Shown here in pieces: positions 1 to 64,000 of a stretch of DNA of 64,000 nucleotides; within the stretch, counting starts at the first letter, position 1; each line of letters opens with the position of its first letter. Position numbers and translations under genes: made by a program. The stretch is from an uncultured Thermoplasmata archaeon (lineage in GTDB: Archaea > Thermoplasmatota > Thermoplasmata > WALJ01). The notes under the pieces are model-generated. The model made no database searches. It was not told where the DNA came from and was given only the letters and a program-made list of their open reading frames with translations. The DNA lies in the NCBI GenBank assembly GCA_964475625.1, contig CAYYXK010000001.1, forward strand, positions 30,935 through 94,934, written 5' to 3'.

Positions 1-2649
1 GATTCGGACACTGTGAACCTCACGGTTTCGGAGTATTACGACCTTGCCGGAAACGAGGGGGGTGCATACACATGGGAGTTTTACATAGTGGACACCATAG
101 CGCCATATGTCGTAGACACGAGCCCATATGACGGCGAGCGCAATGTGGATACGGGGTTACAGAAGATAAAGGTCGTGTGTTCGGAACCCATGTCCACCGA
201 ACTGTCGCCAGAGATATATTACATTGAGGCCTCGGGAAACAGGCCGGCGATAACATTCTATATGTGGTTGAACGAGACGACCGCCATCTTCAATGTAAGC
301 GGAACCTTCTCCGAGGAGGACCATATACGCCTTAGAACCGGTTCCGGCTTTGAAGACAGGAGTGGCAATGCCTTGCCTTACTATTACTGGTGGTTCTACA
401 TTTATGACCCCACCCCCCCTTATGTTGTAGATGTCGGGCCGTCCGATGGCAGTTCCGCCGACAAAAACGAAACTGTATATGTCGCATTTAGCGAGCTTCT
501 GGACGAGAGCTTCGTTCCGTCGATAATCCAGTCCTCCGACGACCCTGGTGGATGGACATTCCTTGGATGGGAGATAGCATCTTACAATGTATCGGGAGAA
601 TGGAAAGATGTCTCCAAAGCATCATGGGCCCATAACAACTGGACCACTGAGACCGTGAACCTGACCGTATCAGGATATTTCGATTACGGTAACAATGAAG
701 GAGATCCGTTCACATGGGAGTTCAATGTCCAGTTATACCAGCCCCATTCCATGATACGGATAAACAGCGATTCAGATATGGCAAATATGGCTATCTCCGA
801 GAACTGGACGGGCAATGGGACGGCCTCTAATCCATATATCATAGAAGGATACAGCATAAACGGCGACGACGGAAGAGGCGGATATTGCATATATATAGGA
901 AACACCACACACTCATTCATTATAACAGGAAACTCTCTGAACTATGCGTGGACCGACAATCCGGTCTATCCATACTTTCCAAGAGCATCCGTGGTTCTTT
1001 ACAATGCCCCGAACGCGACGGTGGAGCATAACAGCATGAAGAATATAGGGGCATTCTATGGAGTATATGCCATAGACTCTGATGGTGTGAGAATATCATG
1101 GAACATCATGGGAGAATACTGGTACTCCGGCATATTCGCCGATGGCTGCCAATACATCTACATAGACAACAACACGATGAGCGGGGACGGTCACGGCATA
1201 TACCTCAACAACAGCTATTTCGGCGAAGTTGAGTGGAACAGTCTGGAGGCTACCGGAGACAATAATGGCATATCCCTTGAGAACTCCTCCTACGCCGAAA
1301 TATATGGCAACGAGATACGCAACTACTCGAGCGGAGTAGTCTTCGACAGCGGAGATGGTATGGCCGAGAACATAACAATGGAGAACAACTCCATGGAGAA
1401 CTGCGGTCTCATGATTTGGGGATGGCAGTATATGCAATGGGTGTCCCACACAATAGAGAACAATACCGTGAACCACAGGCCGCTTGTCTTCCTGAACGGA
1501 ATCGAGGATAGAGTGATTGAGTACACCACCCGGGCAGGGCAGATATTCGTGGTGGATAGTTACAACATCTCCATCAGCGAACAGTTCATCGTCAGAGCTA
1601 CCGTGGGCATCTATATAGCGGTATCTCAGCAGATAACGATAACCAACACGACACTCGGTTACAACATGTATGGAGTATATATTATAGCTTCCACGGGGAA
1701 CCTTGTCTGGCACAACAACTTCGTAGGAAATGATGTTCAGGCATGGGATGATGGCGGCCCGGGAGATAACTCATGGAACTCCACATACCCGTACGGCGGT
1801 AATTACTGGGATGATTATGCCGGTGATGACCTGTATACAGGACCCGACCAGAACATTCTGGGAAGTGACGGAATAGGAGACAGCGAGCGTCCCATAGACG
1901 GTGGAAACAGTTCGGATGCATATCCTCTTATGGACCCAACCATGCTTGTATTCTACTACACTCCCGGATGGCACATGGTGGCCTTCCCGTGGCTTGATAC
2001 CCCCACGAATATAACGACCGCGCTCTCCGGAGCATCGTGGAATCGGGCCATGACCTATGTGAATGGCACATGGCAGACATACAATGCGAACAGGGATGCC
2101 AAGTATAATGCTGGCTTTCCACTCATAGACCGCAGCATGGGCCTCTGGGTGAACTTCACGGACTACAGCGTGATCAACGGGCCTTCGCCGATACATACCG
2201 GAAACATAACCGTTCATATACACCGGGGATGGACCCTTGTGGAAGGCGGCTTCCCATTCCTCGTGAGCGAGATGTTCGGAGATGTGCAGTACAGATATAT
2301 CAAGAGCGCGAACCTTACGAACCCAGCCATTATGGAGTCTCTCGGAGACAACCACACATTGGTACCCGGAAGGGCTTACTGGGTCTATGCCGAGGATGAC
2401 TACACGATAACCATAGACACGGACCTGTTCGAGATATCCGTCCGGCAGGGCTTGATCTATAGCGGCCATCCTGTTCAGAGCATAGCTTCGGAGCCTCCGT
2501 CGGAAGAGCTCAGCAGCGGAGTGGAGAACTCCGTTCCAAATGATGTCGATACGGGAATACTTCTGTCATATCTGTCCGCCGGATTTGTATTTATCGTCGG
2601 CATGGCGGGAGCGCTCTACATCCTGAACAGCAGGAAAAAGAGGGATTAA
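1..2649 (+). CDS. Large secreted cell-surface protein with right-handed parallel beta-helix (NosD/pectate-lyase-like) repeats; 5'-truncated by the window edge; C-terminal TM anchor plus KKR tail
   Basis: The ORF is open from base 1 and ends in a TAA stop at 2647-2649. It contains repeated 'N.S...N' beta-helix-type segments and many N-x-S/T sequons. The C-terminus 'SAGFVFIVGMAGALYILNSRKKRD' is a hydrophobic helix followed by basic residues (PGF-CTERM-like). Confidence 0.6.
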   Translation, partial: DSDTVNLTVSEYYDLAGNEGGAYTWEFYIVDTIAPYVVDTSPYDGERNVDTGLQKIKVVCSEPMSTELSPEIYYIEASGNRPAITFYMWLNETTAIFNVSGTFSEEDHIRLRTGSGFEDRSGNALPYYYWWFYIYDPTPPYVVDVGPSDGSSADKNETVYVAFSELLDESFVPSIIQSSDDPGGWTFLGWEIASYNVSGEWKDVSKASWAHNNWTTETVNLTVSGYFDYGNNEGDPFTWEFNVQLYQPHSMIRINSDSDMANMAISENWTGNGTASNPYIIEGYSINGDDGRGGYCIYIGNTTHSFIITGNSLNYAWTDNPVYPYFPRASVVLYNAPNATVEHNSMKNIGAFYGVYAIDSDGVRISWNIMGEYWYSGIFADGCQYIYIDNNTMSGDGHGIYLNNSYFGEVEWNSLEATGDNNGISLENSSYAEIYGNEIRNYSSGVVFDSGDGMAENITMENNSMENCGLMIWGWQYMQWVSHTIENNTVNHRPLVFLNGIEDRVIEYTTRAGQIFVVDSYNISISEQFIVRATVGIYIAVSQQITITNTTLGYNMYGVYIIASTGNLVWHNNFVGNDVQAWDDGGPGDNSWNSTYPYGGNYWDDYAGDDLYTGPDQNILGSDGIGDSERPIDGGNSSDAYPLMDPTMLVFYYTPGWHMVAFPWLDTPTNITTALSGASWNRAMTYVNGTWQTYNANRDAKYNAGFPLIDRSMGLWVNFTDYSVINGPSPIHTGNITVHIHRGWTLVEGGFPFLVSEMFGDVQYRYIKSANLTNPAIMESLGDNHTLVPGRAYWVYAEDDYTITIDTDLFEISVRQGLIYSGHPVQSIASEPPSEELSSGVENSVPNDVDTGILLSYLSAGFVFIVGMAGALYILNSRKKRD

Positions 2650-2666
2650 ACCCATTCCCACACCCT

Positions 2667-2674
2667 TATTTTTC
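2667..2674 (+). terminator. Oligo-T tract downstream of the surface-protein gene (archaeal-type terminator)
   Basis: A ttattttt run lies 18 nt after the stop codon. Confidence 0.3.
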
Positions 2675-2763
2675 AAAAAGACCTCGTTTTAGCTATGTGC
2701 CTGTGTGCTGCAAAAATTCGTAGTGACTGGTTTCTCGATATCACAAAAAATGATGAAATGGGT

Positions 2764-5262
2764 TTATGGGTTGTTCTCTAACGGATTTTCTTCGGAGGGA
2801 GTCCCTGAGACAGCGGATTTTTCCTCGTTCTCGGATATCTTTCCGCGTTCTTCCGCTTTCGCAATATCCGTAGATGTGTGCACTCGCCTACCGTCCCTCA
2901 GGTACATCGCCAGAAGAATTGTGAGCACCGCCAGAAGAAGGCTCAGCAGGGCACCGAAAAGAGTTATCGTCCGCTCCATGCTGCTTCCCTCATCCTCAAC
3001 CGGCCGGGTGGCGCTCCCTTCATCCTGTTCCGTCATGCTTATCTCTATCTCCTCGCTAAGTGTGACCCCGTTCCCTGCCCTATCCTCTGCCCTTATCTCC
3101 ACATAATGAGTACCGGACGAGGAGACAAGAGACCCCGGATAGACGGTGATGTTCGTGGAATCCAGAGAGAGCGATATCCAGTCCCCTCCATTGACGCGCA
3201 TCCATGCGGATGATGCTCCCGATATCCGGAAGGAAATTCCCTCGTCCTGCTCTATGGGCTGCGATCCAGTGTATCGTATGGAAGGTGGTGTGTTGTCCAC
3301 CAGCATGAAGACCTGCTCAGAGGATGCGCTCAACCCCATGGAGTCCGTGGCGCTCACCACCAGCACATGGTCTCCGTCCGTAAGCGATGTCGTGTCCATA
3401 TCAAGGTAGTATGTGGCGCCCTCGCCGGGAACCATGCTCATGGGTGCTCCATGGTCTACGGAAAGGCTCACCGATGAGATTCCCGACATGTCACTGGCAT
3501 AGGCCAGTATGCGCACGGTTCCGGATGCCGGGTCATCGGGAGGCGATGCGAAACCGACCGAAGGGGGCGTGTTGTCCGTGTATATTGATACGGACCTGCC
3601 GGAACTGAGACCTTCGGCATCCAAGACAAAGAAGGTGACGGAGTGCATTCCGTCGGAGTATACCGTGGTATCTATCACTGCCGAGTATGTATCGGTGCTT
3701 CCTGCCGTGAGGTCCATGTTGATGGCCGTGCCGTCCACATACACGAGCGGATTGGAGTATGTGTCAGGTATTGCGGCATCATCGGAGACCGTCATGCTCA
3801 CAGTGACCTCTCCCGAGAGGGTCTGACCGTCGGATATCGATATGCTGTCTATGACCGGAGGAAGGTTCTCATCCTCCTGAGGCGGGGTCCCTCCGCTGTC
3901 GTTCGCTTCTTCCGTATTGTTGAGAATGACATCGGCGTAAAGCACTGCGCTGTTCCCTGCGTTATCATATGCGGTGGCCTTCACCCTGAGGGCTCCGGTG
4001 TAAAGCCCGCTTGAGACCGTTATCTGGGGTGATACATATGAAGAGCCGGAAAGGGACAGTTCCGTGGAATCGTCCCCACCTATGGCCGAGGCATCCAGAA
4101 CGACCTTGGATATGCCGGAACCCGAATCCGCGGCCTGAACGCTTATGCTCACGGAATCGCCGTCCTTCGCCCATGTCTGACCCGAAGGATATGAAACGGA
4201 TATGGAAGTGATATGCGGCGATGTGCCGTCTATCGTGGTGTTAGCGGTGGACGATGCCGGGTTTCCCGCCACATCGACAGCCCATACGCTTATGTTTGCA
4301 AGGCCGTCGGGAACATTCGGAAGGATCAGTTCCTCGCTGGCATAGATGCCGTCGCCGGCCAGACTGTCCGAGTGCATACCGTCGTCGTAGAGAGGTACCG
4401 CCTCCGTGATTCCGAGTTCCGAGGCATCGGCATATGCCCGGGTTATCCCGCTGGGCGGATAGTCCGGATTGTCATTTATGGCGGCCCGTATCCTGAAAGT
4501 CTCCCCGGGACCGATGGCCGTCTGCCCCGACGGGATGAGCACGGACACATCCGTGACCGTGGGGGCCACATTGTCCACGGCTATGTTGAAGGTGTATTCT
4601 TTTTCGTTCACCAGTCGGTCGAGCGCACTTATGGTGGCCGTGTGGTATCCGTTGGAGGCACTGGCATAGAAGATATAGCCGCCATAGATGCCGTCGCCAT
4701 CCCCGTAGTCATTGTGCCTTCCATCGTCATAGAGATACATGATGCCGGCAGGGCCGCCTGCCGAGCTCGCATTCATGAAAAGAGAGTCCACTCCATGCGG
4801 GTCGGAAGCCTCTACGGTCACCCATATCGGCCTGAACTGATTGGCCGCCTCGTATTCCCCGTAGTGAACGGTTATATTGGATACCTCGGGAGCCGTGTTG
4901 TCGAAGATGTAGGGTATGCTCTTGTTGGTAACCTCGCCCGTGTCCCAGTCCTCTATGGTGTAATGCACCACATGGGTCCCGTCGGAATACGGCCATGTGT
5001 AAAGGTAGATATACCATTGGGTAACACCGGCCGAAGTGGATCCGACCCTCATGTCCTCCCTGAAGATATCATCCAGCTCGAAGATGACATTGTCCACATC
5101 GCTGCTCACATTTATGTAGAACACTGCCGTCCCAGCAAGAGTGGAGGCGTATGGTGGTCCGAACTCATAGACCGTCGTCGCTCCCTCCGCCTGCGGTGTT
5201 ACGAGCAGAGCGCTCACCAGAAGCAATGCCGTTATTCCAAGCACCGTGATGCGTGGTTTCAT
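2764..5262 (-). CDS. Large secreted multi-Ig/PKD-like-domain cell-surface protein with N-terminal signal peptide and C-terminal TM anchor plus acidic cytoplasmic tail
   Basis: The ATG at 5262 (MKPRITVLGITALLLVSALLVTPQAEG signal peptide) is preceded by GGTGA. The body is rich in beta-strand Thr/Ser/Val repeats and sequons. The C-terminus 'LFGALLSLLLAVLTILLAMYL' is a TM helix followed by a 45-aa tail. The ORF-track start at 5451 is an upstream extension. Confidence 0.6.
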   Translation of the reverse strand: MKPRITVLGITALLLVSALLVTPQAEGATTVYEFGPPYASTLAGTAVFYINVSSDVDNVIFELDDIFREDMRVGSTSAGVTQWYIYLYTWPYSDGTHVVHYTIEDWDTGEVTNKSIPYIFDNTAPEVSNITVHYGEYEAANQFRPIWVTVEASDPHGVDSLFMNASSAGGPAGIMYLYDDGRHNDYGDGDGIYGGYIFYASASNGYHTATISALDRLVNEKEYTFNIAVDNVAPTVTDVSVLIPSGQTAIGPGETFRIRAAINDNPDYPPSGITRAYADASELGITEAVPLYDDGMHSDSLAGDGIYASEELILPNVPDGLANISVWAVDVAGNPASSTANTTIDGTSPHITSISVSYPSGQTWAKDGDSVSISVQAADSGSGISKVVLDASAIGGDDSTELSLSGSSYVSPQITVSSGLYTGALRVKATAYDNAGNSAVLYADVILNNTEEANDSGGTPPQEDENLPPVIDSISISDGQTLSGEVTVSMTVSDDAAIPDTYSNPLVYVDGTAINMDLTAGSTDTYSAVIDTTVYSDGMHSVTFFVLDAEGLSSGRSVSIYTDNTPPSVGFASPPDDPASGTVRILAYASDMSGISSVSLSVDHGAPMSMVPGEGATYYLDMDTTSLTDGDHVLVVSATDSMGLSASSEQVFMLVDNTPPSIRYTGSQPIEQDEGISFRISGASSAWMRVNGGDWISLSLDSTNITVYPGSLVSSSGTHYVEIRAEDRAGNGVTLSEEIEISMTEQDEGSATRPVEDEGSSMERTITLFGALLSLLLAVLTILLAMYLRDGRRVHTSTDIAKAEERGKISENEEKSAVSGTPSEENPLENNP

Positions 5263-5291
5263 ATTTCTCACCGGAGAGGGATGTGCAGGTA

Positions 5292-5299
5292 GATATATG
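5292..5299. promoter_or_regulatory. Shared TATA-like element (gatatatg) between divergent genes
   Basis: This is the only AT-rich TATA-like box in the 74-bp divergent intergenic region. It lies about 30-45 bp from both start codons. Confidence 0.35.
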
Positions 5300-5336
5300 G
5301 GCTTATCGCCTGATGTTTGCAAAGTCTTATTAAGCC

Positions 5337-8093
5337 GTGTTCGACCCTTATGCCGTGCCCTCCCCAATCCTCCACCCACAGGTGCGGGCTGCCGCCGAGA
5401 AGCTCGGCATACTGGAAGCCACGGAGGCCCAGAGCGCTGCCTTCGGCACAATGCTCTCGGGAAAAAATACCCTGCTGATAGCTCCGACAGGGATGGGGAA
5501 GACCGAAGCCGCCATGCTTCCCGTGTTCTCGAAGCTCGTGGAAGATAGGAGGAGAATCGGAGCGCTCTACATAACCCCGCTTCGCGCTCTCAACAGAGAT
5601 ATGCTAAAAAGGCTCACGCAGTTCGGTGAAGAGTTGGGGCTTCAGGTGGCCGTCAGGCATGGCGATACCACCGATAAGGAGAGACGAATGCATGTGAAGA
5701 ACCCTCCCGAAGTGATGATAACCACGCCGGAAACACTCCAGATAATGCTGGTCGGTTCAAAGCTCAGGGAACTTCTGAAGAATGTACGGTATGTCGTGGT
5801 CGATGAGATACACGAACTGGCGGACAGCGAAAGAGGCGCTCAGCTTTCCGTGGTATTGGAAAGACTGGTGGAACTTGCCGGCGACTTCCAGAGGATAGGG
5901 CTTTCCGCCACTGTGGGAGACCCTGAGGAGATCGCATACTTTCTCTCCGGAAAGGGTCGGAGCGCTGAGATAGTGGATGTTTCAAGGGTAAGGGAGATTA
6001 GAATAGATGTCGAGATGCCGGAACCCGATGGGGAGGACGAGAAGGTCGCAGCCCTGCTTTCATCGGAGAAAGAGTGGGTCTCATGCCTCAGAAGGGCGAG
6101 GGAACTGGTGGAGGCATCGAAAGCAACGCTCATGTTCGTAAACACCAGAGAAACGGGTGAAAAACTCGCACTCCAGTATTCAATGCTGGGCTACGAGGAC
6201 ATGGAACTGCACCACGGCTCACTGGCAAGGGATGTGAGGATTGAGGTTGAGAACAGGTTCAAGGAAGGAGACCTGAAAGCCCTGATATGCACATCATCGC
6301 TTGAGCTGGGAATAGATGTCGGCCGTGTCGATAGGGTGGTCCAGTTCAATTCACCTCGCTCCGTGGCTCGTATGGTCCAGAGGGTGGGCCGCTCAGGCCA
6401 CAGCATGGAAAAGATACCGATGGGAAGTGTCATAGCCGTGAACGAGGACGAGTTCGCGGAAGGGGCCGTGATAGCGAGGAAGGCCATGGCAGGTGATGTT
6501 GAGCCGAAAAAGGTCCGGAAAAACCCGTTAAGTGTTCTGGCAAACCAGATAACCTCCATCGTTGTGGAGCGAAGGGATGTGAACACCGATGAGATATATG
6601 CCATGGTGAAGAGGGCCTATCCCTTCATGTACCTGGAAAGGGATGAGTTCGATTCCGTGGTTGAGCAGCTGGTCGATATACGGCAGATATGGAGGGAAGG
6701 CGACAGGCTGAGCAGGGGAAGGAACTCGAGACGATATTTCTACGACAACATATCCATGATATCCGACGAGCGCTCTTACTGGGTCATAGACATCAACACA
6801 AGAAAGAGGGTCGCGAAACTTGATGAGAGATTCGTGGCTTCCAACATAGAGCCTTTCTCTGTCTTCATCGTCAGGGGAAAGGCGTGGCGAGTCGCCGATA
6901 TTGACGAGAACGGGATACTTGCGGAGCCCGTTGGAGATTTGGGAAGCATACCCTCGTGGAGCGGTGAGGATTTGCCTGTATCATTCGAGGTCGCCATGGA
7001 AGTTGGCAGGCTCAGGAGGCTGCGTGATTTCTCGGAATATCCCGTGTCCGATGATGCCGCTAAAAGGTATATCGGATGGCTGGAGAAAGCGGAAAAGGAT
7101 GGCGGGGTGGTGGCCACGGATAAACGCATCGTCATAGAGGAAGGAGATGTGCTTGTTCTGAATGCCACCTTTGGGACCGATGTCAATCTGACACTCTCCC
7201 ACATACTGGCTTCGCTTCTTTCAGCGAGGTACGGAGCGAGTTTGAACACCAGCGTTGACCCTTATAGAATAATGATACAGGCATCCTTCTCTCTTAGAGG
7301 CGAGATGGTGGAAGATACCCTTCGAGGCATATCACCTTCCACTCTGGAGGGACTGCTCAGGGTCGTTCTGAAATCATCGGATCCGTTCAAATGGAGATTC
7401 CTCTATGCAGCTAAGAAGTTCGGCATAATCGAGAAAGGAGCCGATATGCGCAGCGTCAGGATGGACCGTCTGATAGCGATATACCGGGGTACCCCTGTAT
7501 TTGAGGAAGCCATGAAAATGACGCTTGAGAAGGACATGGATGTGGACAACACGGTGAAAGTCCTTGAAATGATTCGCTCCGGAGAGATGGAAGTGGTACG
7601 TGCGAGGCTCACCGAGATCGGAAAGATGGGTCTCAGGCAAAAAGGAGGTGCCGTTCTTCCATCAAGGCCCAGCCGTGAGATACTGGCATCCGTGAAAAAG
7701 AGGATAGAAGGCACCGAGATAAGGCTTCTCTGCCTTAACTGCGGGACGATATGGAGGGCCACCGTTTCGGATGTGGAAAATGACACGAGGTGCAGAAAGT
7801 GCGGGGCACGCATGGTTGCGATGATACGCCCGTACCAGAAGGAGTTTCGGGAACTCGTTGAAAAGAAACATCTTGAACCGGAGGAACTGAAAAGGATGAA
7901 ATGGCTGGTAAAGAGCGCGGACATCATATTCTATCATGGGCACAGGGGGGCCATGGTCCTTGCAGGAAGGGGGATAGGGCCGGACAGCGCCAACAGGATA
8001 CTGGCGAAATACCATAGAGACGAATGGGACCTGCTCAGGGACATACTGGAAGCAGAGATAAACTACGCAAAGAACAGGAGGTTCTGGGATTAG
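5337..8093 (+). CDS. SF2 DExH-box helicase, Lhr/MrfA-like, with C-terminal 4-Cys zinc ribbon
   Basis: It has a Q-motif plus Walker A 'APTGMGKTEAA', 'VVDEIHEL' (DEIH) and motif VI 'QRVGRSGH'. The C-terminus reads 'CLNCG...CRKCG'. The start is GTG at 5337; the ATG alternatives are out of frame. Confidence 0.7.
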   Translation: MFDPYAVPSPILHPQVRAAAEKLGILEATEAQSAAFGTMLSGKNTLLIAPTGMGKTEAAMLPVFSKLVEDRRRIGALYITPLRALNRDMLKRLTQFGEELGLQVAVRHGDTTDKERRMHVKNPPEVMITTPETLQIMLVGSKLRELLKNVRYVVVDEIHELADSERGAQLSVVLERLVELAGDFQRIGLSATVGDPEEIAYFLSGKGRSAEIVDVSRVREIRIDVEMPEPDGEDEKVAALLSSEKEWVSCLRRARELVEASKATLMFVNTRETGEKLALQYSMLGYEDMELHHGSLARDVRIEVENRFKEGDLKALICTSSLELGIDVGRVDRVVQFNSPRSVARMVQRVGRSGHSMEKIPMGSVIAVNEDEFAEGAVIARKAMAGDVEPKKVRKNPLSVLANQITSIVVERRDVNTDEIYAMVKRAYPFMYLERDEFDSVVEQLVDIRQIWREGDRLSRGRNSRRYFYDNISMISDERSYWVIDINTRKRVAKLDERFVASNIEPFSVFIVRGKAWRVADIDENGILAEPVGDLGSIPSWSGEDLPVSFEVAMEVGRLRRLRDFSEYPVSDDAAKRYIGWLEKAEKDGGVVATDKRIVIEEGDVLVLNATFGTDVNLTLSHILASLLSARYGASLNTSVDPYRIMIQASFSLRGEMVEDTLRGISPSTLEGLLRVVLKSSDPFKWRFLYAAKKFGIIEKGADMRSVRMDRLIAIYRGTPVFEEAMKMTLEKDMDVDNTVKVLEMIRSGEMEVVRARLTEIGKMGLRQKGGAVLPSRPSREILASVKKRIEGTEIRLLCLNCGTIWRATVSDVENDTRCRKCGARMVAMIRPYQKEFRELVEKKHLEPEELKRMKWLVKSADIIFYHGHRGAMVLAGRGIGPDSANRILAKYHRDEWDLLRDILEAEINYAKNRRFWD

Positions 8094-8121
8094 GCTTTTA
8101 TGCACTGTGTGATTGCCCATC

Positions 8122-8556
8122 ATGCAGTGGTATATGTACGCAATCGGGACCATGATACTCTTCGCGCTCACCAATTTCCTGGTGAAGATGGCCGGAGAAG
8201 GGGGAATGGACAGTGTGTTTGCGGCGAACCTGATATGGCTGTCGGCAGGGACCGTCGGTGTGGCCTTTCTGATATACGGGCTTCATACAGGCGGTTTTCA
8301 GGAAGGGATGCAAAACAACGACATGAAGATGCTCATGCTACCTATACTGGCAGGTGTTTTCCTCGCGCTCGGCATGTACACGATAAAGAGAGCTGTGACT
8401 CTCGGAGACGCAGGGCCCAGCGTGGCAATAGCCAATTCGAACGCAATAATTGTAGCACTTCTTGCATGGGTCTTCCTGAACGAGAAACTGAGCACAACGA
8501 AAATAGGCGGTATGGCAATGGTCATCGGCGGAATAATCGTCATGAGCGTCCTGTGA
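8122..8556 (+). CDS. EamA/DMT-superfamily small membrane transporter (4 TM)
   Basis: The protein is hydrophobic with 4 predicted TM helices and an EamA-like pattern. The ATG is at 8122; a TTG at 8113 is also possible. Confidence 0.5.
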   Translation: MQWYMYAIGTMILFALTNFLVKMAGEGGMDSVFAANLIWLSAGTVGVAFLIYGLHTGGFQEGMQNNDMKMLMLPILAGVFLALGMYTIKRAVTLGDAGPSVAIANSNAIIVALLAWVFLNEKLSTTKIGGMAMVIGGIIVMSVL

Positions 8557-8572
8557 AAGCCTTAATAATGGA

Positions 8573-8755
8573 ATGCGATGTGGTACCGTGAAGAAATACA
8601 CGAAGCGCGTCAAGAAATGCCCGATGTGCGGGAGCACGGACCTTTACCTGGAAGCAGGCGGGGTCACGGGATACATCTACCACTGCAACAACTGCGAGTA
8701 TGTCGGCGCATTCGTTGTAGAGGAAGATGTGGAGTGGGAGGAAGAGGATGAGTGA
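8573..8755 (+). CDS. Small zinc-ribbon protein (CPMCG...CNNCE) with acidic tail
   Basis: It has a CxxC...CxxC motif. It overlaps the downstream gene by 8 nt. Confidence 0.5.
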   Translation: MRCGTVKKYTKRVKKCPMCGSTDLYLEAGGVTGYIYHCNNCEYVGAFVVEEDVEWEEEDE

Positions 8756-9695
8756 TGAAACGAAAAAGGCCCTGGAGATACTTTCAAGGAAGAGAAAACT
8801 GATAATGATGCACAACAGTGCAGACCCGGACGCCCTCGGCTCCGCGTATGCCATTTCGAAGGTCTTCGGAGGAGATATAGATCTGAGCGGAGGGTTGAAT
8901 CGCCCTGCAAAGAGGCTGCTTCTCATGCTGAAGGCAGAAGGAAAGCTGATGCCCGATTACACCTCCTATGATACGATAATCTCGGTGGATGCAGCATCTC
9001 CCGGGCAGCTGCCGGCGAACCTGCACATCGACCTTGTGATAGACCACCACATGAAAGACGATTCGTGGAATGCCGATGTATTGCTCATAGACGAAGATGC
9101 GTTTGCGTGCACCCAGGTGGTTCTTGACCTGATACGCGAGGCTGAAAAGCTGGATGAAATGGACGGTGATACCGCATTCGCCATGCTCGCGGGCATGTAC
9201 TCCGACACAAAGCGGCTGAGGATAGGGGATGTCAGGCTCTTCGAAGATTTCACGGATATGCTGGATATTTCCGGGGCCGATATGGAAGACCTTGCCGCAC
9301 TTCTCGAAGACCGCGATATGTCCATGAAAATCTCAATAATGAAAGGGATGCAGAGGCTTAAGTTCGATACATTCAAGGGATTCATGCTGTGCAGCACCCA
9401 TGTCAGTTCCTTCGAGAGCATGGTTGCCAACGCGCTGATAGACTCGGGAGCGGACATAGCCTTTGTTGCGGCACCGAGGGATGATAAGATAAGGGTGAGT
9501 GGTCGGGCCTCGGACCGCGTACTCAGGGAGGGTTTGCATCTGGGAAAGCTCTTCAAGGAGCTGGGGGCGGAGATAGAGGGAGAAGGAGGCGGACACGACG
9601 GGGCGGCGGGATTCTCGACGAAAGGAGATATCGAAGCGGTTCTGAAGATGTGTATGACCAAGACGATGGACACACTTCGTTCTCAAAAGCCTTAA
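8748..9695 (+). CDS. DHH/DHHA1 phosphoesterase (NrnA-like nanoRNase/pAp phosphatase)
   Basis: DHH motifs 'DPDALGS' and 'VIDHHM' are present, with DHHA1 'GGGHDGAAGF'. Confidence 0.7.
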   Translation: MSDETKKALEILSRKRKLIMMHNSADPDALGSAYAISKVFGGDIDLSGGLNRPAKRLLLMLKAEGKLMPDYTSYDTIISVDAASPGQLPANLHIDLVIDHHMKDDSWNADVLLIDEDAFACTQVVLDLIREAEKLDEMDGDTAFAMLAGMYSDTKRLRIGDVRLFEDFTDMLDISGADMEDLAALLEDRDMSMKISIMKGMQRLKFDTFKGFMLCSTHVSSFESMVANALIDSGADIAFVAAPRDDKIRVSGRASDRVLREGLHLGKLFKELGAEIEGEGGGHDGAAGFSTKGDIEAVLKMCMTKTMDTLRSQKP

Positions 9696-9718
9696 TAACC
9701 CCATGAAAATGCGCATGC

Positions 9719-10597
9719 GTGAAACCGGATGTTCAGAGCGAGAGAATAGAGGGCGGATTCAAGCTCACTCGCGTCGGGGTTACCGGAGTGAAGAAGCCCG
9801 TGAATGTGGAGCGCAGCGGGAGGAAACTCACTCTTACGGCCACTTTCGACCTTTTTGTTGACCTTCCCTCGGAGCAGAGGGGTTCCCACATGTCAAGGAA
9901 CCTTGAGGTCGTGGGAGAGATAGTGGATGAAAGCCTTGAGAGGCCTGTGAGCGCCATAGAGGACCTAGCAGCTCAGATAACGAAAAAACTTCTTCTGAAA
10001 CATGATTATGCGAACTGTGCCGAGGCCGTAATTAAAGCCGACTATTTCATGGAGAAAAAGACTCCCGGCGGAAGAAAGACCATAGAGGCATACCGCATAG
10101 AAGGTCATGCCATAAATCGTGGAGGGGATGTTCAGAGGTTCATAGGTGTTGAAGTGGTGGGGATGAGCGCCTGTCCGTGTGCCATGGAAACACTCAGAGC
10201 GATGCTGAAGGAAAAGCATCCCGAATTTCAGGATTGCATGGATAAGATACCCATAATCACCCACAACCAGAGGAATATAGTCACGATCCGTGTTCAAATC
10301 CCGACCGGGGCGAGCATAGAGGCGGAGGATTTGATAGAGATAGCCGAGATGTCGCTGTCATCTCCGACCTTCGAGGTACTGAAAAGAGATGATGAAGGCA
10401 GGGTCGTTTATGAGGCGCATGTGAATCCCAAGTTCGTGGAGGATGTGGTGAGGGATGCGCTCCACAACCTTCTGGTGAGATACCCCGACATGCCGGCCGA
10501 TACATCCGTCATGGTCAGAAGCGAGAGCGAGGAATCGATACACAAGCACAACGCCTTCGCTGAGAGGATGACGACATTCGGGGAATTGAGGGAGTGA
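9719..10597 (+). CDS. mptA: GTP cyclohydrolase MptA/FolE2 family
   Basis: It carries 'SRNLE' and 'CPCA' motifs typical of FolE2/MptA. The start is GTG. Confidence 0.7.
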   Translation: MKPDVQSERIEGGFKLTRVGVTGVKKPVNVERSGRKLTLTATFDLFVDLPSEQRGSHMSRNLEVVGEIVDESLERPVSAIEDLAAQITKKLLLKHDYANCAEAVIKADYFMEKKTPGGRKTIEAYRIEGHAINRGGDVQRFIGVEVVGMSACPCAMETLRAMLKEKHPEFQDCMDKIPIITHNQRNIVTIRVQIPTGASIEAEDLIEIAEMSLSSPTFEVLKRDDEGRVVYEAHVNPKFVEDVVRDALHNLLVRYPDMPADTSVMVRSESEESIHKHNAFAERMTTFGELRE

Positions 10598-10657
10598 GAA
10601 TGCAGAAACCGCCCTTTTGAGCTTTTTATGAATTTTTATTTATATATTTATCTTTAA

Positions 10658-16137
<5,480 letters not shown>

Positions 16138-16145
<8 letters not shown>

Positions 16146-18570
16146 AATGGAAGATACGGATGAACAGAGGATAATCGAAAAACCCGTCGAGGAGGAGATG
16201 AAACACTCCTACATCGACTATGCGATGTCCGTTATAGTAGGCAGAGCGCTCCCTGACGCGAGGGACGGTTTGAAACCGGTACACCGCAGGATACTGTATG
16301 CCATGCAGGACATGGGGATCACATCCACGAAGGCATACAAGAAGAGCGCAAGGATAGTGGGAGAGGTCCTGGGTAAGTATCACCCGCACGGCGACAACGC
16401 CGTATATGACGCACTTGTAAGAATGGCACAGCCCTTCTCGTTGAGGTACCCGCTCATTGACGGGCAGGGTAACTTCGGGAGTGTCGACGGTGACAGTGCG
16501 GCGGCCATGAGATACACCGAGGCCCGGCTCTCGAAGATAGCGGAGTACATGCTGAAGGACATCGAGAAGAACACGGTTGATTTCGTACCGAACTTCGATG
16601 CCAGCCTGAAGGAGCCCGGGGTACTTCCATCGGTCTTTCCGAATCTTCTTGTGAACGGTTCGTCCGGAATAGCCGTGGGAATGGCGACGAACATGGCCCC
16701 CCACAACCTCAATGAGATAATAGACGGGATACTAGCTCTTATGGATGACCCGGAGATGAGCATGCCTGACCTGATGGAATATGTGAAAGGCCCGGATTTC
16801 CCTACGGGAGGTATAATCTACGGGAGCGCTCCGATCTATCAGGCGTATGCCACTGGCAGAGGAGCTGTCAAGGTAAGGGCGAGGACACATATCGAGGAGA
16901 ACGGGAACCGTGAGAGGATAGTTGTCACGGAGATACCCTATATGGTGAACAAGTCCGAGCTTCTGAAGAAGATAGCGGACCTTGTGAAGAACGGGGTCAT
17001 CGAGGGAATATCGGACCTGAGGGACGAGTCGGACCGCAGAGGTATGAGGATAGTCATAGAACTGAAAAGAGATGCGATGTCGGACATAGTTCTCAACCAT
17101 CTCTTCAAACACACACAGATGCAGACCACTTTCGGAATAAACAATGTGGCTCTCGTTGATGGAGTTCCAAGGACGCTCAACCTGAAGGAGCTTATGAACG
17201 AGTTCCTGAAACACAGGAGGACAGTCATACGGAGGAAGACCGAATATGAGCTGAGAAAGGCGGAGGAAAGGGCCCACATACTCGAGGGGCTCCTCATTGC
17301 GCTGGACCACATAGACGAGGTCATAAAGCTCATAAGAGGGTCGAAGAGCGCCGACGAGGCGAAACAGCACCTTATTGCCCGGTTCCTCTTCACCGAAGTT
17401 CAGGCGAAGGCGATACTCGATATGAGGCTTCAGAAACTTACGGGCCTTGAAAGGGAGGCTCTTCGCAGCGAGCACCGGGAACTTATGGAAAAGATAGCGG
17501 ACCTCAAGGACATACTCGCACAGGATGAAAGGATCATGGCGATAATTCGCGAGGACCTTCTTGAGATAAGGGAGAAGTTCGGGGACGAGAGGCGCACCGA
17601 GATAATGGAAAGCAGCGAGGACATAGAGATAGAGGACCTGATACCTGACGAAGATGTCGTTATAACGATGACAAAGGCCGGATATGTGAAGCGCATACCT
17701 CTTGAAACATACAAACAGCAGAGAAGAGGAGGTAAGGGCCTTATCGGAATGGATACGAAGGACGAGGACTTTGTGGTCTCGGCTATGACGACCACCAACC
17801 ACAAGTACATCCTTTTCTTCACGAACATAGGAAGGGTCTACTGGCTGAAGGCATGGCAGATCCCTCAGAGCGGACGGCGTTCAAAAGGAAAGCCCGTTGT
17901 CAATCTGCTCCCGAATCTGGAAAGGGGAGAAAAGATTGCGGCTGCCATACCTGTAAAGGACTTTTCGGAGGGGTACATCGTCTTTGCCACGCGGAAAGGC
18001 ATAATAAAGAAAACCGAGCTCATGGCGTACAGCCGGCCTCGCTCCACTGGAATATGGGCGATAGGCATCAATGAAGGGGATTCCATTGTCGATGTCTCGC
18101 TCTCCTCGGGAGATGACCAGATAGTTCTTGCAACGCGCAACGGATACGCTAACCGCTTCGATGAGAGCGAGGTGAGGCCCATGGGGAGAACCGCACACGG
18201 CGTCCGCGGAATAAGGCTGAAGAGCGATGAGGACGAGGTTGTTTCCATGGATATCGTGCATGAAGATTCCATACTGCTGAGCATAACGGAAAGAGGCTAT
18301 GGAAAGCGCTCTTATGCGAGGGACTACCGAAAGACGCACAGAGGCAGTCACGGAGTGATCGCGATGAGGATAAACGAGAGGAACGGGAAGCTCCTCAGGG
18401 TGCTCGATGTCTCCGATGTGGAAGAGATACTTCTCACAAGCAGGAACGGTATGATGATAAGAGTGCCCGTGGAGCAGATATCCATACATGGCAGGGCCAC
18501 CATGGGTGTGCGGATCATGCGGATGAACGAGGGCGACATCGTTGTGGACGTGGAGCCTCTGGTGGAGTGA
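16138..18570 (+). CDS. gyrA: DNA gyrase subunit A
   Basis: '[29 protein letters not shown]' is present, with the active-site Tyr region and C-terminal beta-pinwheel repeats. Confidence 0.95.
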
Positions 18571-18571
18571 C

Positions 18572-19357
18572 ATGCCCTCCATCCTTTGGTTCCTGCTAAA
18601 CCCGACACTTATCAAGATCGAGATACTCGTTGCGGTCGCCTTTCTGCCCTCCATTCTTTATATGCGCTGGATACGGAATGCCGAAAGGTACAATAGGGAG
18701 CCGTGGACAACGATAAGCCTCGTGTTCCTATGGGGTGCGATAACGGCGATAGTCATATCCCTTGCCCTTGAAATGCTTCTTTACGGGATATACGGGGCAT
18801 ACATCGTTCGAATGTATGAGTTGCTCCAAAACAACGAGACCGCGAGCGCTCTTGTCCTTACCTGTGTCATTGCGCCGTTCGTCGAAGAAGGCGCGAAGGT
18901 GCTCGGAGTCTTCTTCGCAAAAGGACATATATTCGAGATAGAGGACGGCTTCGTTTACGGGGCGGCGGCAGGACTCGGTTTTGCAGCGACCGAGAACCTC
19001 TTCTACGAATCCGGCACCCTTGCGGCATACGGACTTTTCGCCTATGTTCTGATGGTCATCATACGAAGCATTTCTTCAGCGCTGCTTCACGGGAGCGCCA
19101 CGGCGGTAAGCGGCTACGGGGTTGCGAGAAAGAGCATGTACGGACGCTCTTTCCTTCCATTCTTTCTGCTTGCGGTGCTCATGCATGCGAGCTTCAATTT
19201 CCTCGCTTCATTCTCAACGGTCTTCGAAGGCGTCTCACTTCCTCTCTTCGGCCTTGCTCTCGCAGTACTGTTCGGAATAACCTCCTTCATCATAATAAGG
19301 AGAAAGATACAATCGCTTGACCTATCCGGAAGATTCATGAGATACGGCGGTAATTGA
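18572..19357 (+). CDS. PrsW-family intramembrane metalloprotease
   Basis: Motifs 'EEGAKV', 'FAATENLFY' and 'HGSATA' are present with multiple TM helices. The start is 2 nt after the gyrA stop. Confidence 0.65.
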   Translation: MPSILWFLLNPTLIKIEILVAVAFLPSILYMRWIRNAERYNREPWTTISLVFLWGAITAIVISLALEMLLYGIYGAYIVRMYELLQNNETASALVLTCVIAPFVEEGAKVLGVFFAKGHIFEIEDGFVYGAAAGLGFAATENLFYESGTLAAYGLFAYVLMVIIRSISSALLHGSATAVSGYGVARKSMYGRSFLPFFLLAVLMHASFNFLASFSTVFEGVSLPLFGLALAVLFGITSFIIIRRKIQSLDLSGRFMRYGGN

Positions 19358-19358
19358 C

Positions 19359-19631
19359 ATGGCAGTGAAAGGTTTCAGGAACAGGTATATCACATTCCGT
19401 ATCGATGGGGAACTGGAGCGCAGGGAGATGATAAAACATCTGAACAGAATAGGGAGGAACATAGGAGTGCGTCTGAATCTCACGGTATTCGAAGGGAACA
19501 TGGGCATCGTCAGGGTGGAACATAAAGAACAGAAGGCGGCCATAGACGGCATGAACTCCTATACCGGGCTTAAAATACGCACCGTAAAGACATCCGGGAC
19601 CATAAAGAAGGCCAAATCATACCTCGTCTGA
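19359..19631 (+). CDS. RNase P protein subunit Pop5 (Rpp14 family), short form
   Basis: It has the 'RYITFRI' motif and a 'G.GIVRV' pattern, consistent with archaeal Pop5. Confidence 0.5.
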   Translation: MAVKGFRNRYITFRIDGELERREMIKHLNRIGRNIGVRLNLTVFEGNMGIVRVEHKEQKAAIDGMNSYTGLKIRTVKTSGTIKKAKSYLV

Positions 19632-20105
19632 TTCCCATATCTTGTCTCCTATCGAATGCACGGTTTTTATTGCCTTACCGCTTCGGCTCTCAACCATTTT
19701 TTTCCCATCCATAAGTGCTATCCCGACAACAAGAGGCTTTCCGTGTTTTTCCTCCTTAACCCACACGATGTCGCCCTCACATATCTCCGGGTCGGCATCG
19801 GTCACACCGGGGGCCATAACATCCGCACCGTTGTAAAGGAACTTTACCGCACCCATGTCCACGGTCACATGTTTTTTTGATGGTTCGGCGATAAGTATCC
19901 CTCTCAGGGAAGGGAATGCTTTTCCTTCGATTATGAGGCCCACCACTTTTCCGTGTGCGAATATGAGCATCATGTCCCCCATTTCCGCAACATCTATGTC
20001 ATCCTTGTGAGAGAAAGGACATATGCCCGCGCTCTCTATCATCTCATGTTCAAGCTTTGCAGCCTCTTTCTTTCTTATCCTTCTTCTTTTACGATATATG
20101 CTCAT
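19617..20105 (-). CDS. PUA-domain RNA-binding protein (MCT-1/Tma20-like, COG2016)
   Basis: The C-terminal PUA pattern is 'VDMGAVKFLYNGADVMAPGV...GDIVWV...GKPLVVGIA'. Confidence 0.55.
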   Translation of the reverse strand: MSIYRKRRRIRKKEAAKLEHEMIESAGICPFSHKDDIDVAEMGDMMLIFAHGKVVGLIIEGKAFPSLRGILIAEPSKKHVTVDMGAVKFLYNGADVMAPGVTDADPEICEGDIVWVKEEKHGKPLVVGIALMDGKKMVESRSGKAIKTVHSIGDKIWESDEV

Positions 20106-20118
20106 TTTCTTCCCTCGT

Positions 20119-21267
20119 TCACCATTCGTTATTTCCTTTGTCGACGGCCTGCTTTATCCTATCGCGCCACCATATTCCCTCCTCGTCATCTGGGAAATGG
20201 AAGAGATATCTCTCTATGAACTGAAGTGCGGCGCCCCATCTTCCCGCATCATACATCAATTCCGCTCGTTTCAGCCATCCAGATTCGCCGTGTTTCAGGC
20301 CTATGGCTTTCTGATAGGCCCTGTCAGCTTCGTTGGTCAGACCCTGCCCTGCGAATATCTCGCCTTTGAGGATGTAAAGCGATGCCATGTTCGGCCTGAG
20401 CGCTATCGCCTTCGATATGAACTGAAGTGCGGCGCCCCATCTCTTTCCCGATAGAGCCGCGGATGCCTTTCCCTGCCATGCAGGAATCCAAGCGTCATCT
20501 ATTCGAAGAGCCTGTGTGTATGAATCATCGGCGCTCTCTATCATCTCAAGGCCTTCATATGCCCTTCCCATTCCCGCGAGTGCGCGAGGGTTGCTGTCGT
20601 ATTCCGGTACCATGCGGTAAAGGTCAAGAGCTCCCCTGTAATCCCCCGCCTTCTGTGCAAGATATGCCTGATTCGTGATTATGTGCCCTCTGTGCGGCAT
20701 TATCTTCTCTCCTTCGGACAGATATATTCTCATTCTCTCTTCGATCACATTCGACAGTGCGTTCCTGTCCTCAGGAGATATCCCTCTGAGATATCCAAGA
20801 CGAGTCATAGAGTAGAAATAGACGGATGCAAGACGAGACAAGGTCTCCTCATCCGCCGAACCTATGTGCTCATGGAGAGCCAGTGCGGAATTCATGATGT
20901 GGGACATGTTGTCCAAATCGTCCAATGTCGGTTCTATCTCATATATATCCTCCATATAGAGGGGTGCACCCATATGGTTAAGATACATGTTTATCTTCCA
21001 GAACATCTTCTCCGCATCCGCTTTCAAGGGTTTCTCCGGAATTCTAACATCGTCCTTCAGATTGATATCGTCTATGAAACTCTCTCGGTCATGGCCGAGG
21101 GAAAGAACGAGGGTGTTCTTCTTGGATAATATGTCCGGAATGCTGTCTCCCACCAAATAATTGCGGCAGTGCCATAAGGGGTCCCTTTCAAAAGCTTTTA
21201 TCGCACAGTCACCGCATATCTGAAAATCAGCGTCAAGTTCTTTTCCACATAGAATGCAATGCATCAT
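20119..21267 (-). CDS. TPR-repeat protein with N-terminal zinc ribbon
   Basis: It begins 'MMHCILCGKEL...CGDC' and then has repeated W/Y...A...G TPR-like helices. Confidence 0.5.
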   Translation of the reverse strand: MMHCILCGKELDADFQICGDCAIKAFERDPLWHCRNYLVGDSIPDILSKKNTLVLSLGHDRESFIDDINLKDDVRIPEKPLKADAEKMFWKINMYLNHMGAPLYMEDIYEIEPTLDDLDNMSHIMNSALALHEHIGSADEETLSRLASVYFYSMTRLGYLRGISPEDRNALSNVIEERMRIYLSEGEKIMPHRGHIITNQAYLAQKAGDYRGALDLYRMVPEYDSNPRALAGMGRAYEGLEMIESADDSYTQALRIDDAWIPAWQGKASAALSGKRWGAALQFISKAIALRPNMASLYILKGEIFAGQGLTNEADRAYQKAIGLKHGESGWLKRAELMYDAGRWGAALQFIERYLFHFPDDEEGIWWRDRIKQAVDKGNNEW

Positions 21268-21319
21268 ACCTGCATGGGCTTTGAGGATAAAAAACTTCCC
21301 TGCAAAAAGGTGCAAAGAC

Positions 21320-21327
21320 TTATATAT
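21320..21327 (+). promoter_or_regulatory. TATA box of the rps19e operon promoter
   Basis: A ttatatat box lies about 48 bp upstream of the ATG. AAGGAGG (21355-21361) serves as the SD. Confidence 0.45.
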
Positions 21328-21367
21328 GAGATGCGAGTAGGCGAGTTGCCCCTCAAGGAGGAATACA

Positions 21368-21829
21368 ATGACAGGCGTAAGAGATGTACCTGCGGAATTG
21401 CTCATAGATAAAGCCGCTGAAAAGCTGAAGGAAGTGGATACGATATACCCGCCAAAATGGGCTCAGTATATCAAGACCGGGATACACAGGGAAAAGAGAC
21501 CCATCGACTCGGACTGGTGGTATACAAGGACCGCCGCAGTTCTGAGGAAGGTCTACATACACGGGCCGGTTGGAGTGATGAGGCTGAGCGCCATGTTCGG
21601 AGGAAGAGTTGACAGGGGTTCCAAGAGGTATCACCCCTCAAGAGGAAGCAGGTCCGTGATACAGACCAGCTTGATTCAGCTTGAGAACGCCGGTTTCGTG
21701 GTAAAGGATGGTAAAAAAGGAAGAAGAATAAGTCCGACGGGGCAGAAATTCCTTGACAACATGTCCTATGAGATCATGAAAGAAATCGTGGAAACGAAGC
21801 CGGAAATGAAGAAATACATTAAAAAGTGA
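21368..21829 (+). CDS. rps19e: Ribosomal protein S19e
   Basis: 'WYTRTAAVLRKVYIHGPVGV' is the S19e signature. Confidence 0.9.
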   Translation: MTGVRDVPAELLIDKAAEKLKEVDTIYPPKWAQYIKTGIHREKRPIDSDWWYTRTAAVLRKVYIHGPVGVMRLSAMFGGRVDRGSKRYHPSRGSRSVIQTSLIQLENAGFVVKDGKKGRRISPTGQKFLDNMSYEIMKEIVETKPEMKKYIKK

Positions 21830-22161
21830 TGAAAATGGATGATGAGCTGGAAGAGATAAAAAAGAGGAAGCTTCTGGAACTGCAGAAGCAGCAGGAGATG
21901 GCCTCCATTCAGGAACAGCAGCGTCAGCAGATGGAACTTGAAAGGAGCGCTCTTCTCAGGCAGATTACGACACCGGAAGCAAGAGAAAGGCTCGCAAGGC
22001 TCAAAATGGCTCACCCAGATATAGCCGAGAGTGTGGAGAACCAACTTCTGGCCCTTGCCCAGTCGGGAAGGCTGGACCGGGTGATAGATGATGAAACCCT
22101 CAAGATGATACTTGAACGGGCGATACCGCAGAAAAGAGAGATAAAAATAGAAAGAAGGTGA
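21829..22161 (+). CDS. PDCD5/TFAR19-like dsDNA-binding protein (DUF296)
   Basis: It is a coiled-coil Q/E-rich protein in the conserved position after rps19e. It overlaps the S19e stop (TGATG). Confidence 0.6.
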
Positions 22162-22162
22162 A

Positions 22163-22320
22163 ATGATGACCAGTCATAAACCGTATGGAAAAAAGATAAG
22201 ACTTCTTAGAAAGGTGAAGCAGAACCGCCGTGTCCCTGCATGGGTCATGCAAAGGACGAACAGGAACTTTATGAGGCACCCCAAACAGAGAAACTGGAGA
22301 AGGGGCAGGCTCAAACTATG
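22163..22320 (+). CDS. rpl39e: Ribosomal protein L39e (52 aa; absent from the ORF track because it is under 60 aa)
   Basis: The translation is '[52 protein letters not shown]'. AAGGTGA is the SD at 22154-22160. Confidence 0.8.
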
Positions 22321-22330
22321 AGGTGAGAAA

Positions 22331-22594
22331 ATGGCTGATGAAATTGAAAGGGTCTATACGATAACATTCGGAAAGCTCAAGAACATTCCACGCACTAACA
22401 GGGCACCTCGTGCGATAAAACACATAAGGGAATTCGCCGCACGCCACATGAAGGCCGAGCCGGAGGACATATGGATAGACCATCGGGTCAACGAGATAGT
22501 GTGGGCAAAAGGCAAGAACAAGCTCCCGTCCAGCATAAGAGTGAAGATTATCAAATTCGAGGATATCGTAGAGGTCCTCCCACCGGAAGAGTGA
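22331..22594 (+). CDS. rpl31e: Ribosomal protein L31e
   Basis: The 'ERVYTI...IREFAARHMK' family pattern is present. Confidence 0.85.
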   Translation: MADEIERVYTITFGKLKNIPRTNRAPRAIKHIREFAARHMKAEPEDIWIDHRVNEIVWAKGKNKLPSSIRVKIIKFEDIVEVLPPEE

Positions 22595-22595
22595 G

Positions 22596-23255
22596 ATGTT
22601 AAAGCTTCTGGAATTCGATTCCAACCCCTTTTTGGGGGTTATGGGTCTGGCAACAGACCGTTTTGCACTGCTGCCTTCCATGCTTTCCGATGAAATGGTC
22701 GAAGAGATAGAGGGTGTTCTGGATGTGCCATGTATCCGAACGCAGATCGGAGGTTCCGGACTCATAGGCTCTCTTGTGGCATCCAATTCCAAAGGTGCCG
22801 TCGTTTCCTATATCGCGGAGGAAGAAGAGATCAAAGAGCTGGAAAAGCATGTGGATGTGCTCATTCTGGAAGACAAACACAATGCGGCCGGAAACAACAT
22901 ACTGGCAAATGACAAGGCCGCTTTGATTCATCCCAAGATAAGCGGAAGATGGGTGCGTAAGATAGAAAAGGTTCTCGGTGTGCCTGCGGAAAAAAGCACT
23001 ATCGCCGACATACCCACCGTGGGTTCGGCATCGGTTGTAACGAATAAAGGCGGACTCGCACACCCTGATGCGGACGATGGTGAGCTTGAATATCTGAGCA
23101 ATCTTTTCGGAGTCAAATTCTACAGGGGAACTGCCAATTACGGCAGCGGCTTTGTTGGTGCGTGCATGATTGCGAACTCGAAGGGTGCGGTGGTCGGCAA
23201 CATGACAACAAATGTTGAGATCGGGCGTATAGAAGATGCTTTCGACCTTCTCTGA
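22596..23255 (+). CDS. eif6: Translation initiation factor 6 (aIF6)
   Basis: It has repeated 'G.G.IG' eIF6 pentein-fold repeats and is the right length for eIF6. Confidence 0.85.
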   Translation: MLKLLEFDSNPFLGVMGLATDRFALLPSMLSDEMVEEIEGVLDVPCIRTQIGGSGLIGSLVASNSKGAVVSYIAEEEEIKELEKHVDVLILEDKHNAAGNNILANDKAALIHPKISGRWVRKIEKVLGVPAEKSTIADIPTVGSASVVTNKGGLAHPDADDGELEYLSNLFGVKFYRGTANYGSGFVGACMIANSKGAVVGNMTTNVEIGRIEDAFDLL

Positions 23256-23292
23256 GCAAAATATTTTATAGTCTGCCTTCTTTCGCATTTTC

Positions 23293-24132
23293 ATGCTTAA
23301 ACGGCCGATTGCGGTGCTCATGTTCGTTATTCTTATGGTGCCTGTGTTCTCTACGGCAGCCGATGTATTCGCTCCAACCGTAGAGGACTATGTCTGCAAT
23401 CCCCGTAACACCAACTTCCTTTTCCTGAACTTCTCCGGAGATACGATATATCCCGGAAATTCCGGCAATCTGGTATTTCGCCTCAATAATCCGTATAACA
23501 GAAGCATGGAAGATATCAATCTTACTGCCGAGATATACGCGTGGGCGGACCTTGAGGACTACAGGGATATCGACGCCAAGTTCCCAAACCCTCCGACCAT
23601 GAAACAGGGTACGGGGCGCATATATTCGGACCATGTCGAGGAACTTCTGCCTTCCATGAACATAACATATGACCTGAAAATAAACACGAAGGAAAACACG
23701 CTTGAAGGGACATATTATGTGCGGTTTACCCTTGAATTCGACTATTCCAATTCCAGCAAGAATTCCGCCACACACTTCATCATGCGCTCCATGTCATACT
23801 ACACGAAAGAACAATGGGATTATGCGACAAGGGTGCCGAGCGAATCGGACCTTCCTTATTATCGGCATGGTGTGAACATGACATATCTGAGCCGTTTCTA
23901 CCCTGTTGATGCCATAATTCCCTTCACAAGCTTCTCGGTGCACAGAGGAATACCAAAATGGCCTCTTTTCGTACTCGGTGGCGGAGCCGTGTTCTTCGCG
24001 GTGCTGGCATACATGTATTACATGAATGACAATTATGGAAAATACAAATGGCTAGATGAGAAGACCAAGCAGATGTCTGGCAAATACCAGAAGTTTAGGC
24101 GTAGACTTTACGAGAGGGCGCGCCAGAAGTGA
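23293..24132 (+). CDS. Hypothetical secreted/membrane glycoprotein (N-terminal signal peptide, C-terminal TM)
   Basis: Its signal peptide is 'MLKRPIAVLMFVILMVPVFSTAA'. It has many N-x-S/T sequons and a C-terminal 'LFVLGGGAVFFAVLAYMYY' helix. Its 3' end overlaps the convergent gene by 81 bp. Confidence 0.4.
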   Translation: MLKRPIAVLMFVILMVPVFSTAADVFAPTVEDYVCNPRNTNFLFLNFSGDTIYPGNSGNLVFRLNNPYNRSMEDINLTAEIYAWADLEDYRDIDAKFPNPPTMKQGTGRIYSDHVEELLPSMNITYDLKINTKENTLEGTYYVRFTLEFDYSNSSKNSATHFIMRSMSYYTKEQWDYATRVPSESDLPYYRHGVNMTYLSRFYPVDAIIPFTSFSVHRGIPKWPLFVLGGGAVFFAVLAYMYYMNDNYGKYKWLDEKTKQMSGKYQKFRRRLYERARQK

Positions 24133-25182
24133 GGGGTGGTCTATATCACCCAACTCCGAGATTATTCTTTTTGAGTTCGCATTGTTGAGTTCATGCATTA
24201 TCTTCTCCATATCCTTTTCGGATAACTCGGCGTATACCTTACGGATGTACATGCCGTTCTTAATCTCCTTTCCCACATCGGACTGCCATTTTTTCTGATA
24301 CGATGACAGGTCCGTGCTGTCTTTTTCGAGAGCGGATACCGTGCTGTCGACGAGAATCCTCGCCGCACTAAGGCCCGGATACAGGCCTCCTCCAGAGAGG
24401 GGCTTCACCTGAACTGCTGCGTCCCCCACCAATGCCACATTTTTATCGGTTATCTTTCTCGAATTGCCTATAGGTATGGCACCGCCGTGATATGTGATAG
24501 AACGGCTTTCAAAGCCCGGAAAACGTCTTTTCAATATCGAAAGGGCAGGTGGATTTCCGGGACTTGCCGTGCCTATGAGAGATCCATCCTCCATCGGTAT
24601 CTGCCATGTAAAGAAGGCACTGTCCGGTTCCGGCCATATCCTTATCTCATCGACTTCATCCGTTATATGTGCCTGAAAAGCACCGAGCACCTCTTTTGGC
24701 CGACCCATGTCGAACGCCCTTGCAACGGAGGAGGTCACCCCGTCGGCACCTATCAAAACCCTTGACCTTATGGTAATGCTCTCTCCGGATGAGCGGAGGT
24801 CCGACAGGATCCCTCTTTCGTCCCGTCTGAATGATACGGCACGGGTTCCGAGCATTATGTCCGCACCTTTACGCACTGCCTTTTCCATCAATTCCCGGTC
24901 AAACATCGCCCTATCCATGGCAACGGCCTTTACATCCGATGCGGATATATCGAGCTCTTCTTTTCCGGTGAATATCTTCGCCTTCTTAAACTCTCTGAGC
25001 CTGACCCTCTGGCTTGAGCCTGCCATACGCAGAACGGCCGGGCTTACAAGCCCCGAACACTGCACCGGCCTGCCTACCTCACGGTGTTCCTCAACTATAA
25101 GCACGGAAAAACCTCTTTCCGCAAGAGCGCCCGCAACTGCTGCTCCCGACGGGCCGCCGCCCACAATAATGGCATCATACAT
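24052..25182 (-). CDS. Geranylgeranyl reductase family FAD-dependent oxidoreductase (digeranylgeranylglycerophospholipid reductase-like)
   Basis: It has an N-terminal 'YDAIIVGGGPSGAA' FAD motif and is the length of a GGR. Confidence 0.75.
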   Translation of the reverse strand: MYDAIIVGGGPSGAAVAGALAERGFSVLIVEEHREVGRPVQCSGLVSPAVLRMAGSSQRVRLREFKKAKIFTGKEELDISASDVKAVAMDRAMFDRELMEKAVRKGADIMLGTRAVSFRRDERGILSDLRSSGESITIRSRVLIGADGVTSSVARAFDMGRPKEVLGAFQAHITDEVDEIRIWPEPDSAFFTWQIPMEDGSLIGTASPGNPPALSILKRRFPGFESRSITYHGGAIPIGNSRKITDKNVALVGDAAVQVKPLSGGGLYPGLSAARILVDSTVSALEKDSTDLSSYQKKWQSDVGKEIKNGMYIRKVYAELSEKDMEKIMHELNNANSKRIISELGDIDHPSLLARPLVKSTPKLLVFARHLLGLLI

Positions 25183-25186
25183 GCTA

Positions 25187-25927
25187 TCACTTCGGAGTTA
25201 TTCCTCTCTCGGTGACGGAATATTCCATTATTCCGAGCCGTTCGGGGTGGTTCCTTACCTTCTGAATTATGAGGAAATGACTGAAATGCTTTTCTTTTCT
25301 CTGCTTTTCGAGCTCCACTATGGCATCCACTATCTCTTCCACACCGCTCTCCGTCTTAGTTTCATGGACCCCTTTCAGCATGGTTACCAGCACGACCCCC
25401 CTCTGATGCTGACTGTGTGCCTTGATAGTCCGTAGGGCGGACATGACATGCTGCGGCTCATAATATTCGAGAAAGAAATCCAGCGAGTCTACTATCACCC
25501 TGAAAGGCGGCTCCAGTTTGGATATCTCATATGTTACCTTTGTAAGGAAATTGACACCCTTTGATATGTCCTGTTTCCTGAGCCTCTTGAGATCCCTTAT
25601 TGTAACTCCTTCCTGTCTGTAACGACTTATCTCCACCTCTCTGGCAAGAACCTTCTCATAGTATTCTCCCCCTATGTTCACTATGTTTATGTTCGGATCC
25701 CATCCGAAGTGCTCCATGGTCTTCTTGACATCCTCGTCCCTTTCATTTGTCGTGAAATAGATCACGTTTTCCTTTCCAACGCCTGCCGATGCGAACTGCT
25801 TGGCGAAGAGCTCTGTGCCGGAACCCGGAGACCCGTGTACCAGTATCATGAATCCTTCGGGAACTCCCCCCAGGACCTCGTCCAGTTCGGGTATGCCTAT
25901 GCTTCTGTGTCCCGGCTCCATTACCAT
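25187..25927 (-). CDS. KaiC/RecA-superfamily ATPase-like protein (FlaH/ArlH-like) with Walker A lacking the lysine (GSPGSGTE)
   Basis: 'GIPELDEVLGGVPEGFMILVHGSPGSGTELFAKQF' is the KaiC-like N-terminus. The gene is translationally coupled to the upstream gene. Confidence 0.55.
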   Translation of the reverse strand: MVMEPGHRSIGIPELDEVLGGVPEGFMILVHGSPGSGTELFAKQFASAGVGKENVIYFTTNERDEDVKKTMEHFGWDPNINIVNIGGEYYEKVLAREVEISRYRQEGVTIRDLKRLRKQDISKGVNFLTKVTYEISKLEPPFRVIVDSLDFFLEYYEPQHVMSALRTIKAHSQHQRGVVLVTMLKGVHETKTESGVEEIVDAIVELEKQRKEKHFSHFLIIQKVRNHPERLGIMEYSVTERGITPK

Positions 25928-26496
25928 TCCTCCGTTATCTCTATTCTCTCGTCACAGACCATGGTGAGAGCACGGTTTATCTCATCCGAGCTCTGCTCCT
26001 TTATCGAAAGGACTATCGTATACGCATTCTTAGAGCGCAGGCTGTTGAAAAGTATGTGCATGAACTCGGAAAGTATGCTTATGTTGTTGTGTATGGCCAG
26101 AGAGTTTATCGAATCTATGAAGATGAGTTTTTCCTTTTTGGGGTCCAGTTTTCTCAACAGGAATTCGATCTTAAGCATTATGTTCTCAAGCATCGTTGCA
26201 CTCTCCACATACAAAACATGGCCGTTGGTGGCCTTCTTGTCCATAAGTACGCTGGAACCGCAGTCAACGAAATATATGTGGTCTCTCTTCATCTCCAGAA
26301 GGTCCATAACATTGATTATGGATGCCGCCGGAAGTGTGGAGTTTATGTATATGACATCCAGCTTCTTCTCTATGGATATCTTTTCGGTAAGGGCCCTTAT
26401 CACATCGAAATAGCTGTCGGAATTTACTTCCAGCCCTATGACCGATGCTTCGCTTATGCCTTTCAGTTTCTCATACGCCTGATCCATGACGCCCAT
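25921..26496 (-). CDS. Degenerate KaiC/RecA-like domain protein (no Walker A; Walker-B-like 'LIFIDSINSL')
   Basis: Its secondary-structure-like pattern resembles a RecA fold. Its start and stop overlap the flanking KaiC-like genes. Confidence 0.4.
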   Translation of the reverse strand: MGVMDQAYEKLKGISEASVIGLEVNSDSYFDVIRALTEKISIEKKLDVIYINSTLPAASIINVMDLLEMKRDHIYFVDCGSSVLMDKKATNGHVLYVESATMLENIMLKIEFLLRKLDPKKEKLIFIDSINSLAIHNNISILSEFMHILFNSLRSKNAYTIVLSIKEQSSDEINRALTMVCDERIEITEEW

Positions 26497-27266
26497 CAGT
26501 CCCCACCTCCTTTGAGCATGGGAACCAGAAGAACCCCTATCGGCGTCAGGTCCAGCACATATTTTGCCCTCGAATGGCTGGTGCCTCTCATTTTCACGAC
26601 CTGAAGTGTTCTCAGAAGGTCGCCTCTTCTCTCATAATTTCCCATGAGTATTATCCCGTCGGCTATGGCCTCCTCAACCCCGTATGTGGAGTATCTGGCA
26701 TCCGAAGGAAGTATCTCGGAAACAAGCAGGCTGGTGCAGCCCAACTGAGACAGTTCTTTTCCGAGTTTCAGTATGAAATCCCGTATCTTTTCCTCTGTTT
26801 TTAACTGGAAACAGACCGATGTCACCGAATCTATCACAAGTCTCTTTATGTTGAGTTCCTTGACTATGTCCCCCAACGCATTGACGAGAAGGTCTATCTC
26901 CTCAAAGGAGAACTCCGATTTCTGAAGCCCGAGCCGCTCGTATATGGCGGGCATGTCTATGAATATCAATTTTCCCTTTTTAAGAAGGTCCTCGCTGAAG
27001 AATTCATATGGTATCAGGTTTGCCAGAAGTTTCTCGGATGCCTCTGTGACCGAAACGAAAAGGCAGTTCTCTCCATACAAGGCTCCGTGCACAAGGAACT
27101 CGAGACTTGTGGTGGTCTTCCCAGTACCACAGCTACCTGTTATGAGCACCGTGTTTCCCCTCGGTATCCCTCCGTTCAAAATTGCATCCAGCGTATCCAC
27201 ACCAGTCTTACAGCGGGGTCTGTCAGAAGATTTCACGGTGTTTTTCTTATGGGTGTTGAGAGGCAT
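26496..27266 (-). CDS. KaiC-like RecA-superfamily ATPase with intact Walker A/B
   Basis: 'GVDTLDAILNGGIPRGNTVLITGSCGTGKTTTSLEF' is present, with Walker B 'LVIDSVTS'. Confidence 0.7.
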   Translation of the reverse strand: MPLNTHKKNTVKSSDRPRCKTGVDTLDAILNGGIPRGNTVLITGSCGTGKTTTSLEFLVHGALYGENCLFVSVTEASEKLLANLIPYEFFSEDLLKKGKLIFIDMPAIYERLGLQKSEFSFEEIDLLVNALGDIVKELNIKRLVIDSVTSVCFQLKTEEKIRDFILKLGKELSQLGCTSLLVSEILPSDARYSTYGVEEAIADGIILMGNYERRGDLLRTLQVVKMRGTSHSRAKYVLDLTPIGVLLVPMLKGGGD

Positions 27267-27460
27267 ATGATTGGAGAGGATAACTACCTGCTTATATCTT
27301 TTTTGCCACGAGCTTCGAACAGACGGTGTTTTTTATCGAAAAACACGCACGACAACGAAAAGACACGGAACGACGAGATGCGCAAAAATAATACTTGTTA
27401 ATTCATGATGTTGAAAAGTAATTTTTATTTGCTGACATCTTTTAATTAAGCTCAGAAAGT

Positions 27461-27468
27461 TTTATATA
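27461..27468 (+). promoter_or_regulatory. TATA box (tttatata) of the nrdR-nrdDG promoter
   Basis: This strong archaeal TATA consensus sits in an AT-rich 270-bp intergenic region, about 80 bp upstream of the nrdR ATG. Confidence 0.5.
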
Positions 27469-27510
27469 CTTTCTATTCCTACAAGATGTTGTGCCCGACG
27501 AGGGGCTGAA

Positions 27511-27526
27511 ACACAAGATATATGTG
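27511..27526 (+). promoter_or_regulatory. Putative NrdR box (acacaagatatatgtg), an imperfect palindrome resembling the bacterial NrdR-box consensus acaCwAtATaTwGtgt
   Basis: It is located between the TATA box and the nrdR start, about 20 bp upstream of the ATG. Confidence 0.4.
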
Positions 27527-27544
27527 ATAGATAGAGGTAGAGAA

Positions 27545-28009
27545 ATGAAGTGCCCGTACTGTGGAAACGTAGACACAAAGGTGGTGGATTCCCGCTACTC
27601 CGAAGACATGGGAGCCATACGCAGAAGAAGAGAATGTCTCAACTGCGGAAAACGATTTACGACCTATGAAAGGGTGGAAATCGCGCCGATAATAGTGATA
27701 AAAAAGAACGGTGTGAAAGAGGAATTCGACCCCGAGAAGATACGTAAAGGGATGATGCGGGCCTGCGAGAAGAGACCGATAAGCCCGGAGGACATAGACA
27801 TAGCGGTGCAGGAGATAGAACGGGAAATACGGCAGATGGAGTCCATAGAGATCCCGAGTATGGAGATAGGGGAACTAGTAATGAGAAAGCTCCGCTCCAT
27901 GGACAAGGTCGCATACATACGCTTTGCCTCGGTCTATCGCGAATTCGAGGATGTCGAAACATTCCAGAAGGAAATAAACATGATATTGGAGAAATACGGA
28001 GGAAGATAG
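27545..28009 (+). CDS. nrdR: Transcriptional repressor NrdR (zinc ribbon + ATP-cone)
   Basis: 'MKCPYCG...DTKVVDSR...RRRRECLNCGKRFTTYERVE' is the NrdR signature. Confidence 0.85.
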   Translation: MKCPYCGNVDTKVVDSRYSEDMGAIRRRRECLNCGKRFTTYERVEIAPIIVIKKNGVKEEFDPEKIRKGMMRACEKRPISPEDIDIAVQEIEREIRQMESIEIPSMEIGELVMRKLRSMDKVAYIRFASVYREFEDVETFQKEINMILEKYGGR

Positions 28010-28010
28010 A

Positions 28011-30470
28011 ATGGTACTGGAAAAAGTAAGAAAAAGAGACGGAAGAATAGTGGAATTCGATCAGGAAAAGATAACTGAGGCCATCCAGAAGGCGTTCCTT
28101 GCAAAAGGATACATGAGTGAGACCGCAAAACTGCTGTCAAAGAGCCTTTCGGACAAGGTAGTCGGAAAACTTGAGAAGAGATTCTCGGATGAAATCCCGG
28201 AGATAGAAGATATACAGGACCTCGTTGAGGCGACTCTCATAGAGGAGAATTTCAGCAAGGTGGCCAAAGCGTACATACTTTACAGAAGGCAGAGGGAGGA
28301 TGTAAGAAAGCTCAAAGAGACCATGCTTGAAGTGGACAAGGTCATGGACGGATATCTCGACCAGATAGACTGGAGGGTGAATGAGAACAGCAATTCCGGC
28401 TATTCCCTTTCGGGCTTGCTGATGCACGCGGCAGGCTCCGTTGTTGCGAACTATGTTCTCACGAAGGTCTATCCGAAAGAGATTGCGGATGCGCACAGAG
28501 AAGGGGATTTCCATATCCACGACCTTTCAATGGGAATTGCGGGATACTGTGCCGGTTGGAGCATAAAACAGCTTCTGACGGAGGGATTCAACGGAGTGGA
28601 GGGCAAGGTGGCATCATCTCCCCCGAAACACCTTGAAACAGCTCTCGGACAGATGGTCAATTTCCTCGGAACTCTGCAGAATGAGTGGGCCGGTGCGATG
28701 GCATTCTCATCCTTCGATACATATCTCGCACCCTTCGTGCGCTCGGACAACCTTGACTATAAGCAGGTGAAACAGGCGGTACAGCAGTTCGTTTTCAGTC
28801 TGAATGTCGCCAGCAGATGGGGCGGCCAGACACCTTTCACAAACATAACTCTGGACTGGGTCGTTCCCGAGGATATGAAAGATGAACCGGCCATAGTCGG
28901 AGGAAAACTTGCCGATTTCACATACGGAGAGCTTCAGAAGGAAATGGACCTCATCAACAAAGCGTTCATAGAAGTGATGATAGAAGGAGATGCGAACGGA
29001 AGGCCCTTTACCTTCCCGATACCCACATACAATATAACCGATGACTTCGACTGGGACAGCGAAAACGCCACTCTTCTTTTCGATATGACCGCCAAGTACG
29101 GACTCCCGTATTTCCAGAACTTCATAAACAGTGACCTCAACCCGGGAGATGTAAGGTCCATGTGCTGCAGACTGCAGCTTAACCTTAAGGAATTGAAGGC
29201 GAAGACAGGCGGTCTTTTCGGCTCCGGAGAATGCACGGGTTCGATAGGTGTCGTAACATTGAACATGCCCCGCATAGGCTATCTTTCAAAGACGAAAGAG
29301 GAGTTCTTCGAAAGGGTATCCAAACTCATGGACCTTGCGCAGGAATCCCTCGAGATAAAGAGAAAGATCGTCAACATGAACATGGAGAACGGACTTCTTC
29401 CGTACACGAAGAGATATCTCGGAACCCTGGACAACCATTTCTCCACGATAGGGCTCGTCGGAATGAACGAAGCCTCACTGAATTTCATGGGAAAGGACAT
29501 AGGTACTGAAGACGGAAAGAAGTTCGCGATAGAGGTCCTCAACTTCATGAGGGATAAGCTTACCCAGTATCAGGAGGAGACCGGACACATATACAACCTT
29601 GAAGCGACTCCTGCCGAAGGCACCTCATACAGACTTGCAAGGATTGATAAACAGAAATATCCCGATATCATAACTTCAGGCGAGGATGAGCCGTATTACA
29701 CCAATTCCACACAGCTCCCAGTCGGATATACGGACGACATATTTGAGGCGCTCGACCTTCAGGACGACCTTCAGAAACTGTACACCGGTGGTACTGTCCT
29801 TCACGGTTTCCTAGGAGAGGAAATAGACAATGCGGAATCCTGCAAACTTCTCGTAAGAAGGATCGCCGAGAACTACAGACTCCCGTACTACACGATAACA
29901 CCTACATTCTCCATATGCAAACAGCATGGATATATATCCGGGGAGCACTTCACATGTCCGAAATGCGGTGAGCCGACAGAGGTATATTCAAGGGTCGTGG
30001 GATACTTCAGACCGGTCCAGAACTGGAACAAGGGAAAGAAGGAGGAGTTCAAGGAGAGGCTGGAGTTCAACATAAAGAAGAGAGGTATACGGCCTGCGCT
30101 CCGCCCTTCCGTCAATAAGGAATCGGACAGCCCCGCTTCGAATATGATGGCTTCTTCATCGCCTGCCGAAGGAGGAGAGGTTGCCGCAGAGATAACTCCG
30201 ATAAGCTCGGGTATCCTTGATGACAAGAAGGTCTCGAAATATGTATTCTTCTGGGCCAACCACTGCCCTCACTGCCCTGCCGTAAAGATGTATCTGAACG
30301 ATAAGGCGGATGGTATTCCCGGAGAGCACATAAACGTCGATACAGAAGAAGGCCGCGAAATGGCTCTGAATTACGATATAATAGGCACACCCACGGTCAT
30401 ACTTTTCGATGAAGGCGGGAACGAACTGGCCCGGGTGAACAATATCGGAGGATTGCGTAAATGGTTGTAA
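28011..30470 (+). CDS. nrdD: Anaerobic ribonucleoside-triphosphate reductase (class III) with N-terminal ATP-cone and C-terminal thioredoxin-like (CPHC) extension
   Basis: It has an ATP-cone, the glycyl-radical motif 'SRVVGYFRPV', and a Cys cluster 'CPKCGE'. The extra C-terminal ~110 aa contain 'WANHCPHCP'. GGAGGA is the SD at 27997-28002. Confidence 0.85.
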   Translation: MVLEKVRKRDGRIVEFDQEKITEAIQKAFLAKGYMSETAKLLSKSLSDKVVGKLEKRFSDEIPEIEDIQDLVEATLIEENFSKVAKAYILYRRQREDVRKLKETMLEVDKVMDGYLDQIDWRVNENSNSGYSLSGLLMHAAGSVVANYVLTKVYPKEIADAHREGDFHIHDLSMGIAGYCAGWSIKQLLTEGFNGVEGKVASSPPKHLETALGQMVNFLGTLQNEWAGAMAFSSFDTYLAPFVRSDNLDYKQVKQAVQQFVFSLNVASRWGGQTPFTNITLDWVVPEDMKDEPAIVGGKLADFTYGELQKEMDLINKAFIEVMIEGDANGRPFTFPIPTYNITDDFDWDSENATLLFDMTAKYGLPYFQNFINSDLNPGDVRSMCCRLQLNLKELKAKTGGLFGSGECTGSIGVVTLNMPRIGYLSKTKEEFFERVSKLMDLAQESLEIKRKIVNMNMENGLLPYTKRYLGTLDNHFSTIGLVGMNEASLNFMGKDIGTEDGKKFAIEVLNFMRDKLTQYQEETGHIYNLEATPAEGTSYRLARIDKQKYPDIITSGEDEPYYTNSTQLPVGYTDDIFEALDLQDDLQKLYTGGTVLHGFLGEEIDNAESCKLLVRRIAENYRLPYYTITPTFSICKQHGYISGEHFTCPKCGEPTEVYSRVVGYFRPVQNWNKGKKEEFKERLEFNIKKRGIRPALRPSVNKESDSPASNMMASSSPAEGGEVAAEITPISSGILDDKKVSKYVFFWANHCPHCPAVKMYLNDKADGIPGEHINVDTEEGREMALNYDIIGTPTVILFDEGGNELARVNNIGGLRKWL

Positions 30471-31162
30471 TGAACGGGATGCAGAAGACCTCGTTCATAG
30501 ACTATCCCGGAAAGATAGTCACGACCATCTTCTTCGGCAACTGCAATTTCCGCTGCCCATACTGCCACAATTCGGACCTTGTCTTCAACAAGGACCTTCC
30601 GCGGATCGACCACGGAGTACTTCTTGAACATCTTGAGATGCGCAAGGGAAAACTGGATGGCATATGCATAACCGGAGGGGAGCCCACTCTCCACACGGAC
30701 CTTCCCGAGCTCATCAGAGATGTTAAGGAAAAGGGATTCCTCGTCAAACTGGACAGCAACGGAACAAATCCGCGTATGCTTGAAGAACTCTTCTCCGAAG
30801 ATCTCGTGGATTACATAGCGATGGATATCAAGGCTCCCAAGGAAAGGTACTCCGATGTCGTGAAGGTGAATGTCAACATGGATATCATCGAAAACAGCAT
30901 AGATCTGATAAGAGATATGGCTCCGGACTATGAATTCAGGACCACGATACCCAGAGAGCTTCTGAGCCCGGATGACATAATGCGCATAGGAGAGTGGATA
31001 AAAGGCTCCAAAAGATATGCGCTCCAGCAGTTCAAGCCGAACAAACCTCTTGACCCGGCATGCATGGACTGTCATGGGTACACCAAGAAGGAGATGGACG
31101 CCATGGCTGAAAGACTGAAAGGCTATTTCGACGAGGTTCTGGTGCGAGCGAAGGACGACTGA
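30470..31162 (+). CDS. nrdG: Anaerobic RNR activating protein (radical SAM)
   Basis: 'FGNCNFRCPYCHN' is present. Its start overlaps the nrdD stop (TAATG); an alternative ATG lies at 30461. Confidence 0.8.
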   Translation: MNGMQKTSFIDYPGKIVTTIFFGNCNFRCPYCHNSDLVFNKDLPRIDHGVLLEHLEMRKGKLDGICITGGEPTLHTDLPELIRDVKEKGFLVKLDSNGTNPRMLEELFSEDLVDYIAMDIKAPKERYSDVVKVNVNMDIIENSIDLIRDMAPDYEFRTTIPRELLSPDDIMRIGEWIKGSKRYALQQFKPNKPLDPACMDCHGYTKKEMDAMAERLKGYFDEVLVRAKDD

Positions 31163-31196
31163 AAAACCTTTTAAACTCTTTTTAGATACCATTTTC

Positions 31197-31394
31197 ATGA
31201 GCGATATACCTGCACACAAACACTGCCCGGTCTGCGGGATCTCGATCCCGCCGGATGAGGAATTCTGCTCCAAAAAATGCGAGAAGCAGTGGAACGAGAT
31301 GATAAAAAGGAAAAAGAAGAGCGCTACCATAATGTGGGCGCTCGTAGGTGTGCTGGTCGCACTGGCCGTATTCATGATGTTCTCTCCGAAGTGA
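31197..31394 (+). CDS. Small zinc-ribbon membrane protein (DUF2116-like)
   Basis: It has 'CPVCG...FCSKKC' and a C-terminal TM helix. Confidence 0.4.
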   Translation: MSDIPAHKHCPVCGISIPPDEEFCSKKCEKQWNEMIKRKKKSATIMWALVGVLVALAVFMMFSPK

Positions 31395-31398
31395 TCGT

Positions 31399-32373
31399 AT
31401 GATATGCGTGGGGGGGACATTTGAACACCTTCATGCGGGCCATAGGAAACTCCTCCGAAGGGCATTCTCACTGAATGGAGAGGTGCACATCGGACTGACG
31501 GCGGATTCCTTCGCATCCGAAGGGCGAGGAAGAGCTATACTTCCATATGAGAAAAGGCTGGAGAACCTGAAAGAGTTCTTGGATTCCATGGGCTGGGAGA
31601 ATTACAGGATATCGCCCCTGAATGATGAGATGGGTGAATGTCTGAAAGAAGAATGCACGGACCTTGTTGTTTCGGAAGAGACCGCCGGTGTGGCAGAGAA
31701 AATAAACTCAATGAGAATTGAAAAAGGGCTCGTACAACTGCGGATACATGTGGTCACATATGTTCTAGCGGAGGATTTCAGACCCGTAAGCTCAAGCAGG
31801 ATTGCATCCGGTGAAATAGATGAAGAAGGACATCTTAAGAGAGAACTGCGGGTCGCGGTGGGCTCGGTCAATCCGAACAAGGTCGATGCGGTGACCGATG
31901 TGATCTCCCAGTTCTATGATTCCATGGATGTGAAGGCTTTCGCTGTCGAATCCGTCGTTCCGGAACAGCCTTTCAATGAAGACACCATAAGGGGTGCCAT
32001 AAATCGTGCTAAGAACGCCCTGCACGAATGGGGCGACGCGGACATAGGTGTGGGGATAGAAGCGGGGCTCATATATGAGCCGATGACTGAAAAATACTAT
32101 GATGTTCAGTACTGTGCCATAGCGGATAGGATAGGCTGGATAACCCTCGGACATGGCCCGGGTTTCATTTATCCCAAAAAGGTCATGGCCAATGTGAGTG
32201 AGGGGCTTGCCATCGGTGATGCCATGAAAAAAGCGTACGGTACTGAGAACATAGGGTATAAGGAAGGTGCGATAGGTTTCCTGACCGAGGGGCGCTACAC
32301 ACGAAAGCTTCTTAGCGAGAATGCGGTGATAATGGCCTTCGTTCCGAGAATAAGAAAAGAAGACTACAGGTAA
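31399..32373 (+). CDS. Fusion protein: archaeal-type phosphopantetheine adenylyltransferase (CoaD-like) N-terminus plus YjjX-family inosine/xanthosine triphosphatase C-terminus
   Basis: The N-terminus has 'VGGTFEHLHAGH' (nucleotidyltransferase HxGH). The C-terminus 'VAVGSVNPNKVDAV...GIEAGLI...GAIGFLTEG' matches the PF01931 pattern. Confidence 0.55.
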   Translation: MICVGGTFEHLHAGHRKLLRRAFSLNGEVHIGLTADSFASEGRGRAILPYEKRLENLKEFLDSMGWENYRISPLNDEMGECLKEECTDLVVSEETAGVAEKINSMRIEKGLVQLRIHVVTYVLAEDFRPVSSSRIASGEIDEEGHLKRELRVAVGSVNPNKVDAVTDVISQFYDSMDVKAFAVESVVPEQPFNEDTIRGAINRAKNALHEWGDADIGVGIEAGLIYEPMTEKYYDVQYCAIADRIGWITLGHGPGFIYPKKVMANVSEGLAIGDAMKKAYGTENIGYKEGAIGFLTEGRYTRKLLSENAVIMAFVPRIRKEDYR

Positions 32374-32483
32374 GCCCGCCTTCTTCATCCTATTTTCCAT
32401 AATATCTTTTAAGCGAAAAATCGCCTGTTTTCTTCGATTTCAATATTCATTATATTCAATACATATGTAGTCAAATCCGACAG

Positions 32484-32491
32484 TTATAAAT
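32484..32491 (+). promoter_or_regulatory. TATA box (ttataaat) of the type IV filament module promoter
   Basis: It lies about 42 bp upstream of the ATG at 32533, with GAGGTG SD at 32518-32523. Confidence 0.45.
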
Positions 32492-32532
32492 AGGAATATA
32501 GGATATAGCCCACTGCTGAGGTGGCACATCCG

Positions 32533-34212
32533 ATGGCAGAAACAGAAAAAGTTTCGGAAAAGGAATCAAAAAAGTTCGATCTCTTCTCACTGATGGAGCC
32601 GTTTATCCGTAAGACTCCCAAAAAGGTGATGATACCTGCTAAAGAGGCAGAGGACCGGACGGACCAGGGTTCTATATACACCAACATCCCCCCCATAACG
32701 GACCCCAATGTAGATGTGCTTGAGATAAAGCCCATTGTAAAGGATTTTTCATATTCTCGGATATTGTATGACAATGCTAACAGTGAATATATATATCAGG
32801 CAATAGAGCCGCAGCTCAGTGAAAAGGAACAGGGATATCTCATTCTTCTGAAAGACTCCATGAGCAAGACCATGGACTATGAGTGGGAAAAACTGGCCGA
32901 CCATGATAAAAAAGAATACCTTATCGAGAGCATAGAAAGCTTCATCAAAAGCCGGAACCTTGACCTTCCCGAAGTAAGCAAAGAGAAGATAATGTACTAT
33001 CTTGTCCGTGATTTCATAGGTTACGGTCCGATCGATATTCTCATGAATGACGAGGACATAGAGGACATCTCCTGTGACGGTACCAACATACCTCTCTTCA
33101 TATTCCATAAGAAATACGAGTCGATAAAAACAGATGTGAAGTTTCTGGAGGACGAGGTACTTGATTCGTTCATAATCTCTCTGGGACAGCGCTGCGGAAA
33201 GAACATATCTGTGGCAAACCCGATTCTGGACGGTACCAGCAAGGAGGGGCACAGGGTTCAGGCAACATATTCCCATGAGGTTACCACCCGCGGTTCCTCG
33301 TTCACCATAAGGCGTTTCAAAGAAAAGCCCTTCACACCGGTTGAGCTGATAAAGTTCAATACCGCATCCGCTGAAATGATAGCGTATCTGTGGATGATGG
33401 TCGAGAACGGTAAATCGCTAATAGTCTGCGGTGGAACTGCGTGCGGTAAAACCGCGACGCTCAATGCGACAAGCCTCTTCATCCCTCCGGGTGCAAAAAT
33501 CGTTACAATGGAGGACACAAGGGAGATAAACCTGCCACATGAGAACTGGATTCCCAGTACCACGAGGAGTGGTGTCGGCGAAAGAGGCGCTGACGGTAAG
33601 GCCGCCGGTGAGATAGACATGTACGACCTCGTCAGGGCCGCTCTGAGGCAAAGGCCAAACTATATCATAGTGGGAGAGGTGAGAGGTAAGGAGACATACA
33701 CCATGTTCCAGGCCATGGCAACGGGACATACGACATATACGACCATGCACGCCGACTCCGTCAAGTCCATGGTGCACAGGCTTGAGAATCCGCCGATCAA
33801 TACGCCCAGAATCCTTCTTACCGCACTCAACCTTGTCATAATCCAGACCTTTGCGAGGCTGAAGGACCTTCAGGTCAGGAGGATAAAGGAGATTGTGGAG
33901 ATAGTCGGCTTCGAAGCGGAAACGAATGAACTTGTTACGAATCAGGTCTATGCATGGAATCAGATAACGGATACTTTTCTATATAAGGGACACAGTTTCA
34001 TACTCGATGCTATCATGGAAATGAAAAATATGACCCACGAAGACATGCAGAACGAGATGAATCGCAGGGTCGAGGTCATAGAGTATATGGTTAAAAAAAA
34101 CATAGTGGACTACCGGGAAATAGCCAAGATAATCACCGGCTATTACAAAGACCCGGAGGAGACCATAGAGCGCATAAGAGATGAACTTGAGGTGGAATCC
34201 GATGAGTCCTGA
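32533..34212 (+). CDS. FlaI/TadA-like type IV filament assembly ATPase (paralog 1)
   Basis: Walker A 'CGGTACGKTATLNA' is present, along with 'GEVRGKE', 'MATGH', and an archaeal FlaI-type N-terminal domain. Confidence 0.8.
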   Translation: MAETEKVSEKESKKFDLFSLMEPFIRKTPKKVMIPAKEAEDRTDQGSIYTNIPPITDPNVDVLEIKPIVKDFSYSRILYDNANSEYIYQAIEPQLSEKEQGYLILLKDSMSKTMDYEWEKLADHDKKEYLIESIESFIKSRNLDLPEVSKEKIMYYLVRDFIGYGPIDILMNDEDIEDISCDGTNIPLFIFHKKYESIKTDVKFLEDEVLDSFIISLGQRCGKNISVANPILDGTSKEGHRVQATYSHEVTTRGSSFTIRRFKEKPFTPVELIKFNTASAEMIAYLWMMVENGKSLIVCGGTACGKTATLNATSLFIPPGAKIVTMEDTREINLPHENWIPSTTRSGVGERGADGKAAGEIDMYDLVRAALRQRPNYIIVGEVRGKETYTMFQAMATGHTTYTTMHADSVKSMVHRLENPPINTPRILLTALNLVIIQTFARLKDLQVRRIKEIVEIVGFEAETNELVTNQVYAWNQITDTFLYKGHSFILDAIMEMKNMTHEDMQNEMNRRVEVIEYMVKKNIVDYREIAKIITGYYKDPEETIERIRDELEVESDES

Positions 34213-35218
34213 AGTTAGCGATGCATTCAAAGGCCTGGATACGAAAAAATGGAGCCTGTTCCATACGAAAAGAGTCAAGGCCGAAGATGTCATAGAGGGT
34301 TATGGTCCGCACATCGTTTATCTCCCGAAAGAGGCCGTCCCCAGTCAAATAAGACTTACACCCTTTCAACAGACCGCACTTCGTATCATGGGGAAAAAGG
34401 CGGAAAAAGAGATCGAAAAATATCCGGATTTGGATGACTGGCTTCTGAAATCCCGTATGCGTATGAGGGGCGAAGAGTATCTGGCATATGCTCTTCTGAC
34501 GACATATATCATGTGGGCTATTGCGGGCGTTCTTGCAGTTGTATTCATCGCACTCTATTCCGTGATCGGATTCCTTTCCATATTGATCGCACTTATAATG
34601 GTCATGATCGCATTTGTGATTAAACCGTTGATACTTTCGATGCCCAAATCGAAGGCCAAGGGCAGAGGAAGAGATATAGACAAGAAACTCGCGTCCGCCA
34701 TGTCCTTCGTGGCATCACTCTCATCCGCAGATGTGAATGTGGATGTCATATTCAAAGAGCTTGCAAAACAGCCTATATATGGGGAGATACAGAAGGAGGC
34801 CGAATGGATAACCAGAGACACCGAGTTGCTAGGTGTTGACATACTCACGGCCATAAAAGAAGGTGCCCTGCGCAGCCCTTCGGTCAAGTGGCAGGACTTC
34901 CTTCAGGGTGTGGTCACAACCTCCACATCGGGGGGACAGCTCAAGCCTTACTTCATAGTCAAATTACAGGAGTTCGAAAAGGACAGCCAGCTTGACAACA
35001 AAAGAAGGGCCGAAACTCTGGGAATGATGGCGGAATCGTATGTCACCGTCGTGGTCGCATTCCCGCTGTTCCTGATAGTCATCATAGCTATAATGGCGAT
35101 AACGAACGGACAGGCGGAATCAAGCATACCCATGCTCTATGCGGTAGATGCGCTGATGATACCTGGCTCACAGGGTATTTTCCTTTACATCATGTGGGGC
35201 CTTACACAGGAGGCATAA
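34202..35218 (+). CDS. TadB/TadC-like platform protein, N-terminal half (single T2SSF-type domain, multiple TM)
   Basis: It has polytopic TM segments around a cytoplasmic helical domain. It overlaps the ATPase stop by 11 nt. Confidence 0.6.
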   Translation: MSPEVSDAFKGLDTKKWSLFHTKRVKAEDVIEGYGPHIVYLPKEAVPSQIRLTPFQQTALRIMGKKAEKEIEKYPDLDDWLLKSRMRMRGEEYLAYALLTTYIMWAIAGVLAVVFIALYSVIGFLSILIALIMVMIAFVIKPLILSMPKSKAKGRGRDIDKKLASAMSFVASLSSADVNVDVIFKELAKQPIYGEIQKEAEWITRDTELLGVDILTAIKEGALRSPSVKWQDFLQGVVTTSTSGGQLKPYFIVKLQEFEKDSQLDNKRRAETLGMMAESYVTVVVAFPLFLIVIIAIMAITNGQAESSIPMLYAVDALMIPGSQGIFLYIMWGLTQEA

Positions 35219-35219
35219 G

Positions 35220-36137
35220 ATGTCCGATGACAGCTTTGATCTGGAAAAAGCGAAAGCCACCTCAAAAAAGATACTCTACGCATCCGTAGGAATGGCGGTA
35301 ATTTTCATATTCGTGGGTATCCTTGAGATGAACGGTTCGATGAAGACCATGTTTGATGCCTTCGACTATTTCATATTCGCCATACTTGCGATGACGGGGC
35401 CCTATGGCATATACAAAGGAAAGATAGACAAAACCATAGATGAGATAGAGAAAAGGCTTCCCGACTTCCTAAGAGATGTGGCGGAAGCGGGAAGATTCGG
35501 AATGACACTCGCGGATGCCATAGTTGTCGCCGCATCCGGGAGATATGGTAAACTGACCCCGGAAATAAAGAAAATGGCCGCACAGATACAGTGGGGAGTT
35601 CCGGCCACTCAGGCCCTCAAATTATTTGCCGAGAGGATAGATACTCCTCTCGTGAGGAGGGTCACCACCATAGTCATAAAATCTTCGGATGCCGGAGGTA
35701 ATGTCGCTGATGTTCTTTCTATGGTCTCTCACAGTGTAAAAGATGTCCACCATGCAAAGGAAGAATTAAGCATAGAGATGGTCACTTATCTGGCTGTTAT
35801 CTATATCTCATTCATGGTTTTCATAGCCACGATACTCATCCTTGACCTGACATTCCTTCCCCAGATGGAACAGGCCGGAGAAGCCCTGTCCCGTTCCGCG
35901 GATATAAGTAGTGGCGCAGGTTCCGTGACACTGATACAATCCGAATACATACCGGAGATCAAGTTCATATTCACACTCACCATCATAATACACGGAGTGG
36001 GAGATGGATTGGTGGCGGGAATACTATCTAAAGGCAAGTTCTCGGAAGGCATGAAGCATGCATTTATCATGGTCCTTATAGGTTTCATCACTTTAAGGGT
36101 CATGTTCGGCGGATTGAACCTTGCAGGAGGCGGATAA
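35220..36137 (+). CDS. TadB/TadC-like platform protein, C-terminal half (second T2SSF-type domain)
   Basis: Its architecture is similar to the preceding ORF. It starts 1 nt after the preceding stop. Confidence 0.6.
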   Translation: MSDDSFDLEKAKATSKKILYASVGMAVIFIFVGILEMNGSMKTMFDAFDYFIFAILAMTGPYGIYKGKIDKTIDEIEKRLPDFLRDVAEAGRFGMTLADAIVVAASGRYGKLTPEIKKMAAQIQWGVPATQALKLFAERIDTPLVRRVTTIVIKSSDAGGNVADVLSMVSHSVKDVHHAKEELSIEMVTYLAVIYISFMVFIATILILDLTFLPQMEQAGEALSRSADISSGAGSVTLIQSEYIPEIKFIFTLTIIIHGVGDGLVAGILSKGKFSEGMKHAFIMVLIGFITLRVMFGGLNLAGGG

Positions 36138-37817
36138 ATGGCGGGAAGCCAAGTGGTAGAAAAAGTGGAGAAAAAGGAGGATACCGCTCCCCCACCGGGA
36201 ATCAAGGACAAAGTGATATCGTTCGCAATAGGAAAGACGCCGGTCAAGATAATGCTTCCGAAGGAAGAGACATCCAGAGACCTCTCAAAAGACATCACAC
36301 TGATACCCAAGATAGTGGATATGCATGTCAATGAAATCGAGATAGAACCCGTTGAAGAGCCGTATTCATATGTAAGGATAAAGTACGATACGATATCGAA
36401 CGAATATATGTATGAAGTAATAGAGCCCCAGTTGAACGATGATGAGGATGAGGTTTTGATAGCGGTCAGGAAGGCACTTGTCGATAGGTTTAACCTCGTC
36501 GGCAAGGAGGAAATGAACAATAGAGAGGAGATTCTCAGGGAACTCACGGAGAAGGCCATAGACGAAACCGGTATAGAACTTAGCGAGATATCAAGGAAAC
36601 GGATATTCTATTACACGAGAAGAGACTTCCTCGGCTTCGGAGCCATACATGTCGCTATGATAGAGAAACAAGTGGAAGACATATCTTGTGATGGCGTCAA
36701 CATACCTATATATATCTATCACAGAAAATATGGCTCCATAAAGTCGAACATAAAGTTTGAAACGGCGGAGGAACTCGATAGTTTCGTGGTATGGCTGGCA
36801 CAGAGGTCGGGAAAGCACATCTCCGTGGCAAGTCCCATGCTTGATGCCACCATGCCGGATGGCTCCAGGTTAAATGCCACACTCGGCACCCATGTGACCA
36901 AGAGGGGTTCGTCGTTCACAATAAGGCGATTCAAAGAGGACCCGTTTACCCCGATAGACCTGATAAAGTTCAAGACGATGAGTTCCGAAATGATGGCATA
37001 TCTCTGGATTGCCATAGAGAACGGCCAGTCCATGCTGATATGTGGAGGTACCGCATCGGGTAAAACCACCACACTCAATGCTGTCCTGCTGTTCATCCCG
37101 CCTCAGATGAAGATAGTCAGTATCGAGGATACTCGAGAACTCAATTTACCCCATGAGAACTGGGTGCCTACCCTTACCAGAAGCGGTTTCGGTGCCAAAA
37201 ACCCCATAACCGGAAAGGCTGCGGGGGAGATAGATATGTTCGACCTTCTGGCGGCGGCACTGAGGCAGAGGCCGCAGTACATGATGGTGGGAGAGGTCAG
37301 GGGTTCGGAAGCGTATGTTGTCTTCCAGGCCATGGCAACGGGAAAGAGCGCATACACGACATTCCACGCGGAGGATGTTCAGGCAATGGTGCACAGGCTT
37401 GAAAACGACCCGATAAACCTGCCGAGGACCCTGATCGCCGCTCTGGATATCGTGCTTCTGCAGGGACAGGTGAAGGTCGGGAAGAACATGACAAGAAGGG
37501 TCAAAGGTCTTATCGAGATAGTCGGTACGGACCCGCAGACCGATGAACTCATCACGAACAATGCATATATGTGGAACCCTGCAGACGATACCTTCAATTT
37601 CAGCGGCCACAGCTATGTCTATGAAAAGGTCGCATTGACAAAGAACTGGTCGGCCCGGGAGATGGAAAGAGAGGTCAAAAGAAGAAAGGACATACTTGAT
37701 TACATGAAGAAGATAGGGGTGAGCAACTACAAAGAGGTCGCCAGAATAGTCTCCGCATACTACAAGGACAAGAAGAAGGTCATGGAAGAGGTCAGAAGGG
37801 TTCTCGAAGAGGAATGA
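36138..37817 (+). CDS. FlaI/TadA-like type IV filament assembly ATPase (paralog 2)
   Basis: Walker A 'CGGTASGKTTTLNA' is present, along with 'GEVRGSE' and 'MATGK'. Its start abuts the preceding stop (TAAATG). Confidence 0.8.
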   Translation: MAGSQVVEKVEKKEDTAPPPGIKDKVISFAIGKTPVKIMLPKEETSRDLSKDITLIPKIVDMHVNEIEIEPVEEPYSYVRIKYDTISNEYMYEVIEPQLNDDEDEVLIAVRKALVDRFNLVGKEEMNNREEILRELTEKAIDETGIELSEISRKRIFYYTRRDFLGFGAIHVAMIEKQVEDISCDGVNIPIYIYHRKYGSIKSNIKFETAEELDSFVVWLAQRSGKHISVASPMLDATMPDGSRLNATLGTHVTKRGSSFTIRRFKEDPFTPIDLIKFKTMSSEMMAYLWIAIENGQSMLICGGTASGKTTTLNAVLLFIPPQMKIVSIEDTRELNLPHENWVPTLTRSGFGAKNPITGKAAGEIDMFDLLAAALRQRPQYMMVGEVRGSEAYVVFQAMATGKSAYTTFHAEDVQAMVHRLENDPINLPRTLIAALDIVLLQGQVKVGKNMTRRVKGLIEIVGTDPQTDELITNNAYMWNPADDTFNFSGHSYVYEKVALTKNWSAREMEREVKRRKDILDYMKKIGVSNYKEVARIVSAYYKDKKKVMEEVRRVLEEE

Positions 37818-37818
37818 A

Positions 37819-39918
37819 TTGAGGCTCAGAGATATCGTTGAAGACGAAATAGCGGATGTTTTCGCAGAGGAAGGGATAGAGGAACTTTATGAAACACAGG
37901 TAGCGCCGCTGCGCTCCGTGTATTCCGGAAATAGTGTCGTTGTTGCGTATCCTACCGCCAGCGGCAAATCTCTTATCGCATATGTCGGAGCGCTCCGTTC
38001 CGTACTGGATGGAAGGAAGGCCCTCTATATGGTACCCCTGCGTGCACTTGCATCCGAAAAATACGAGGACCTCAGAAAATTCGGAAGAATCGGAGTGAAG
38101 GTCGGCATAAGTACCGGAGATTTCGATAGAAAGGACGAAAGACTCGGAAGGAACGATATCGTCATCGCGACCTCGGAGAAGACGGACTCACTCATAAGAC
38201 ACAAAGCGAGCTGGATGCGGGAGATAGGTGCCATAATTGTCGATGAGGTGCATCTGATGAATGATATGGGTCGAGGGCCCACTCTCGAGATCACACTTTC
38301 AAAGCTCAAAAAACTAAACCCCGGAGCACAGATAATCGCTCTCTCCGCAACGATAAGCAATTCCCGTGAAATCTCGGAATGGCTGGATGCGGAGCACTTT
38401 GAAAGCGACTGGAGGCCGGTTTCGCTAAGAAAAGGTGTACACCACGGAAGAGAGATACACTTCATGGACGGTGAGAGGCGCAATCTCGGAAAGATGGGGG
38501 TAGAAGGAATAGTTTCGGATGCGCTCGGCCGCGGTGGACAGGCACTTGTTTTCGTCTCTACCCGCAGATATACCGAATCTCAGGCTGAGAAATTGATAAA
38601 AACCGTGCTGAAACACATTGAACCGCCGGACACGGATGAGATAGGTCTTCTGGGCGAGGATAAAACAGCCGAAAGACTTCTGAAATGCCTTAAGAACGGG
38701 GTGGCTTTCCACCATGCCGGCCTGTCTTCCGTTCAAAGGAAAGCCGTGGAGCGCCTGTTCAAGGATCGAAAAATCGGGGTCATAGTTGCAACGCCCACTC
38801 TTGCGGCGGGAATCAATCTTCCTGCAAAAACGGTGATAGTCCGAGATACCAAACGATATGACATGTCGGGTTTCGGATGGGTCTCTCTTCCGGTTATGGA
38901 GGTCGAGCAGATGCTCGGACGGGCAGGTAGGCCGAAGTATGATAAGGAAGGGGAGGGTGTTATAGTTGCGAAATCAAAGGAAGACATCGAAAAGCTCAGG
39001 GAAATCTATCTTGAGGGGGAAAGCGAACCGGTCAGGTCATCTCTGGGTGCGGAAGATTCGTTGAGAACGCATACCCTTGCTCTCATATCCACCTTCGGAA
39101 TCTCATCCGAAGAAGAACTGTATGAATTTTACTCCTCCACATTCTATGGGAAACAGAACGATGTGATGAAGCTCGAAAGAGCGATACGAAGGGTGCTTCA
39201 ATTCCTTTTCGACAATGACCTTATCGAGATAGGGAACGGAGAACTCAGACCTACGGATTTCGGTATAAGGACCTCGGAGACATACATTGACCCCCTGAGT
39301 GCGGTTATCATAAGAAATGCACTTGAAACCACGGACGAGATAAGTGATTTCGGCTATCTTCACACTCTGGGCCTTACTCCAGATATGTATCCTCTTTATC
39401 CTAAAAAAGGAGAGGAAAGCAGGATATACGAAATGATGGGGAAAGATGAATATGAGACGCCCATAAGCCCTTATGACATGCGCGAAAACCGATATGTGCC
39501 TGCCTTCAAAGTGGCCCTTGTGCTCCATGACTGGATAAAAGAGGTTCCGGAGAAAAAGATAACCGAGGAGTGGAACATCTATCCGGGAGACCTCGCTTCA
39601 AGGGTTGAACTCTCGGAATGGCTTATGACATCCACCCGTGAACTCTCCCGACTTTTCAGGCCGGAGGATACGCATCGTATCTCACTGCTCGTTGAAAGGA
39701 TACACCATGGAGTGGAGGAAAATGTCCTTAACATGATGCGTTTGGAAGGCATAGGTCGGACAAGGGGAAGAGCGCTCTACAACGCCGGTTTCCACAGCAT
39801 ATCCGATTTAAGGGGCGCTACGGAGGAACAGCTTCGGGATGTTCCCGGAATCGGTGAGGAACTCGCAAAAAGGATAAAGGAACAGGTGGGTGGAAAAAGA
39901 GAACACGGATACTGGTAA
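37819..39918 (+). CDS. hel308: Hel308/Hjm Ski2-like DNA helicase
   Basis: 'AYPTASGKSLIA', 'VDEVH', 'SATISN' and 'HHAGL' are present, with a C-terminal HhH domain. The TTG start at 37819 has a GAGGAA SD and lies 1 nt after the preceding stop. Confidence 0.85.
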   Translation: MRLRDIVEDEIADVFAEEGIEELYETQVAPLRSVYSGNSVVVAYPTASGKSLIAYVGALRSVLDGRKALYMVPLRALASEKYEDLRKFGRIGVKVGISTGDFDRKDERLGRNDIVIATSEKTDSLIRHKASWMREIGAIIVDEVHLMNDMGRGPTLEITLSKLKKLNPGAQIIALSATISNSREISEWLDAEHFESDWRPVSLRKGVHHGREIHFMDGERRNLGKMGVEGIVSDALGRGGQALVFVSTRRYTESQAEKLIKTVLKHIEPPDTDEIGLLGEDKTAERLLKCLKNGVAFHHAGLSSVQRKAVERLFKDRKIGVIVATPTLAAGINLPAKTVIVRDTKRYDMSGFGWVSLPVMEVEQMLGRAGRPKYDKEGEGVIVAKSKEDIEKLREIYLEGESEPVRSSLGAEDSLRTHTLALISTFGISSEEELYEFYSSTFYGKQNDVMKLERAIRRVLQFLFDNDLIEIGNGELRPTDFGIRTSETYIDPLSAVIIRNALETTDEISDFGYLHTLGLTPDMYPLYPKKGEESRIYEMMGKDEYETPISPYDMRENRYVPAFKVALVLHDWIKEVPEKKITEEWNIYPGDLASRVELSEWLMTSTRELSRLFRPEDTHRISLLVERIHHGVEENVLNMMRLEGIGRTRGRALYNAGFHSISDLRGATEEQLRDVPGIGEELAKRIKEQVGGKREHGYW

Positions 39919-39947
39919 GTTTAATTTACCGAATGTGTTTCGGGATT

Positions 39948-40508
39948 ATGCTCTCCGAAAAAGGTGCTCGTCCGGAAGAATCGCTTCTGTTGATCATAGA
40001 TTATCAAGAGAAATTGTTTCCCGGGGTGGATGAGAGATACAGAAAAAGGATCTTGGATGCTGTTCCCAAGCTTATCAGGGCTGCGAAGATTCTGGGAATT
40101 CCTGTCATTCATACCGAACAGTATCCGAAGGGGCTTGGGAGGACAATACCTGAGATATCCGAATATCTGGAAGGTAAAGCGATAGAGAAGAGCGCGTTCA
40201 GTTGTTTCGGGTCTGATGAGTTCAGGGACGCTGTTGTGGAAAGTGCCGCCCGTTATCTCATAATCGCAGGAATAGAGACCCATATCTGTGTGAACCAGAC
40301 GGCTTTTGATGCCGTTGATATGGGATATACGGCAGTACTTGTGGAAGATGGGAGCGGTAGCCGAAAAACGGATGACCATGAGACCGCAGTACGAAAAATG
40401 GAGAACAACGGCGTCCTTGTGGAAAGTTCGGAGATGATAATCTACGAGTGGCTGGAGAGCGCAAAGAACAGAAATTTCAAAAAGATTCTGGATATTGTAA
40501 AAGGTTGA
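39948..40508 (+). CDS. Isochorismatase-family cysteine hydrolase
   Basis: It shows an 'IIDYQ...D.......AG.ETHICV' pattern. An alternative ATG lies at 39933. Confidence 0.65.
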   Translation: MLSEKGARPEESLLLIIDYQEKLFPGVDERYRKRILDAVPKLIRAAKILGIPVIHTEQYPKGLGRTIPEISEYLEGKAIEKSAFSCFGSDEFRDAVVESAARYLIIAGIETHICVNQTAFDAVDMGYTAVLVEDGSGSRKTDDHETAVRKMENNGVLVESSEMIIYEWLESAKNRNFKKILDIVKG

Positions 40509-40512
40509 GGGT

Positions 40513-41250
40513 TCAGTAATTCTCCACTCTGGGTGCGAGAAGATACTTTACCGAGCCGTTGCCGGATGCGATTTCGAACGCGAGGTCCAGCGGGTAATCG
40601 CTGCCGATCCTTATGCTCACATTCGGGCTTCTTATGGTGGAAACAATCTTTGAAAAATAGTCCAGCGGATATGTGCTTCTACCGGGCTCCTTGACATCGA
40701 GTTCTACCAGATCCTCCTTGCCGAGGTGTAGACTGGCCTCATCCGCACTTTCTGACTTGGATGTCAGGTCGAAACCGTTCTCATCTATCATCAGTATTAT
40801 ATTGTCTCCTATGGACTTCGCAGCGCTCACCCCTTTCTTTATCTCCACGACAGGTGCGATCGCCCTTGCCGGAAGGTCAAGGTTCGGAACCTTTGGCTCA
40901 GTCATGCTGCTGTCATCTATGAGCGGCATCTTTCTCGTTATGTTACCCACTTTTATAACGAAGAGGTTGGCTTCCTCGTCCTGGTCCAACACAACATCCG
41001 CATCGAGAGAGCCCAGTTTCAATACATCCTTCATTTTCTCAAGGTCAACTCCGAAAGATGTTCCGTCCGCATCATACTCCTGAAATGCGGACTTGTTGAG
41101 GTCCAGCGATATCATCGCTATTCTCGATGGGTCAACGGCCTTTATATGTATCCCTTCTCCATCAATATCGAACTTGGCCTCAGGTACAAGAGTGAATATT
41201 ATATCGACCATCTCTCGGAGCACATTGAGCTTCGTCTTCGCGTGGAACAT
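40513..41250 (-). CDS. pcn: DNA polymerase sliding clamp PCNA
   Basis: It is 245 aa with PCNA fold motifs and a 'LAPRVE' C-terminus. Confidence 0.8.
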   Translation of the reverse strand: MFHAKTKLNVLREMVDIIFTLVPEAKFDIDGEGIHIKAVDPSRIAMISLDLNKSAFQEYDADGTSFGVDLEKMKDVLKLGSLDADVVLDQDEEANLFVIKVGNITRKMPLIDDSSMTEPKVPNLDLPARAIAPVVEIKKGVSAAKSIGDNIILMIDENGFDLTSKSESADEASLHLGKEDLVELDVKEPGRSTYPLDYFSKIVSTIRSPNVSIRIGSDYPLDLAFEIASGNGSVKYLLAPRVENY

Positions 41251-41307
41251 GTTATCATCCTCACACCCCCAACTCTTATTTTCTTATAAATCTTGCGAGA
41301 GGGAAAG

Positions 41308-41315
41308 CTATAAAT
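41308..41315 (+). promoter_or_regulatory. TATA box (ctataaat) of the 5S rRNA promoter
   Basis: It lies about 27 bp upstream of the 5S 5' end. Confidence 0.5.
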
Positions 41316-41337
41316 ACGGCCTAGGGTTAGCCGGGTC

Positions 41338-41459
<122 letters not shown>

Positions 41460-41529
41460 TTTTCTCTTCAAACAAAAAGCATAAGAGTAAAGGTTTTAAT
41501 ATCGTCAGTTATAGGGGAGGAACGATAAC

Positions 41530-43416
41530 ATGAAGAGAAGGTTGGTTCTTGTAACAGCGGCCCTGATTTTCGCGGCCATGCAGTTCTCTATGCTGGGAGT
41601 CATGATGGGTGACGCATATCCTCCCGTGACCGGTGGAGATGTAGAGTGTGATACGACCCTGCAGATGATACCTATGACCCACACCATAGGCGGAGGTACG
41701 ATACACTGGCATATAACAGGCGACAATGCAAGGGAACTGAGAATGCTCATACTGGACCGCTTGGACAATGCGACTATAAACGACATCGCTCCGAATGATA
41801 CTGGCCAAGGTAGGAGAATCGGAGAAATAGATGAGTCCGAAATACGGGCCTATGTTGCAGCAGGAGATCATTCTTTCCTACAGAACTACATTCAGGGAAT
41901 TCGAAAAATGTGGATTCGTGTTGATAATGATACTAGAACATTTGAAGAGAATCCCTCTGGAGAGAACTATGATACGGTTATGTTTCAGGGTGTAGAGATA
42001 ACCCGTGCATCTCTTTCCAACAATAATATATATCAAGATACGGATGGTCTTATTGGACAGACGGCCGATTCCAACGCAGACATAGATATCTTCATGACCA
42101 TAAGTATGAAAGATACTGTTCGCATTACTGATATAGACCTTTCCAACCCCACCATACTTAAAGCGCCCTTTGAATGCCTTACAATGTTCGATGAGAACGG
42201 GGATGTCGTTGATTCCGTGGAATATCGTGGAGACGGGGGCATGACCCACTGGACTATTAGCATCGGCTTTGATAGCTTCTATAATCCTTCTGTAAAAACC
42301 GGCACTCTGTATCTCATAAGAACCCCTGCGGGAGAAGTGTACAGATACAGCACGGATGTCCAAGACGGCGGTGTTATGGAAGAAGGAATGCAGCACAGTG
42401 ATTTTAATCCCATTGAAAACCCCCAGATACTTTTCATAATAATGATAGTCTTCGGCTATCTGGCTGTTGCGCTCCCCACACATTTTTATCTGAAATACAG
42501 GAGCAGATATCCCAAAAGATATCGCGTAGAGGCAAAAAGGATCAAATGGCTGCACTGGCTCGGAAGAATTTTCCTTCTTTTGATGCTCTTGCTCTATTTC
42601 TGGCCCATGATCGGGACATTCTATTTCTCAGGTATCATGTTCATAGGTATGAGCATCGGATTGGTTGCTCTCTCCGCAGTGCTCAGTAAAGTGACATATG
42701 AAAGGGCGGAGGCGGCCATACCCCCCGAATATTTCGAAGAGAAAAAGGCCATCGGGAAGGCGCAACCTGCAAAAAAGAGAAAGAAAACCCCTACGCCTCC
42801 TGTTGCGGCATCATATGAACCGGATAAGGACAAGATACACTGCATAAGGTGTGGTGCATTGATAACCATAAAGGAAGGAGAGAACCTTCTGAAAGTGAAA
42901 TGCCCCGTATGCGGAGCTGTACAAAAAAGAGTTGAGCGCGGATACAACCACCTCATACTGGACAGCAGCCTGAAAAACACATATAACATGTTGGCTGATT
43001 TTCTGAGGGACGGGGACGTGGCTCTGTGCCTCAGTACCAGTATGCCGGGCAAACTGAAAAGGACCTATCACCTTTCGGGAAAACTGAAATGTATATGGCT
43101 CAGCGCGGCGGGAGGAAAAGACACCCTTGATCCGTCGAACATAGACAAGATATCCGAGACCATAGATCGTTTCGCGGAAAAATACCCGGCATCAATCATA
43201 CTGGTGGACGGGCTTGAGTACCTTGTCGTGGAACACGGCTTCGATGCGGTATCGAGATTCCTCAAAAAGGTGATGGACACGGCATCCATGAGGGATATAA
43301 CACTGATGGTTCCAATTAACCCTGCTTCTTTAAGCAGCGATGAACTTACCATATTGAAGGGTGAGTTCGACAGAGTGGAGGCCCTGGAGGATATGGATGA
43401 AAGGGAATTCTTCTGA
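41530..43416 (+). CDS. Membrane receptor-like protein. It has a signal peptide and ~300-aa extracellular domain, TM helices, a cytoplasmic zinc ribbon, and a C-terminal degenerate KaiC/RecA-like (DUF835-like) domain
   Basis: The signal peptide is 'MKRRLVLVTAALIFAAMQF'. Hydrophobic helices lie at ~aa 295-380. It has 'CIRCG...CPVCG' and a C-terminal 'IILVDGLEYLVVEHGFD...ITLMVPINP' domain. GGGGAGG is the SD before the ATG. Confidence 0.5.
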   Translation: MKRRLVLVTAALIFAAMQFSMLGVMMGDAYPPVTGGDVECDTTLQMIPMTHTIGGGTIHWHITGDNARELRMLILDRLDNATINDIAPNDTGQGRRIGEIDESEIRAYVAAGDHSFLQNYIQGIRKMWIRVDNDTRTFEENPSGENYDTVMFQGVEITRASLSNNNIYQDTDGLIGQTADSNADIDIFMTISMKDTVRITDIDLSNPTILKAPFECLTMFDENGDVVDSVEYRGDGGMTHWTISIGFDSFYNPSVKTGTLYLIRTPAGEVYRYSTDVQDGGVMEEGMQHSDFNPIENPQILFIIMIVFGYLAVALPTHFYLKYRSRYPKRYRVEAKRIKWLHWLGRIFLLLMLLLYFWPMIGTFYFSGIMFIGMSIGLVALSAVLSKVTYERAEAAIPPEYFEEKKAIGKAQPAKKRKKTPTPPVAASYEPDKDKIHCIRCGALITIKEGENLLKVKCPVCGAVQKRVERGYNHLILDSSLKNTYNMLADFLRDGDVALCLSTSMPGKLKRTYHLSGKLKCIWLSAAGGKDTLDPSNIDKISETIDRFAEKYPASIILVDGLEYLVVEHGFDAVSRFLKKVMDTASMRDITLMVPINPASLSSDELTILKGEFDRVEALEDMDEREFF

Positions 43417-43417
43417 G

Positions 43418-43813
43418 ATGCGGACGGCCGTAGCCGCACTTTTTCTTGGAGAAGGTAGAGAGGCCCTCACCGAGGACGAGGCCCTCCTTTCCATTTCCGT
43501 AAAAAGAAGATGGTTCTCTCCCGAGCTTGCAAAGATATTCATAGAGAATGCGCTCTCTTCGGGCCTCATCAAACGTGATGGAAAATACATCAAACCCTCT
43601 TTCGAATACGGCGAACTGGAGATTCCTTATGGATATTATCCCGATGATAGCGTCCTCGCGACAGGCGAAGAAACCGAAGATATACCCGTTGATGCGCTCT
43701 CCATGGACTATCCGTTTACGGATGAGGTCAAGTCTCTGATATATCTTATGAGAAAGGGGGAGGATGTGCGGAACAAACTGGATGCCGTAGAAAAGAAGCT
43801 CATGGAAAACTGA
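43418..43813 (+). CDS. Hypothetical conserved archaeal protein, coupled to the upstream receptor-like gene
   Basis: The ATG lies 1 nt after the preceding stop, and the ORF-track start at 43361 is an in-frame extension into the upstream gene. There is no recognisable catalytic motif. Confidence 0.4.
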   Translation: MRTAVAALFLGEGREALTEDEALLSISVKRRWFSPELAKIFIENALSSGLIKRDGKYIKPSFEYGELEIPYGYYPDDSVLATGEETEDIPVDALSMDYPFTDEVKSLIYLMRKGEDVRNKLDAVEKKLMEN

Positions 43814-43831
43814 AAGAAAAAAAGGGTTTGT

Positions 43832-44965
43832 TCAGTTCACAAAGTCGATTTCATCGGATTCAACTTCGTTGCCGCCGAAGCTCCTTGATTCAGAGCCGAC
43901 TATCTGTGAGGATTTTACACCGGTTATGACCACCAGAACTCTTATTGTTCTTTCCAGTTCCGGTTCTACGGAGCATCCCCAAATTATCCTTGCCTGCGAG
44001 CTTATCTTATCGCTTACCATCTTGGCAGCCTTCTCCGCCTCGGCAACGGTCATATCCGGGCCGCCCACAACACGAACAAGTGCTCCTTTTCCGTCGCTGA
44101 TATCAACCTCTCCGAGAAGCGGGGATGTGAGCGCTTCGGTCATGGCATCCTCAACCCTATTGGACGGTGCGTCGGATTCGCCTATGCCTATTATGGCCAT
44201 TCCCGCACCTTCCATTATGGTTCGAACATCGTTGTAATCAAGATTTACGAGGCCGGGCTTGGTGATTATCTCGGTTATGCCCTTTATGGAGCGCATGAGT
44301 ATCTCGTCCGCAACCTTGAAAGCCGCTTCAAGAGGCATCCTCGGGACAAGTTCGAGAAGTTTATCGTTCGGTATGACGATGGTCGTATCGCATACTCTTC
44401 TCAACTTCTCAACGCCCTTTATGGCGTTCTCCATCCTCTTCACACCTTCTGCTTTGAACGGAAGTGTGACAATGGCCATGACAAGAGCTCCTGCGTCTTT
44501 GGCCTTTCTGGCTAGATAGTATGCTGTTCCGGTTCCAGTGCCTCCGCCCATTCCGGCAGTGACGAAGACTATGTCCGCATCGGCTATTGCTCTCTCGATA
44601 TCATCTTCGGCCTCCTGTGCGGCTTTTTCCCCAATCTCCGGAATCGCTCCGGCACCGAGACCTCTTGTGAGCTTCTTTCCCGTCAATATCTTCTTATGAG
44701 ATTTTATCGTCAGAAGATGCTTTGCATCCGTGTTCAGGGCGATGAGTTCCGCGCCGACGATTCCCTCTTCGTAAAGCCGATTTATAGTGTTCGAACCGCC
44801 GCCCCCACATCCTGTTATCTTTATCTTCACCTGAAGGCTTTCAACCAGTTTCTTGAGTTCTTCATCATCGGCCGATTCCATCATCTCAGCCGCCTGAACC
44901 TCCGCACTTTTTTCCTTTGCGCTCTCTTTAAGCACCTTATCAACTATCGACTTCATATTGAACAC
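43832..44965 (-). CDS. ftsZ: Cell division GTPase FtsZ
   Basis: '[13 protein letters not shown]' is present, with the tubulin signature 'GMGGGTGTG'. Confidence 0.9.
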
Positions 44966-45003
44966 CTGATTTGTACGGGCTAATGGGTGATTAGATATAT
45001 AAA

Positions 45004-45309
45004 TTATCCGCTTGCGCTCACGAAGGGCAACAGGAAATGTCTCATCGCTCTGAGCCTTTCATCGCTCTTTCCGGTTATGGTTACGGCGGCATCACTGAGG
45101 GTGAGCTTCAGCTTAAGAGGTTTTTCATCAACCACCTCTATATTTTTTATATCCTTTATGGGTATTTCATAAAAAGTGTCTCCTATACCCACAATTATGT
45201 CTGATACTGATAGATACAACTCTCCCTTCTTCCACTTGAGGCTTATGTTGACATTGTCGTCAAGGAGATTGACCGAAAAGGCCACCGTTTCAAGCTTCTG
45301 TATCTCCAT
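45004..45309 (-). CDS. Hypothetical small protein downstream of ftsZ
   Basis: This is a 101-aa ORF with no recognisable motif. Confidence 0.3.
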   Translation of the reverse strand: MEIQKLETVAFSVNLLDDNVNISLKWKKGELYLSVSDIIVGIGDTFYEIPIKDIKNIEVVDEKPLKLKLTLSDAAVTITGKSDERLRAMRHFLLPFVSASG

Positions 45310-45393
45310 CGAATACCACTATAATTTAACAAGATGCCATACGCTATAAATAGCTTTCGTAAATCTCTTTATAGTTGCAAATAATGCGCGATT

Positions 45394-46023
45394 ATGTTAG
45401 GGCAGTTTCTCATGTTCTTCATCCCGATATTCGTTGTCATAGACCCGTTCGCATCCCTGCCGCTATTCCTGACACTCACGGCAAATATGGATGAAGTACA
45501 GAGAAGAAAGGTCGCAAAGCTTGCCAACACGGTTGCGTTCATCTTTCTGGTCGTCTTCGCCCTTGTAGGGAAATTCATACTGGATTATCTCGGAATCTCC
45601 ATAGATGCCCTCATGATAGCCGGCGGATTGCTGATGCTCATGTCCGGTTTCGAGATGATGAGGGAGGGAGATAAACCAAGGTCAAAGAAGAACAGAGATG
45701 CGGAGCGCATGGATGTCGACGGTAATATCGCGGTAGTACCTTTGGGAACTCCGATGCTAGCCGGCCCCGGTGCCCTGTCCCTTGTGATAGTCATGACGCA
45801 GAGCAATCCCCTCAGCATGTGGGGAATGATAATACTTTCCGTAGCTCTCACTCTCTTCATAACCATGCTCATCTTCTTTCAGGCATCGAGAATATACTCC
45901 TTTATCGGAGAGACCGGGAGCAGAGCCTTGACCCGTATAATGGGTCTTCTCGTGGCCGCTTTTGCCATACAATATATCCTGAACGGTCTTGCGGGATGGC
46001 TGTCACACATCGGCCTCGTCTGA
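45394..46023 (+). CDS. MarC-family integral membrane protein (UPF0056)
   Basis: It has 6 TM helices and a MarC-like pattern. Confidence 0.55.
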   Translation: MLGQFLMFFIPIFVVIDPFASLPLFLTLTANMDEVQRRKVAKLANTVAFIFLVVFALVGKFILDYLGISIDALMIAGGLLMLMSGFEMMREGDKPRSKKNRDAERMDVDGNIAVVPLGTPMLAGPGALSLVIVMTQSNPLSMWGMIILSVALTLFITMLIFFQASRIYSFIGETGSRALTRIMGLLVAAFAIQYILNGLAGWLSHIGLV

Positions 46024-46082
46024 GTGCAAATTTGAGGGAAAGTAAAATATACCTTCGTTCCTTTATAGACGACGGAGAAAAC

Positions 46083-47231
46083 ATGAGAACCCTCATACTG
46101 TCCGTGGACAGAGACGATGATTTCGGAGAGAAAGCAGGGGTTCGCAGCCCCATAATAGGGAGAAAGGCGAACCTCGAAGCCGCCGTAAAACTTGCATTGA
46201 AGGATGCGGAAGACAGCGACAGCAATGCCCTCTTCTCTGCGATATCTCTTTACGACAAAATGAAAAAAGAGGGGGAAGATGTCCAGATAGCGACCATATG
46301 CGGGCACAAAGATGTGGGAACGAGGTCTGATAAGAAATTGGCAAGGGAACTGGATTATGTTCTCAAAAAGACAAAGGCGAAATCCGTCTACCTCGTATCC
46401 GACGGTGCGGAAGATGACCATATCGTACCAATAATATCCAGCAGAAGCGTGAAGATAGACCATGTGGAGCATGTCTATGTCAGACAGAACAAGAACCTCG
46501 AAGGTTCATATTACATGATAGTCAAGGCGCTGAAAGACGATAAGATAAGAAAGAAAATAACTGTCCCCATCGCTCTCGCACTTATATTCTACGGCGTTCT
46601 GGTCGGTATGATGCCGTTCATACTTTATGTCATGATAAACGGAATAGAAAGCATACTCAATCAGGGACAGCTTCTGTCCGAATTCACACTCGGCGCATTT
46701 CTGACCATGCTCGGCCTGTATATGCTGTCATGGGCATATTCCATGGATGAACATTTCAATCGGATAATTTCATCATATAAAAAGAAAATTGAATCGGGGA
46801 GCGCTACGCCCTATTTCACGGTTGCATCGGCGATATTCATTCTCTTCGGAATGGTGCAGGCATGGGATGCATGGGACTATGTCGATGGCGGCCTGACGAA
46901 ACATTTCATATATTTCCTTACGGCAGGCATATGGTGGTGGGTGTTCGGTGTCCTTCTGTATGAGGGTGGGTATGTAGTGGATGCATATTCGCTCAAAGGA
47001 GGCATACCGAAGAGCTTCTGGGTGGTAACGCTTTCAACGATATCTCTAGGTCTGATAATGTGGGCGGTTCTGGATTCGCTCAAGCTCATACTCGGATACA
47101 CAGACCTTGAAAGGGCGGTCATGGGGATATACATCTCCGTATCCGCTGCGGCGTTCCTCATAATAACTGCGGTATTCGTGGGAAAGACCGGAGGAAAGAA
47201 GGCCAGAGTGGAGGCTCAGTGGAGGAAATAA
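46083..47231 (+). CDS. Conserved archaeal membrane protein (DUF373-like). It has a cytoplasmic N-terminal domain and C-terminal multi-TM region
   Basis: The ATG at 46083 follows the MarC gene. The ORF-track start at 45819 overlaps MarC in another frame and was rejected. Confidence 0.45.
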   Translation: MRTLILSVDRDDDFGEKAGVRSPIIGRKANLEAAVKLALKDAEDSDSNALFSAISLYDKMKKEGEDVQIATICGHKDVGTRSDKKLARELDYVLKKTKAKSVYLVSDGAEDDHIVPIISSRSVKIDHVEHVYVRQNKNLEGSYYMIVKALKDDKIRKKITVPIALALIFYGVLVGMMPFILYVMINGIESILNQGQLLSEFTLGAFLTMLGLYMLSWAYSMDEHFNRIISSYKKKIESGSATPYFTVASAIFILFGMVQAWDAWDYVDGGLTKHFIYFLTAGIWWWVFGVLLYEGGYVVDAYSLKGGIPKSFWVVTLSTISLGLIMWAVLDSLKLILGYTDLERAVMGIYISVSAAAFLIITAVFVGKTGGKKARVEAQWRK

Positions 47232-47232
47232 A

Positions 47233-48306
47233 ATGTGCATGGAACTGGAGAATGGTTCCTGTTCTCGCGGCGAACTGCCTGAAGGCTGTAAGATGTGCGG
47301 CCCGGGAAGAAAGATGGTGCTTTTCGTAACCGGTCTCTGCGATGCCGACTGCTTTTACTGTCCTCTTTCGGAGCATAAAAAGAACTCTGATGTGATATAT
47401 GCGGATGAGATGCCCGTACGCAATGACGAGGATATCCTAGAGGAAGTGCGGGCCATAGGCGCGACCGGGGCAGGCATGACCGGAGGAGACCCTCTTAAGG
47501 CTCTCGGACGCACGGAAAAGTACATTCGTCTTCTCAAAAACAGATTCGGAGAATTGCACCACATACACCTTTATACGGCAACGTTCGACCCTGAGAAGGC
47601 CCGTGTTCTGTCCGAAGCGGGACTTGATGAGATGAGATTTCACCCCCCGCCCGAGACATGGGACGAATTCGAGAGAACACCGCTCTACGAAAAACTGAAA
47701 GAAATTCTTAAGCTGCCCATGCACATCGGTCTTGAGATACCTGCCCTCCCCGATAAAAAATATGAAATTATGCATCTTATACAGGTTGCGGATGAAATGG
47801 GTGTGGAGTTCATAAACCTGAACGAACTGGAATTCTCGGACACGAATCACGAGGCCATGCTCGGGAAGGGATATCATGTGAAATCGGATGTGGCGAGCGC
47901 AGTGAAGGGGAGCGAGGAGATGGCGCGCTCCATAGCGAAGGAGATGGATACGAAGATGACGATACACTACTGCTCCGCATCGTTCAAGGATGGCATCCAA
48001 TTGAGGAACAGGCTAAAAAACAGGGCTGAGAATACCGCAAAGGATTATGAGGTTCCGACGGAGGACGGGACCGTGCTCAAAGGATTGATATATTGTGATG
48101 AGGCACAGACACTCATGGAATTGCTGAAGTTCGAGTTCGATGTTCCGGAATCTCTTATGAATCTCGATATGGAACGCAGAAGGATAGAGATCGCACCGTG
48201 GGTCATAGAAGAGATATATCCGGAACTTGAAGGATGCCGTGCGTACATCGTGGAAGAATATCCCACATGGGACCGGCTTGAGGTGGAGCGCACCCCTCTG
48301 GAGTGA
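47233..48306 (+). CDS. Radical SAM protein (PflA-related, COG2108-like) with extra N-terminal Cys cluster
   Basis: 'CDADCFYCP' is the CxxxCxxC motif. An upstream 'C..C.......C..C' cluster is also present. Confidence 0.55.
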   Translation: MCMELENGSCSRGELPEGCKMCGPGRKMVLFVTGLCDADCFYCPLSEHKKNSDVIYADEMPVRNDEDILEEVRAIGATGAGMTGGDPLKALGRTEKYIRLLKNRFGELHHIHLYTATFDPEKARVLSEAGLDEMRFHPPPETWDEFERTPLYEKLKEILKLPMHIGLEIPALPDKKYEIMHLIQVADEMGVEFINLNELEFSDTNHEAMLGKGYHVKSDVASAVKGSEEMARSIAKEMDTKMTIHYCSASFKDGIQLRNRLKNRAENTAKDYEVPTEDGTVLKGLIYCDEAQTLMELLKFEFDVPESLMNLDMERRRIEIAPWVIEEIYPELEGCRAYIVEEYPTWDRLEVERTPLE

Positions 48307-48310
48307 TGTA

Positions 48311-49060
48311 ATGTATCGAAAAAAGAAACTCGGGCAGCATTTCATGATTGATGAAGGAATCCTTGAAAGGGAGATCGAATATGCGGATATCTCGGATAAG
48401 GATGTCGTCCTCGAGATCGGTCCGGGAATGGGAGCGTTGACCAAATATCTGGTGAAGAGCGCCGGAAGGGTGAATGCCATAGAAAAGGACAGGGCACTTG
48501 CAAGTCTCATCAAAGAAAGGTTTCCCGAAATAAATCTGATTGAAGGGGATGCGATGAAGATAGAATGGCCGCCCTTCGACAAAATGGTCTCGAACATACC
48601 ATATATGATATCATCACCGTTGACCTTCAAACTTCTTGAATACGATTTCGATGTGGCGGTATTGACATATCAGCGGGAATTCGCGGAAAGACTGGTCGCA
48701 TACGCCGGAGATATGGCCTATTCAAGACTGAGCGTTATGGCATATTATCGAGCTGAAATCGAATATCTTGAAACGGTACCGAGAACTGCTTTCAGACCGC
48801 AACCGAAGGTGGAATCCGCCATAATACGAATAAAACCGCGCAAAGAGCCGCCTTTTCATGTGGAAGACACAAATCTGTTCGAAGATGTGGTTCGTACGCT
48901 TTTTAGTGCCAGAAGAAAAATGGTACGCTCGGCTTTGCGTTCGAAGTATGGGGTTATAGATACCGAGTTCGGAGACCTGCGTGCAGAGGGGCTGAGTCCG
49001 GAGGAGATTGCCGAAATAAGCAACCGGGTCTACGAAATCATGCTGAAAAGGAAGAATTGA
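48311..49060 (+). CDS. rsmA: 16S rRNA (adenine1518/1519-N6)-dimethyltransferase KsgA/Dim1
   Basis: 'LGQHFMIDEGIL...LEIGPGMGALT' and 'NIPY' are present. Confidence 0.85.
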   Translation: MYRKKKLGQHFMIDEGILEREIEYADISDKDVVLEIGPGMGALTKYLVKSAGRVNAIEKDRALASLIKERFPEINLIEGDAMKIEWPPFDKMVSNIPYMISSPLTFKLLEYDFDVAVLTYQREFAERLVAYAGDMAYSRLSVMAYYRAEIEYLETVPRTAFRPQPKVESAIIRIKPRKEPPFHVEDTNLFEDVVRTLFSARRKMVRSALRSKYGVIDTEFGDLRAEGLSPEEIAEISNRVYEIMLKRKN

Positions 49061-49110
49061 AAACCTTAAAATACATCCTCATTTTGGGGCGGAATAAAGA
49101 GGTGAATTGA

Positions 49111-49274
49111 TGGAAGATACACTCTGCACCGTAGAAATACTCAGGGATGAAGACGGATATGTAGCAAAGGTACAGACAAGTTTCGGAAGATACATGGAAT
49201 ACAGAAACCCGGACTTTGAGAGCCTTATGCAGCAGCTTTATGAAGATCTTTACGAAGAGTTCGAGGGCGCTTAA
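49111..49274 (+). CDS. Small acidic hypothetical protein (54 aa, not in the ORF track)
   Basis: The ATG is preceded by AGAGGTGA SD at 49098-49105. The ORF is otherwise unexplained. Confidence 0.35.
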
Positions 49275-49912
49275 GCCTCGTTTAACTTCTTTTTCGCGGC
49301 TATAACGCAGGATATCGCATTTTCAAGAGCGGTTTCGATATCACCCTTTCTTTTGGAGATGTTCGCATTTTTCAGGAACGGCGTTATATCCGATACATCC
49401 GTACCTATGTGTCTCAGGTCCTTTATCAGTGACTTCGCCTCTTCAAGCTGTTCTTCCAGAAGGGCCTTCATATCTTCTTCATCCTCTACGAAAATAGCTC
49501 CGCAGTGGGGACATATCAAATCCTCCTCCTTAACCGGCTGCTCACAGACAGGGCATACATATTCAACCTCTTCAAAAGAATCTTCGGAATCTTCTTCATC
49601 CTCCTCTTGGTCGACCTCCGTGATTCCGGCATCGTATGCAATCTCCGTCTCTGCCGATTCCGATACTCCGGCCGCAGGAGAACTGCCCAATATGTTCTGC
49701 ATCTCTTCCAAAAGCTTTTCAGGGTCTACATCTTCGGAATCACCGATACTCTCAAGAAAACTTTCCAAGGGCGAGGTGTCTGTTCCGAGCATCTCTTCTT
49801 CGAGTTCGAATATATCCAGGTGCGCTCCGCAGTATGGACAGACCTCCACAGAGGTAGGTATCGTTTCCCCGCATAATGGGCATTTCTTTGTAGGCTCTTT
49901 TCGGCCAGACAT
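49271..49912 (-). CDS. Double zinc-ribbon acidic protein with C-terminal coiled coil
   Basis: It has 'CPLCG...CPYCG' and 'CPVCE...CPHCG' separated by a D/E-rich linker. Confidence 0.45.
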   Translation of the reverse strand: MSGRKEPTKKCPLCGETIPTSVEVCPYCGAHLDIFELEEEMLGTDTSPLESFLESIGDSEDVDPEKLLEEMQNILGSSPAAGVSESAETEIAYDAGITEVDQEEDEEDSEDSFEEVEYVCPVCEQPVKEEDLICPHCGAIFVEDEEDMKALLEEQLEEAKSLIKDLRHIGTDVSDITPFLKNANISKRKGDIETALENAISCVIAAKKKLNEA

Positions 49913-50008
49913 GCAACCTCTTCTTCCCTTAGGACCTTCTCTTATATATGATTTTCATTTGCTCTCGGTAGAAAAGTACGAATAAAAATAGTAAAAAGAA
50001 AAGGGGTT

Positions 50009-50173
50009 TTAGAGGTCGTAGGGCTTGAGTGTCTTTCTCCCATTCTCCTTGGCTCTTGCGGTTGCATCCTTTATCAGATCTGCAACGGCTGCATCAAGCC
50101 TGTCGTAGAAGTCCTGGGATATTCTGTACTCGTCCCCGACCATTGCCTTTACTTCGGACTTTTTGATGATCAT
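50009..50173 (-). CDS. Small histone-fold-like/DUF1931-like protein (54 aa, not in the ORF track)
   Basis: The translation is 'MIIKKSEVKAMVGDEYRISQDFYDRLDAAVADLIKDATARAKENGRKTLKPYDL'. The 'GRKT.K..D' segment resembles the archaeal histone alpha3 region. Confidence 0.35.
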   Translation of the reverse strand: MIIKKSEVKAMVGDEYRISQDFYDRLDAAVADLIKDATARAKENGRKTLKPYDL

Positions 50174-50287
50174 TTGTTCACCGTTCCAGAGAATACGCTT
50201 ATGCTTTTTAAACTTTTCGCCCTAAACCCTCGAAAACGGGCGATTGACCCATATTTTATCCAATAATACCTTATGAATATTTAGAAG

Positions 50288-51319
50288 TTATAATTTCCAA
50301 TACTGTGAGAAAAAATTTCTTGACTCATCAACATATTCTTTACCTTTTATTGACTCGTCCCGGACATCTTCATACTGCAAATGCGCCTTTTTACCCTCGA
50401 AAAGACCTATTATTCCACCTACGACCTCCGAAAGAGGGACGCCGTTGTACCCGCCTTCGAGAACATAGATTATCCTTTTCCTGAGATATTTTTCTGCAAA
50501 ATCCTGTAAAATGGCCGCCAGCTCGAGATAACCCTTGCTTGAAAGCTCCAAACCGGACATGTCGTCCCTGTAGTGTGCATCCACGCCGAGGCTGACAAAG
50601 ATGGAATCCGGACGAAACTGCCTGAGGATTGGCATTATCATGCTTTCAAAGGCGTATTTATATGTCGTGTCGCCGCTTCTTGCACTGAGAGGTATATTCA
50701 CATTATATCCTTCCCCGTCTCCTTTTCCGGCTTCGGTGTAATATCCTGTTCCGGGATATATCCCCCATTGATGTGTGGAGACATAAAGCACCTTGTCCGA
50801 CTCATAGAATATATCCTGAGTTCCGTTGCCGTGATGTGCGTCTATATCGATTATTGCAACCCTTTTGGACCTCTTCAAGGCTTTTTTTGCTGCTATGGCG
50901 GTATTGTTGAAATAACAGAAACCGCCGCCGTAATCCGGGCCTGCGTGGTGCCCGGGTGGCCTCACTATGGCAAATGAAGGTGTGTTCCCATGATAGCTCT
51001 CCTCCATTGCTGTGAGTGCCCCTCCGGCCGCCAGCCTTGCCACATCATATGTGCCCTCTCTTATGATGGTCTCGCCGTCGAGATATTTCATGGTTGAGGC
51101 CCTTATCTTATCAACATATTTGGAAGAATGGACCTCAAGGATATCCTTCTCCGATGCCGGTTCGGGTTCCAGTATATGCTGCCGGATTCCGAGAGACATT
51201 ATTTTTTTTATGATATATTCCATTCTGAAGGGAGCTTCCGGGTGATATCTGTACTGGATGTGAGTAGCATATTCCGGATGATAAACGACGACCATCGAGC
51301 CAGTATATGCTGCTAGCAT
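50288..51319 (-). CDS. Histone deacetylase-family amidohydrolase (AcuC/acetylpolyamine amidohydrolase-like)
   Basis: 'DIDAHHGNGTQDIFY' is present. The start is at 51319 or 51295; the ORF-track start at 51415 is an upstream extension. Confidence 0.75.
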   Translation of the reverse strand: MLAAYTGSMVVVYHPEYATHIQYRYHPEAPFRMEYIIKKIMSLGIRQHILEPEPASEKDILEVHSSKYVDKIRASTMKYLDGETIIREGTYDVARLAAGGALTAMEESYHGNTPSFAIVRPPGHHAGPDYGGGFCYFNNTAIAAKKALKRSKRVAIIDIDAHHGNGTQDIFYESDKVLYVSTHQWGIYPGTGYYTEAGKGDGEGYNVNIPLSARSGDTTYKYAFESMIMPILRQFRPDSIFVSLGVDAHYRDDMSGLELSSKGYLELAAILQDFAEKYLRKRIIYVLEGGYNGVPLSEVVGGIIGLFEGKKAHLQYEDVRDESIKGKEYVDESRNFFSQYWKL

Positions 51320-51460
51320 AATAACATTATGCAATATGAACAGTTCCGGAGAAAGAGTACATATATGAAAAGAAAATCGAGTGACTGATGGTCGATTTGA
51401 CCGAGCCCATCGCATATACAGCAGTCTGTTGTTGCTGAACCCCTCGAGAGAGGTGATTTT

Positions 51461-52351
51461 ATGGAAAAAATATGGCCATATGATTTTATTGGGGATACTC
51501 CCTCCTTCTTTATCGATTCAGTCTTTCTGAAGATAGAGGGGGCCAACCCCACGGGAAGTATAAAGGACAGGGCATCGTGGCACATGATGAAAAGGGCGGA
51601 AGAAAGAGGTGAGCTCGGAAAAGGCATGGAGATAGTGGAGGCCACCAGTGGGAACACGGGAATATCCCTTGCCATGCTTTCCGCACTGCGCGGTTACGGT
51701 TTCACCGCTGTCATGCCGGAAGGTATGAGTCCCGAACGAACGGCCATGATGCGCTCTTACGGTGCCAATGTCGTGCTTACACCTGCGGAAGAGGGGAGCG
51801 CTGGCTCGAAAAAGGCTCTGGAAGAGATGACGGAAGGGAGGGATGACATATGGTCTCCGAGACAGTTCGAGAACCCGGACAACATCGAAGCGCACAGGCT
51901 TGGAACCGGCCTGGAGATAGCGAGGGAGTTTCCGGAAATAGATGCCTTCGTTGCGGGAATCGGTACCGGCGGGACACTCATCGGAGTTGCGAAGGCCTTC
52001 AAGGATGCGAACATGGATGTTATGATGGTGGGGCTGGAACCTGAAGAGAGCGCCGTACTTTCGGGAAAGGAAAGCGGCAGACACGGAATTCAGGGGATAG
52101 GGCGGGGAGAGATAACAGCCATAATCGAGGAGAACGGAGGACTCGTAGACCGTATTATGACGATAAAGACGGAAGATGCCCTCGGTGCCATGAAATATCT
52201 GTGGAGAGAGAATGGGATATCCTGCGGAGTCAGTTCCGGTGCGAATTTCCTTGCGGCCAGAAGGCTCGCCATGAAAGGATATCGGGTTGCAACGGTTCTA
52301 CCTGACCGGGGAGACAGATATCTTTCTCTGGTTGCTTCATGGGACTTGTAA
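51461..52351 (+). CDS. cysK: PLP-dependent cysteine synthase family protein
   Basis: 'GSIKDRA' and 'TSGNTGISLA' motifs are present. Confidence 0.8.
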   Translation: MEKIWPYDFIGDTPSFFIDSVFLKIEGANPTGSIKDRASWHMMKRAEERGELGKGMEIVEATSGNTGISLAMLSALRGYGFTAVMPEGMSPERTAMMRSYGANVVLTPAEEGSAGSKKALEEMTEGRDDIWSPRQFENPDNIEAHRLGTGLEIAREFPEIDAFVAGIGTGGTLIGVAKAFKDANMDVMMVGLEPEESAVLSGKESGRHGIQGIGRGEITAIIEENGGLVDRIMTIKTEDALGAMKYLWRENGISCGVSSGANFLAARRLAMKGYRVATVLPDRGDRYLSLVASWDL

Positions 52352-52388
52352 ATGGAAACCTCTTTTTATGATGTGAAGATGGGGAATC

Positions 52389-53300
52389 ATGGAAGCCGTA
52401 ATACTTGCCGGCGGATTCGGAACCCGGCTCAGACCTCTGACATATAGAATGCCAAAGGCCCTTGTACCCGTTGCAGGCAGGCCCATGATACTGCACCTCA
52501 TTGATTCTCTGCCCTACGAAGTGAACAAAGTGGTAATGGCGGTCAGTTATATGCGCGACGCACTGGAAGAGTATTTCTCAAAGAACCCGGTGGACGGCAG
52601 GGAAATCGTGTTCATCGAAGAGAAAGTGGCTCTGGGAACGGGCGGTGCCATAAAAAATGTGGAAAAAGAGATAAGTGGGGATTTTCTTGCGTTCAATGGA
52701 GATATAATTTCATCGGTCAACCCTGCGATTCTCATTGGAAGGCTCAGAGAGACAGGCTCCGAAGCGGTGATATCGCTCTGGAAGGTCGCCGACCCATCAC
52801 ACTACGGAGTGGTCGACATGGAACCCGATGGGAGGATCAAAAGATTCATTGAGAAACCCGCACCGGGTGAGGAACCTTCGAATCTGATAAGCGCGGGGGC
52901 ATATGCCCTGTCCTATGATATTCTGGATCTGATACCTCCCGGAAAAGTCGTTTCCCTTGAAAGGCAGATATGGCCTGCCGTTGTGGAAAAGGGTATGTAC
53001 GGAGTGCCCTTTGAAGGATACTGGACGGACGCTGGGACCAGAGAAAGGGTTCTTGAAGCCAACATGCTTCTTCTGACCGAAAACGGAAAGCTTTCGTTCA
53101 TAGATGAAAGGGCGGATGTGCGAGGAGAGGTGCTCCCCTATTCCTCCATAGGAAATGCGGTGATAGAGGAAGGAGCGCTTGTCGAGAACTCGATAGTCAT
53201 GGATGGCTCTGTGGTGGAAAAAGGTGTTTCCGTCCGGGATTCGATCATTGGTCCGGACAGCAGGGTAAAAAAGGATTTTGAAGGGGATATTCTGACCTGA
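52389..53300 (+). CDS. NDP-sugar pyrophosphorylase (sugar-1-phosphate nucleotidyltransferase)
   Basis: It begins 'ILAGGFGTRLRPLT'. Confidence 0.75.
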   Translation: MEAVILAGGFGTRLRPLTYRMPKALVPVAGRPMILHLIDSLPYEVNKVVMAVSYMRDALEEYFSKNPVDGREIVFIEEKVALGTGGAIKNVEKEISGDFLAFNGDIISSVNPAILIGRLRETGSEAVISLWKVADPSHYGVVDMEPDGRIKRFIEKPAPGEEPSNLISAGAYALSYDILDLIPPGKVVSLERQIWPAVVEKGMYGVPFEGYWTDAGTRERVLEANMLLLTENGKLSFIDERADVRGEVLPYSSIGNAVIEEGALVENSIVMDGSVVEKGVSVRDSIIGPDSRVKKDFEGDILT

Positions 53301-53308
53301 ATCCCGAA

Positions 53309-54787
53309 TCAGCGCAGTGCTTCTATGACCTCTTCCTTCATCGGCGCCACATCTATGCCCTCGTATCCGAGCATGCGGGCGAGTTCGTCAACATTGTATT
53401 TCTGTCCATAGGACCACAGGCCTTTCAGGATGTCGCCGGCCTCTGCGGAGTTGAACCAATCCCTCTGGGTTTCCCCGATTACGTGCTTTCTCAGCTGGGT
53501 TTCGAATATCCACGCCCTCAGATACTGGGAGACATAGAAGCCGTCGTCCACGTCCAAAAGATAGCGGTTAGCCTTGTGTCTCATCTTCAGGCCCTTTTCC
53601 ATTATCTCCTTGTAGCGTACGTCCATTCCATCTATGTCCCTCCTTCCATGGAGTTCCATCTCGTAGAGAAGCTTTGAGGCGTATCTCCTGAGGAAGAAGA
53701 GTTTGTTAAGGAATGCGAACCTCAGGTAATCCTCAACTCTGTCCATATTGACATACTGTTTCAGCCACAGCTCGTCCGTGGGCAGGTAGTTGAATATGAA
53801 TGCGTAGCTCTCACTAACCGAGACATCACCGAGGTACTTGTATTCGAACGGGTGCTTTCTGTCAACATGTGCAAAATGCTCCGTGTGTCCTCCCTCGTGC
53901 AGCATCGCCTGATAATCGTCCTGTCCTCCATGAGGGGTTATGACCAGTATGACTCTATCCGGTACCTCCACTGGCATGGTGAATGCGCGAGGATGCTTCT
54001 TCGGCCTCTCCTCGGTGTCAAGTATGACGTTCTTCTGAGCATCTGGGTCTATACCTATGCCCTTCATGGTGGCTTTCCAGTTTTCCACCACACCGTCCTT
54101 CGGGAAATATGCATCGAACTCCTTCGCCCTGAAAAGATAGGAAACGTCATGGCGCTCCGCCTTATCGATTGTTATCCCGAATGGCTCGAGAGAGCGGTTC
54201 ATGGCATCCACATAGGCCTGCTCGGTGTCATTCAGGAACTGTTCCATCTGCTCTTTCAGAGGTTCCAGCTCTATGCCCTTCATGTCCTGGACCATGTCTA
54301 TGTAGTTCTCATAGCCCAGTTCAACGGATAGGTCATGGAGCTTCAGCATCCTTTCCTTCAGTATCCCATTCAGTTCATCCACCACGGGGTCGGTGAGCGC
54401 ATCCAGCTCGCTTCTCCTCTCCCTGCTGTCCTCATTGGATATGTGGGAGGGAATCGAGCGATATGGCACATCCTTTCCATCGACCTTCACGGTGGCCTTT
54501 GCCTCAGCGGTCATGAACTTTTCATCCATCTCGGCCGTTATGTTCGAGATATACTCGCCAGCCATGAATGAATACAGCATTGAAAGCTGCCTTTTCTCCT
54601 CTCCATCTGCCTTATCCCGCATATCGCGCACATAGTCCACGGCATCCCTTCCGAAGAGGTAGCCGTATTTCTGATATATTCCGCTTATGTTCAGCTCGTC
54701 CTTGAATCCTCCCAGATTCTGATAATACTCCTCATCCAGTTCCTTCGTGAACGCTTCCGCATCCTTCCTTATCTTCTCAAGGTCCAT
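53309..54787 (-). CDS. Zinc metallopeptidase (HExxH 'HEGGH'; M3/oligoendopeptidase-F-like)
   Basis: It has the HEGGH motif with a downstream Glu. The start was trimmed to 'MDLEKIRKD' to avoid overlapping ppa. Confidence 0.45.
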   Translation of the reverse strand: MDLEKIRKDAEAFTKELDEEYYQNLGGFKDELNISGIYQKYGYLFGRDAVDYVRDMRDKADGEEKRQLSMLYSFMAGEYISNITAEMDEKFMTAEAKATVKVDGKDVPYRSIPSHISNEDSRERRSELDALTDPVVDELNGILKERMLKLHDLSVELGYENYIDMVQDMKGIELEPLKEQMEQFLNDTEQAYVDAMNRSLEPFGITIDKAERHDVSYLFRAKEFDAYFPKDGVVENWKATMKGIGIDPDAQKNVILDTEERPKKHPRAFTMPVEVPDRVILVITPHGGQDDYQAMLHEGGHTEHFAHVDRKHPFEYKYLGDVSVSESYAFIFNYLPTDELWLKQYVNMDRVEDYLRFAFLNKLFFLRRYASKLLYEMELHGRRDIDGMDVRYKEIMEKGLKMRHKANRYLLDVDDGFYVSQYLRAWIFETQLRKHVIGETQRDWFNSAEAGDILKGLWSYGQKYNVDELARMLGYEGIDVAPMKEEVIEALR

Positions 54788-54815
54788 GTTAACACCTGCA
54801 GGGTGATGGCCGTAC

Positions 54816-55400
54816 TCATTTAGAGTTTTTCCCATAGGTGGAATCATAGGCCTCTATCGACTCCATGATTATACCGTGTGCCGATTCCACGCCTTCCCAG
54901 CCCCTTATCTCGACCTCTCTGCCCTCCAGCTGCTTGTATATGCTGAAGAAGTGAGCTATCTCGTTTAGTATCGCCCCCTCTATGTCATCTATATCCTTTA
55001 TCGCAGAGAACCTGGTGTCCTTCAGTGGGGCCGCCAGAATCTTATCGTCCTCCTTGTCTCCGTCAATCATACGAAGAATCCCTATGGGCCTCGACTCTAT
55101 GAGAACTCCGGGGTATGTAGGGTATGTTATCAGGACCAGAGCGTCCAGAGGGTCTCCGTCCTTCGCCAGTGTGCCGGGTATTATTCCGTAGTCTCCTGGG
55201 TAATGCACCGCGGAGAAGAGCACCCTGTCCAGTTTGAAGATGCCGGTCTTCTTGTCCAGTTCGTACTTGTTCTGCGAACCCTGAGGTATCTCTATGATTA
55301 TGTTCAGCCTTTCCGGGGGTTCCTTTCCCGGGTCTATGTCGTGCCAGTAGTCCGTTTCATTCCTCCTTTTTCGATTCCGTATATCATCAGATAAACCCAT
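54816..55400 (-). CDS. ppa: Inorganic pyrophosphatase
   Basis: 'IIIEIPQGSQNKYE...DRVLFSAVHYPGDYGIIPGTLAKDGDPLDALVL' is present. The only in-frame start is ATG 55400, which overlaps the upstream gene's 3' end by 67 nt. Confidence 0.85.
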   Translation of the reverse strand: MGLSDDIRNRKRRNETDYWHDIDPGKEPPERLNIIIEIPQGSQNKYELDKKTGIFKLDRVLFSAVHYPGDYGIIPGTLAKDGDPLDALVLITYPTYPGVLIESRPIGILRMIDGDKEDDKILAAPLKDTRFSAIKDIDDIEGAILNEIAHFFSIYKQLEGREVEIRGWEGVESAHGIIMESIEAYDSTYGKNSK

Positions 55401-55909
55401 GAAGCGATTGCCACAGCCCCTATTGTCTCGGGTATGGCCAGAGAGGTCCATCCCGGCAGGAACATCAGCAGTATGGCGGCAATCAACAGGCCGAGCGTCA
55501 GATAGCCCTGCCATTCCCTTTTTACTGACATGTGGATTCCATATATAAGCATGGCCACCGCCGACAGCAGATAGAAAAGCACGGATACTTTCCAGTGTGG
55601 GCCCGTGTCCTCCGGAAATATTCCTATGAGTGACATAGATAGGCTGGAGAGAAAGAAAGAGATGGAACCGATTAGTTCGGCACTTCCTCTGCGCACCTCG
55701 ATAAGGTATGTGGAAAATGCCATTGAAAAGGTTCCTCCGAGCAGCAGCCCGAGACTGAAGACCCACCCGTTCTCAGTATGCAGAGCCCCAAGGTCGGAAA
55801 GAGCGTTTTCCGTCCATGAGAACCATGGATGTATCGCTATTGCCAAGGCTATGAAAGAGAAAGATATCACCGGAGAAAGCAGCCCGAGCAGCAATCTTCT
55901 GTCTTTCAT
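55334..55909 (-). CDS. Hypothetical polytopic membrane protein (DUF998-like)
   Basis: It has about 6 TM helices. Confidence 0.4.
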   Translation of the reverse strand: MKDRRLLLGLLSPVISFSFIALAIAIHPWFSWTENALSDLGALHTENGWVFSLGLLLGGTFSMAFSTYLIEVRRGSAELIGSISFFLSSLSMSLIGIFPEDTGPHWKVSVLFYLLSAVAMLIYGIHMSVKREWQGYLTLGLLIAAILLMFLPGWTSLAIPETIGAVAIASWVYLMIYGIEKGGMKRTTGTT

Positions 55910-55983
55910 GGTACTGAATCGGTCCGCCTATAAATAAGGATTTCCACGGAAAACTTTTTATCCCATGCCTGAGAGGACAGGCC

Positions 55984-57012
55984 GTGAAATGCTTCAGGTG
56001 CGGAAAGAACGAAGCGGCCATAGACGGGCTTTGCGGGGATTGCTACATCGAAACGCATAAGCTTCTCGAATATCCGGAATACATCGATGTTCTGCGCTGT
56101 CTTCACTGCGGAGCCCTGTCCTTCGACGGAAAGAGATGGAGGGACACCGAAGATACTGTCCGGGAGCTCCGGGATATGGCTCTCACAACCATCAACATAT
56201 CTAAAGAAGCGAAGGTGGAAGAAGTCGAGGACACGGTCATGGAGCGCGACCCCTATATGTATGACTACCTAGGAAAAATCACCCTGTCCGTCGGTGATTT
56301 TCGAGCCGAGAGAGAATTCCACTCCGTAATACGTGTAAAGGGAGCGACGTGTCCAGCATGCAGCAGACTGCACGGCCACTACTTTGAGGCCATAATCCAG
56401 ATAAGGGCGGCCGGAAGAGAGATGACGGATGCGGAAAAGAAGATGGCACGAGATATCGTCATAAACCGGGTCTCTCAGGCTGAGAAAGGGAACAGAAATG
56501 TCTTTCTGACCGATGAGAAAGAGATGCACGGCGGACTGGACTTCTATATCAGCCACAGCGCAACTGCCAGAGGCACTGCGAAGGAACTGTCGGACTCCTT
56601 CGCCGGAAAAATCACCGAATCCAAGACCCTTACCGGAAGAAAGGAGGGCGAGGACTTCTACAGATTCACATTTCTCGTGCGGCTGCCCGAATACGGAAAG
56701 GGGGACTTCGTAAGGTATGGCGGCGGTTATTATATGGTGGAATCATCTTCCGGAAAGGGGTGGAAGCTGAAATCACTGGAAGGAAAACCGGATGTGCGGG
56801 TGCGTGGAAAGGACCTTAAAAGGATGAAACTTGCGGCCGGAAAGGATGATGTCGAGCATGCGATAGTCCTTTCTTCAACGGAGAACGAGGTTCAGGTCAT
56901 GGACCCGAAGACATATGAAACGAAAAACCTCATAATGAAGGGGAAAAAGGGTAAAAGCGCCAAAATAATACGGATAGAGAACGAGATATACGCATTACCC
57001 GATGATGAGTAG
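55984..57012 (+). CDS. NMD3-family protein (archaeal 60S export adaptor homolog)
   Basis: The N-terminus 'CFRCG...LCGDC...CLHCG' has the Nmd3 zinc fingers and OB-like C-terminus. The start is GTG. A TATA-like 'cctataaat' lies at ~55925-55933. Confidence 0.65.
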   Translation: MKCFRCGKNEAAIDGLCGDCYIETHKLLEYPEYIDVLRCLHCGALSFDGKRWRDTEDTVRELRDMALTTINISKEAKVEEVEDTVMERDPYMYDYLGKITLSVGDFRAEREFHSVIRVKGATCPACSRLHGHYFEAIIQIRAAGREMTDAEKKMARDIVINRVSQAEKGNRNVFLTDEKEMHGGLDFYISHSATARGTAKELSDSFAGKITESKTLTGRKEGEDFYRFTFLVRLPEYGKGDFVRYGGGYYMVESSSGKGWKLKSLEGKPDVRVRGKDLKRMKLAAGKDDVEHAIVLSSTENEVQVMDPKTYETKNLIMKGKKGKSAKIIRIENEIYALPDDE

Positions 57013-57801
57013 TTCTATGGAGTTCCCGCCTTCCATATGGGATGATATCACAGGTTCCCCTCCTTTTTTTTCTATTATGCCCTCAATTACGGCGAGGTCG
57101 TCCTCATTTCCGCCTTTCATCAGAAGTATCTTTCTTCCGGATGCCTTCAACCAAGGTGATGCATAGGCCTCGCGTACTGCTTTTTCAGCGCTCTCCATTC
57201 CTTTTCCTTCTCCGATCCCGACCCCCACCTTCCCTTTGAGTGCGCGCAAGATGTCATCCGTATCTTCCGGAACGAAGAACTCGGAGAACCACAGTACGGT
57301 CTCGCTGAACATGCGGGTAACCGCATTGAACGCCCCGCTCATCGTGGCATTGGGCGCTATCTTCAGTATGCCGTCGTTCTCGAGAACTATCGCCCACGGA
57401 GCGCTCTTGATGAGCCGGTTCATTCCCTTTTGCGCCTGAGTCCTTCTGGCCTCACCCTCAAGAGAGAATGGCAGGGATGCCATTGGAATCATCCTTTTTG
57501 AGAGTGAACTCAGCATCACGGGACCGACGGTACCGTAAAAACCTCCCAGTCCGGATACTGAAAAAACAAGGTCGTAGTGTTCGAGGACACGAAGAGCGCT
57601 TTTCTCGGTCTCAAGAAGGCTTCTCCGGACATCTGGGCTCGAACTTACGGAAGCTATCATCTCCTCTCTCGTGGAAAATATGTTCCTGTATGTCCTATCC
57701 TCTCTGTCGTTCATGAGATATGTCTCTATTCCTCTGCCTTTCAAAAGCCTTATCGCATTGGCACCTGCGCCACCACATCCAATCACCGCGGAACAGAGCA
57801 C
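56995..57801 (-). CDS. Divergent, short FtsZ/tubulin-like protein with degenerate signature (SGLGGFYGT)
   Basis: It begins 'VIGCGGAGANAI' (glycine-rich FtsZ N-terminus) but is only 268 aa, and its GGGTGTG motif is degraded. Confidence 0.45.
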   Translation of the reverse strand: MLCSAVIGCGGAGANAIRLLKGRGIETYLMNDREDRTYRNIFSTREEMIASVSSSPDVRRSLLETEKSALRVLEHYDLVFSVSGLGGFYGTVGPVMLSSLSKRMIPMASLPFSLEGEARRTQAQKGMNRLIKSAPWAIVLENDGILKIAPNATMSGAFNAVTRMFSETVLWFSEFFVPEDTDDILRALKGKVGVGIGEGKGMESAEKAVREAYASPWLKASGRKILLMKGGNEDDLAVIEGIIEKKGGEPVISSHMEGGNSIELLIIG

Positions 57802-57863
57802 GGACAGGAAAAGGCCTGTCCATATATGGTATTTATGGAAAAATCGGGGGTGTGAAATGGGTT

Positions 57864-59174
57864 TCAGTGCTTTTTCCTCTGGTCCAATACCCTTTTTGCT
57901 TTTATGCCTTCCTTGGGTATCTCTCCCGGACCGACGACCTTCACGCGGGGCGTAAGCGTCAGAACGGCCTTTATCTGGCTTGTGAGTTCATTAGCAAGGG
58001 TGCTCGCTTCCCCCTCGCTGAGCTTCCGCTTTGATTCCACCACCACATTCAGATTGTCCATGTCTCCGTCCGTGGTCAGTATTATCTGATAGTTCCCGCC
58101 GACCTTGTCGTTCCTCATGAGCACCCATTCGATCTGGCTCGGGAATATGTTGGTTCCGCGTATGATTATCATGTCGTCTGTCCTTGCCTTGACAGGGGCC
58201 ATTCTTGCGTGGGTCCTTCCGCAATCACAGGAATAGGAATCATAGATGTATGTGAGGTCGTGTGTGCGGTACCTGATTATCGGTATGCCCTCCTTGGTTA
58301 TGGTCGTAAGCACAAGCTCGCCCTCTTCCTCCGGGCCCAGCTGTTCGCCTGTCTTCGGGTCGACTATCTCGACTATGAAGTGGTCCTCCCAGATGTGGAG
58401 ACCGTCGTGGTGCTCGCAGTCCGTGGCAACTCCCGGGCCGGACATCTCAGTGAGCCCGTATATGTCATAGACCTCCATGTCCCACTGGTCCGCCAGCCTC
58501 TTCTTGAGCCCCTCACTGAATGCCTCGGCGCCGAATATCCCCTTGCGCACCTTCAGGTCCTTCTTCGGGTCTATTCCCATCTTCTCGGCAACGGTTCCGA
58601 GATGGACCGCGTACGATGCCACGCCAGACATGAATGTGGTTCCGTAGTCCTTCATGAGCTTCAGCTGCCTCTCGCTCTGACCGCCTCCCGAAGGTACGAC
58701 GAGAGCGCCCACTTTCTGCGCTCCGTAGTGGAATCCGAAGGCCCCTGTGAAAAGACCGTATGGTATCGGGTTCTGGAAGACATCCTTCTTGCTGAGCCCT
58801 GCCATGGCAAGGTCGCGGGCCATTATCTCCGCCCAGAGCTCGTCTATGTCGTGTCGATTGTATACCACGGTTATGGGGCTTCCCGTGGTTCCCGAGGATG
58901 CGTGCAGTTCCACGGCCTCCTCAAGAGGTATGGCTGCCATTCCGAAGGGGTAATTGTCCCTCAGGTCGTTCTTCACCGTGAACGGTAGTTTTGTTATGTC
59001 CTGAAGGCTCTTTATGTCCTCCGGCCTGACGCCGAGTTCATCGAATTTCTTCCGGTAGAAGGGCACGTTCTCGTAGACGCGGTGCACGGTCTCCTTCAGC
59101 CTCTTCAGCTGTAGCTCCTTTAGAGATGCGCGGTCTATGGTCTCCATCTTCGGGTTCCACATTGTCATGCTCAC
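57864..59174 (-). CDS. paaK: Phenylacetate-CoA ligase / coenzyme F390 synthetase family (paralog 1)
   Basis: 'HASSGTTGSPITVVY' is present and the length is consistent with PaaK. Confidence 0.75.
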   Translation of the reverse strand: MSMTMWNPKMETIDRASLKELQLKRLKETVHRVYENVPFYRKKFDELGVRPEDIKSLQDITKLPFTVKNDLRDNYPFGMAAIPLEEAVELHASSGTTGSPITVVYNRHDIDELWAEIMARDLAMAGLSKKDVFQNPIPYGLFTGAFGFHYGAQKVGALVVPSGGGQSERQLKLMKDYGTTFMSGVASYAVHLGTVAEKMGIDPKKDLKVRKGIFGAEAFSEGLKKRLADQWDMEVYDIYGLTEMSGPGVATDCEHHDGLHIWEDHFIVEIVDPKTGEQLGPEEEGELVLTTITKEGIPIIRYRTHDLTYIYDSYSCDCGRTHARMAPVKARTDDMIIIRGTNIFPSQIEWVLMRNDKVGGNYQIILTTDGDMDNLNVVVESKRKLSEGEASTLANELTSQIKAVLTLTPRVKVVGPGEIPKEGIKAKRVLDQRKKH

Positions 59175-60475
59175 ACCTTCTTTCTCAGGTCAAGGACATG
59201 CTTTGCCTTACCCTCTGTCCTCGGTATGGTTCCGGGCGGCAGAAGTTCCACCTTTGCGCGGAGCGTCAGAACGGCCTGCAGCTCGTCCTCCACCCTCTTC
59301 CTGAGCTTGGCCTCGTCATACTTGTCGGACTTGAAGAACTTGGGGTCTACCTCCACTTTCACATGCAGTTTGTCCAGTATCTCTCCGTCAACGACTATCT
59401 GGAAGAACTCTCCTGCGAGCTCGTCTATGTTCATAAGAACATGCTCTATCTGGCTCGGAAATACATTGACTCCGCCGATTATCAGCATGTCGTCCGCTCT
59501 TCCCTTTATCCTCATTATCCTCGGGTGGTAGCGTCCGCACTCACACTCCTCCCAGTTGATGACAGCGAGGTCCTTCGTCCTATACCTGAGCAGTGGCATG
59601 GCCTCCCTTGTGAGCATGGTGAATACCAGTTCTCCCTTCTGGCCCTCGGGCAGGACCTCTCCGGTCTCAGGGTCTATCACTTCAACAAGGAACTCGTCGG
59701 ACCATATGTGAAGCCCGTTCTGGTGCTCGCACTCAACCGCCACTCCGGGGCCGTAAAGCTCGCTCATTCCGTAGACATCGTGGGCTCTCAGCCCGAATGT
59801 GTCCTGTATCTTCTTTCTGGCTTCCTCGCTCCATGGCTCGGCACCGAACATGCCTATCCTGAGGTTGAAGTCCTCAAGCGGGTCGTATCCCTCGGCCTTC
59901 GCAGCCTCGCCGAGGTAGAGCGCATATGAGGGTGTAGCGGCGAGAACCGTGGTCTTCATGTCCTTCATCATCCTCAACTGTCTCTTGGTGTTCCCTGTGG
60001 CAGTGGGGACCGCCATAGCGCCGAGTTCCGCTATTCCGTAGTGGAAGCCAAGGCCTCCCGTGAAAAGGCCATATCCATATGCGTTCTGGACTATGTCCTC
60101 GCTGCTCACTCCTGCTGCGGAATATGTCCTCGCCATGAGCCTTCTCCATGTGCGCATGTCCCTCTCGGTGTATGTGACCACTGTTGGAATTCCGGTTGTT
60201 CCGGAGGAGGCATGCATCTCCACTACATCCCTGATAGGTACTGCCAGTATTCCATAGGGGTAGTGGTCCCTCAGGTCGTCCTTGTATGTGAATGGGATCT
60301 TATGGGCATCATCCAGTTTCCGTATGTCATCAGGGGTTATTCCCTTTTCCTTGAACCGTTTCTTGTACATCGGAACGTTCTCGTAGGCATATCTCACCTG
60401 CCTTAGAAAGCGCTCCTCCTGAAGCTTCTTCAGCTTGTCCGTCCTCATCAGCTCTATTTCCGGATGTATCATCAA
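59171..60475 (-). CDS. paaK: Phenylacetate-CoA ligase / coenzyme F390 synthetase family (paralog 2)
   Basis: 'HASSGTTGIPTVVTY' is present. Its stop overlaps the paralog 1 start (ATGA). Confidence 0.75.
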   Translation of the reverse strand: MMIHPEIELMRTDKLKKLQEERFLRQVRYAYENVPMYKKRFKEKGITPDDIRKLDDAHKIPFTYKDDLRDHYPYGILAVPIRDVVEMHASSGTTGIPTVVTYTERDMRTWRRLMARTYSAAGVSSEDIVQNAYGYGLFTGGLGFHYGIAELGAMAVPTATGNTKRQLRMMKDMKTTVLAATPSYALYLGEAAKAEGYDPLEDFNLRIGMFGAEPWSEEARKKIQDTFGLRAHDVYGMSELYGPGVAVECEHQNGLHIWSDEFLVEVIDPETGEVLPEGQKGELVFTMLTREAMPLLRYRTKDLAVINWEECECGRYHPRIMRIKGRADDMLIIGGVNVFPSQIEHVLMNIDELAGEFFQIVVDGEILDKLHVKVEVDPKFFKSDKYDEAKLRKRVEDELQAVLTLRAKVELLPPGTIPRTEGKAKHVLDLRKKV

Positions 60476-60525
60476 ATCACCGCCTTGGCATTGTTGGACC
60501 GTAAAAATAGTTTTTGGTGGTGAAA

Positions 60526-60533
60526 GCTTAAAT
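60526..60533 (+). promoter_or_regulatory. TATA-like box (cttaaata) upstream of the candidate SRP RNA
   Basis: It lies about 20-25 bp upstream of the proposed RNA 5' end. Confidence 0.3.
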
Positions 60534-60546
60534 AGAGCAATGCCGA

Positions 60547-60772
60547 GTATGTATCGCCCGGATTACGAAGGGAGCCCTGAACAGTGATGGGCTCTGCAAG
60601 GTTCGGGTAACATATGTGTTCCGTACGGGTCCCTGTGGGACTCCGGCGTGTCGTCGGTGCATGACCTCAGGACAACCCCGGAACATGACAATCCCCCGGC
60701 ATGGGTCAGGTCCCGGAGTGAGCGAAGCTCTCCGTGATGGGTTCTGTTAATGTCGGGGGACAAATACGGTTT
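60547..60772 (+). ncRNA. Candidate signal recognition particle (7S) RNA
   Basis: This is a GC-rich non-coding gap. 'GGGUCAGGUCCCGGAGUGAGCGAAGC' resembles the universal SRP helix-8 motif GGUCAGGUCCGGAAGGAAGCAGC. A hairpin GAGCCC...GGGCUC is present, the 5' and 3' ends are partly complementary, and a T-tract terminator lies at 60769-60772. The boundaries are approximate. Confidence 0.4.
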
Positions 60773-60804
60773 TCTTACCTCCTTAGCTCAATTGAATGGG
60801 ATAT

Positions 60805-60812
60805 CTATATAT
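60805..60812 (+). promoter_or_regulatory. TATA box (tatatata) for a leaderless vapB-vapC transcript
   Basis: It lies 24-31 bp upstream of the ATG at 60836. Confidence 0.45.
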
Positions 60813-60835
60813 ACCGGAAAAGCGAATGTCACAAC

Positions 60836-61030
60836 ATGGATCGAGCTGTCATCGAGGTGCCGGAGGCTTTCGCAGCGATATTCGGGAAGGATGCTGAGAA
60901 GGTAATATCCGAAATGGTTCGGAAAAGGGGAGAAAAGCTGAAGATAGTTGAAAAACTCTCTGAGATGAACCTTGATGTCGATGACTGGGAAACAATGGAA
61001 AATGAGATAATCGAGGGTGCAATCGAATGA
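60836..61030 (+). CDS. Putative antitoxin (VapB-like partner of PIN toxin), 64 aa
   Basis: This is a small ORF with a 4-nt ATGA overlap onto the downstream PIN gene. Confidence 0.5.
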   Translation: MDRAVIEVPEAFAAIFGKDAEKVISEMVRKRGEKLKIVEKLSEMNLDVDDWETMENEIIEGAIE

Positions 61031-61446
61031 TTTTCCTTGATACCAATATCTTCATGTATGCGGCGGGTTCGGAACATCCGAACAAGGAGGCTTCGGTGAA
61101 ACTTCTGGAACAGGTCGTGATTGGTGATATCGAGGCAGCCACCAGTGTGGAGGTCATACAGGAGATTCTGCACAGATACACCCACATAGGAAGGAAGGAA
61201 AGCGGATTGAAGCTCGCAACATATGTTATGGAAATAGTGCCGATAATATACGACATTGAAAGACAGGATATCGAAAAATCCATGGAACTTCTCAGAAAAT
61301 ACACTATAAACTCCAGAGATGCCATACATGCAGCCGTCGCTTTGAACAGAAAAATCCCGATTATCTGCACATATGATTCGCATTTCAAAGCAATAGAAGA
61401 AATAGATGTAAGGAAACCGGAAGAGGTCCTTTCCGGAAACCCCTAA
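61027..61446 (+). CDS. vapC: PIN-domain ribonuclease toxin VapC
   Basis: 'IFLDTNIFMYA' has the conserved Asp and 'SRDAIHAAVAL' carries the PIN acidic residues. It is 139 aa. Confidence 0.75.
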   Translation: MIFLDTNIFMYAAGSEHPNKEASVKLLEQVVIGDIEAATSVEVIQEILHRYTHIGRKESGLKLATYVMEIVPIIYDIERQDIEKSMELLRKYTINSRDAIHAAVALNRKIPIICTYDSHFKAIEEIDVRKPEEVLSGNP

Positions 61447-61505
61447 GCTCTGCTTTTCGATCGAAGCCCGGCTCCATACAACAACAGATAAGAGGGAAAT
61501 TGTAG

Positions 61506-61532
61506 AGATTGTACTGATAACATATACAATCT
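61506..61532. terminator. Perfect 8-bp inverted repeat (AGATTGTA-N11-TACAATCT) between convergent vapC and the amidohydrolase gene. Candidate bidirectional terminator hairpin or protein-binding palindrome
   Basis: It is visible in the sequence and ends exactly at the minus-strand stop codon. Confidence 0.35.
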
Positions 61533-62777
61533 TCACTCTTCAAATGCACTTACTACTTGCCTCACCTTCTCAATCACCTCTTCCTCACCTTCGACCTTCC
61601 TATTTCTCATGAGTATTTTTCCATCACATATGACCGTATCAACAGCGCTCCCGTTCGCCGAATACACCACATTCGACTCCCAGTTATGCATGGGCACCAT
61701 CTCGGGAATGTCCGTCCTTATGAGAATTATGTCCGCAAGATAACCTTCCCCTATCTTTCCTGCGTTGATTCCAAGGGCCTGAGCGCCCCATTCGGTAGCC
61801 ATCTTTATTGCCTCGTGTGCTGGCAGAGCCGTCGGGTCTCCTGAAACCTTTTGAAGGAGCGCTGCCATCTTCATCTCTTCCATCATGTCAAGGTTGTTGT
61901 TGCTTGCGGTTCCGTCGGTTCCCAGAACCGGCCTTATTCCGAGTCTTCTCATGGCAGTGTAAGGCATGATTCCGGAGCCCAGCTTCATGTTGGATGCGGG
62001 GTTGTGCGACGGCCAGACCCCTCTATCTGCATATATCCGCATGTCCTCATCGCTGAGCCAGATGGAATGAGCGGCAATCACATCCTTTCCAAGGAAACCG
62101 ATGCTGTCAAGGTATTTCACCGGGCTCATCCCGTTCTGTTCCATGCTGTCCTTCACTTCCTTTTCCGTCTCCGAGACATGTATGTGCAGTCTTAGACCTT
62201 TCTCCCTCGCAAATTCGGCAGCCCATTCGAGACCCTCTCTCGAAACCGTGTATATGGCATGAGGAGCAACGGATGCCTTTATCCTCGAATTCCTCATGCT
62301 CTCGACAAAACGCACGAACCTTTCCGTCTCACCCATCTCCTTTTCCATCTTTTCCCCATCAAAAAGGTCCAGAAAGCCGTATCCCAGTGTGGCCCTCATA
62401 CCGCTGTCCGCAACAGCCCTTGCGACATCCTCCATGAAGAAGTACATGTCGTTAAACGCCGTTGTTCCCGACTTTATCATCTCGATTATGGCGAGGCGTG
62501 TTCCCCAATAGGTCGTATCGCCTGTGAGTTTCGCCTCTGCCGGCCATATCTTCTCCTGAAGCCACCGATGAAGCGGCATGTCGTCGCCGTAACCCCTGAG
62601 AAGCGTCATTGCAGCGTGGGTGTGCGTGTTCACAAGGCCGGGCATGGCAATCATACCCTTTGCATCTATGACCTCGTCAGCCTCCGTCTGCCTGCCTATC
62701 TCGACTATCCTGTTCTCTTCGATGTAGATATGCGTCATCTCTCCGTTGAGCAGGACGTTCTTTATCAGAATGGACAT
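61533..62777 (-). CDS. Amidohydrolase of the MTA/SAH/5'-deoxyadenosine deaminase family (MtaD/DadD-like)
   Basis: 'PGLVNTHTHAAMTLLRG' is the metal-binding HxH, and the length is consistent with TRZ/ATZ-family deaminases. Confidence 0.7.
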   Translation of the reverse strand: MSILIKNVLLNGEMTHIYIEENRIVEIGRQTEADEVIDAKGMIAMPGLVNTHTHAAMTLLRGYGDDMPLHRWLQEKIWPAEAKLTGDTTYWGTRLAIIEMIKSGTTAFNDMYFFMEDVARAVADSGMRATLGYGFLDLFDGEKMEKEMGETERFVRFVESMRNSRIKASVAPHAIYTVSREGLEWAAEFAREKGLRLHIHVSETEKEVKDSMEQNGMSPVKYLDSIGFLGKDVIAAHSIWLSDEDMRIYADRGVWPSHNPASNMKLGSGIMPYTAMRRLGIRPVLGTDGTASNNNLDMMEEMKMAALLQKVSGDPTALPAHEAIKMATEWGAQALGINAGKIGEGYLADIILIRTDIPEMVPMHNWESNVVYSANGSAVDTVICDGKILMRNRKVEGEEEVIEKVRQVVSAFEE

Positions 62778-62805
62778 GGAAGTGCATGAGGCGGGGATAT
62801 TAAAG

Positions 62806-63288
62806 TTATTCCACCCAGAGGGACATTATGACCTCATCCACATACCGGCCTTTCACAATGTACTGGCCTTTTTTCCTGCATTCCTCCCTGAAACCCAATC
62901 CCTCATAGAATATTATGGCCTCCGTGTTCGTTGAAAAGACGGATAGCCAGAGTTTCTTCGCACCGTGCTCGACGGCCCAGCCCATCAGGTATTCCATCAT
63001 GGCCTTTCCAATTCCGAGTCCCCTGTAGCCCTTTCTGACGGCTATGCCGAAGGATGCAGCGTGCTTCGTCTTGTTCATGCCACCTATTCTGACATCTGCG
63101 CTCCCCACCACCATTCCGTCCATCACGGTGACTATCATCTTTCTCCCTTTTCCGAAGTATATCCGCAGTATCTCCCTCTCCTGCGATGCGTTCCTCGGAA
63201 CCTCGTCAGGCTCGATTAGAAGCTTCGTCCCTTCCCGAGCATGGCTCCTTATGTGGTCAAGAAGCATGTCAGCGTCCGAGAGTTTCAT
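62806..63288 (-). CDS. GNAT-family N-acetyltransferase
   Basis: 'RGLGIGKAMMEYLMGWAVEHG' is the acetyl-CoA binding motif. The start was trimmed to 'MKLSDADML'. Confidence 0.6.
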   Translation of the reverse strand: MKLSDADMLLDHIRSHAREGTKLLIEPDEVPRNASQEREILRIYFGKGRKMIVTVMDGMVVGSADVRIGGMNKTKHAASFGIAVRKGYRGLGIGKAMMEYLMGWAVEHGAKKLWLSVFSTNTEAIIFYEGLGFREECRKKGQYIVKGRYVDEVIMSLWVE

Positions 63289-63319
63289 CTCCCGGATTAT
63301 CGCCTTTCCCTTTCCGGTC

Positions 63320-63568
63320 TCAATGACCAGAGGCAGGCTCGATGTCCTTCGGCCCGCACTGAACCTTGTTCCCATTCTCAAGCCTCACGATGTACTCGGG
63401 CCTGTGGCCCTTTATGAACTCTATCCTTCCGTATTTGTTGTTCAGTTTGCAGAGTATGTGGTCGCCCACTTTGAACCTGTTATCTCCCTGTCCTCTCGCC
63501 TCGCAGCGCTCCGCCTCTTCCAGAGTATCATAGACCCTTCCGCATATCTCACACAGATATTTGACCAT
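63320..63568 (-). CDS. Small zinc-ribbon protein
   Basis: It has 'CEICG...C...CGPK' motifs and is 82 aa. Confidence 0.4.
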   Translation of the reverse strand: MVKYLCEICGRVYDTLEEAERCEARGQGDNRFKVGDHILCKLNNKYGRIEFIKGHRPEYIVRLENGNKVQCGPKDIEPASGH

Positions 63569-64000
63569 CTTTCACCACCACCTTTCCTTCCTTTATGACG
63601 GTATTGACCAGATTCACGCCGAAATGATAGGGTATGTGCATGTGGTTCGGCACGTCCAGAAGTATGATGTCCGCCTTCTTTCCGGGCTCAAGGCTTCCCA
63701 CCTCGTCGCCCATCCCAATGGAGTAAGCGGCATTGATTGTCGATGAAACTATGGCCTCTTCCGGGCTCATCCTCATCCTGAGGGATGCGAAGTTGATGAC
63801 CATCTGCATGGACTCGGTCCAGCAGTTCGGGTTAAGGTCCGTCGCCAGGGCAACGGGCACTCCTCTCTTTATGAACTCGCGGGCCGGCGCGTAGTGGTCG
63901 CTCAACAGCATGTGAGGAGTTCCCGGCAGAAGGTCCGCTATCATCCCGCTCTCCGCCATGAGTTCCATCTCTTCCTCGGAGGTTCTGACCAGATGCTCCG
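63549..64000 (-). CDS. Amidohydrolase-superfamily protein, C-terminal part (gene continues beyond the window end)
   Basis: 'ATDLNPN...GSLEPGKKADIILLD' is a typical metal-dependent hydrolase C-terminus. The ORF is open to the window edge. Confidence 0.5.
   Translation of the reverse strand, partial: EHLVRTSEEEMELMAESGMIADLLPGTPHMLLSDHYAPAREFIKRGVPVALATDLNPNCWTESMQMVINFASLRMRMSPEEAIVSSTINAAYSIGMGDEVGSLEPGKKADIILLDVPNHMHIPYHFGVNLVNTVIKEGKVVVKDGQISV

Follow-up and report, generated by a model that had tools for sequence, protein, structure and literature searches.

A conserved Thermoplasmatota operon encodes a KaiC-family ATPase and two apparently inactivated KaiC-like paralogs and commonly adjoins pilin genes

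Results and discussion

The 64-kb stretch of DNA analyzed here (the window) carries on its minus strand three genes, designated A, B and C, in which a single-domain KaiC-family ATPase is followed by two KaiC-like proteins that have lost a usable nucleotide-binding loop throughout their families, and this gene order recurs across Thermoplasmatota, most often with PilA-type pilin genes immediately downstream. With moderate confidence, we propose that the three products form a regulatory complex of active and inactivated KaiC proteins tied to type IV pili (T4P), in which only A would turn over ATP. Archaea possess few classical signaling systems, a gap that, according to earlier proposals, is filled by KaiC-like ATPases together with their inactivated relatives; to our knowledge, almost no such archaeal systems have been studied. 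The operon described here offers a clean, phylum-wide case of fixed composition, with PilA-type pilins as the candidate output.

Gene structure and expression signals

The first-pass annotation of this DNA had described three minus-strand open reading frames, and these indeed lie where it placed them (Table 1), A with the Walker A sequence GSCGTGKTT, B with no glycine-rich loop and C with the altered loop GSPGSGTE. Because homologs are numerous (709 for B, 330 for C and more than 1200 for a query containing A) and this order of genes is found again in 73 loci of species-representative genomes and 50 metagenome loci, A, B and C are evidently real genes rather than chance reading frames. A and B overlap by 1 nt in the sequence TGATG, in agreement with the first-pass annotation. 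The B/C junction had been read as ATGGTAA, which starts C at its first in-frame ATG (25927) and would give a protein of 246 aa. However, the Shine-Dalgarno-like GGAGGA directly abuts this ATG, and a public gene call begins at the second one (25921); given the spacing of GGAGGA and this gene call, a TAATG junction with a 1-nt overlap is more likely. Upstream of A, the position of the candidate TATA-like box implies, from the usual archaeal TATA-to-start spacing, that the operon transcript would be leaderless or near-leaderless. At the other end, the window and five related genomes (L012-L016) share a gene for a geranylgeranyl-reductase-family flavoprotein (NCBIfam cut-off 158.8 bits) that begins 4 nt past the C stop, and it is likely the fourth gene of the A-B-C transcript, in the window's lineage only.

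Table 1. Features of the A-B-C locus, in window coordinates
Feature	Coordinates	Strand	Description
Candidate TATA-like box AAAAAAGATATAAG	27291..27304	-	A/T-rich, ~26-32 nt 5' of the A start codon
Gene A	26496..27266	-	Single-domain KaiC-family ATPase, 256 aa
Shine-Dalgarno-like GGAGGTG	26504..26510	-	7 nt ahead of the B start, within the end of gene A
Gene B	25921..26496	-	Apparently inactivated, shortened KaiC-like protein, 191 aa
Shine-Dalgarno-like GGAGGA	25928..25933	-	6 nt ahead of the second ATG of C (25921), within the end of gene B
Gene C	25187..25921	-	Predicted full-length KaiC-fold pseudo-ATPase, 244 aa (second ATG)
Geranylgeranyl-reductase-family flavoprotein gene	24052..25182	-	376 aa; TIGR02032, 175 bits

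Motif states of the three proteins

Protein A matches the Pfam family ATPase/KaiC (PF06745) with 195 bits and an E-value of 1.5e-57 (gathering score 26.6 bits). Its best alignment, covering residues 18-249, is to the CI domain of KaiC, and it carries a CI-like GVEE motif. Walker A, the Walker B Asp, one catalytic Glu and the Lys/Arg finger are present in all 77 A orthologs, with the stretch G-x-x-G-T-G-K-T, the pair T74-E75, the Walker B D-S and the finger region K225-M-R227-G-T-x-H-S-R invariant among them, and the C-terminal tail LLVPLLKGG is conserved as well. Judged by these motifs, A alone would be a catalytically competent KaiC-type ATPase, B and C falling short. Since the first of the two catalytic glutamates of KaiC is replaced by Thr in A, its turnover may nevertheless be slow or absent.

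Protein B has no glycine-rich loop in any of its 77 orthologs. What remains appears to be a compact RecA/KaiC core without P-loop, catalytic Glu or finger, which, compared with a KaiC domain, is short of a segment at the N terminus and of the finger strands at the C terminus; of the catalytic motifs, only the Walker B Asp is left. The stretches ESPTMLEN and DSINSLAIHNN of B are invariant. Against Pfam DUF835, B scores 13 bits, below the gathering score of 33.1, and 7 of the 16 B family members match this family at E≤0.01. Neither the B sequence alone nor a B profile matched any PDB sequence, and only fold comparison gave matches. When the B family profile was compared with individual sequences of A, C and DUF835, the probabilities were ~1% and thus uninformative, and family-versus-family profile comparison gave 97.8% for A-C, 26% for B-A and 5% for B-C.

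Protein C also matches PF06745 (101.7 bits) and still has a catalytic Glu, a Walker B Asp and a Lys/Arg finger made of K223 and R225. Across 41 orthologs its P-loop reads G-x-P-G-[SA]-G-[TMLAIS]-E, with the Walker A Lys in none of them (0/41) and Glu at the Ser/Thr position in 40. The loop G-x-P-G-x-G-x-E would represent a defined case in which the P-loop has been retired, with the fold and a trans-acting finger kept. C and probably B have the KaiC-like fold with a nucleotide-binding loop destroyed family-wide that characterizes inactivated KaiC domains (iKaiC), and on sequence grounds both appear to have lost catalysis long ago, through permanent inactivation of the whole families. The C proteins of the window and of Aciduliprofundum share ~60% identity, and such strong conservation of dead subunits suggests constrained protein contacts. 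The initial proposal of one active ATPase with two pseudo-ATPases fits these family-wide motif counts (77 A, 77 B and 41 C orthologs), and in profile and fold searches A, C and, more tentatively, B fell within the KaiC/RecA-like group, none of them in an unrelated family.

Conservation of the operon in Thermoplasmatota

No collection searched yielded the A-B-C operon outside Thermoplasmatota. In Aciduliprofundum MAR08-339 the trio lies at 301237-303321 of CP003168. The spacing from the A stop to the B start is -8 to +5 nt in all 73 loci, and that from the B stop to the C start is -11 to +4 nt in 35 of 36. C is present in ~60% of the species having A-B, and it never occurs without its partners, being found with B in 60 of 60 cases and with A-B in 50 of 50. 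We infer a stoichiometric partnership of A, B and C in which C appears to be accessory: since it is missing in ~40% of these species, a fixed A:B:C stoichiometry is not general.

Pilin genes downstream of the operon

One to three PilA-type pilin genes lie directly 3' of the operon, in the same orientation, in 46 of the 60 genome loci and in 55 of the 65 metagenome loci. The gap between operon and pilins has a median of 130 nt in the genome loci and is as small as -3 to 10 nt in some, and the adjacency is seen in both the A-B and the A-B-C architectures. The downstream pilins belong to Pilin_N/TIGR02537 and match solved archaeal pilus subunits; bar one extra copy in one locus, no other pilin gene was detected within these loci of ~20 kb. 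The adjacency is missing in the window's lineage, where the geranylgeranyl reductase gene occupies the pilin position, in Aciduliprofundum-like loci and in a few others, and the 64-kb window itself yielded no credible pilin gene to a strict regular expression, a pilin HMM or a FlaFind-like pattern.

The window does contain a two-ATPase, split-platform pilus machinery 5 kb from the operon, whose ATPases (32533-34212 and 36138-37817) score 421 and 442 bits against FlaI, below the cut-off of 550, and a DUF835 (iKaiC) receptor at 41530-43416 (89 bits). The first-pass annotation had raised co-occurrence of the operon with this FlaI-like module or this receptor, which proved not to be general: only the window and its closest relative (L012) have the pilus ATPase locus close to the operon, so that this adjacency is not conserved, and DUF835-like proteins occur near the operon in just two other loci. 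The conserved partner is instead the pilins.

These neighborhoods also bear on the reading that the operon encodes a general KaiC/iKaiC signaling hub that is unrelated to pili, senses or times the state of the cell and signals to other targets, the pilin genes being adjacent through inherited synteny. Since several upstream housekeeping genes are likewise syntenic in 23-27 loci, part of the pilin adjacency may indeed be inherited. Moreover, the downstream gene varies by lineage (the window clade has geranylgeranyl reductase there and Aciduliprofundum-like genomes have DUF763), the DUF835 receptor in the window could feed such a hub, and KaiC-like proteins have been proposed in the literature as broad hubs. 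However, pilins are by far the commonest neighbor, invariably in the orientation of the operon and immediately 3', with gaps that are sometimes 0-10 nt, and the scarcity of DUF835 proteins near the operon elsewhere speaks against a general receptor-fed hub. We regard a hub unrelated to pili as unlikely, albeit a serious candidate.

Comparison with known KaiC-like and RecA-like systems

Makarova et al. 2016 (PMC4858521) and, through its citation by Galperin et al. 2018 (PMC5847659), Makarova et al. 2017 proposed that archaeal KaiC-like ATPases with inactivated KaiC domains (DUF835, MEDS, arCOG01175, arCOG03793) act as signaling hubs and T4P-associated regulators, and genes of the KaiC family and of inactivated KaiC adjoin T4P genes. 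The likeness to archaeal KaiC hubs and FlaH-like partners noted at first is apt, the name iKaiC having already been given to inactivated domains. Like the iKaiC systems, the operon encodes a putatively active single-domain KaiC together with KaiC-fold proteins of destroyed Walker A, and it is linked to T4P components, with a DUF835 receptor in the same window. Unlike them, it has two distinct dead paralogs in fixed order after the active gene, is confined to one phylum, and is linked to stand-alone PilA-type pilin genes rather than to an ATPase/TadC pair. On the best reading, the operon matches patterns proposed for archaea in 2016-2018 and is an uncharacterized further case of a known kind. 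The distant B-like (DUF7504) proteins do not extend the pattern, as they had no KaiC neighbor in the contexts checked.

ArlH, the KaiC-like switch of the archaellum, acts on ArlI. We rejected an assignment of the operon to ArlH/FlaH, for which A and C score 38.6 and 37.3 bits against a cut-off of 215 (NF052589) and no arl cluster or archaellin is found in the window; C, which differs from ArlH in lacking the Walker A Lys, is above the cut-off of no ArlH/FlaH model. A further parallel is CirA of Haloferax volcanii, a KaiC-like motility regulator that suppressor genetics links to pilins, ArlI and ArlJ. Here too a KaiC-like protein is tied to surface filaments, whose behavior is altered by CirA loss, but CirA is a single gene beside the arl genes, acts at least partly on transcription, and has no dead paralog partners described in its paper. 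A role in anti-phage defense was also rejected, A giving only a weak partial match to PADLOC mad8 (30 bits) and B and C none.

The best alignment of A to CI, its GVEE motif and the constant adjacency of A and B through overlapping or abutting codons would suit a degenerate double-domain KaiC that has been split, A forming the CI ring and B (or C) stacking on it as an inactive CII-like ring, in an hourglass or clock-like timer rather than a mixed ring. A and B even share one reading frame in L065, on a single MAG contig in which ~25 N-terminal residues of B are missing; this in-frame A-B ORF served as the query of the fusion search and was excluded as support. The further apparent A-B fusions (P0391-P0396 and P0510) have differing breakpoints, internal deletions and no contig record in their source, and were rejected as chimeric assemblies, so no true fusion to a double-domain KaiC with intact motifs came to light. 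As noted above, B is missing parts of a KaiC domain at both ends, the positions equivalent to the phosphosites S431/T432 of KaiC are Glu-Ala in A (alignment to domain 2), and no KaiB- or KaiA-like family was reported among the operon neighbors in nine contexts. Circadian KaiC comprises two tandem KaiC domains in ~500 aa and scores above the circ_KaiC equivalog cut-off, whereas A is one domain of 256 aa that reaches 110.8 bits against 546 for TIGR02655 and 148 against 408 for PRK09302, and was rejected as circadian KaiC. A split clock-type KaiC is, in our judgment, very improbable.

Elp456, the RAD51 paralog complexes (BCDX2/CX3) and Shu all appear in the fold-search lists. Like them, the operon encodes several diverged RecA-fold paralogs, some without working P-loops, that presumably act in one assembly; unlike them, it shows no specific sequence relationship to these families, every match being below the family thresholds. 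Their biology (tRNA modification and recombination) also differs from that of the operon, whose hetero-oligomer is putative. We consider it very unlikely that A, B and C are recombination mediators of the RadA-paralog type, aiding RadA on DNA like Rad55-Rad57, Shu or the RAD51 paralog complexes: KaiC and archaeal KaiC-like proteins outscore any recombinase in sequence and fold searches, and no repair gene is a conserved immediate neighbor, the adjacency of nrd being limited to the window and its closest relative. An archaeal counterpart of Elp456, a RecA-like hetero-hexamer of three paralogs handling tRNA for Elp3, is scarcely credible, the gathering scores of PAXNEB/Elp4, Iki1/Elp5 and Elp6 not being reached and an Elp3 partner not being found.

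Proposed function and significance

In the regulatory complex that we favor, A, B and C would be encoded by one operon and assemble together, and only A would bind and hydrolyze ATP. The pocket of C would be unusable, and its finger and catalytic Glu could complete or modulate the site of a neighboring A. B, without pocket or finger, may serve as an adaptor or cap, comparable in this to the inactivated KaiC domains of the DUF835 type that archaeal receptors carry. By analogy to the action of ArlH on ArlI and of CirA on motility, the output would be control of type IV pili or of the pilin pool.

A more elaborate form, which we offer as speculation and think rather improbable, is that the three proteins obligatorily build a mixed RecA-like ring, single or double. 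Active sites of one kind, made of the A pocket and the C finger, would be spaced by dead subunits, and this asymmetric ring would dock on the unusual two-ATPase, split-platform pilus machine of Thermoplasmatota, choose the ATPase and switch pili between assembly and another state. If this is true, prokaryotes too would possess a pseudo-ATPase assembly comparable to Elp456 or the RAD51 paralog complexes of eukaryotes.

Control of archaeal pili by KaiC/iKaiC proteins is directly testable, since Cuniculiplasma divulgatum is a cultured member of Thermoplasmatota with a solved pilus structure and published transcriptomes, its pilins cdiPA and cdiPB being higher in mid-log phase. Its pilus machinery shares the two-ATPase, split-platform layout of that in the window, and its pilin genes lie remote from the machinery.

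Organization of the three-gene operon

Sequence reading revealed three minus-strand ORFs of 256, 191 and 246 amino acids (aa) at 27266-25187 (genes A, B and C, the operon), in the tandem, coupled arrangement described in the first-pass annotation, including the TGATG overlap between A and B. Two candidate starts of C overlap the stop codon of B; since only the second ATG lies 6 nt beyond the GGAGGA run, and a public gene call uses this same ATG, the probable start of gene C is 25921 (244 aa) rather than 25927 as originally annotated. Given the position of the predicted TATA-like box, the transcript may be nearly leaderless. A geranylgeranyl-reductase-family gene starts 4 nt past the stop of C in the window as well as five related genomes (L012-L016); this linkage of a lipid/prenyl reductase to a KaiC module has no apparent reason.

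Features of the operon and its surroundings in the window
Feature	Position	Strand	Evidence or remark
Eco57I/MmeI-type restriction-modification enzyme, 1141 aa	12720-16145	+	8-nt overlap with start of 16138-18570
Geranylgeranyl-reductase-family flavoprotein (fourth gene)	24052-25182	-	TIGR02032, 175 bits
Gene C (probable start)	25921-25187	-	
B stop TAA	25923-25921	-	overlapped by two candidate C starts
GGAGGA run	25933-25928	-	abuts first C ATG (25927); 6 nt ahead of second (25921)
Gene B	26496-25921	-	
GGAGGTG run	7 nt ahead of B start	-	sequence
A/B junction, TGATG		-	sequence; 1-nt overlap of A end with B start
Gene A	27266-26496	-	
A/T-rich TATA-like box	~26-32 nt ahead of A start	-	sequence
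nrdR-nrdD-nrdG, archaeal set	27545-31162	+	divergent from operon
Type IV pilus machinery	32533-37817	+	5 kb upstream of operon, opposite strand
628-aa protein	41530-43416	+	N-terminal hydrophobic segment; C-terminal DUF835, 89 bits
DUF2240 gene	43397-43813	+	20-nt overlap with 41530-43416

One intact and two degenerate KaiC domains

Gene A matches Pfam KaiC (1.5e-57), aligns with KaiC CI along its whole length and scores far under the circadian KaiC and ArlH cut-offs; it is unambiguously a single-domain KaiC. Gene C is likewise recognized as KaiC by sequence (5e-29). Gene B of the window was under all thresholds in the Pfam search and had no match in the PDB by sequence; in its 16-member family, KaiC is matched by 15 members, DUF7504 by 10, Elong_Iki1 by 10 and DUF835 by seven. 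A confident predicted model of B (pLDDT 84, pTM 0.82) shows a compact RecA/KaiC core. With the B-family profile, matches were also obtained to the last ~180 residues of long proteins (P0273-P0320; e.g. P0284, P0289 and P0312), which reach 1776 aa and contain TPR, CARDB/BatD-like or DUF835 regions; receptor-like proteins would thus also use a dead KaiC module like B as their terminal domain.

We surveyed motifs in orthologues drawn from the collected loci (A, 77; B, 77; C, 41), with the register set by family-versus-family profile alignment (probability 97.8% for A-C and 26% for B-A).

Motif states across the orthologues
Motif	Gene A (n = 77)	Gene B (n = 77)	Gene C (n = 41)
Walker A	G-x-x-G-T-G-K-T, invariant	glycine-rich loop absent	G-x-P-G-[SA]-G-[TMLAIS]-E; Lys 0/41; Glu in 40/41 at expected Ser/Thr position
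Catalytic Glu	T74-E75	Ile/Leu	E62 in 41/41, aligned to E75 of A
Walker B Asp	D-S	kept	kept
Lys/Arg finger	K225-M-R227-G-T-x-H-S-R	absent; chain stops ahead of finger strands	K223 41/41, R225 39/41

Since the Glu-Glu pair of KaiC aligns to T74-E75, A keeps only the second catalytic glutamate. One nucleotide site is thus intact and the other two are dead, and among the dead proteins the trans-acting finger is kept in C only. The canonical Walker A of A, the loss of the P-loop with retention of a Walker-B-like element in B, and the missing lysine of C, all noted earlier in the window, hold throughout these sets. These motif states point to one competent site (A) and two ancient, fixed losses (B and C); the activity of A and a regulatory role of the other subunits, also part of the earlier reading, are predictions from sequence. 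B has invariant motifs private to it (YxTSTIP, FVDC, ESPTMLEN and DSINSLAIHNN). The dead proteins are still strongly constrained, with about 60% identity of C between the window and Aciduliprofundum.

Distribution and conserved gene order

A pattern search with one genome per species found 224 B relatives, from which 80 loci were kept, all from Thermoplasmata, Thermoplasmatota or Methanomassiliicoccales MAGs, some titled just 'Methanobacteriota', 'Euryarchaeota' or 'archaeon'. The closest relative is a Thermoplasmata MAG (L012; 92-95% identical). Essentially every locus has A immediately ahead of B, with -8 to +5 nt from A stop to B start in 73/73. Sixty loci extend far enough downstream: in 35 of them B is followed by C (B-C spacing -11 to +4 nt in 35 of 36 measured), and in 24 A-B occurs without C. 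In 80 metagenome loci collected independently via C, B precedes C in 60/60 and the full A-B-C order is found in 50/50. The genes are therefore co-linear and tightly joined, with A-B as the core and C as an accessory that never occurs alone.

In one soil MAG contig (L065, 4-1275) A and B form one reading frame lacking ~25 N-terminal B residues, and in the complete MAG chromosome CP070767 (L009 6659-7429 / L056 9230-10000) A is split into two ORFs, with B, C and three pilin genes intact; each may be a genuine variant or an artefact of sequencing. Further candidate A-B fusions (P0391-P0396 and P0510) were rejected: their breakpoints differ, no contig data are on record for them, and they look like chimeric assemblies, which could mislead domain-fusion analyses.

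Conserved linkage to pilin genes

By far the commonest neighbour of the operon is a family of ~160-aa proteins with a class III signal peptide (RKxEEAVSPVIATILMVAITVVLAA), in one to three copies on the same strand directly downstream, in 46/60 genome loci (median gap 130 nt; five gaps of -3 to 10 nt) and 55/65 metagenome loci. These proteins belong to Pilin_N/TIGR02537, and their profile matches the solved archaeal pilus subunits 8fj5, 8gi2, 9myg and 8rey. No other pilin genes were detected in those ~20-kb loci, save one additional copy in one locus. This conserved adjacency is the most useful new aspect of the operon, since it provides a testable function. Exceptions are the window clade (L012-L016), with the reductase instead, Aciduliprofundum-like genomes, with DUF763 instead, and a few further loci. 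The DUF763 protein (~361 aa; L008 8749-9834, L010 8744-9832), without NCBIfam match, follows C with a ~4-nt gap or overlap.

No pilin genes were found in the whole 64-kb window. Its pilus machinery comprises two FlaI-family ATPases of 559 aa each (421 and 442 bits against the FlaI equivalog cut-off of 550) flanking two T2SSF/TadC-like half-platform genes, the layout described for the CdiP pilus of Cuniculiplasma divulgatum, in which ~500 kb separate the pilin genes from the machinery genes; Aciduliprofundum boonei is also reported to have two ATPases in a single locus. Co-occurrence with the FlaI-like module or the DUF835 receptor-like protein (41530-43416), raised earlier, was not borne out: no locus other than the window and L012 has this machinery close to the operon, so this adjacency is not conserved, and DUF835-like proteins are close in only two other loci.

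A possible role in pilus control

Makarova et al. 2016 (PMC4858521) described KaiC-family ATPases, including families annotated as inactivated (arCOG01175, arCOG03793/DUF835), within or close to archaeal type IV pilus (T4P) loci and proposed them as regulators, and Galperin et al. 2018 (PMC5847659) term DUF835 and MEDS 'iKaiC' (inactivated KaiC), citing a 2017 hub proposal. KaiC-like ArlH is an ATP-binding, autophosphorylating protein that docks onto the hexamer of ArlI, and the KaiC-like regulator CirA has genetic ties to pilins and ArlI/ArlJ. The operon fits this picture and adds a phylum-wide architecture of active KaiC, short iKaiC, optional full-length iKaiC and PilA pilins. We infer that A, B and C would form one assembly, with A as sole nucleotide-dependent switch, C completing or tuning its site in trans, and B as adaptor; it would control either the building of pili or the pilin pool, and might do so by binding the pilus ATPases in the way that ArlH docks on ArlI. 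That the two dead subunits relate to the two pilus ATPases is speculation. The first-pass observation is correct and its interpretation essentially right.

A rival reading is a signalling hub independent of pili: several upstream housekeeping genes are likewise syntenic (23-27 loci), so part of the pilin adjacency may reflect shared ancestry, and the DUF835 protein might feed into KaiC-type signalling. A split KaiC timer is an unlikely alternative; unlike KaiC CII, gene A has Glu-Ala at the phosphosites. Recombination mediators of the RadA-paralogue type and an Elp456-like ring resemble A, B and C at superfamily level only, with matches under family thresholds and scores below those of KaiC-like proteins (Elp4/5/6 score only 11.5-13.5 against the B model). 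Membership in a defence system was rejected.

Elsewhere in the window, the reductase part of NrdD (819 aa) is extended at its C-terminus by a fused thioredoxin-like domain that has a CPHC motif, and the restriction-modification gene sits between gyrB-like (10709-12646) and gyrA-like (16138-18570) ORFs, as read by eye from their N-termini.

Follow-up and report, generated by a model that had tools for sequence, protein, structure and literature searches.

Organization of the nrd locus

Positions 28011..30470 (+) of the window, a 64,000-nucleotide stretch of DNA from an uncultured Thermoplasmata archaeon, form a single unbroken open reading frame of 819 amino acids (aa) encoding the class III ribonucleotide reductase (RNR) NrdD. 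The gene, designated nrdD::trx and given here with its stop codon, matched NCBIfam NF006126 (PRK08270) with 1153.8 bits (cutoff 548), TIGR02487 with 587.3 bits (cutoff 326) and Pfam PF13597 with 678.6 bits (cutoff 26.2). Directly upstream lies nrdR (27545..28009, +), which encodes the transcriptional repressor NrdR and the stop codon of which abuts the nrdD start. Pfam places its Zn ribbon (Zn_ribbon_NrdR, E = 2.8e-22) at aa 19-60 and also identifies an ATP-cone (E = 2.3e-23). The mechanically called frame of nrdR starts with a GTG at 27491; as the Zn ribbon begins at M19, the ATG at 27545 is the likely start. A search with an approximate NrdR-box consensus yielded no matches at up to three mismatches. 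Downstream, nrdG (30461..31162, +) encodes the radical-SAM activase (Pfam Radical_SAM, E = 1.1e-19; Fer4_12, E = 2.9e-8). nrdG and nrdD share 10 nt at the nrdD stop codon, which follows the thioredoxin domain described below, and the adjacency of the two genes recurs in relatives.

The NrdD polypeptide starts with an ATP-cone (aa 5-96; 28023..28298, +; PF03477, E = 7.9e-24), followed by the NRDD catalytic barrel and glycyl-radical domain (aa 125-686; 28383..30068, +; PF13597, E = 9.9e-204), for which the match covers the complete profile (positions 1-562 of 562).

Active-site residues of the catalytic core match the NrdD2 type

The sequence hallmarks of a class III NrdD were present, namely the RVxGY motif after a Zn ribbon, the thiyl-radical cysteine C386 of the finger loop next to C385, the beta-A cysteine C180 and a cognate NrdG. 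The beta-A active-site cysteine C180 (28548..28550, +), equivalent to C125 of Thermotoga maritima, was located by HMMER alignment to the structures 4coi/4u3e. The finger loop, with motif classes as in PMC9669993, reads M384-C385-C386-R387 (29160..29171, +), a double Cys preceded by Met, and aligns with SCCR of T. maritima. Alignment to 4coi placed the active-site glutamate at E531 within NLEATPAEG (29601..29603, +), corresponding to E495 of T. maritima. The Zn ribbon C636-x2-H639...C649-x2-C652 (29916..29966, +) was assigned by alignment to the Zn-site region of the same protein, and the glycyl-radical motif S-R-V-V-G664-Y-F-R-P (aa 660-668; 29988..30014, +) was read from the sequence. Among 43 homologues, C180, the MCCR finger loop and E531 were invariant, as were C636, C649 and C652 of the Zn ribbon, with H639 nearly so, and R661, V663, G664, Y665, R667 and P668 of the glycyl-radical motif.

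The enzyme thus has both sequence features of NrdD2, a third active-site cysteine in a double-Cys finger loop and the glutamate E531; this Cys pair plus Glu defines thiol-dependent enzymes (PMC4493059, PMC9669993; after Wei et al. 2014). The same combination marks enzymes in which thioredoxin reduces the disulfide of the active site (PMC9669993, PMC4493059), and for the NrdD of Neisseria bacilliformis this reduction has been demonstrated, as summarized in PMC9669993. By its motifs the window enzyme is assigned to the NrdD2 type and is expected to need a thiol reductant. Methionine in the finger loop has been linked to formate chemistry (PMC9669993). With M384 present, the enzyme has components for either the thioredoxin or the formate route, following the reasoning of that paper.

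A thioredoxin-fold domain at the C-terminus of NrdD

A total of 150 residues extend beyond aa 669. They include a low-complexity linker (aa 691-741; 30081..30233, +) of about 50 aa that is rich in Ser, Ala and Pro, differs in sequence and length among homologues and has an AlphaFold2 pLDDT below 50 for aa 694-737. Since this segment is predicted to be disordered, it can serve as a tether. The linker is followed by a domain of about 78 residues (aa 742-819; 30234..30467, +) with the order beta-alpha-beta-alpha-beta-beta-alpha. The earlier note had described an extension of about 150 aa with a low-complexity Ser/Ala linker and a thioredoxin-like CPHC domain at 30090-30470; these coordinates span linker and domain, and both strings it quoted were found, VFFWANHCPHCPAVKMY at aa 745-761 and IGTPTVILF at aa 791-799.

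Three approaches agreed on the nature of this domain. Pfam PF00085 (Thioredoxin) was matched with 30.6 bits (E = 3.6e-7) by the tail alone and with 26.5 bits within the whole protein, both above the gathering cutoff of 23.5. AlphaFold2 modelled aa 725-819 alone with a pLDDT of 85.9, and the domain reached about 90 in the full context. A Foldseek search against the PDB returned exclusively thioredoxins and thioredoxin-fold proteins among the top 50 matches (probability 1.00, TM 0.56-0.68). In the model, which comprises four strands and three helices and lacks the beta-alpha unit by which classical thioredoxin is extended at its N-terminus, the redox motif C752-P-H-C755 (30264..30275, +) is located at the junction of strand 1 and helix 1. 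T793-P794-T795 (30387..30395, +) occupies the position of the thioredoxin-fold cis-proline loop just before strand 3. Both Cys and the Pro of CPxC as well as the Pro of the loop were invariant in a 21-sequence alignment and in 37 diverse domains, and the flanking T/V was nearly so. These findings confirm that the tail is a genuine thioredoxin-fold domain with a redox CxxC motif, in frame with NrdD.

Within the fold, four family models were not matched at their cutoffs. The model of classical thioredoxin (TIGR01068; cutoff 96.8) gave 31.6 bits, and the domain has HCPHC instead of WCGPC and no N-terminal beta1-alpha1 unit. Glutaredoxin (PF00462) remained below its gathering cutoff (21.1 versus 22.9 bits), and the NrdH-redoxin model (TIGR02194) gave no match at E ≤ 0.1. 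The best PDB sequence matches included 1fo5 (MJ0307), 1a8l and 1j08 (E = 1e-6 to 6e-6); with 27-28 bits for TIGR00411, where the cutoff is 92.75, the domain is a relative of the MJ0307 family rather than a member. Of the label "thioredoxin/NrdH-like" the thioredoxin fold was therefore borne out, whereas membership in NrdH was not.

Conservation of the fusion

Most NrdDs end 20-50 residues past the glycine motif, which raised the idea that an originally independent thioredoxin gene downstream of nrdD had been artificially merged with it by a lost stop codon or a frameshift in sequencing or assembly. Nothing in support of such an artefact was found. The reading frame, the CPxC motif and the T/V-P-T loop were retained in 18 homologues (58-87% identity) and in six species-representative genomes. 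The same single frame was observed in 12 members of the 90% cluster of the window protein, originating from NCBI, JGI, ENA and Logan assemblies, in nine more 90%-identity clusters (75-87% identity), in all six related Thermoplasmata species-representative genomes, where CPxC was invariant, and, again with CPxC, in homologues from the two bacterial phyla Latescibacterota and Margulisbacteria. Moreover, nrdG overlaps the stop codon located after the thioredoxin domain, and three untailed relatives offer no separate trx gene between nrdD and nrdG for fusing. A joining artefact can thus be regarded as practically negligible, which settles the read-through check that had been proposed along with the domain.

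The dN/dS ratio of the thioredoxin domain was 0.05-0.24 and that of the linker 0.5-0.8 in two of the three computable comparisons; these values are qualitative only, since dS was saturated (>1) in nearly all comparisons. They point to purifying selection on the domain, with a linker that appears to drift in sequence without ever breaking the frame. Across hundreds of clusters the Cys and Pro of CPxC and the proline loop were invariant, and the variable position of the motif was occupied by H, N, Q, A, G, S or K.

Distribution of tailed, untailed and split enzymes

In a search with the full-length protein, a fused tail was present in a minority of the closest homologues (19 of 120); about 84% share the active site but lack the tail. 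In the neighbourhoods of three untailed relatives no separate trx gene was located between nrdD and nrdG. The tail is consequently not required for this enzyme type, and in those lineages the fusion does not represent a recent merger of adjacent genes. Among the best 150 clusters at 50% identity, at least 144 combine the glycyl loop with a CxxC tail, and the architecture is common in metagenomes and uncultured microbes. The view that it is unusual is therefore correct with regard to publications and solved structures, but not for sequence space. Every redoxin-tailed NrdD with a readable core had a double-Cys finger loop (MCCR, or QCCR in P0375 and P0415), and the Glu motif, for which the tailed cores were searched, was matched in all but P0375. 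In a neighbour-joining tree of the cores, calculated without support values, fused forms occur in at least four clades, which may reflect one gain with many losses or several gains. Because the scan of the genome collection was based on five close sequences, the taxonomy of the named genomes is biased towards the clade of the window and the spirochaetes.

In Treponema and other spirochaetes nrdD is split into two genes. The large chain stops after the Zn ribbon, retaining the Zn-ribbon cysteines, and lacks any glycine loop, whereas the small chain of about 180 aa combines the glycyl-radical loop with this thioredoxin domain. The small chain is therefore obligatory. Against the NrdH model TIGR02194 the Treponema small chain scored 18.5 bits (cutoff 85.75). 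The tailed module adjoins nrdG in archaea and the two bacterial phyla, and spirochaetes maintain it despite the split gene; this argues for a core role in enzyme function.

Routine annotation overlooks the thioredoxin domain. A precomputed thioredoxin-family Pfam match exists for only two of the 19 fused homologues, and the split small chains are annotated as "anaerobic ribonucleoside-triphosphate reductase" or "hypothetical protein". In the literature searched, neither an NrdD with a thioredoxin-like domain nor a split or "spare part" version of the enzyme was found, apart from a single Table S1 entry (PMC6187632).

Comparison with known systems

The NrdD2 enzymes of N. bacilliformis and T. 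maritima (4coi/4u3e) have in common with the window enzyme the fold of a glycyl-radical NrdD as well as the active-site Glu, the Cys of beta-A and the two Cys of the finger loop; their thioredoxin is separate and their loop is SCCR without Met, in contrast to MCCR and a covalently tethered redoxin. The window enzyme shows low identity to the T. maritima protein (phmmer E = 1e-39 for the core), and no solved NrdD chain in the PDB carries a thioredoxin domain.

Fusion of a redoxin to an RNR polypeptide is known from Grx::ATP-cone::NrdB of Facklamia ignava, for which a role of the redoxin as reductant of the enzyme was demonstrated experimentally (PMC6187632). There, a glutathione-dependent glutaredoxin is fused N-terminally to the radical-generating subunit of a class I enzyme, whereas in the archaeal class III enzyme a domain of thioredoxin/MJ0307-like fold is fused C-terminally to the catalytic, radical-bearing subunit. 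A redoxin-NrdD fusion is also listed for Lachnospiraceae bacterium TWA4 as "Glutaredoxin:NrdD" (NrdDd, WP_082039398.1), a lone database listing without analysis or experiment (PMC6187632 Table S1). This protein is of another NrdD subclass, with a match to Glutaredoxin in Pfam. Tails of the Firmicutes type (TCPNCK...) form a subfamily distinct from the CPxCP...PG...EG...TPTV type of the window.

For Methanosarcina barkeri, a class III RNR with its own redoxin and a ferredoxin disulfide reductase has been reported (Wei et al. 2015, title as cited in PMC5704485). Like the window enzyme it belongs to the archaeal class III RNRs, and its electrons reportedly arrive via a small dedicated redoxin and not from formate. 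In the M. barkeri "NrdD3" of Wei et al. (2015), redoxin and reductase are reportedly separate genes of an operon. The window enzyme differs from NrdD3, which has QCCR/A and neither Glu nor Met (PMC9669993), in possessing both residues, in its fused redoxin and in having no reductase gene nearby. MJ0307 (1fo5) and the N-unit of the Pyrococcus protein disulfide oxidoreductase (1a8l, 1j08) show the same minimal thioredoxin fold of about 80 residues; these proteins are free-standing, whereas the window domain is fused. The split spirochaete NrdD resembles GrcA/YfiD of pyruvate formate-lyase (PFL) (PMC8683613), in which a small chain with a glycyl-radical loop docks into a large barrel. GrcA, however, rescues oxygen-cleaved full-length PFL, whereas the small chain of the split NrdD is obligatory and fused to thioredoxin.

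Possible function of the tethered domain

We consider it probable that the window enzyme is an NrdD2-type reductase with the tethered CPHC domain acting as its reductant relay; this is the best reading because the core has the Cys pair and Glu that define thiol-dependent NrdD2, and a redoxin fused to a class I RNR component provides a precedent by acting as its reductant (PMC6187632). NrdG would install the radical on G664, from where it would move to C386. During nucleotide reduction, C180 and C385 would form a disulfide with E531 as base, and the C752/C755 dithiol, either of the same subunit or of the dimer partner, would re-reduce it. The oxidized domain would then be recharged by a reductase encoded elsewhere, presumably a thioredoxin reductase or a ferredoxin-dependent disulfide reductase. 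We infer the reductant role from the anatomy of the protein, and all steps of electron transfer, the nature of the reductase further upstream and a mechanism free of formate are likewise inferred. The earlier note had proposed that a built-in redoxin supplies the reductant in cis and replaces formate. The thiol-requiring type of the core agrees with a reductant in cis, but "supply" goes too far, as a thioredoxin domain can only relay electrons from a separate reductase and not originate them. No such partner (thioredoxin reductase or ferredoxin:thioredoxin reductase) was found among 30 open reading frames of the window, nor was one conserved in the neighbourhoods of seven homologues, fused and split ones included. 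Replacement of formate was not upheld, since the finger loop keeps M384, with which formate could still be used. A further point against the relay is the route of the domain to the buried disulfide, given that redoxins are considered unable to enter the active sites of class I and II RNRs (PMC4390871). The finger-loop segment 387-406 was modelled by AlphaFold2 with low confidence, and crystals of the T. maritima enzyme show the CC motif at a distance from the active site (PMC4493059); a mobile finger loop could offer the disulfide to the redoxin.

Two other functions of the domain have to be weighed against this relay. It might serve activation or maintenance by keeping the glycyl-radical/Zn-ribbon or surface thiols reduced, allowing NrdG to install the radical or the enzyme to recover from mild oxidation, while formate or free thioredoxin drives catalysis. 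A reported activating role of thioredoxin in the class III RNR of E. coli (Padovani et al. 2001, cited in PMC4390871), the retention of M384 and the constant company of thioredoxin domain and glycyl-radical loop, which in the split spirochaete enzymes places the domain on the small radical-bearing chain and not on the catalytic barrel, are in line with this proposal. Nevertheless, the Zn-ribbon cysteines of the split enzymes reside on the large chain, apart from the domain, untailed relatives are activated without it, and an NrdD2-type Cys pair with Glu requires a disulfide reductant in each turnover, so that we regard a purely activating function as unlikely. Quite improbable is a redox sensor or regulator, in which CPHC would report or buffer the redox state, for instance to shut the enzyme down on oxygen exposure, or a vestigial appendage, with formate sustaining catalysis in either case. 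Here too M384 fits formate chemistry, the variable residue of CPxC indicates that the redox potential is not tightly conserved, and a partner reductase is missing nearby; but the motif cysteines and proline and the proline loop are fixed over hundreds of clusters under apparent purifying selection, and, by the classification in PMC9669993 and PMC4493059, a formate-only mechanism would not need the invariant E531 and C385.

Implications

The reductant of most class III RNRs is unsettled, and a thioredoxin welded to an NrdD2-type enzyme represents a natural experiment. The fusion predicts thiol-based reduction, provides a 1:1 enzyme-reductant construct for kinetics and mixed-disulfide trapping, and poses the structural question of how a redoxin gains access to a buried cysteine pair.

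Taking fused and split forms together, we tentatively propose, with slightly more doubt than confidence, that the glycyl-radical loop and the thioredoxin domain constitute a hard-wired, portable "radical + reductant" module defining an undescribed subclass of class III RNRs. Thermoplasmata, Latescibacterota and Margulisbacteria would carry this module on the barrel chain, and in Treponema and other spirochaetes it would form a separate, obligatory subunit of about 180 aa that would re-associate via paired helices. If this holds true, enzymes with the module would be independent of formate and self-reducing through their own thioredoxin domain, and with the split form a natural class III RNR would be known for the first time in which the radical glycine and the active site reside on two different chains. 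The split Treponema enzymes suggest that radical loop and reductant work as a unit, and their exchangeable radical-bearing piece would be relevant to oxygen damage and repair of glycyl-radical enzymes.

Gene Organization and Domain Structure

The nrdD::trx gene (28011..30470, + strand) is a single uninterrupted open reading frame of 819 codons, and Pfam assigns to its product an ATP-cone (aa 5-96) and a complete NRDD domain (aa 125-686, E 1e-203). The core matched the NCBIfam model NF006126/PRK08270, 'ribonucleoside triphosphate reductase', with 1153.8 bits (cutoff 548). The strings quoted in the earlier note were all located in the sequence, namely the glycyl-radical motif SRVVGYFRP (aa 660-668), a Ser/Ala/Pro-rich linker (about aa 691-741), HCPHCPAVK (aa 751-759) and GTPTVILF (aa 792-799).

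The operon has the order nrdR, nrdD::trx, nrdG. The stop of nrdR (27491/27545..28009) abuts the nrdD start, and nrdG (30461..31162) overlaps the nrdD stop by 10 nt. The mechanically called nrdR frame begins with GTG 27491; since the NrdR Zn ribbon begins only at residue 19, translation more likely starts at ATG 27545. The 18 additional codons would overlap a putative operator at 27480-27525, just 5′ of the likely start, where a pair of similar elements, TACAAGATGTTGTG and CACAAGATATATGTG, is found at a spacing of 31 bp. These may represent NrdR boxes of an autoregulated nrdR-nrdD-nrdG operon; an NrdR-box consensus gave no match with up to 3 mismatches allowed.

Next after nrdG come a DUF2116 zinc-ribbon gene (31197-31394) and, directly behind it, a gene (31399-32373, + strand) for a 324-aa protein with a cytidylyltransferase-like (aa 4-135) and an NTPase_I-T/DUF84 domain (aa 155-318), an adjacency that suggests a possible link to nucleotide metabolism. 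It is followed by a type IV pilus/archaellum-like assembly set (32521-37817, + strand) consisting of a T2SSE/PilB3-type ATPase, two T2SSF membrane proteins and a second T2SSE/PilB3-type ATPase. Upstream of nrdR, three consecutive genes (25187-27266, − strand) encode two KaiC-like ATPases (246 and 256 aa) flanking a 191-aa ORF without a Pfam match.

The Tail Carries a Thioredoxin-Fold Domain

The fusion of a C-terminal thioredoxin-like domain to NrdD, as proposed in the earlier note, was confirmed by profile match and predicted structure. PF00085 (Thioredoxin) scored 30.6 bits (E 3.6e-7) when the tail was searched by itself and 26.5 bits across the full protein, with a Pfam cutoff of 23.5. An AlphaFold2 model of aa 725-819, built with 20 homologues, showed a beta-alpha-beta-alpha-beta-beta-alpha order (pLDDT 85.9). 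Modelled at full length, the protein again showed a pLDDT of about 90 for the domain (aa 743-819), and aa 694-737 remained below 50, which fits a disordered tether. The top 50 Foldseek matches in the PDB were all thioredoxins or thioredoxin-fold proteins (probability 1.00, TM 0.56-0.68). The nearest solved proteins by sequence include the N-unit of the Pyrococcus protein disulfide oxidoreductase (1a8l, 1j08) and MJ0307 (1fo5). Models for classical thioredoxin, NrdH, glutaredoxin and the MJ0307 equivalog remained below cutoff or without a hit, so that at family level the domain belongs to none of them. The label 'thioredoxin-like' is right, and 'NrdH-like' is not supported, as the NrdH model gave no hit.

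An assembly or read-through artefact was ruled out by relatives that keep the same single frame. The identical protein is present in public collections, and its 90%-identity cluster comprises 12 proteins, 817-822 aa long, drawn from independent assemblies; nine more clusters at 75-87% identity share length and architecture. A thioredoxin-domain scan of species-representative genomes found six Thermoplasmata MAGs in which a single open frame spans both NrdD core and domain; the DNA of the window is therefore assigned to a Thermoplasmata archaeon. Fused homologues at greater distance (58-64% identity), annotated as Latescibacterota and Margulisbacteria, have the identical gene order and no intervening stop. 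The C-P-x-C motif and the T/V-P-T loop were kept in every fused homologue compared, and the linker was free in length and sequence. Against five Thermoplasmata orthologues, the core gave dN/dS values of 0.02-0.04 and the domain values of 0.05-0.24, and the linker reached 0.5-0.8 in two of three computable comparisons; since dS was saturated, these values are qualitative only and in this sense point to purifying selection on the thioredoxin domain.

Active Site and Proposed Role of the Domain

Alignment with T. maritima NrdD (4coi) placed Y179-C180 on Y124-C125, S-M384-C385-C386-R387 on the S-C-C-R finger-loop motif and E531 (NLEATPAEG) on E495. Among 43 homologues, all of these residues, as well as G664 and the ligands of the Zn ribbon (C636/H639/C649/C652), were invariant or nearly so. 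A third cysteine and an active-site glutamate define 'NrdD2', and in N. bacilliformis NrdD the beta-A and finger-loop cysteines form a disulfide which thioredoxin reduces (PMC4493059, PMC9669993). The window enzyme holds the NrdD2 cysteine and glutamate together with Met384, and its type, as judged from these residues, fits a thiol reductant. Related known kinds are the thiol-dependent class III enzymes and redoxin-RNR fusions, among which the fused Grx domain of Facklamia ignava NrdB (class I) is a functional reductant and a precedent (PMC6187632).

On the best-supported reading, a dedicated disulfide relay is provided by the tethered domain. After every turnover it would re-reduce the C180-C385 disulfide and would then be recharged by a reductase encoded elsewhere. 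The disordered linker of ~45-50 residues could reach either active site of the dimer. T. maritima crystals show the CC motif outside the active site (PMC4493059); a mobile finger loop, perhaps, could expose the disulfide, and the full-length AlphaFold2 model is of low confidence for the corresponding region (387-406). The main rival is a role in activation or maintenance; an activating role of thioredoxin is reported for E. coli NrdD in work cited in PMC4390871, and this rival is favoured by the domain being constantly linked to the glycyl-radical loop. Several findings argue against certainty about the relay. A reductase gene was found neither in the window near the operon nor in the relatives' neighbourhoods inspected; formate use is possible, as Met384 is retained; and in 101 of the 120 closest homologues the active site is identical and the tail absent, with no trx gene adjoining nrdD in three untailed neighbourhoods inspected. 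Of the proposal that an in-cis reductant replaces formate, the real domain and the thiol-suited enzyme type stand, but an upstream reductase would still be needed and formate would not necessarily be displaced.

Distribution and Split Forms

Solved NrdD chains in the PDB contain no thioredoxin domain, and full-text literature searches yielded no account of a split NrdD or of an NrdD with such a C-terminal domain. The sole mention found was a single supplementary-table entry, 'Glutaredoxin:NrdD', listed for Lachnospiraceae bacterium TWA4 (PMC6187632); Burnim et al., treating C-terminal extensions across RNRs, describe class III with the glycyl-radical domain only (PMC9669993). Routine annotation mostly misses the tail, as only 2 of 19 fused homologues carried a precomputed thioredoxin-family match.

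Aa 640-819 were used in an exhaustive HMMER search of 1.84 billion 50%-identity representatives. Among the best 150 matches examined, at least 144 combined the glycine loop with a CxxC tail behind it, 37 of these 144 being fused NrdDs or their fragments and 107 free-standing proteins of 150-210 aa. The architecture, called unusual in the earlier note, is therefore rare in the literature but not in nature.

A split NrdD accounts for the free-standing proteins, which are its small chain. Genes for both chains were found at L009:1576-4267 (Treponema sp. MAG), at three Spirochaetaceae loci (L010, L011, L012) and at L001:3893-6642 (JGI contig), each time placed between nrdR and nrdG, with the large-chain gene first. 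In the large chain (703-719 aa) the glycine motif is missing, and a charged helix of ~25 residues closes the chain just past the Zn ribbon. In the small chain (170-220 aa), a ~22-residue amphipathic helix at the N-terminus precedes the glycyl-radical loop (TEVYxRIVGYYRSVxNWNKGKREEY); a variable linker then leads into the same thioredoxin domain as in the fused forms, in most cases with CPNC. Coverage of the PRK08270 profile by the large and the small chain (positions 3-657 and 648-683, respectively) showed a clean complementary split. A small-chain profile retrieved 2771 clusters at 90% identity, mostly from spirochaetes (named ones: Treponema spp., T. berlinense, Spirochaetales, Treponemataceae) and annotated as 'anaerobic ribonucleoside-triphosphate reductase' or 'hypothetical protein'; no curated family model for the small chain was found.

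Further variants were observed outside the window. Firmicutes-type NrdDs (P0306, P0382, P0415, P0290, P0331) carry a second, NrdH/Grx-like tail (TCPNCK...; 'LFTTxTCPNCK...APTLVV'), and several tailed NrdDs of this type have an intein at the finger loop, inside or just before the Cys-Cys motif. The NrdD homologue P0188 (752 aa) has its C-terminal Zn-ribbon and glycyl-radical motif in tandem duplication. P0015, P0068 and about 20 similar predicted proteins of ~170 aa open with a remnant of the NrdD Zn ribbon and the glycine motif (MSKCGEKTEVYSRVVGYFRPVSNWNKGKKEEF), after which come a lipoprotein-like signal sequence and a domain unrelated to NrdD; either gene-call artefacts or a further kind of glycine-loop fusion could explain them. 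At L002 (P0003, 'Mycoplasma sp.' MAG) a small chain lies beside DNA polymerase III alpha, with NrdD not adjacent. An unannotated stretch of the human faecal bacteriophage MT835493.1 (47431-47898, − strand) matched the glycine-loop, linker and thioredoxin query with 100% coverage, 34% identity and E 8e-22; the module is therefore also present in at least one phage.

In a rough neighbour-joining tree the fused forms fell into at least four clades, and the split forms were sister to Margulisbacteria-type fusions. The split spirochaete enzymes are more surprising than the fused enzyme of the window.

Follow-up and report, generated by a model that had tools for sequence, protein, structure and literature searches.

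A Thermoplasmata operon with two ATPases and a split platform: the probable membrane motor of an adhesive type IV pilus

What is built by a locus in which two secretion ATPases bracket a platform that is itself divided between two genes, and what part does each ATPase play? We followed up this question for four genes from an uncultured Thermoplasmata lineage other than that of Cuniculiplasma, located in a stretch of 64,000 nucleotides (the window, meaning the whole stretch of DNA that was analysed). A preliminary description had taken them for a type IV filament assembly cassette, and matches to the Pfam families T2SSE, PilB3_C and T2SSF bear this out. We conclude that the four plus-strand genes form a real operon, very probably encoding the membrane motor with which an archaeon builds an adhesive type IV pilus, and that they are a further example of an already described system.

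The operon and its split platform

The four open reading frames, all on the + strand, lie where they had originally been placed, and are preceded by promoter and ribosome-binding elements:

32476-32494, + strand: promoter block CCGACAGTTATAAATAGG, with a BRE-like CCGACAG ahead of the TATA box
32484-32492, + strand: TATA box TTATAAATA, about 40 nt 5' of the conserved ATG
32517-32524, + strand: Shine-Dalgarno-like sequence TGAGGTGG, 8 nt 5' of the E1 start codon
32533-34212, + strand: ATPase E1, 559 aa with the conserved ATG as start
34202-35218, + strand: platform N-half Fa, 338 aa
35220-36137, + strand: platform C-half Fb, 305 aa
36138-37817, + strand: ATPase E2, 559 aa

A five-species alignment supports the single TATA promoter proposed earlier: the TATA element is identical throughout, as is most of the promoter block, while the intergenic DNA around the block has diverged. 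The longest reading frame for E1 begins with a GTG at 32521 (563 aa); the Shine-Dalgarno-like sequence and the ATG at 32533-32535 are both invariant in the five-species alignment, which points to 32533 as the most likely start instead. A GGAGG or GAGGTGG Shine-Dalgarno-like sequence lies 5' of every start. Regarding the tight junctions that had been claimed, the 11-nt overlap of E1 and Fa (Fa ATG at 34202, E1 TAG at 34210-34212) and the 0-nt junction at which Fb and E2 abut both stand, but Fa and Fb are separated by a 1-nt spacer (Fa TAA at 35216-35218, Fb ATG at 35220) and do not overlap by 1 nt. The genes would be read as a single transcript from the conserved BRE/TATA promoter and be translationally coupled, an arrangement that suggests co-ordinated production of the four proteins.

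Fa and Fb each contain one Pfam T2SSF domain (42.7 and 62.3 bits, respectively; cutoff 25.2), and no significant similarity was found when the two sequences were compared. On the NCBIfam FlaJ/ArlJ profile of 555 positions, Fa covers 5-224 and Fb covers 267-542, a pattern that identifies them as predicted complementary halves of a FlaJ-type platform. Fa, for which hydropathy was analysed as well, begins with about 90 cytoplasmic residues, followed by a hydrophobic hairpin (residues 93-150), a single cytoplasmic T2SSF helical bundle and C-terminal transmembrane helices; in Fb, transmembrane helices stand on either side of a single T2SSF domain. The bundle in an AF2 model of Fa (pLDDT 75) resembles the cytoplasmic domains of PilC, OutF and EpsF, with target-normalised TM scores of 0.67-0.76. 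Among 1711 Fa homologues, the best 120 span 334-351 aa, bar one truncated entry of 208 aa.

One platform gene broken by a sequencing error would have undone the two-gene reading, as was recognised from the start. This explanation is excluded: the platform is split in 83/83 related loci, with differing junction sequences, and three independent assemblies carry the split in identical sequence. Because the profile matches are complementary and the genes strictly co-occur, we infer that Fa and Fb form one polytopic platform, each contributing one T2SSF cytoplasmic bundle and transmembrane helices to what is elsewhere a single FlaJ/PilC-type protein.

A class-wide layout shared with the CdiP pilus

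Relatives of Fa occur at 484 places in species-representative genomes, and our neighbourhood counts rest on 83 fetched loci. Where a locus was informative, the ATPase upstream had E1 as its best match (81/81) and the one downstream had E2 (74/75); in 74/75 informative loci all four genes are present in the same order. Across Thermoplasmata, Methanomassiliicoccales and Thermoplasmatales, the succession of ATPase, two half-platforms and ATPase is the norm. The rarity implied by the preliminary description thus does not hold: the layout is class-wide in Thermoplasmata, not peculiar to the window genome, and has been published for Cuniculiplasma (PMC5155288, PMC12448462).

In C. divulgatum, the cluster was described in 2016 as an ATPase (CSP5_0712), TadC-like proteins (0713-14) and a further ATPase (0715) with remote pilins, and was likened to the Aciduliprofundum arrangement (PMC5155288). 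In 2025 it was assigned, by genomics and RNA-seq and without gene deletions, to the machinery of the adhesive CdiP pilus; the filament structure was solved, the pilins are encoded about 500 kb from the machinery genes, and the cells adhered but did not twitch (PMC12448462). With CdiPFa and CdiPFb sequences transcribed from the supplement of that study (PMC12448462), Fa showed 32% identity to CdiPFa over 272 aa (E 4e-38) and Fb 34% identity to CdiPFb over 229 aa (E 8e-39). The order E1-Fa-Fb-E2 was also found on Cuniculiplasma-like and Caldiplasma contigs, where the upstream ATPase scores higher against window E1 than against E2 (419 vs 378 bits) and the downstream ATPase higher against E2 than against E1 (432 vs 363 bits). 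These comparisons identify Fa and Fb as the putative orthologues of CdiPFa and CdiPFb, with a shared split point, and E1 and E2 as the corresponding positional orthologues of CdiPE1 and CdiPE2.

Two ancient ATPases and their possible division of work

As had been proposed, the ATPases resemble one another as paralogues (50% identity over residues 29-549). Both match Pfam T2SSE (E1 124.8 bits, E2 112.3 bits; cutoff 24.9) and PilB3_C, and PilB3_N is weak for E2. The closest solved structure is afGspE 2OAP for E1 (427 bits) and E2 (441.5 bits) alike, with FlaI ranked second and CpaF third. Identity between the two amounts to 28% in residues 1-75, 36% in 76-165, 57% in 166-270 and 61% in 271-480; describing the N-terminal divergence as strong was nevertheless an overstatement, as this part is also the least conserved among the orthologues of each paralogue. 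A neighbour-joining tree places every E1 sequence on one side of a split, with a bootstrap of 47/100 for the E1 clade and a single outgroup that nests among long-branched Thermoplasmatales E2 sequences. Mean distances are 0.53 and 0.50 within the paralogues and 0.91 between them. It is the constancy of position, with E1 always upstream and E2 downstream in all informative loci but one, which argues that E1 and E2 are paralogues of an ancient duplication.

The claim of full catalytic motifs needs a correction. E1 and E2 both possess Walker A, the Asp box, Walker B and the second histidine of the His box, all conserved in the two paralogues across at least 60 species, and the first His-box histidine is kept in 67/67 E1 orthologues, all four E1 motifs being conserved; in the E2 of the window, however, Lys replaces this first histidine. 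Across 62 species, the E2 residue at the position of E1 H403 is K in 53, R in 3, T in 4 and H in 2, and this loss in 60/62 E2 orthologues may be a new point. E2 carries both active-site and N2-domain substitutions lineage-wide. An ancient pair, a fixed order, retained catalytic motifs and the substitutions in E2 together argue that the two ATPases most likely work as non-redundant partners within one machine and are not spare copies. They could divide the work as a hetero-oligomer, by sequential use, or by moving the filament in opposite directions.

The first of these options would be one obligate hetero-oligomeric ring, for example an alternating one, docked on a Fa-Fb heterodimer. Fixed gene order and tight coupling suggest co-ordinated production, and of 24 paralogue-specific fixed residues, nine lie within residues 193-253, a part of the N-terminal domain that probably contacts the neighbouring subunit in hexamers of this family. 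E1 and E2 are also the most tightly correlated pair in mirror-tree distance matrices (r 0.98, partial r 0.72), although this may merely reflect that they are the same kind of protein. On the other hand, we know of no hetero-hexamer among the solved members of the family, and the complete genome CP070739.1 keeps E1, Fa and Fb with no adjacent E2, so that E1 is apparently able to stand alone. We consider an obligate mixed ring possible but doubtful.

Alternatively, the two could be an extension/retraction pair like bacterial PilB/PilT, one assembling and the other disassembling the pilus. Two ATPases in one operon, the class-wide retention of both, the altered histidine of E2 and the bacterial two-motor precedent raised by the CdiP authors (PMC12448462) would fit. 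Nonetheless, E2 equals E1 in length with full N-terminal domains, it is not PilT-like (37 bits against the pilT_fam cutoff of 319), and C. divulgatum adheres without twitching. Moreover, Aap pili of S. acidocaldarius are reported to retract without a dedicated retraction ATPase (PMC11178785), and a second motor would therefore be unnecessary for retraction in archaea. Such a pair seems to us unlikely.

It is very unlikely, in our assessment, that E1 with Fa and Fb with E2 are two independent half-machines, or that the second ATPase is merely a spare, whether redundant or used differentially. Paralogous ATPase/tadC modules may be differentially regulated and share pilin sets (Makarova et al., PMC4858521), and RNA-seq of C. 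divulgatum is unequal for Fa and Fb, at about 2:1 (PMC12448462). However, Fa and Fb are complementary, not equivalent; the genes co-occur in order in nearly every locus, across junctions too short for internal promoters, and the mirror-tree test revealed no preferential E1-Fa or E2-Fb pairing.

Pilins, function and known systems

The earlier statement that pilin and peptidase genes are lacking nearby agrees with our scans, which over all 64 kb of the window turned up no class III signal-peptide ORF, Pilin_N-type motif or DUF7289 homologue, and no Peptidase_A24-type prepilin peptidase among the approximately 40 window ORFs scanned against Pfam. In relatives, a DUF7289 gene with a class III signal peptide directly adjoins the operon in 62/80 loci, a link between the module and pilin-like substrates. 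Sister groups of the window lineage usually have this neighbour; it is absent beside the operon in the window lineage and in the five relatives closest to it, and none was seen in Thermoplasmatales loci. That most relatives have an adjacent DUF7289 pilin-like gene and the window lineage does not may also be a new point. Among other neighbours, KaiC-like genes of ArlH-like fold lie 5 kb upstream of the operon, and one relative encodes, directly upstream of E1, a solute-binding protein of 1025 aa whose N-terminus is class III-like.

These neighbours could be read as signs of an archaellum remnant, or of a bindosome-like or secretion pseudopilus system instead of a pilus motor, and the best NCBIfam names, FlaI and FlaJ, and matches to BasE and BasF point the same way. 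Yet all scores fall far under the curated cutoffs (FlaI 421 bits for E1 and 441.6 for E2, against 550; FlaJ 69 against 550; BasE 209 against 1000; BasF 53 against 1300), no archaellin or arlC-G genes are present near the operon, synteny of the KaiC-like genes was not found in relatives, and the published assignment of the orthologous operon is to a genuine pilus (PMC12448462). We regard this reading as extremely improbable. A known archaellum-accessory cluster with adjacent archaellins in close relatives would have counted against the preliminary description: a characterised layout does exist in a relative and comes near to this, but it serves a pilus, with remote pilins.

Very probably, the four genes specify a motor in the cytoplasmic membrane that assembles a type IV pilus of the euryarchaeal PilB3/afGspE-like kind and is orthologous to the CdiP machinery. 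From what is known of the family, E1 and E2 would be soluble secretion-superfamily ATPases docking on the platform, and their ATP hydrolysis would drive pilin subunits from the membrane into the filament. Pilins of the PF07790 Pilin_N and/or DUF7289 type are expected and, like the class III signal peptidase, would be encoded elsewhere in the genome, in keeping with C. divulgatum and with the PilB3 locus of H. volcanii, where PilA pilins of PF07790 type are supplied in trans (PMC4858521). By analogy, the role of the pilus is most likely surface adhesion, and its filament and function are hence less open than first believed, the orthologous machinery being that assigned to CdiP.

Parts of this arrangement recur in other systems. 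Two tadC-like genes and pilins in trans are common in euryarchaeal type IV pilus loci (PMC4858521). The Aciduliprofundum boonei locus, compared here by its published description, likewise unites two distinct secretion ATPases in one Thermoplasmatota locus, but is reported to include one pilA-like pilin gene, which the window lacks (Makarova et al. 2016, PMC4858521). The adhesion-pilus modules PilB3-PilC3 of Haloferax volcanii and OE2215R of Halobacterium salinarum (euryarchaeal Clade 2) share the PilB3_C domain, a module without pilins in cis and a role in adhesion; as described, the locus is a single ATPase/TadC module with no second ATPase (PMC4858521). A platform from two T2SSF genes is also found in Methanococcus Epd-type pili (Clade 1), whose clade is described as 'ATPase, two TadC components' (Makarova et al., PMC4858521), and in bacterial Tad (TadA, TadB/TadC; CpaF), but each has one ATPase where the window has two. 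TadA-family profiles give 138 and 146 bits for the window ATPases and do not reach their cutoff of 373. Bacterial Tad also requires a secretin and further envelope parts. Archaeoglobus fulgidus GspE (PDB 2OAP/2OAQ) shares the domain plan of E1 and E2 down to the C-terminal extension and aligns nearly end to end, but it keeps both His-box histidines where E2 lacks the first, and in E1 and E2 an 8-residue insertion precedes the GEIDMYD motif. Compared with Cuniculiplasma, the window proteins are only 32-43% identical and the ATPase N-termini 30-40 aa longer, and the filament has been observed in Cuniculiplasma; both nevertheless share the order of ATPase, N-half, C-half and ATPase, the same split point, a pilin that is not beside the operon, and four genes that abut or overlap.

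Anatomy and surroundings of the operon

The region at 32484-37817 holds four plus-strand genes in the order first proposed for it: ATPase, platform N-half, platform C-half, ATPase. Their coordinates, together with those of the promoter block upstream of the first gene, are as follows.

32476-32494, upstream of E1: promoter block CCGACAGTTATAAATAGG
32533-34212, plus strand: E1, first ATPase
34202-35218, plus strand: Fa, N-terminal half of the platform
35220-36137, plus strand: Fb, C-terminal half of the platform
36138-37817, plus strand: E2, second ATPase

As described earlier, E1 and Fa overlap by 11 nt and Fb abuts E2; the supposed 1-nt overlap between Fa and Fb is actually a 1-nt spacer. When the junctions are read from the sequence, a GGAGG-type Shine-Dalgarno motif stands ahead of each start codon. 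In an alignment of five species, the TATA element and most other positions of the promoter block are identical while the intergenic DNA around it has diverged, and the TGAGGTGG Shine-Dalgarno motif and the ATG at 32533 are likewise conserved. This pattern gives good support to the TATA promoter called in the preliminary description, and the start of E1 is most likely 32533, which would make it a protein of 559 aa, equal in length to E2.

The operon is neighboured by genes for NrdD/NrdG, a CTP-transferase/NTPase and a Hel308-like helicase. Genes in these flanking positions are not conserved among relatives, and the conserved unit is thus the four genes. The Hel308-type helicase gene has a TTG start that begins 1 nt past the E2 stop, and an isochorismatase-family gene follows it after 14 nt (37819-40508); both may be co-transcribed with the pilus operon in this lineage, the arrangement being common only to three of the five closest relatives (L005, L006 and L009). 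On the minus strand, 5 kb upstream of the operon (25187-27266), lie three consecutive genes, for a KaiC-like ATPase of 256 aa, a weakly KaiC-like protein of 191 aa and a KaiC-like ATPase of 246 aa that is also DUF7504/GvpD-like. We considered these as ArlH-like accessories of the operon and rejected the idea: they occur nearby only in the closest relative and are therefore probably unrelated to the pilus genes.

Several other features of the window deserve mention. A type IIG restriction-modification enzyme of 1169 aa with Eco57I methylase, N6_Mtase, MmeI_Mtase and TaqI_C domains (12636-16145, plus strand) is flanked by ORFs that, judged by their N-terminal sequences, are GyrB-like (10709-12646) and GyrA-like (16138-18570). 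Within this stretch (10709-18570) it overlaps both by a few bases, and the arrangement suggests insertion of a defence gene into a gyrBA pair. A stand-alone 5S rRNA gene is found at 41338-41459 (plus strand; Rfam, 99 bits); the window contains neither a 16S nor a 23S gene, and no tRNA gene anywhere in its 64 kb. A 628-aa protein (41530-43416, plus strand) combines an N-terminal signal or anchor with a C-terminal DUF835/DUF7504 (KaiC-related) domain, and its gene is followed by a DUF2240 gene and then by a divergently oriented FtsZ gene.

Two paralogous ATPases and a split platform

Both ATPases match the Pfam T2SSE family above its gathering cutoff of 24.9 (E1 124.8 bits, E2 112.3 bits), both carry the PilB3_C extension, and hydropathy gives no membrane segments in either. 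Assignment to more specialised motors was rejected in each case. For the archaellum motor FlaI/ArlI (NCBIfam NF058587 equivalog), E1 scored 421 and E2 441.6 bits against a cutoff of 550, and an archaellum operon does not fit the locus either, as no archaellin or arlC/D/E, F, G or H gene is co-located and no ORF with a class III signal peptide occurs in the 64 kb. Scores were similarly low for PilT-type retraction ATPases (pilT_fam, 44 and 37 bits for E1 and E2 against 319) and for the bindosome assembly proteins BasE (209 and 185 against 1000) and BasF (53 and 27 against 1300), and profile scores for Tad membership were far under the curated cutoffs. E2 is also not of the short PilT-like form: it has 559 aa and a full N-terminal region alignable to E1 and to Archaeoglobus fulgidus GspE (afGspE), the closest solved structure to both ATPases (PDB 2OAP).

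E1 and E2 are 50% identical over residues 29-549, with identity of 28-36% in the first 165 residues and about 60% beyond. The strong N-terminal divergence reported earlier is thus only partly right: identity between the two is indeed lowest there, but the same part is also the least conserved among orthologues within each paralogue.

A comparison of 67 E1 and 62 E2 orthologues showed that Walker A (GGTAxGKT), the Asp box (EDTRE), Walker B (VGEVRG) and the second histidine of the His box are kept in both. The preliminary description had credited both ATPases with full Walker A/B and His boxes, which holds for E1 in all 67 orthologues; E2 retains everything except the first His-box histidine. 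This residue is His in 67/67 E1 sequences and in afGspE, and is replaced in 60 of the 62 E2 sequences (Lys in 53, Arg in three from Thermoplasmatales, Thr in four), His being found in two. Altogether, 24 positions are fixed differently between the paralogues, with the His-box change standing out most, and residue 244 is His in every E1 and Ser in every E2 compared. The residue 244 and His-box signatures are common to Methanomassiliicoccales-like and Thermoplasmatales genomes.

The platform is divided between two genes, each with exactly one Pfam T2SSF domain (Fa 42.7 bits, Fb 62.3 bits; gathering cutoff 25.2) and with membrane segments flanking the T2SSF bundle by hydropathy. On the NCBIfam FlaJ/ArlJ profile of 555 positions, Fa covers 5-224 and Fb covers 267-542, and the two have no detectable similarity to one another; they are thus the N-terminal and C-terminal parts of an ordinary platform and not duplicates. 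The cytoplasmic helical bundle of Fa, as modelled with AlphaFold2 (pLDDT 75), matches solved structures of the PilC, OutF and EpsF cytoplasmic domains (target-normalised TM 0.67-0.76, probability 1.00). With one T2SSF repeat per gene, Fa and Fb do not have the two-repeat, single-polypeptide form of PilC, GspF and FlaJ, and theirs is a platform form like TadB/TadC or like CdiPFa/Fb, the platform proteins of the adhesive type IV pilus (CdiP) of Cuniculiplasma divulgatum.

An obvious concern was that the split reflects a sequencing error or a pseudogene. This origin is ruled out, since the split is present in all 83 related loci, junctions vary in length among lineages (-4 to about +10 nt or longer), and three independent read-set assemblies of identical sequence have the identical arrangement; the two genuine ORFs described at the outset are thus upheld. 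Homologues of Fa with 535-538 aa were considered as unsplit platforms and rejected: in L088, a locus from a Thermoplasmatales-like genome, a separate Fb still follows, so that these proteins are N-terminally extended forms of Fa and not fusions. The Fa of this locus (L088:8001-9617) reaches 538 aa because about 215 aa are added at its N-terminus, and it precedes a normal Fb; the locus also has a 177-aa Pilin_N gene 2.1 kb upstream of E1.

Conservation of the module and the search for pilins

Fa has 1711 database homologues, and the best 120 of these, from Thermoplasmata and Methanomassiliicoccales, are 334-351 aa long except for one truncated entry. Scanning one genome per species turned up 484 places that encode a relative of Fa, out of which 80 loci were fetched. 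By tblastn, the upstream ATPase best matches E1 in 81/81 loci with room upstream, and the downstream ATPase best matches E2 in 74 of the 75 loci with room downstream of Fb, the exception being the complete genome CP070739.1. The rarity that had been implied for this layout is not borne out by these numbers. The distance matrices of E1, Fa, Fb and E2 are all correlated in pairs at 0.94-0.98, which fits vertical co-inheritance; with no differential pairing among them, this mirror-tree test is neutral on preferential co-evolution of E1 with Fa or of E2 with Fb. A neighbour-joining tree places every position-1 ATPase on the same side of a split (bootstrap 47/100), and the sole outgroup, afGspE, joins the long-branched E2 sequences of Thermoplasmatales. 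Paralogue-specific placement and the tree split together show that the duplication of E1 and E2 is older than the divergence of Methanomassiliicoccales-like and Thermoplasmatales orders. Overall, the two-ATPase, split-platform module is ancient, vertically inherited and almost invariant, and is found in hundreds of Thermoplasmata species.

The earlier observation that no pilin or prepilin peptidase lies nearby was confirmed over the whole 64-kb window: a Pilin_N-type motif scan, a six-frame FlaFind-like scan for class III signal peptides, the kind of check proposed at the time, and tblastn with 15 DUF7289 proteins returned no credible pilin, and Pfam searches returned no A24-type peptidase among the approximately 40 window ORFs scanned. 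The FlaFind-like scan took the place of a strict Pilin_N-like regular expression, which failed to detect the Pilin_N protein annotated in one related locus (L004), and it recovered the DUF7289 family in relatives. The absence of a pilin from the window is consistent with, though no proof of, a PF07790-type pilin that is encoded in trans and processed by a class III signal peptidase.

In relatives, a gene of the DUF7289 family (about 270-345 aa) adjoins the operon in 62/80 loci, directly upstream of E1 in 54 and directly downstream of E2 in 8; examples among L010-L084 are L012:7312-8253, L037:13646-14503 and L080:5041-5991. Its product has a textbook class III signal peptide (e.g., ...RRDQEG/VASTVGTIMALLVFL...) and scores 25-53 bits, around the 27-bit Pfam cutoff; DUF7289 is also present in the precomputed annotation of CP070739.1. 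The gene is absent from the window, from its five closest relatives (L005-L009) and from the Thermoplasmatales loci, in all of which tblastn with the 15 DUF7289 proteins gave no significant matches. Given its presence in most relatives and its absence from the window lineage, the lack of a pilin beside the operon is a trait of this lineage, in a module that otherwise has five genes. The DUF7289 protein may be the arCOG02911 'minor pilin' of 250-550 aa (Makarova et al., PMC4858521), and its gene, standing beside the operon in most relatives, is a candidate for a fifth component, possibly a minor pilin.

Further genes of note lie near the operon in some relatives. In L019, the gene directly upstream of E1 (4967-8044) encodes not a DUF7289 protein but a 1025-aa SBP_bac_5 solute-binding protein with a Big_1 domain, whose N-terminus passes the class III-like scan and which recalls the bindosome substrates of Sulfolobus. 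Very large surface proteins (1100-2100 aa) occur near the operon in several Methanomassiliicoccales, at L004:2287-7182 and near 2337 in L063, and on the minus strand 6-9 kb downstream of the operon in L012, L039, L052, L055, L058, L075 and L083. The one in L004 is annotated with Pilin_N and FG-GAP; others have a short basic N-terminus followed by ...[KR]A/ASxLIV.... These large proteins may act as adhesins, either at the pilus tip or fused to a pilin.

Function and comparison with known systems

The best explanation of the four-gene operon is an assembly motor for a CdiP-type type IV pilus, with pilins and peptidase supplied in trans. Its support lies in family and fold, in the structure and conservation of the operon, and in orthology to the genes of Cuniculiplasma. 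The pilus would most likely serve adhesion, Fa and Fb would together form one platform, and the substrate would be a PF07790 or DUF7289 pilin.

What two ATPases might do in such a motor can be read in several ways. They could form a hetero-oligomer, act sequentially, or work as an extension/retraction pair; the last reading loses weight because C. divulgatum does not twitch and E2 does not resemble PilT. We tentatively suggest, with clearly less than even confidence, that E1 and E2 are differentiated, obligately co-operating motors universal to the type IV pili of Thermoplasmata, either as a hetero-oligomeric ring on an Fa-Fb heterodimer or as drivers of opposite steps, with the loss of the E2 His-box histidine and the H244/S244 difference between E1 and E2 as the signature of this division of labour. 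If true, two dedicated motors would be a first for an archaeal type IV filament system, and the pair would extend past Cuniculiplasma to the whole class, including many environmental Methanomassiliicoccales. K403 of E2 and H244 of E1 offer defined residues for mutation.

The kind of system described here is already known. In C. divulgatum, CSP5_0712 and 0715 were described as secretion ATPases around two TadC-like genes, CSP5_0713-14, with pilins encoded elsewhere and the locus likened to one of Aciduliprofundum (Golyshina et al. 2016, PMC5155288). In euryarchaeal Clade 2, two tadC-like genes are common and pilins are often missing in cis from ATPase/TadC modules; in A. boonei, one locus holds two distinct ATPases (Makarova et al. 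2016, PMC4858521). More recently, the Cuniculiplasma genes were named CdiPE1, CdiPFa, CdiPFb and CdiPE2 and the CdiP filament was solved; its pilin genes lie about 500 kb away from the machinery genes, and C. divulgatum adheres but does not twitch, the second ATPase being called enigmatic (ISME J 2025, PMC12448462). With orthologous machinery and a solved filament published, the filament is not the wholly open question it was initially taken for.

All four window proteins are orthologous by sequence to this Cuniculiplasma set. Against sequences transcribed from the supplement of PMC12448462, window Fa is 32% identical to CdiPFa over 272 aa (E 4e-38) and window Fb 34% identical to CdiPFb over 229 aa (E 8e-39), and the CdiP platform is broken at the same place. 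The gene order is likewise that of the published CSP5_0712-0715, of Cuniculiplasma-like loci (L085/L086), of Caldiplasma (L087) and of L088. Contigs with proteins 88% identical to the CdiPFa/b transcription and one Caldiplasma genome have E1-Fa-Fb-E2 with abutting genes, and in these Cuniculiplasma-like and Caldiplasma loci the upstream ATPase best matches window E1 and the downstream one window E2.

The window locus is ordinary for its class, so we claim no new system, and its value is comparative. Three Methanomassiliicoccales genomes examined in 2016 had no secretion ATPase. What may go beyond the cited papers is the near-invariant, class-wide conservation of the ATPase pair, including in many environmental Methanomassiliicoccales, and the fixed substitution in the E2 His box. 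As the module is class-wide and its paralogues differ at fixed active-site positions, the 2025 puzzle of two pilus ATPases in an apparently non-twitching archaeon becomes a class-wide, testable question, and the 'unique' CdiP machinery, known from one acidophile, turns out to be an ancient module of the whole class.

Follow-up and report, generated by a model that had tools for sequence, protein, structure and literature searches.

The 628-aa membrane protein encoded by this stretch of DNA is uncharacterised and belongs, as a fairly ordinary member, to a domain family for which a role in archaeal signalling has been put forward. We lean towards the reading that it is a Thermoplasmata-specific receptor whose dead KaiC domain transmits to a KaiC-type hub. 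The gene was examined within a 64-kb window (the whole stretch of DNA that was analysed) of an uncultured Thermoplasmata archaeon, in which the following features were located:

41495–41520, forward strand: putative archaeal promoter and ribosome-binding elements, from direct reading of the sequence
41530–43416, forward strand: membrane-protein gene (628 aa, ATG start) encoding a signal peptide, an ectodomain, three TM helices, a linker, a zinc ribbon and DUF835
41530–41610, forward strand: N-terminal signal peptide or signal anchor (residues 1–27), with KRR ahead of about 22 hydrophobic residues
41611–42420, forward strand: ectodomain (residues 28–297), whose core (about 37–245) is a beta-sandwich with helical inserts
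42421–42693, forward strand: three TM helices (about 298–320, 340–358 and 362–388) with a basic cytoplasmic loop (321–339), from hydropathy, AF2 and charge pattern
42694–42828, forward strand: cytoplasmic juxtamembrane motif IPPEYFEE, then a Lys/Pro-rich linker (residues 389–433), from conservation, composition and model
42829–42933, forward strand: zinc ribbon (residues 434–468), C438-x2-C441-x16-C458-x2-C461, from invariant Cys and model
42934–43413, forward strand: DUF835, or inactivated KaiC-like (RecA-fold) domain (residues 469–628), from Pfam, Foldseek, hhalign and a PDB profile search
43418–43813, forward strand: standalone, translationally coupled 131-aa DUF2240 (AROD-type) gene (Pfam PF09999, 69 bits)

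Judged by its conservation, the 628-aa gene is real and not spurious, because nine full-length orthologues were found (53–100% identity) and relatives are present at 36 species-level loci. The family is confined to MAGs of Thermoplasmata (or Thermoplasmatota). Upstream of the start codon, the TATA-like TTTAATAT (41495–41502) is a putative promoter element and GGAGG (41516–41520) a putative ribosome-binding element, and both follow the T-rich end of the 5S rRNA gene. A scan for bacterial-type promoters and terminators, a type of scan inapplicable to archaea, gave no higher count than shuffled sequence. At the other end of the gene, the stop codon TGA occupies 43414–43416 and the next ATG lies at 43418; the small 131-aa gene therefore begins 1 nt past the stop, as had been noted beforehand. 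If translation started at the in-frame ATG at 43397 instead, the product would have 138 aa and its gene would overlap the 628-aa ORF by 20 nt. This longer form is the choice of the ENA and Logan gene callers, and the 131-aa form stands in the NCBI and JGI records.

We then considered the architecture and the topology of the protein. Hydrophobic segments span residues 4–27, 298–320, 340–358 and 362–388. The Kyte-Doolittle maximum is 2.09 at residues 4–27, and this signal segment is present in all orthologues; on direct reading of the N-terminus, neither a class III (pilin-type) signal peptide nor a lipobox was visible. Downstream of the ectodomain, the AF2 model places helices at 298–324, 329–357 and 368–395. 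The loop 321–339 is basic (9 Lys/Arg out of 19 residues), the loop 358–367 has no Lys/Arg, and the tail past the last TM helix is rich in Lys; therefore, the ectodomain is predicted to lie outside, and the zinc ribbon and DUF835 inside. In all nine orthologues, N-glycosylation sequons are found 3–5 times in the ectodomain vs. 0–1 times elsewhere in the protein. Hydropathy, the positive-inside rule, sequons and AF2 helices all point to this predicted topology. The ectodomain is acidic, is predicted to lie outside and is probably N-glycosylated.

The initial annotation had described, in this order, a signal peptide, an extracellular region of about 300 aa, three to four TM helices, a Lys/Pro-rich linker, a CxxC...CxxC motif and a C-terminal domain of about 200 aa. 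This order and each of its parts agree with our results, but two lengths do not: the extracellular region measures about 270 aa and the C-terminal domain about 160 aa. Three TM helices follow the ectodomain according to both hydropathy and the AF2 helices. Composition and disorder in the model (AF2 pLDDT <50 at residues 397–433) bear out the linker. As for the CxxC...CxxC motif, it reads CxxC-x16-CxxC, and its four Cys (C438, C441, C458 and C461) are invariant in the nine orthologues. An extracellular zinc ribbon would have contradicted the proposed signalling role; from the positive-inside rule and the distribution of sequons, it is predicted to be cytoplasmic.

The pattern of the four Cys is that of a two-knuckle CxxC zinc ribbon, for which zinc binding is predicted. 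The model shows four short strands at residues 434–466 with low confidence (pLDDT of about 50). Zn_ribbon_4 scores 15.1 bits vs. a cut-off of 30.3, and the other zinc-ribbon matches in Pfam and NCBIfam are weak and below threshold (HVO_2753, PRK14890; LysW-like with E = 0.3). A zinc ribbon is also found directly upstream of the domain in 57 of 148 representative DUF835 domains.

The C-terminal domain matches Pfam PF05763 (DUF835) at 89 bits (cut-off 33.1), residues 483–613 covering positions 7–136 of the 136 of the profile. Its AF2 model is of moderate confidence (pLDDT 73–86). When this predicted model was compared with the PDB using Foldseek, FlaH (4yds) came first (E = 8.6e-5), and further matches comprised dozens of KaiC chains, PH0284, Rho and RAD51 paralogues, over 140–168 alignment columns. 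The top matches (FlaH, KaiC and PH0284) have a probability of 1.00 and E values of 1e-4 to 1e-3. FlaH also ranks first when the DUF835 profile is searched against PDB sequences (E = 5.8e-4); a profile is needed here, as phmmer with the C-terminal region against the same sequences gave no meaningful match. Moreover, hhalign of the profile of the 148 representative domains against an alignment of seven KaiC-like sequences, drawn from the window and related loci, gave P = 3e-4. In this register, beta1, beta2, Walker B and beta5 are aligned, with a 4-residue gap at the position of the P-loop. The RecA-fold similarity on which the initial annotation depended thus appears in the DUF835 Pfam match, in Foldseek and in the profile comparisons, and the modelled fold of the DUF835 domain is of the KaiC/ArlH-like RecA type.

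The motifs required for ATPase activity have been lost in this domain. The Walker A pattern GxxxxGK[ST] is absent from the 628-aa protein and from all 148 representative DUF835 domains, and the position of the catalytic Glu is taken by M505 in the hhalign register. With the P-loop and the catalytic Glu lost, the domain is therefore predicted to be unable to act as a KaiC-type ATPase. The Walker-B-like strand IILVD560GLEYL, which aligns with the Walker B of KaiC, is kept, D560 being present in 86% of the 148 representatives; the near-invariant residues P506, K508, W523, P535 and F548 are kept as well. PF06745 (KaiC) is not matched by the 628-aa protein in a Pfam scan at E values up to 0.1. DUF7504 is weakly matched by the query and exceeds its cut-off in a KaiC-like protein of the window, and a single protein (at locus L024) matches both KaiC and DUF835.

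DUF835 was reportedly already treated as an iKaiC domain by Makarova et al. in 2017 (mBio 8:e01959-17). The term denotes an inactivated KaiC-like ATPase domain (Galperin 2018, PMC5847659), and response regulators of the REC-DUF835 and REC-PAS-DUF835 types carry the same label (PMC5847659). DUF835 is not mentioned in a 2015 membrane-protein paper. Among 1990 representative hits, it is joined to many different TM and sensor modules. Pfam and NCBIfam scans of the 628-aa protein gave no HisKA/HATPase, REC, HAMP or HTH domain, and a protein search with its C-terminal 199 aa alone gave one match. Distant relatives match residues of about 230–620 only and bear MAM or PKD ectodomains instead. What is conserved across lineages is therefore the juxtamembrane, TM, zinc ribbon and DUF835 part, the membrane-distal ectodomain being variable. 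The juxtamembrane motifs TPAGE, ENPQILF and IP[KP]EYFE are highly conserved; TPAGE lies in the poorly modelled stretch near the membrane (about 245–297), which runs to ENPQILF. The latter (residues 296–302) spans the boundary between the ectodomain and the TM helices and served as one of our two family search patterns.

The window also contains a KaiC trio (25187–27266), about 14 kb from the 628-aa gene:

25187–25927: KaiC-like ATPase gene of the trio, with a KaiC Pfam match
25921–26496, reverse strand: gene B of the trio, with a profile-level likeness to the DUF835 domain
26496–27266: KaiC-like ATPase gene of the trio, with a KaiC Pfam match

The true KaiC genes of the window match PF06745 at 195 and 102 bits. 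A resemblance between the C-terminal domain and gene B had been proposed at the outset; it is seen at the profile level (E of about 0.006–0.007) but is not significant by pairwise BLAST. In six distant species, KaiC genes lie about 0.1–3.3 kb from the end of the family gene: two genes off at L018, L019, L021 and L022, directly adjoining at L024, and at 3.3 kb at L028. Of the distant loci whose flanks were usable (about 24), only these 6 have a KaiC gene within 6 kb. A geranylgeranyl-reductase-like (GGR) gene flanks the receptor gene in those loci and flanks the KaiC trio in the window. Locus comparison revealed no operon partner conserved throughout the family. Archaea carry several KaiC paralogues, so some KaiC adjacency is expected by chance. 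Transmembrane signalling that feeds KaiC-type ATPase networks, as put forward by the initial annotation, is plausible, the one support for it being the KaiC genes nearby in these six distant species. Counting against our reading are the distance of about 14 kb to the nearest KaiC genes of the window, the moderate confidence of the AF2 model with Foldseek E values of only about 1e-4, the ectodomain, which matches no recognisable ligand-binding family and no sensor domain of known type, and the version without ectodomain in one species (L008).

According to prediction and conservation, the N-terminal signal sequence sends the ectodomain outside, and the three TM helices return the chain to the cytoplasm, where the linker carries the four-Cys zinc ribbon and DUF835. 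In the mechanism that we propose, the dead RecA-like domain would be a docking or transmitter module for protein-protein contacts. It would bind or co-oligomerise with active KaiC-like ATPases, e.g. those encoded at 25187–27266, and standalone DUF835 proteins may be further binding partners. In this way, signals perceived outside the cell would change how a cytoplasmic KaiC-type hub assembles or how active it is. The membrane-distal ectodomain would be exchanged among lineages and the transmission core kept, as for sensor families. Such a role has been suggested before for the inactivated KaiC domains of archaea. To our knowledge, classical signalling systems are few in archaea, and the idea that the main archaeal signalling hubs consist of KaiC-like ATPases and their inactivated relatives has still had almost no tests. 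The family offers a clean candidate for such a surface-to-hub input, with one polypeptide, a clear predicted topology and an ATPase-dead RecA-like domain; candidate KaiC partners are encoded within the 64-kb window as well. Docking of the dead domain on KaiC-like hexamers, if it occurs, would show how membrane signals enter KaiC networks. As the evidence stands, the protein is a further uncharacterised DUF835 protein of uncultured organisms, and its practical value is modest.

We then investigated the surroundings of the gene, which bear on other possible roles. The small downstream protein matches PF09999 at 69.4 bits (cut-off 22.3), residues 2–89 covering positions 3–90 of the 144 of the profile. 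This DUF2240 domain is the AROD domain of archaeal Rpa1, is found standalone in some Thermoplasmata, binds OB domains and lowers the affinity of Rpa1 for ssDNA (PMC10122647). A phmmer search of the DUF2240 protein against PDB sequences gave no match to Rpa1. The gene follows the receptor immediately, 1 nt past its stop or with the 20-nt overlap, both in the window and in all related loci of at least 53% identity that reach the gene end (L001–L008, and the identical contigs L039/L040 at 100%). In this clade, the upstream neighbours vary (PCNA and 5S rRNA in some genomes, enolase in others), and the pair persists together with a convergent FtsZ gene; a standalone DUF835 gene comes after DUF2240 at L001, L002 and L008. 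These observations would fit a membrane tether from the envelope to replication or division, in which the cytoplasmic zinc ribbon together with DUF835 would recruit the AROD protein, a modulator of RPA OB folds, or keep it sequestered, and would so tie the state of the surface to DNA replication, ssDNA handling or cytokinesis. We nevertheless judge this explanation unlikely. A jackhmmer search of all fetched loci found DUF2240 at L001–L008 only and, across the more distant loci of the family (about 28), no such gene within 8 kb; the link between receptor and DUF2240 is therefore recent and clade-specific, and a family-wide coupling was rejected. Moreover, the operon includes neither FtsZ, which is convergent, nor PCNA, which is divergent; no RPA gene was observed beside the pair; and searches seeded with DUF2240 reached close relatives only (five in the protein search, two loci in the metagenome scan). 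Co-transcription of the DUF2240 gene with the receptor gene is predicted in the clade, and we regard this operon partner as lineage-specific and of uncertain relevance. In the narrower version of this idea, an operon of receptor, AROD and (in some genomes) standalone DUF835 genes, between PCNA/5S rRNA and FtsZ, would let an envelope sensor control the availability of the RPA-modulating AROD protein. This version seems to us very improbable; if true, it would be a previously unrecognised pathway by which these Thermoplasmata link DNA replication, repair or cell division to the state of the surface or membrane.

The receptor might also be the membrane partner of a small HTH regulator encoded divergently upstream, through sequestration of the anti-sigma or anti-repressor type and not via KaiC. 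A divergent HTH gene does lie immediately upstream in two distant groups of loci, namely TrmB-like at L018–L023 and L027 and a winged helix of about 103 aa (CggR_N-like) at L011–L017, but these two families are unlike each other. In the window and its clade, the upstream genes are 5S rRNA and PCNA, or enolase, with the HTH gene absent, and a blastp comparison of the window with those HTH genes gave no match at E <1e-8. We thus find such a partnership decidedly unlikely.

Another explanation is that of a structural envelope protein, in which the ectodomain would be a structural or adhesive surface module and DUF835 an inert domain for oligomerisation or anchoring, with no signalling. The only folds that the ectodomain resembles are generic ones (beta-sandwich, CBM, cohesin and Ig-like), and the MAM and PKD domains of the relatives are of the adhesion type. 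Thermoplasmata also include wall-less lineages with unusual envelopes, which counts for this explanation. However, conservation within the protein is highest in the cytoplasmic zinc ribbon and DUF835, DUF835 is also the output domain of response regulators, and one species (L008, protein P0159) has a version without ectodomain that keeps the cytoplasmic part. A purely structural role is therefore hard to credit.

Finally, a cluster of secretion genes lies upstream in the window:

32521–37817: PilB3-type T2SSE-T2SSF-T2SSF-T2SSE cluster, 3.7–9 kb upstream of the receptor gene

By tblastn, this cluster, Hel308, PCNA and FtsZ were near the gene in close relatives only and were rejected as conserved partners. 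It is most improbable that the protein serves a type IV pilus-like machine as an ArlH-like accessory, with DUF835 docking on PilB3-type ATPases and linking a surface sensor to pilus assembly: FlaH comes first by structure and by profile, the cluster is upstream in the window, L001 and L003, and ArlH/FlaH docks on the secretion ATPase ArlI and regulates it via oligomerisation and autophosphorylation (PMC8978795), but Hel308, isochorismatase, PCNA and 5S rRNA stand between cluster and receptor gene, the cluster is missing from the flanks of every other locus (L004–L038), and ArlH function needs ATP binding (PMC8978795), whereas the receptor domain has no P-loop.

Returning to the receptor with a dead KaiC domain, we compared the gene pair with known systems. 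The downstream protein resembles the AROD of Rpa1 in its match to DUF2240 (69 bits), and standalone forms are known in some Thermoplasmata (PMC10122647). It differs in that it is not fused to OB folds, has a conserved extra C-terminal part (IPFGYYP motif and helix) and shares an operon with a DUF835 membrane protein.

For the 628-aa protein, ArlH/FlaH (PDB 4yds, 4wia) is the best structural and profile match among solved structures. ArlH/FlaH likewise consists of one RecA-like domain of similar size and works via protein contacts with a partner ATPase. However, it has an intact P-loop, needs ATP binding, autophosphorylates and is soluble, whereas the 628-aa protein has neither P-loop nor catalytic Glu and is membrane-tethered. 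With KaiC and KaiC-like proteins (PF06745; PH0284, PDB 2dr3), the DUF835 domain shares the RecA-like fold and an equal strand order, the Walker-B strand and the next helix and strand aligning in register. Unlike KaiC, the 628-aa protein has no Pfam KaiC match, its Walker A is deleted, its catalytic Glu is replaced, and its domain is single rather than double and fused to a membrane receptor.

Compared with bacterial transmembrane sensors of the one-component or chemoreceptor type, the general plan is similar: a variable outside sensor, conserved juxtamembrane and TM parts and a conserved cytoplasmic module. Here, no HAMP, HisKA, HATPase, MCP, GGDEF or HTH domain was detected, three TM helices instead of one follow the ectodomain, and the transmitter is a dead RecA-like domain. 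As in the published iKaiC proteins, Pfam membership is clear, Walker A is lacking and the domain is C-terminal, downstream of the input modules. The published examples compared here (REC-DUF835 and REC-PAS-DUF835; PMC5847659) are cytoplasmic, whereas the input here consists of a signal peptide, an ectodomain, three TM helices and a zinc ribbon, in a family found only in Thermoplasmata.

The receptor gene occupies positions 41530-43416 (+) of the window, opens with ATG and is a real gene of 628 codons. Nine full-length orthologues of its product were found (53-100% identity). The best-kept short motifs of the family are juxtamembrane (ENPQILF and IP[KP]EYFE), and these two patterns were used to scan one genome per species. 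Relatives with 25-69% identity are encoded at 36 loci, all of them in Thermoplasmata/Thermoplasmatota MAGs, including Ca. Haladaptatiplasma, Ca. Halarchaeoplasma, Proteinoplasmatales SG8-5 and one Methanomassiliicoccales bin. The neighbouring genes in the window are also archaeal (Hel308, isochorismatase, PCNA, FtsZ).

An architecture with an outside domain, a cytoplasmic zinc ribbon and an ATPase-dead KaiC-like domain is predicted with high confidence. Hydropathy identified four hydrophobic segments (residues 4-27, 298-320, 340-358 and 362-388), and long helices span 298-324, 329-357 and 368-395 in the AlphaFold model; both methods thus give three transmembrane (TM) helices after the ectodomain, where three or four had been proposed. 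The N-terminus opens with KRR, 9 of the 19 residues of the loop 321-339 are Lys or Arg, the short loop 358-367 has none, and the tail past the last helix is rich in Lys. Because of the positive-inside rule, residues 28-297 would be outside and everything beyond about residue 388 cytoplasmic. The ectodomain carries 3-5 N-x-S/T sequons per orthologue, one of them at an invariant DNAT motif, vs. 0-1 in the other 330 residues. This clustering independently supports an external ectodomain and agrees with the cytoplasmic zinc ribbon of the initial annotation. The Lys/Pro-rich linker was found at residues 397-433, disordered in the model. It is followed by CxxC-x16-CxxC, whose four cysteines (C438, C441, C458, C461) are invariant among orthologues and sit on four short strands in the model. 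This region is a predicted zinc ribbon; no specific Pfam or NCBIfam zinc-ribbon model reached its cut-off on the protein.

By its Pfam match at residues 483-613 (PF05763, 89 bits for a cut-off of 33.1), the receptor protein is a genuine member of DUF835. Three independent lines agree in predicting a dead KaiC-like RecA fold for this C-terminal domain. Firstly, a Foldseek search of the model against the PDB returned FlaH/ArlH first (4yds, E 8.6e-5), followed by dozens of KaiC chains, KaiC-like PH0284 (2dr3), Rho and RAD51 paralogues, with matches spanning 140-168 alignment columns. Secondly, a profile built from 25 diverse DUF835 domains and compared with the sequences of solved structures also placed FlaH 4yds on top (E 5.8e-4), with M. 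jannaschii FlaH (4wia) among the matches (E 0.11). Thirdly, hhalign aligned 148 representative DUF835 domains with seven KaiC-like ATPases from the window and the fetched loci in the expected register (P 3e-4). In this alignment, GYNHLIL pairs with the strand preceding the P-loop, with a 4-residue gap in place of GxxGxGKT; ALCLSTSM pairs with the strand bearing the catalytic Glu, with M505 at the Glu position; IILVDGLEYL pairs with Walker B and ITLMVP with the strand after it. GxxxxGK[ST] is absent from every representative DUF835 domain. Among these domains, 86% keep D560, while P506, K508, W523, P535 and F548 are present in 81-97%. Bridging matches point the same way: the receptor protein matches DUF7504 weakly, a KaiC-like protein of the window does so above the cut-off, and one protein of locus L024 scores with both KaiC and DUF835. 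The RecA/KaiC likeness of the initial annotation is thus borne out. The likeness that the initial annotation saw to gene B, a member of the KaiC trio, holds weakly: DUF835 HMM and hhalign matches near the Walker-B strand have E ~0.006-0.007, and pairwise BLAST is not significant.

KaiC trio of the window and adjoining gene
26496-27266, minus strand, KaiC ATPase (PF06745, 195 bits)
25921-26496, minus strand, gene B, P-loop-less 191-aa protein with weak KaiC and weak DUF835-profile similarity
25187-25927, minus strand, second KaiC/DUF7504/GvpD-like ATPase
24052-25182, geranylgeranyl-reductase-like FAD oxidoreductase, directly following the trio

Downstream, the junction is exactly as first described, with the receptor stop TGA at 43414-43416 and, 1 nt further, an ATG at 43418 from which a 131-codon ORF runs to 43813. 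If translation started instead at another in-frame ATG, at 43397, the product would have 138 aa and its gene would overlap the receptor gene by 20 nt. Public gene calls use either form; the Pfam alignment begins at residue 2 of the shorter one. The small protein is a DUF2240 member (69 bits, cut-off 22.3), and two motifs, KRRWFSP and IPFGYYP, are conserved among its orthologues together with a C-terminal helix. In archaeal Rpa1, DUF2240 is known as 'AROD', an N-terminal domain of three helices that binds OB folds and lowers ssDNA affinity; it has been reported standalone in some Thermoplasmata (PMC10122647).

In the close clade (L001-L008, at least 53% identity), the DUF2240 gene is always immediately 3' of the receptor gene, and a convergent FtsZ gene always lies past it. 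The upstream side is rearranged: in the window and in L001 and L003 it carries the 5S rRNA and PCNA genes, and L008 has 5S there as well; 5S is missing in L004-L006 and L009, and enolase is the upstream gene in L005 and L009. In the window, the 5S gene has a T-rich end and lies 70 nt upstream of the receptor start codon. Three loci carry a standalone DUF835 gene of about 151 aa between DUF2240 and FtsZ, where the window has merely 18 nt.

Additional features around the receptor gene
Window, 41338-41459, plus strand, stand-alone 5S rRNA (Rfam RF00001, 99 bits), between PCNA and the receptor gene
L001, 10407-10862, standalone DUF835 gene
L002, 2571-3026, standalone DUF835 gene
L008, 9584-10045, standalone DUF835 gene

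Shortly downstream of FtsZ, in the same orientation, a 101-aa ORF (45004-45309, minus) without Pfam match is kept with FtsZ in L001, L003 and L008 (67-75% identity) and may encode an uncharacterised FtsZ-associated protein. A divergent, short tubulin/FtsZ-family protein (268 aa, 56995-57801, minus) is also encoded in the window. Its PF00091 match (33.5 bits, just above cut-off) does not extend beyond the C-terminal half of the GTPase domain. Its gene and an NMD3-family gene on the opposite strand (55984-57012) overlap at the end of the latter.

Since the coupling with DUF2240 is tight, retained across the clade although the upstream side is rearranged, and missing in the rest of the family (jackhmmer found no DUF2240 in the fetched flanks of more distant loci), we treated this gene as a candidate clade-specific operon partner. 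A receptor protein that serves, through AROD, as a tether to replication or division is a reading that we consider unlikely.

In the distant part of the family (L011-L023), the majority of loci have another neighbourhood: the receptor 3' end adjoins a convergent gene for a UbiX-type flavoprotein (PF02441), and upstream lies a small HTH gene (TrmB or CggR_N-like) in divergent orientation. L018-L023 have NadC, a geranylgeranyl-reductase-like FAD oxidoreductase (GGR) and the divergent TrmB-like regulator upstream, with the UbiX-type gene and then a KaiC ATPase downstream. L011-L017 and L020 have a divergent small winged-helix gene upstream, and UbiX and an ABC-2 transporter downstream. Control of the neighbouring HTH regulator by the receptor protein would fit these loci; the window has neither an abutting UbiX-type gene nor a divergent HTH gene beside the receptor gene, and this reading seems slightly less likely still.

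In L024, a KaiC gene and a KaiC/DUF835-like gene lie directly downstream of the receptor gene, and L028 has KaiC-like genes 3.3 kb away. Overall, a KaiC gene starts about 0.1-3.3 kb past the receptor gene in six different species. The oxidoreductase beside the KaiC trio of the window shares 33-41% identity with the GGR-type gene flanking the distant receptor genes, which suggests that an ancestral neighbourhood was split in this lineage. This evidence is suggestive but falls short of proof. Several KaiC paralogues are present in archaea, and across the receptor family as a whole there is no conserved partner gene.

Elsewhere in the window, a 1169-aa type IIG (Eco57I/MmeI-type) restriction-modification enzyme (12636-16145, plus; PF07669 at 152 bits, N6_Mtase, TaqI_C) lies between putative gyrB (10709-12646) and gyrA (16138-18570), both read from their N-terminal sequences, and overlaps both; it looks like a restriction-modification gene nested within a gyrase operon. 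At 27491-30470 (plus), an NrdR-like repressor (zinc ribbon and ATP-cone) precedes the anaerobic ribonucleotide reductase NrdD, which has an N-terminal ATP-cone and a fused C-terminal thioredoxin/glutaredoxin-like domain.

An exhaustive HMMER search over 1.84 billion cluster representatives gave 1990 matches, the majority covering only residues ~465-620, i.e. any DUF835 protein. About 35 representatives follow the receptor layout, in which a signal peptide and an ectodomain precede 2-3 TM helices, one or two zinc ribbons and a DUF835 domain, and CxxC...CxxC occurs at most 90 residues upstream of DUF835 in 57 of the 148 representative domains. In distant relatives, similarity begins at about residue 230 and extends through the membrane-proximal part of the ectodomain, the TM helices and the zinc ribbon to DUF835; the distal part of the ectodomain is longer in them, with InhA-like MAM or PKD domains. 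In a single species (L008), protein P0159 (329 aa, 8001-9047) has neither signal peptide nor ectodomain, only TM helices, zinc ribbon and DUF835; its gene starts ~230-280 nt past a 5S rRNA gene, and this form could be a natural truncation or deletion. A receptor family would be expected to combine a variable outer module with a conserved transmission core, and this may be such a family. An inert envelope protein appears about as improbable as control of the HTH regulator.

The dead RecA-like domain would serve as a docking or transmitter module, binding or co-assembling with active KaiC-like ATPases, other DUF835 proteins, or both, so that a conformational change at the surface would be relayed to a cytoplasmic KaiC-type hub. 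We lean, by a small margin, towards this picture of a membrane receptor. The initial annotation, which proposed a transmembrane signalling protein feeding KaiC-type networks, is essentially correct in description and interpretation, signalling to the hub keeping that modest probability.

Upstream of Hel308, a T2SSE-T2SSF-T2SSF-T2SSE cluster (32521-37817, plus) with PilB3-like C-termini, kept in L001 and L003, is a predicted type IV pilus-like machine. That the receptor protein, with its ArlH-like fold, would be an accessory of these pilus ATPases is very improbable.

Earlier publications have described the DUF835 domain and proposed a signalling role for it: PMC5847659 calls it 'iKaiC', cites Makarova et al. 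2017 and lists response regulators with REC-DUF835 and REC-PAS-DUF835 layouts from Methanomicrobia and Thermoplasmata. Specific here are the Thermoplasmata-restricted receptor-type architecture, its unassigned ectodomain and a putative operon that includes a standalone AROD. As no two-component or classical one-component domain was detected, the receptor protein belongs to neither type. It also falls outside the KaiC ATPase family: it is not matched by the family HMM and lacks both Walker A and the catalytic Glu. Its nearest solved relative, ArlH, acts via regulated contacts with a partner ATPase (PMC8978795), a role like the one proposed for the receptor DUF835 domain.
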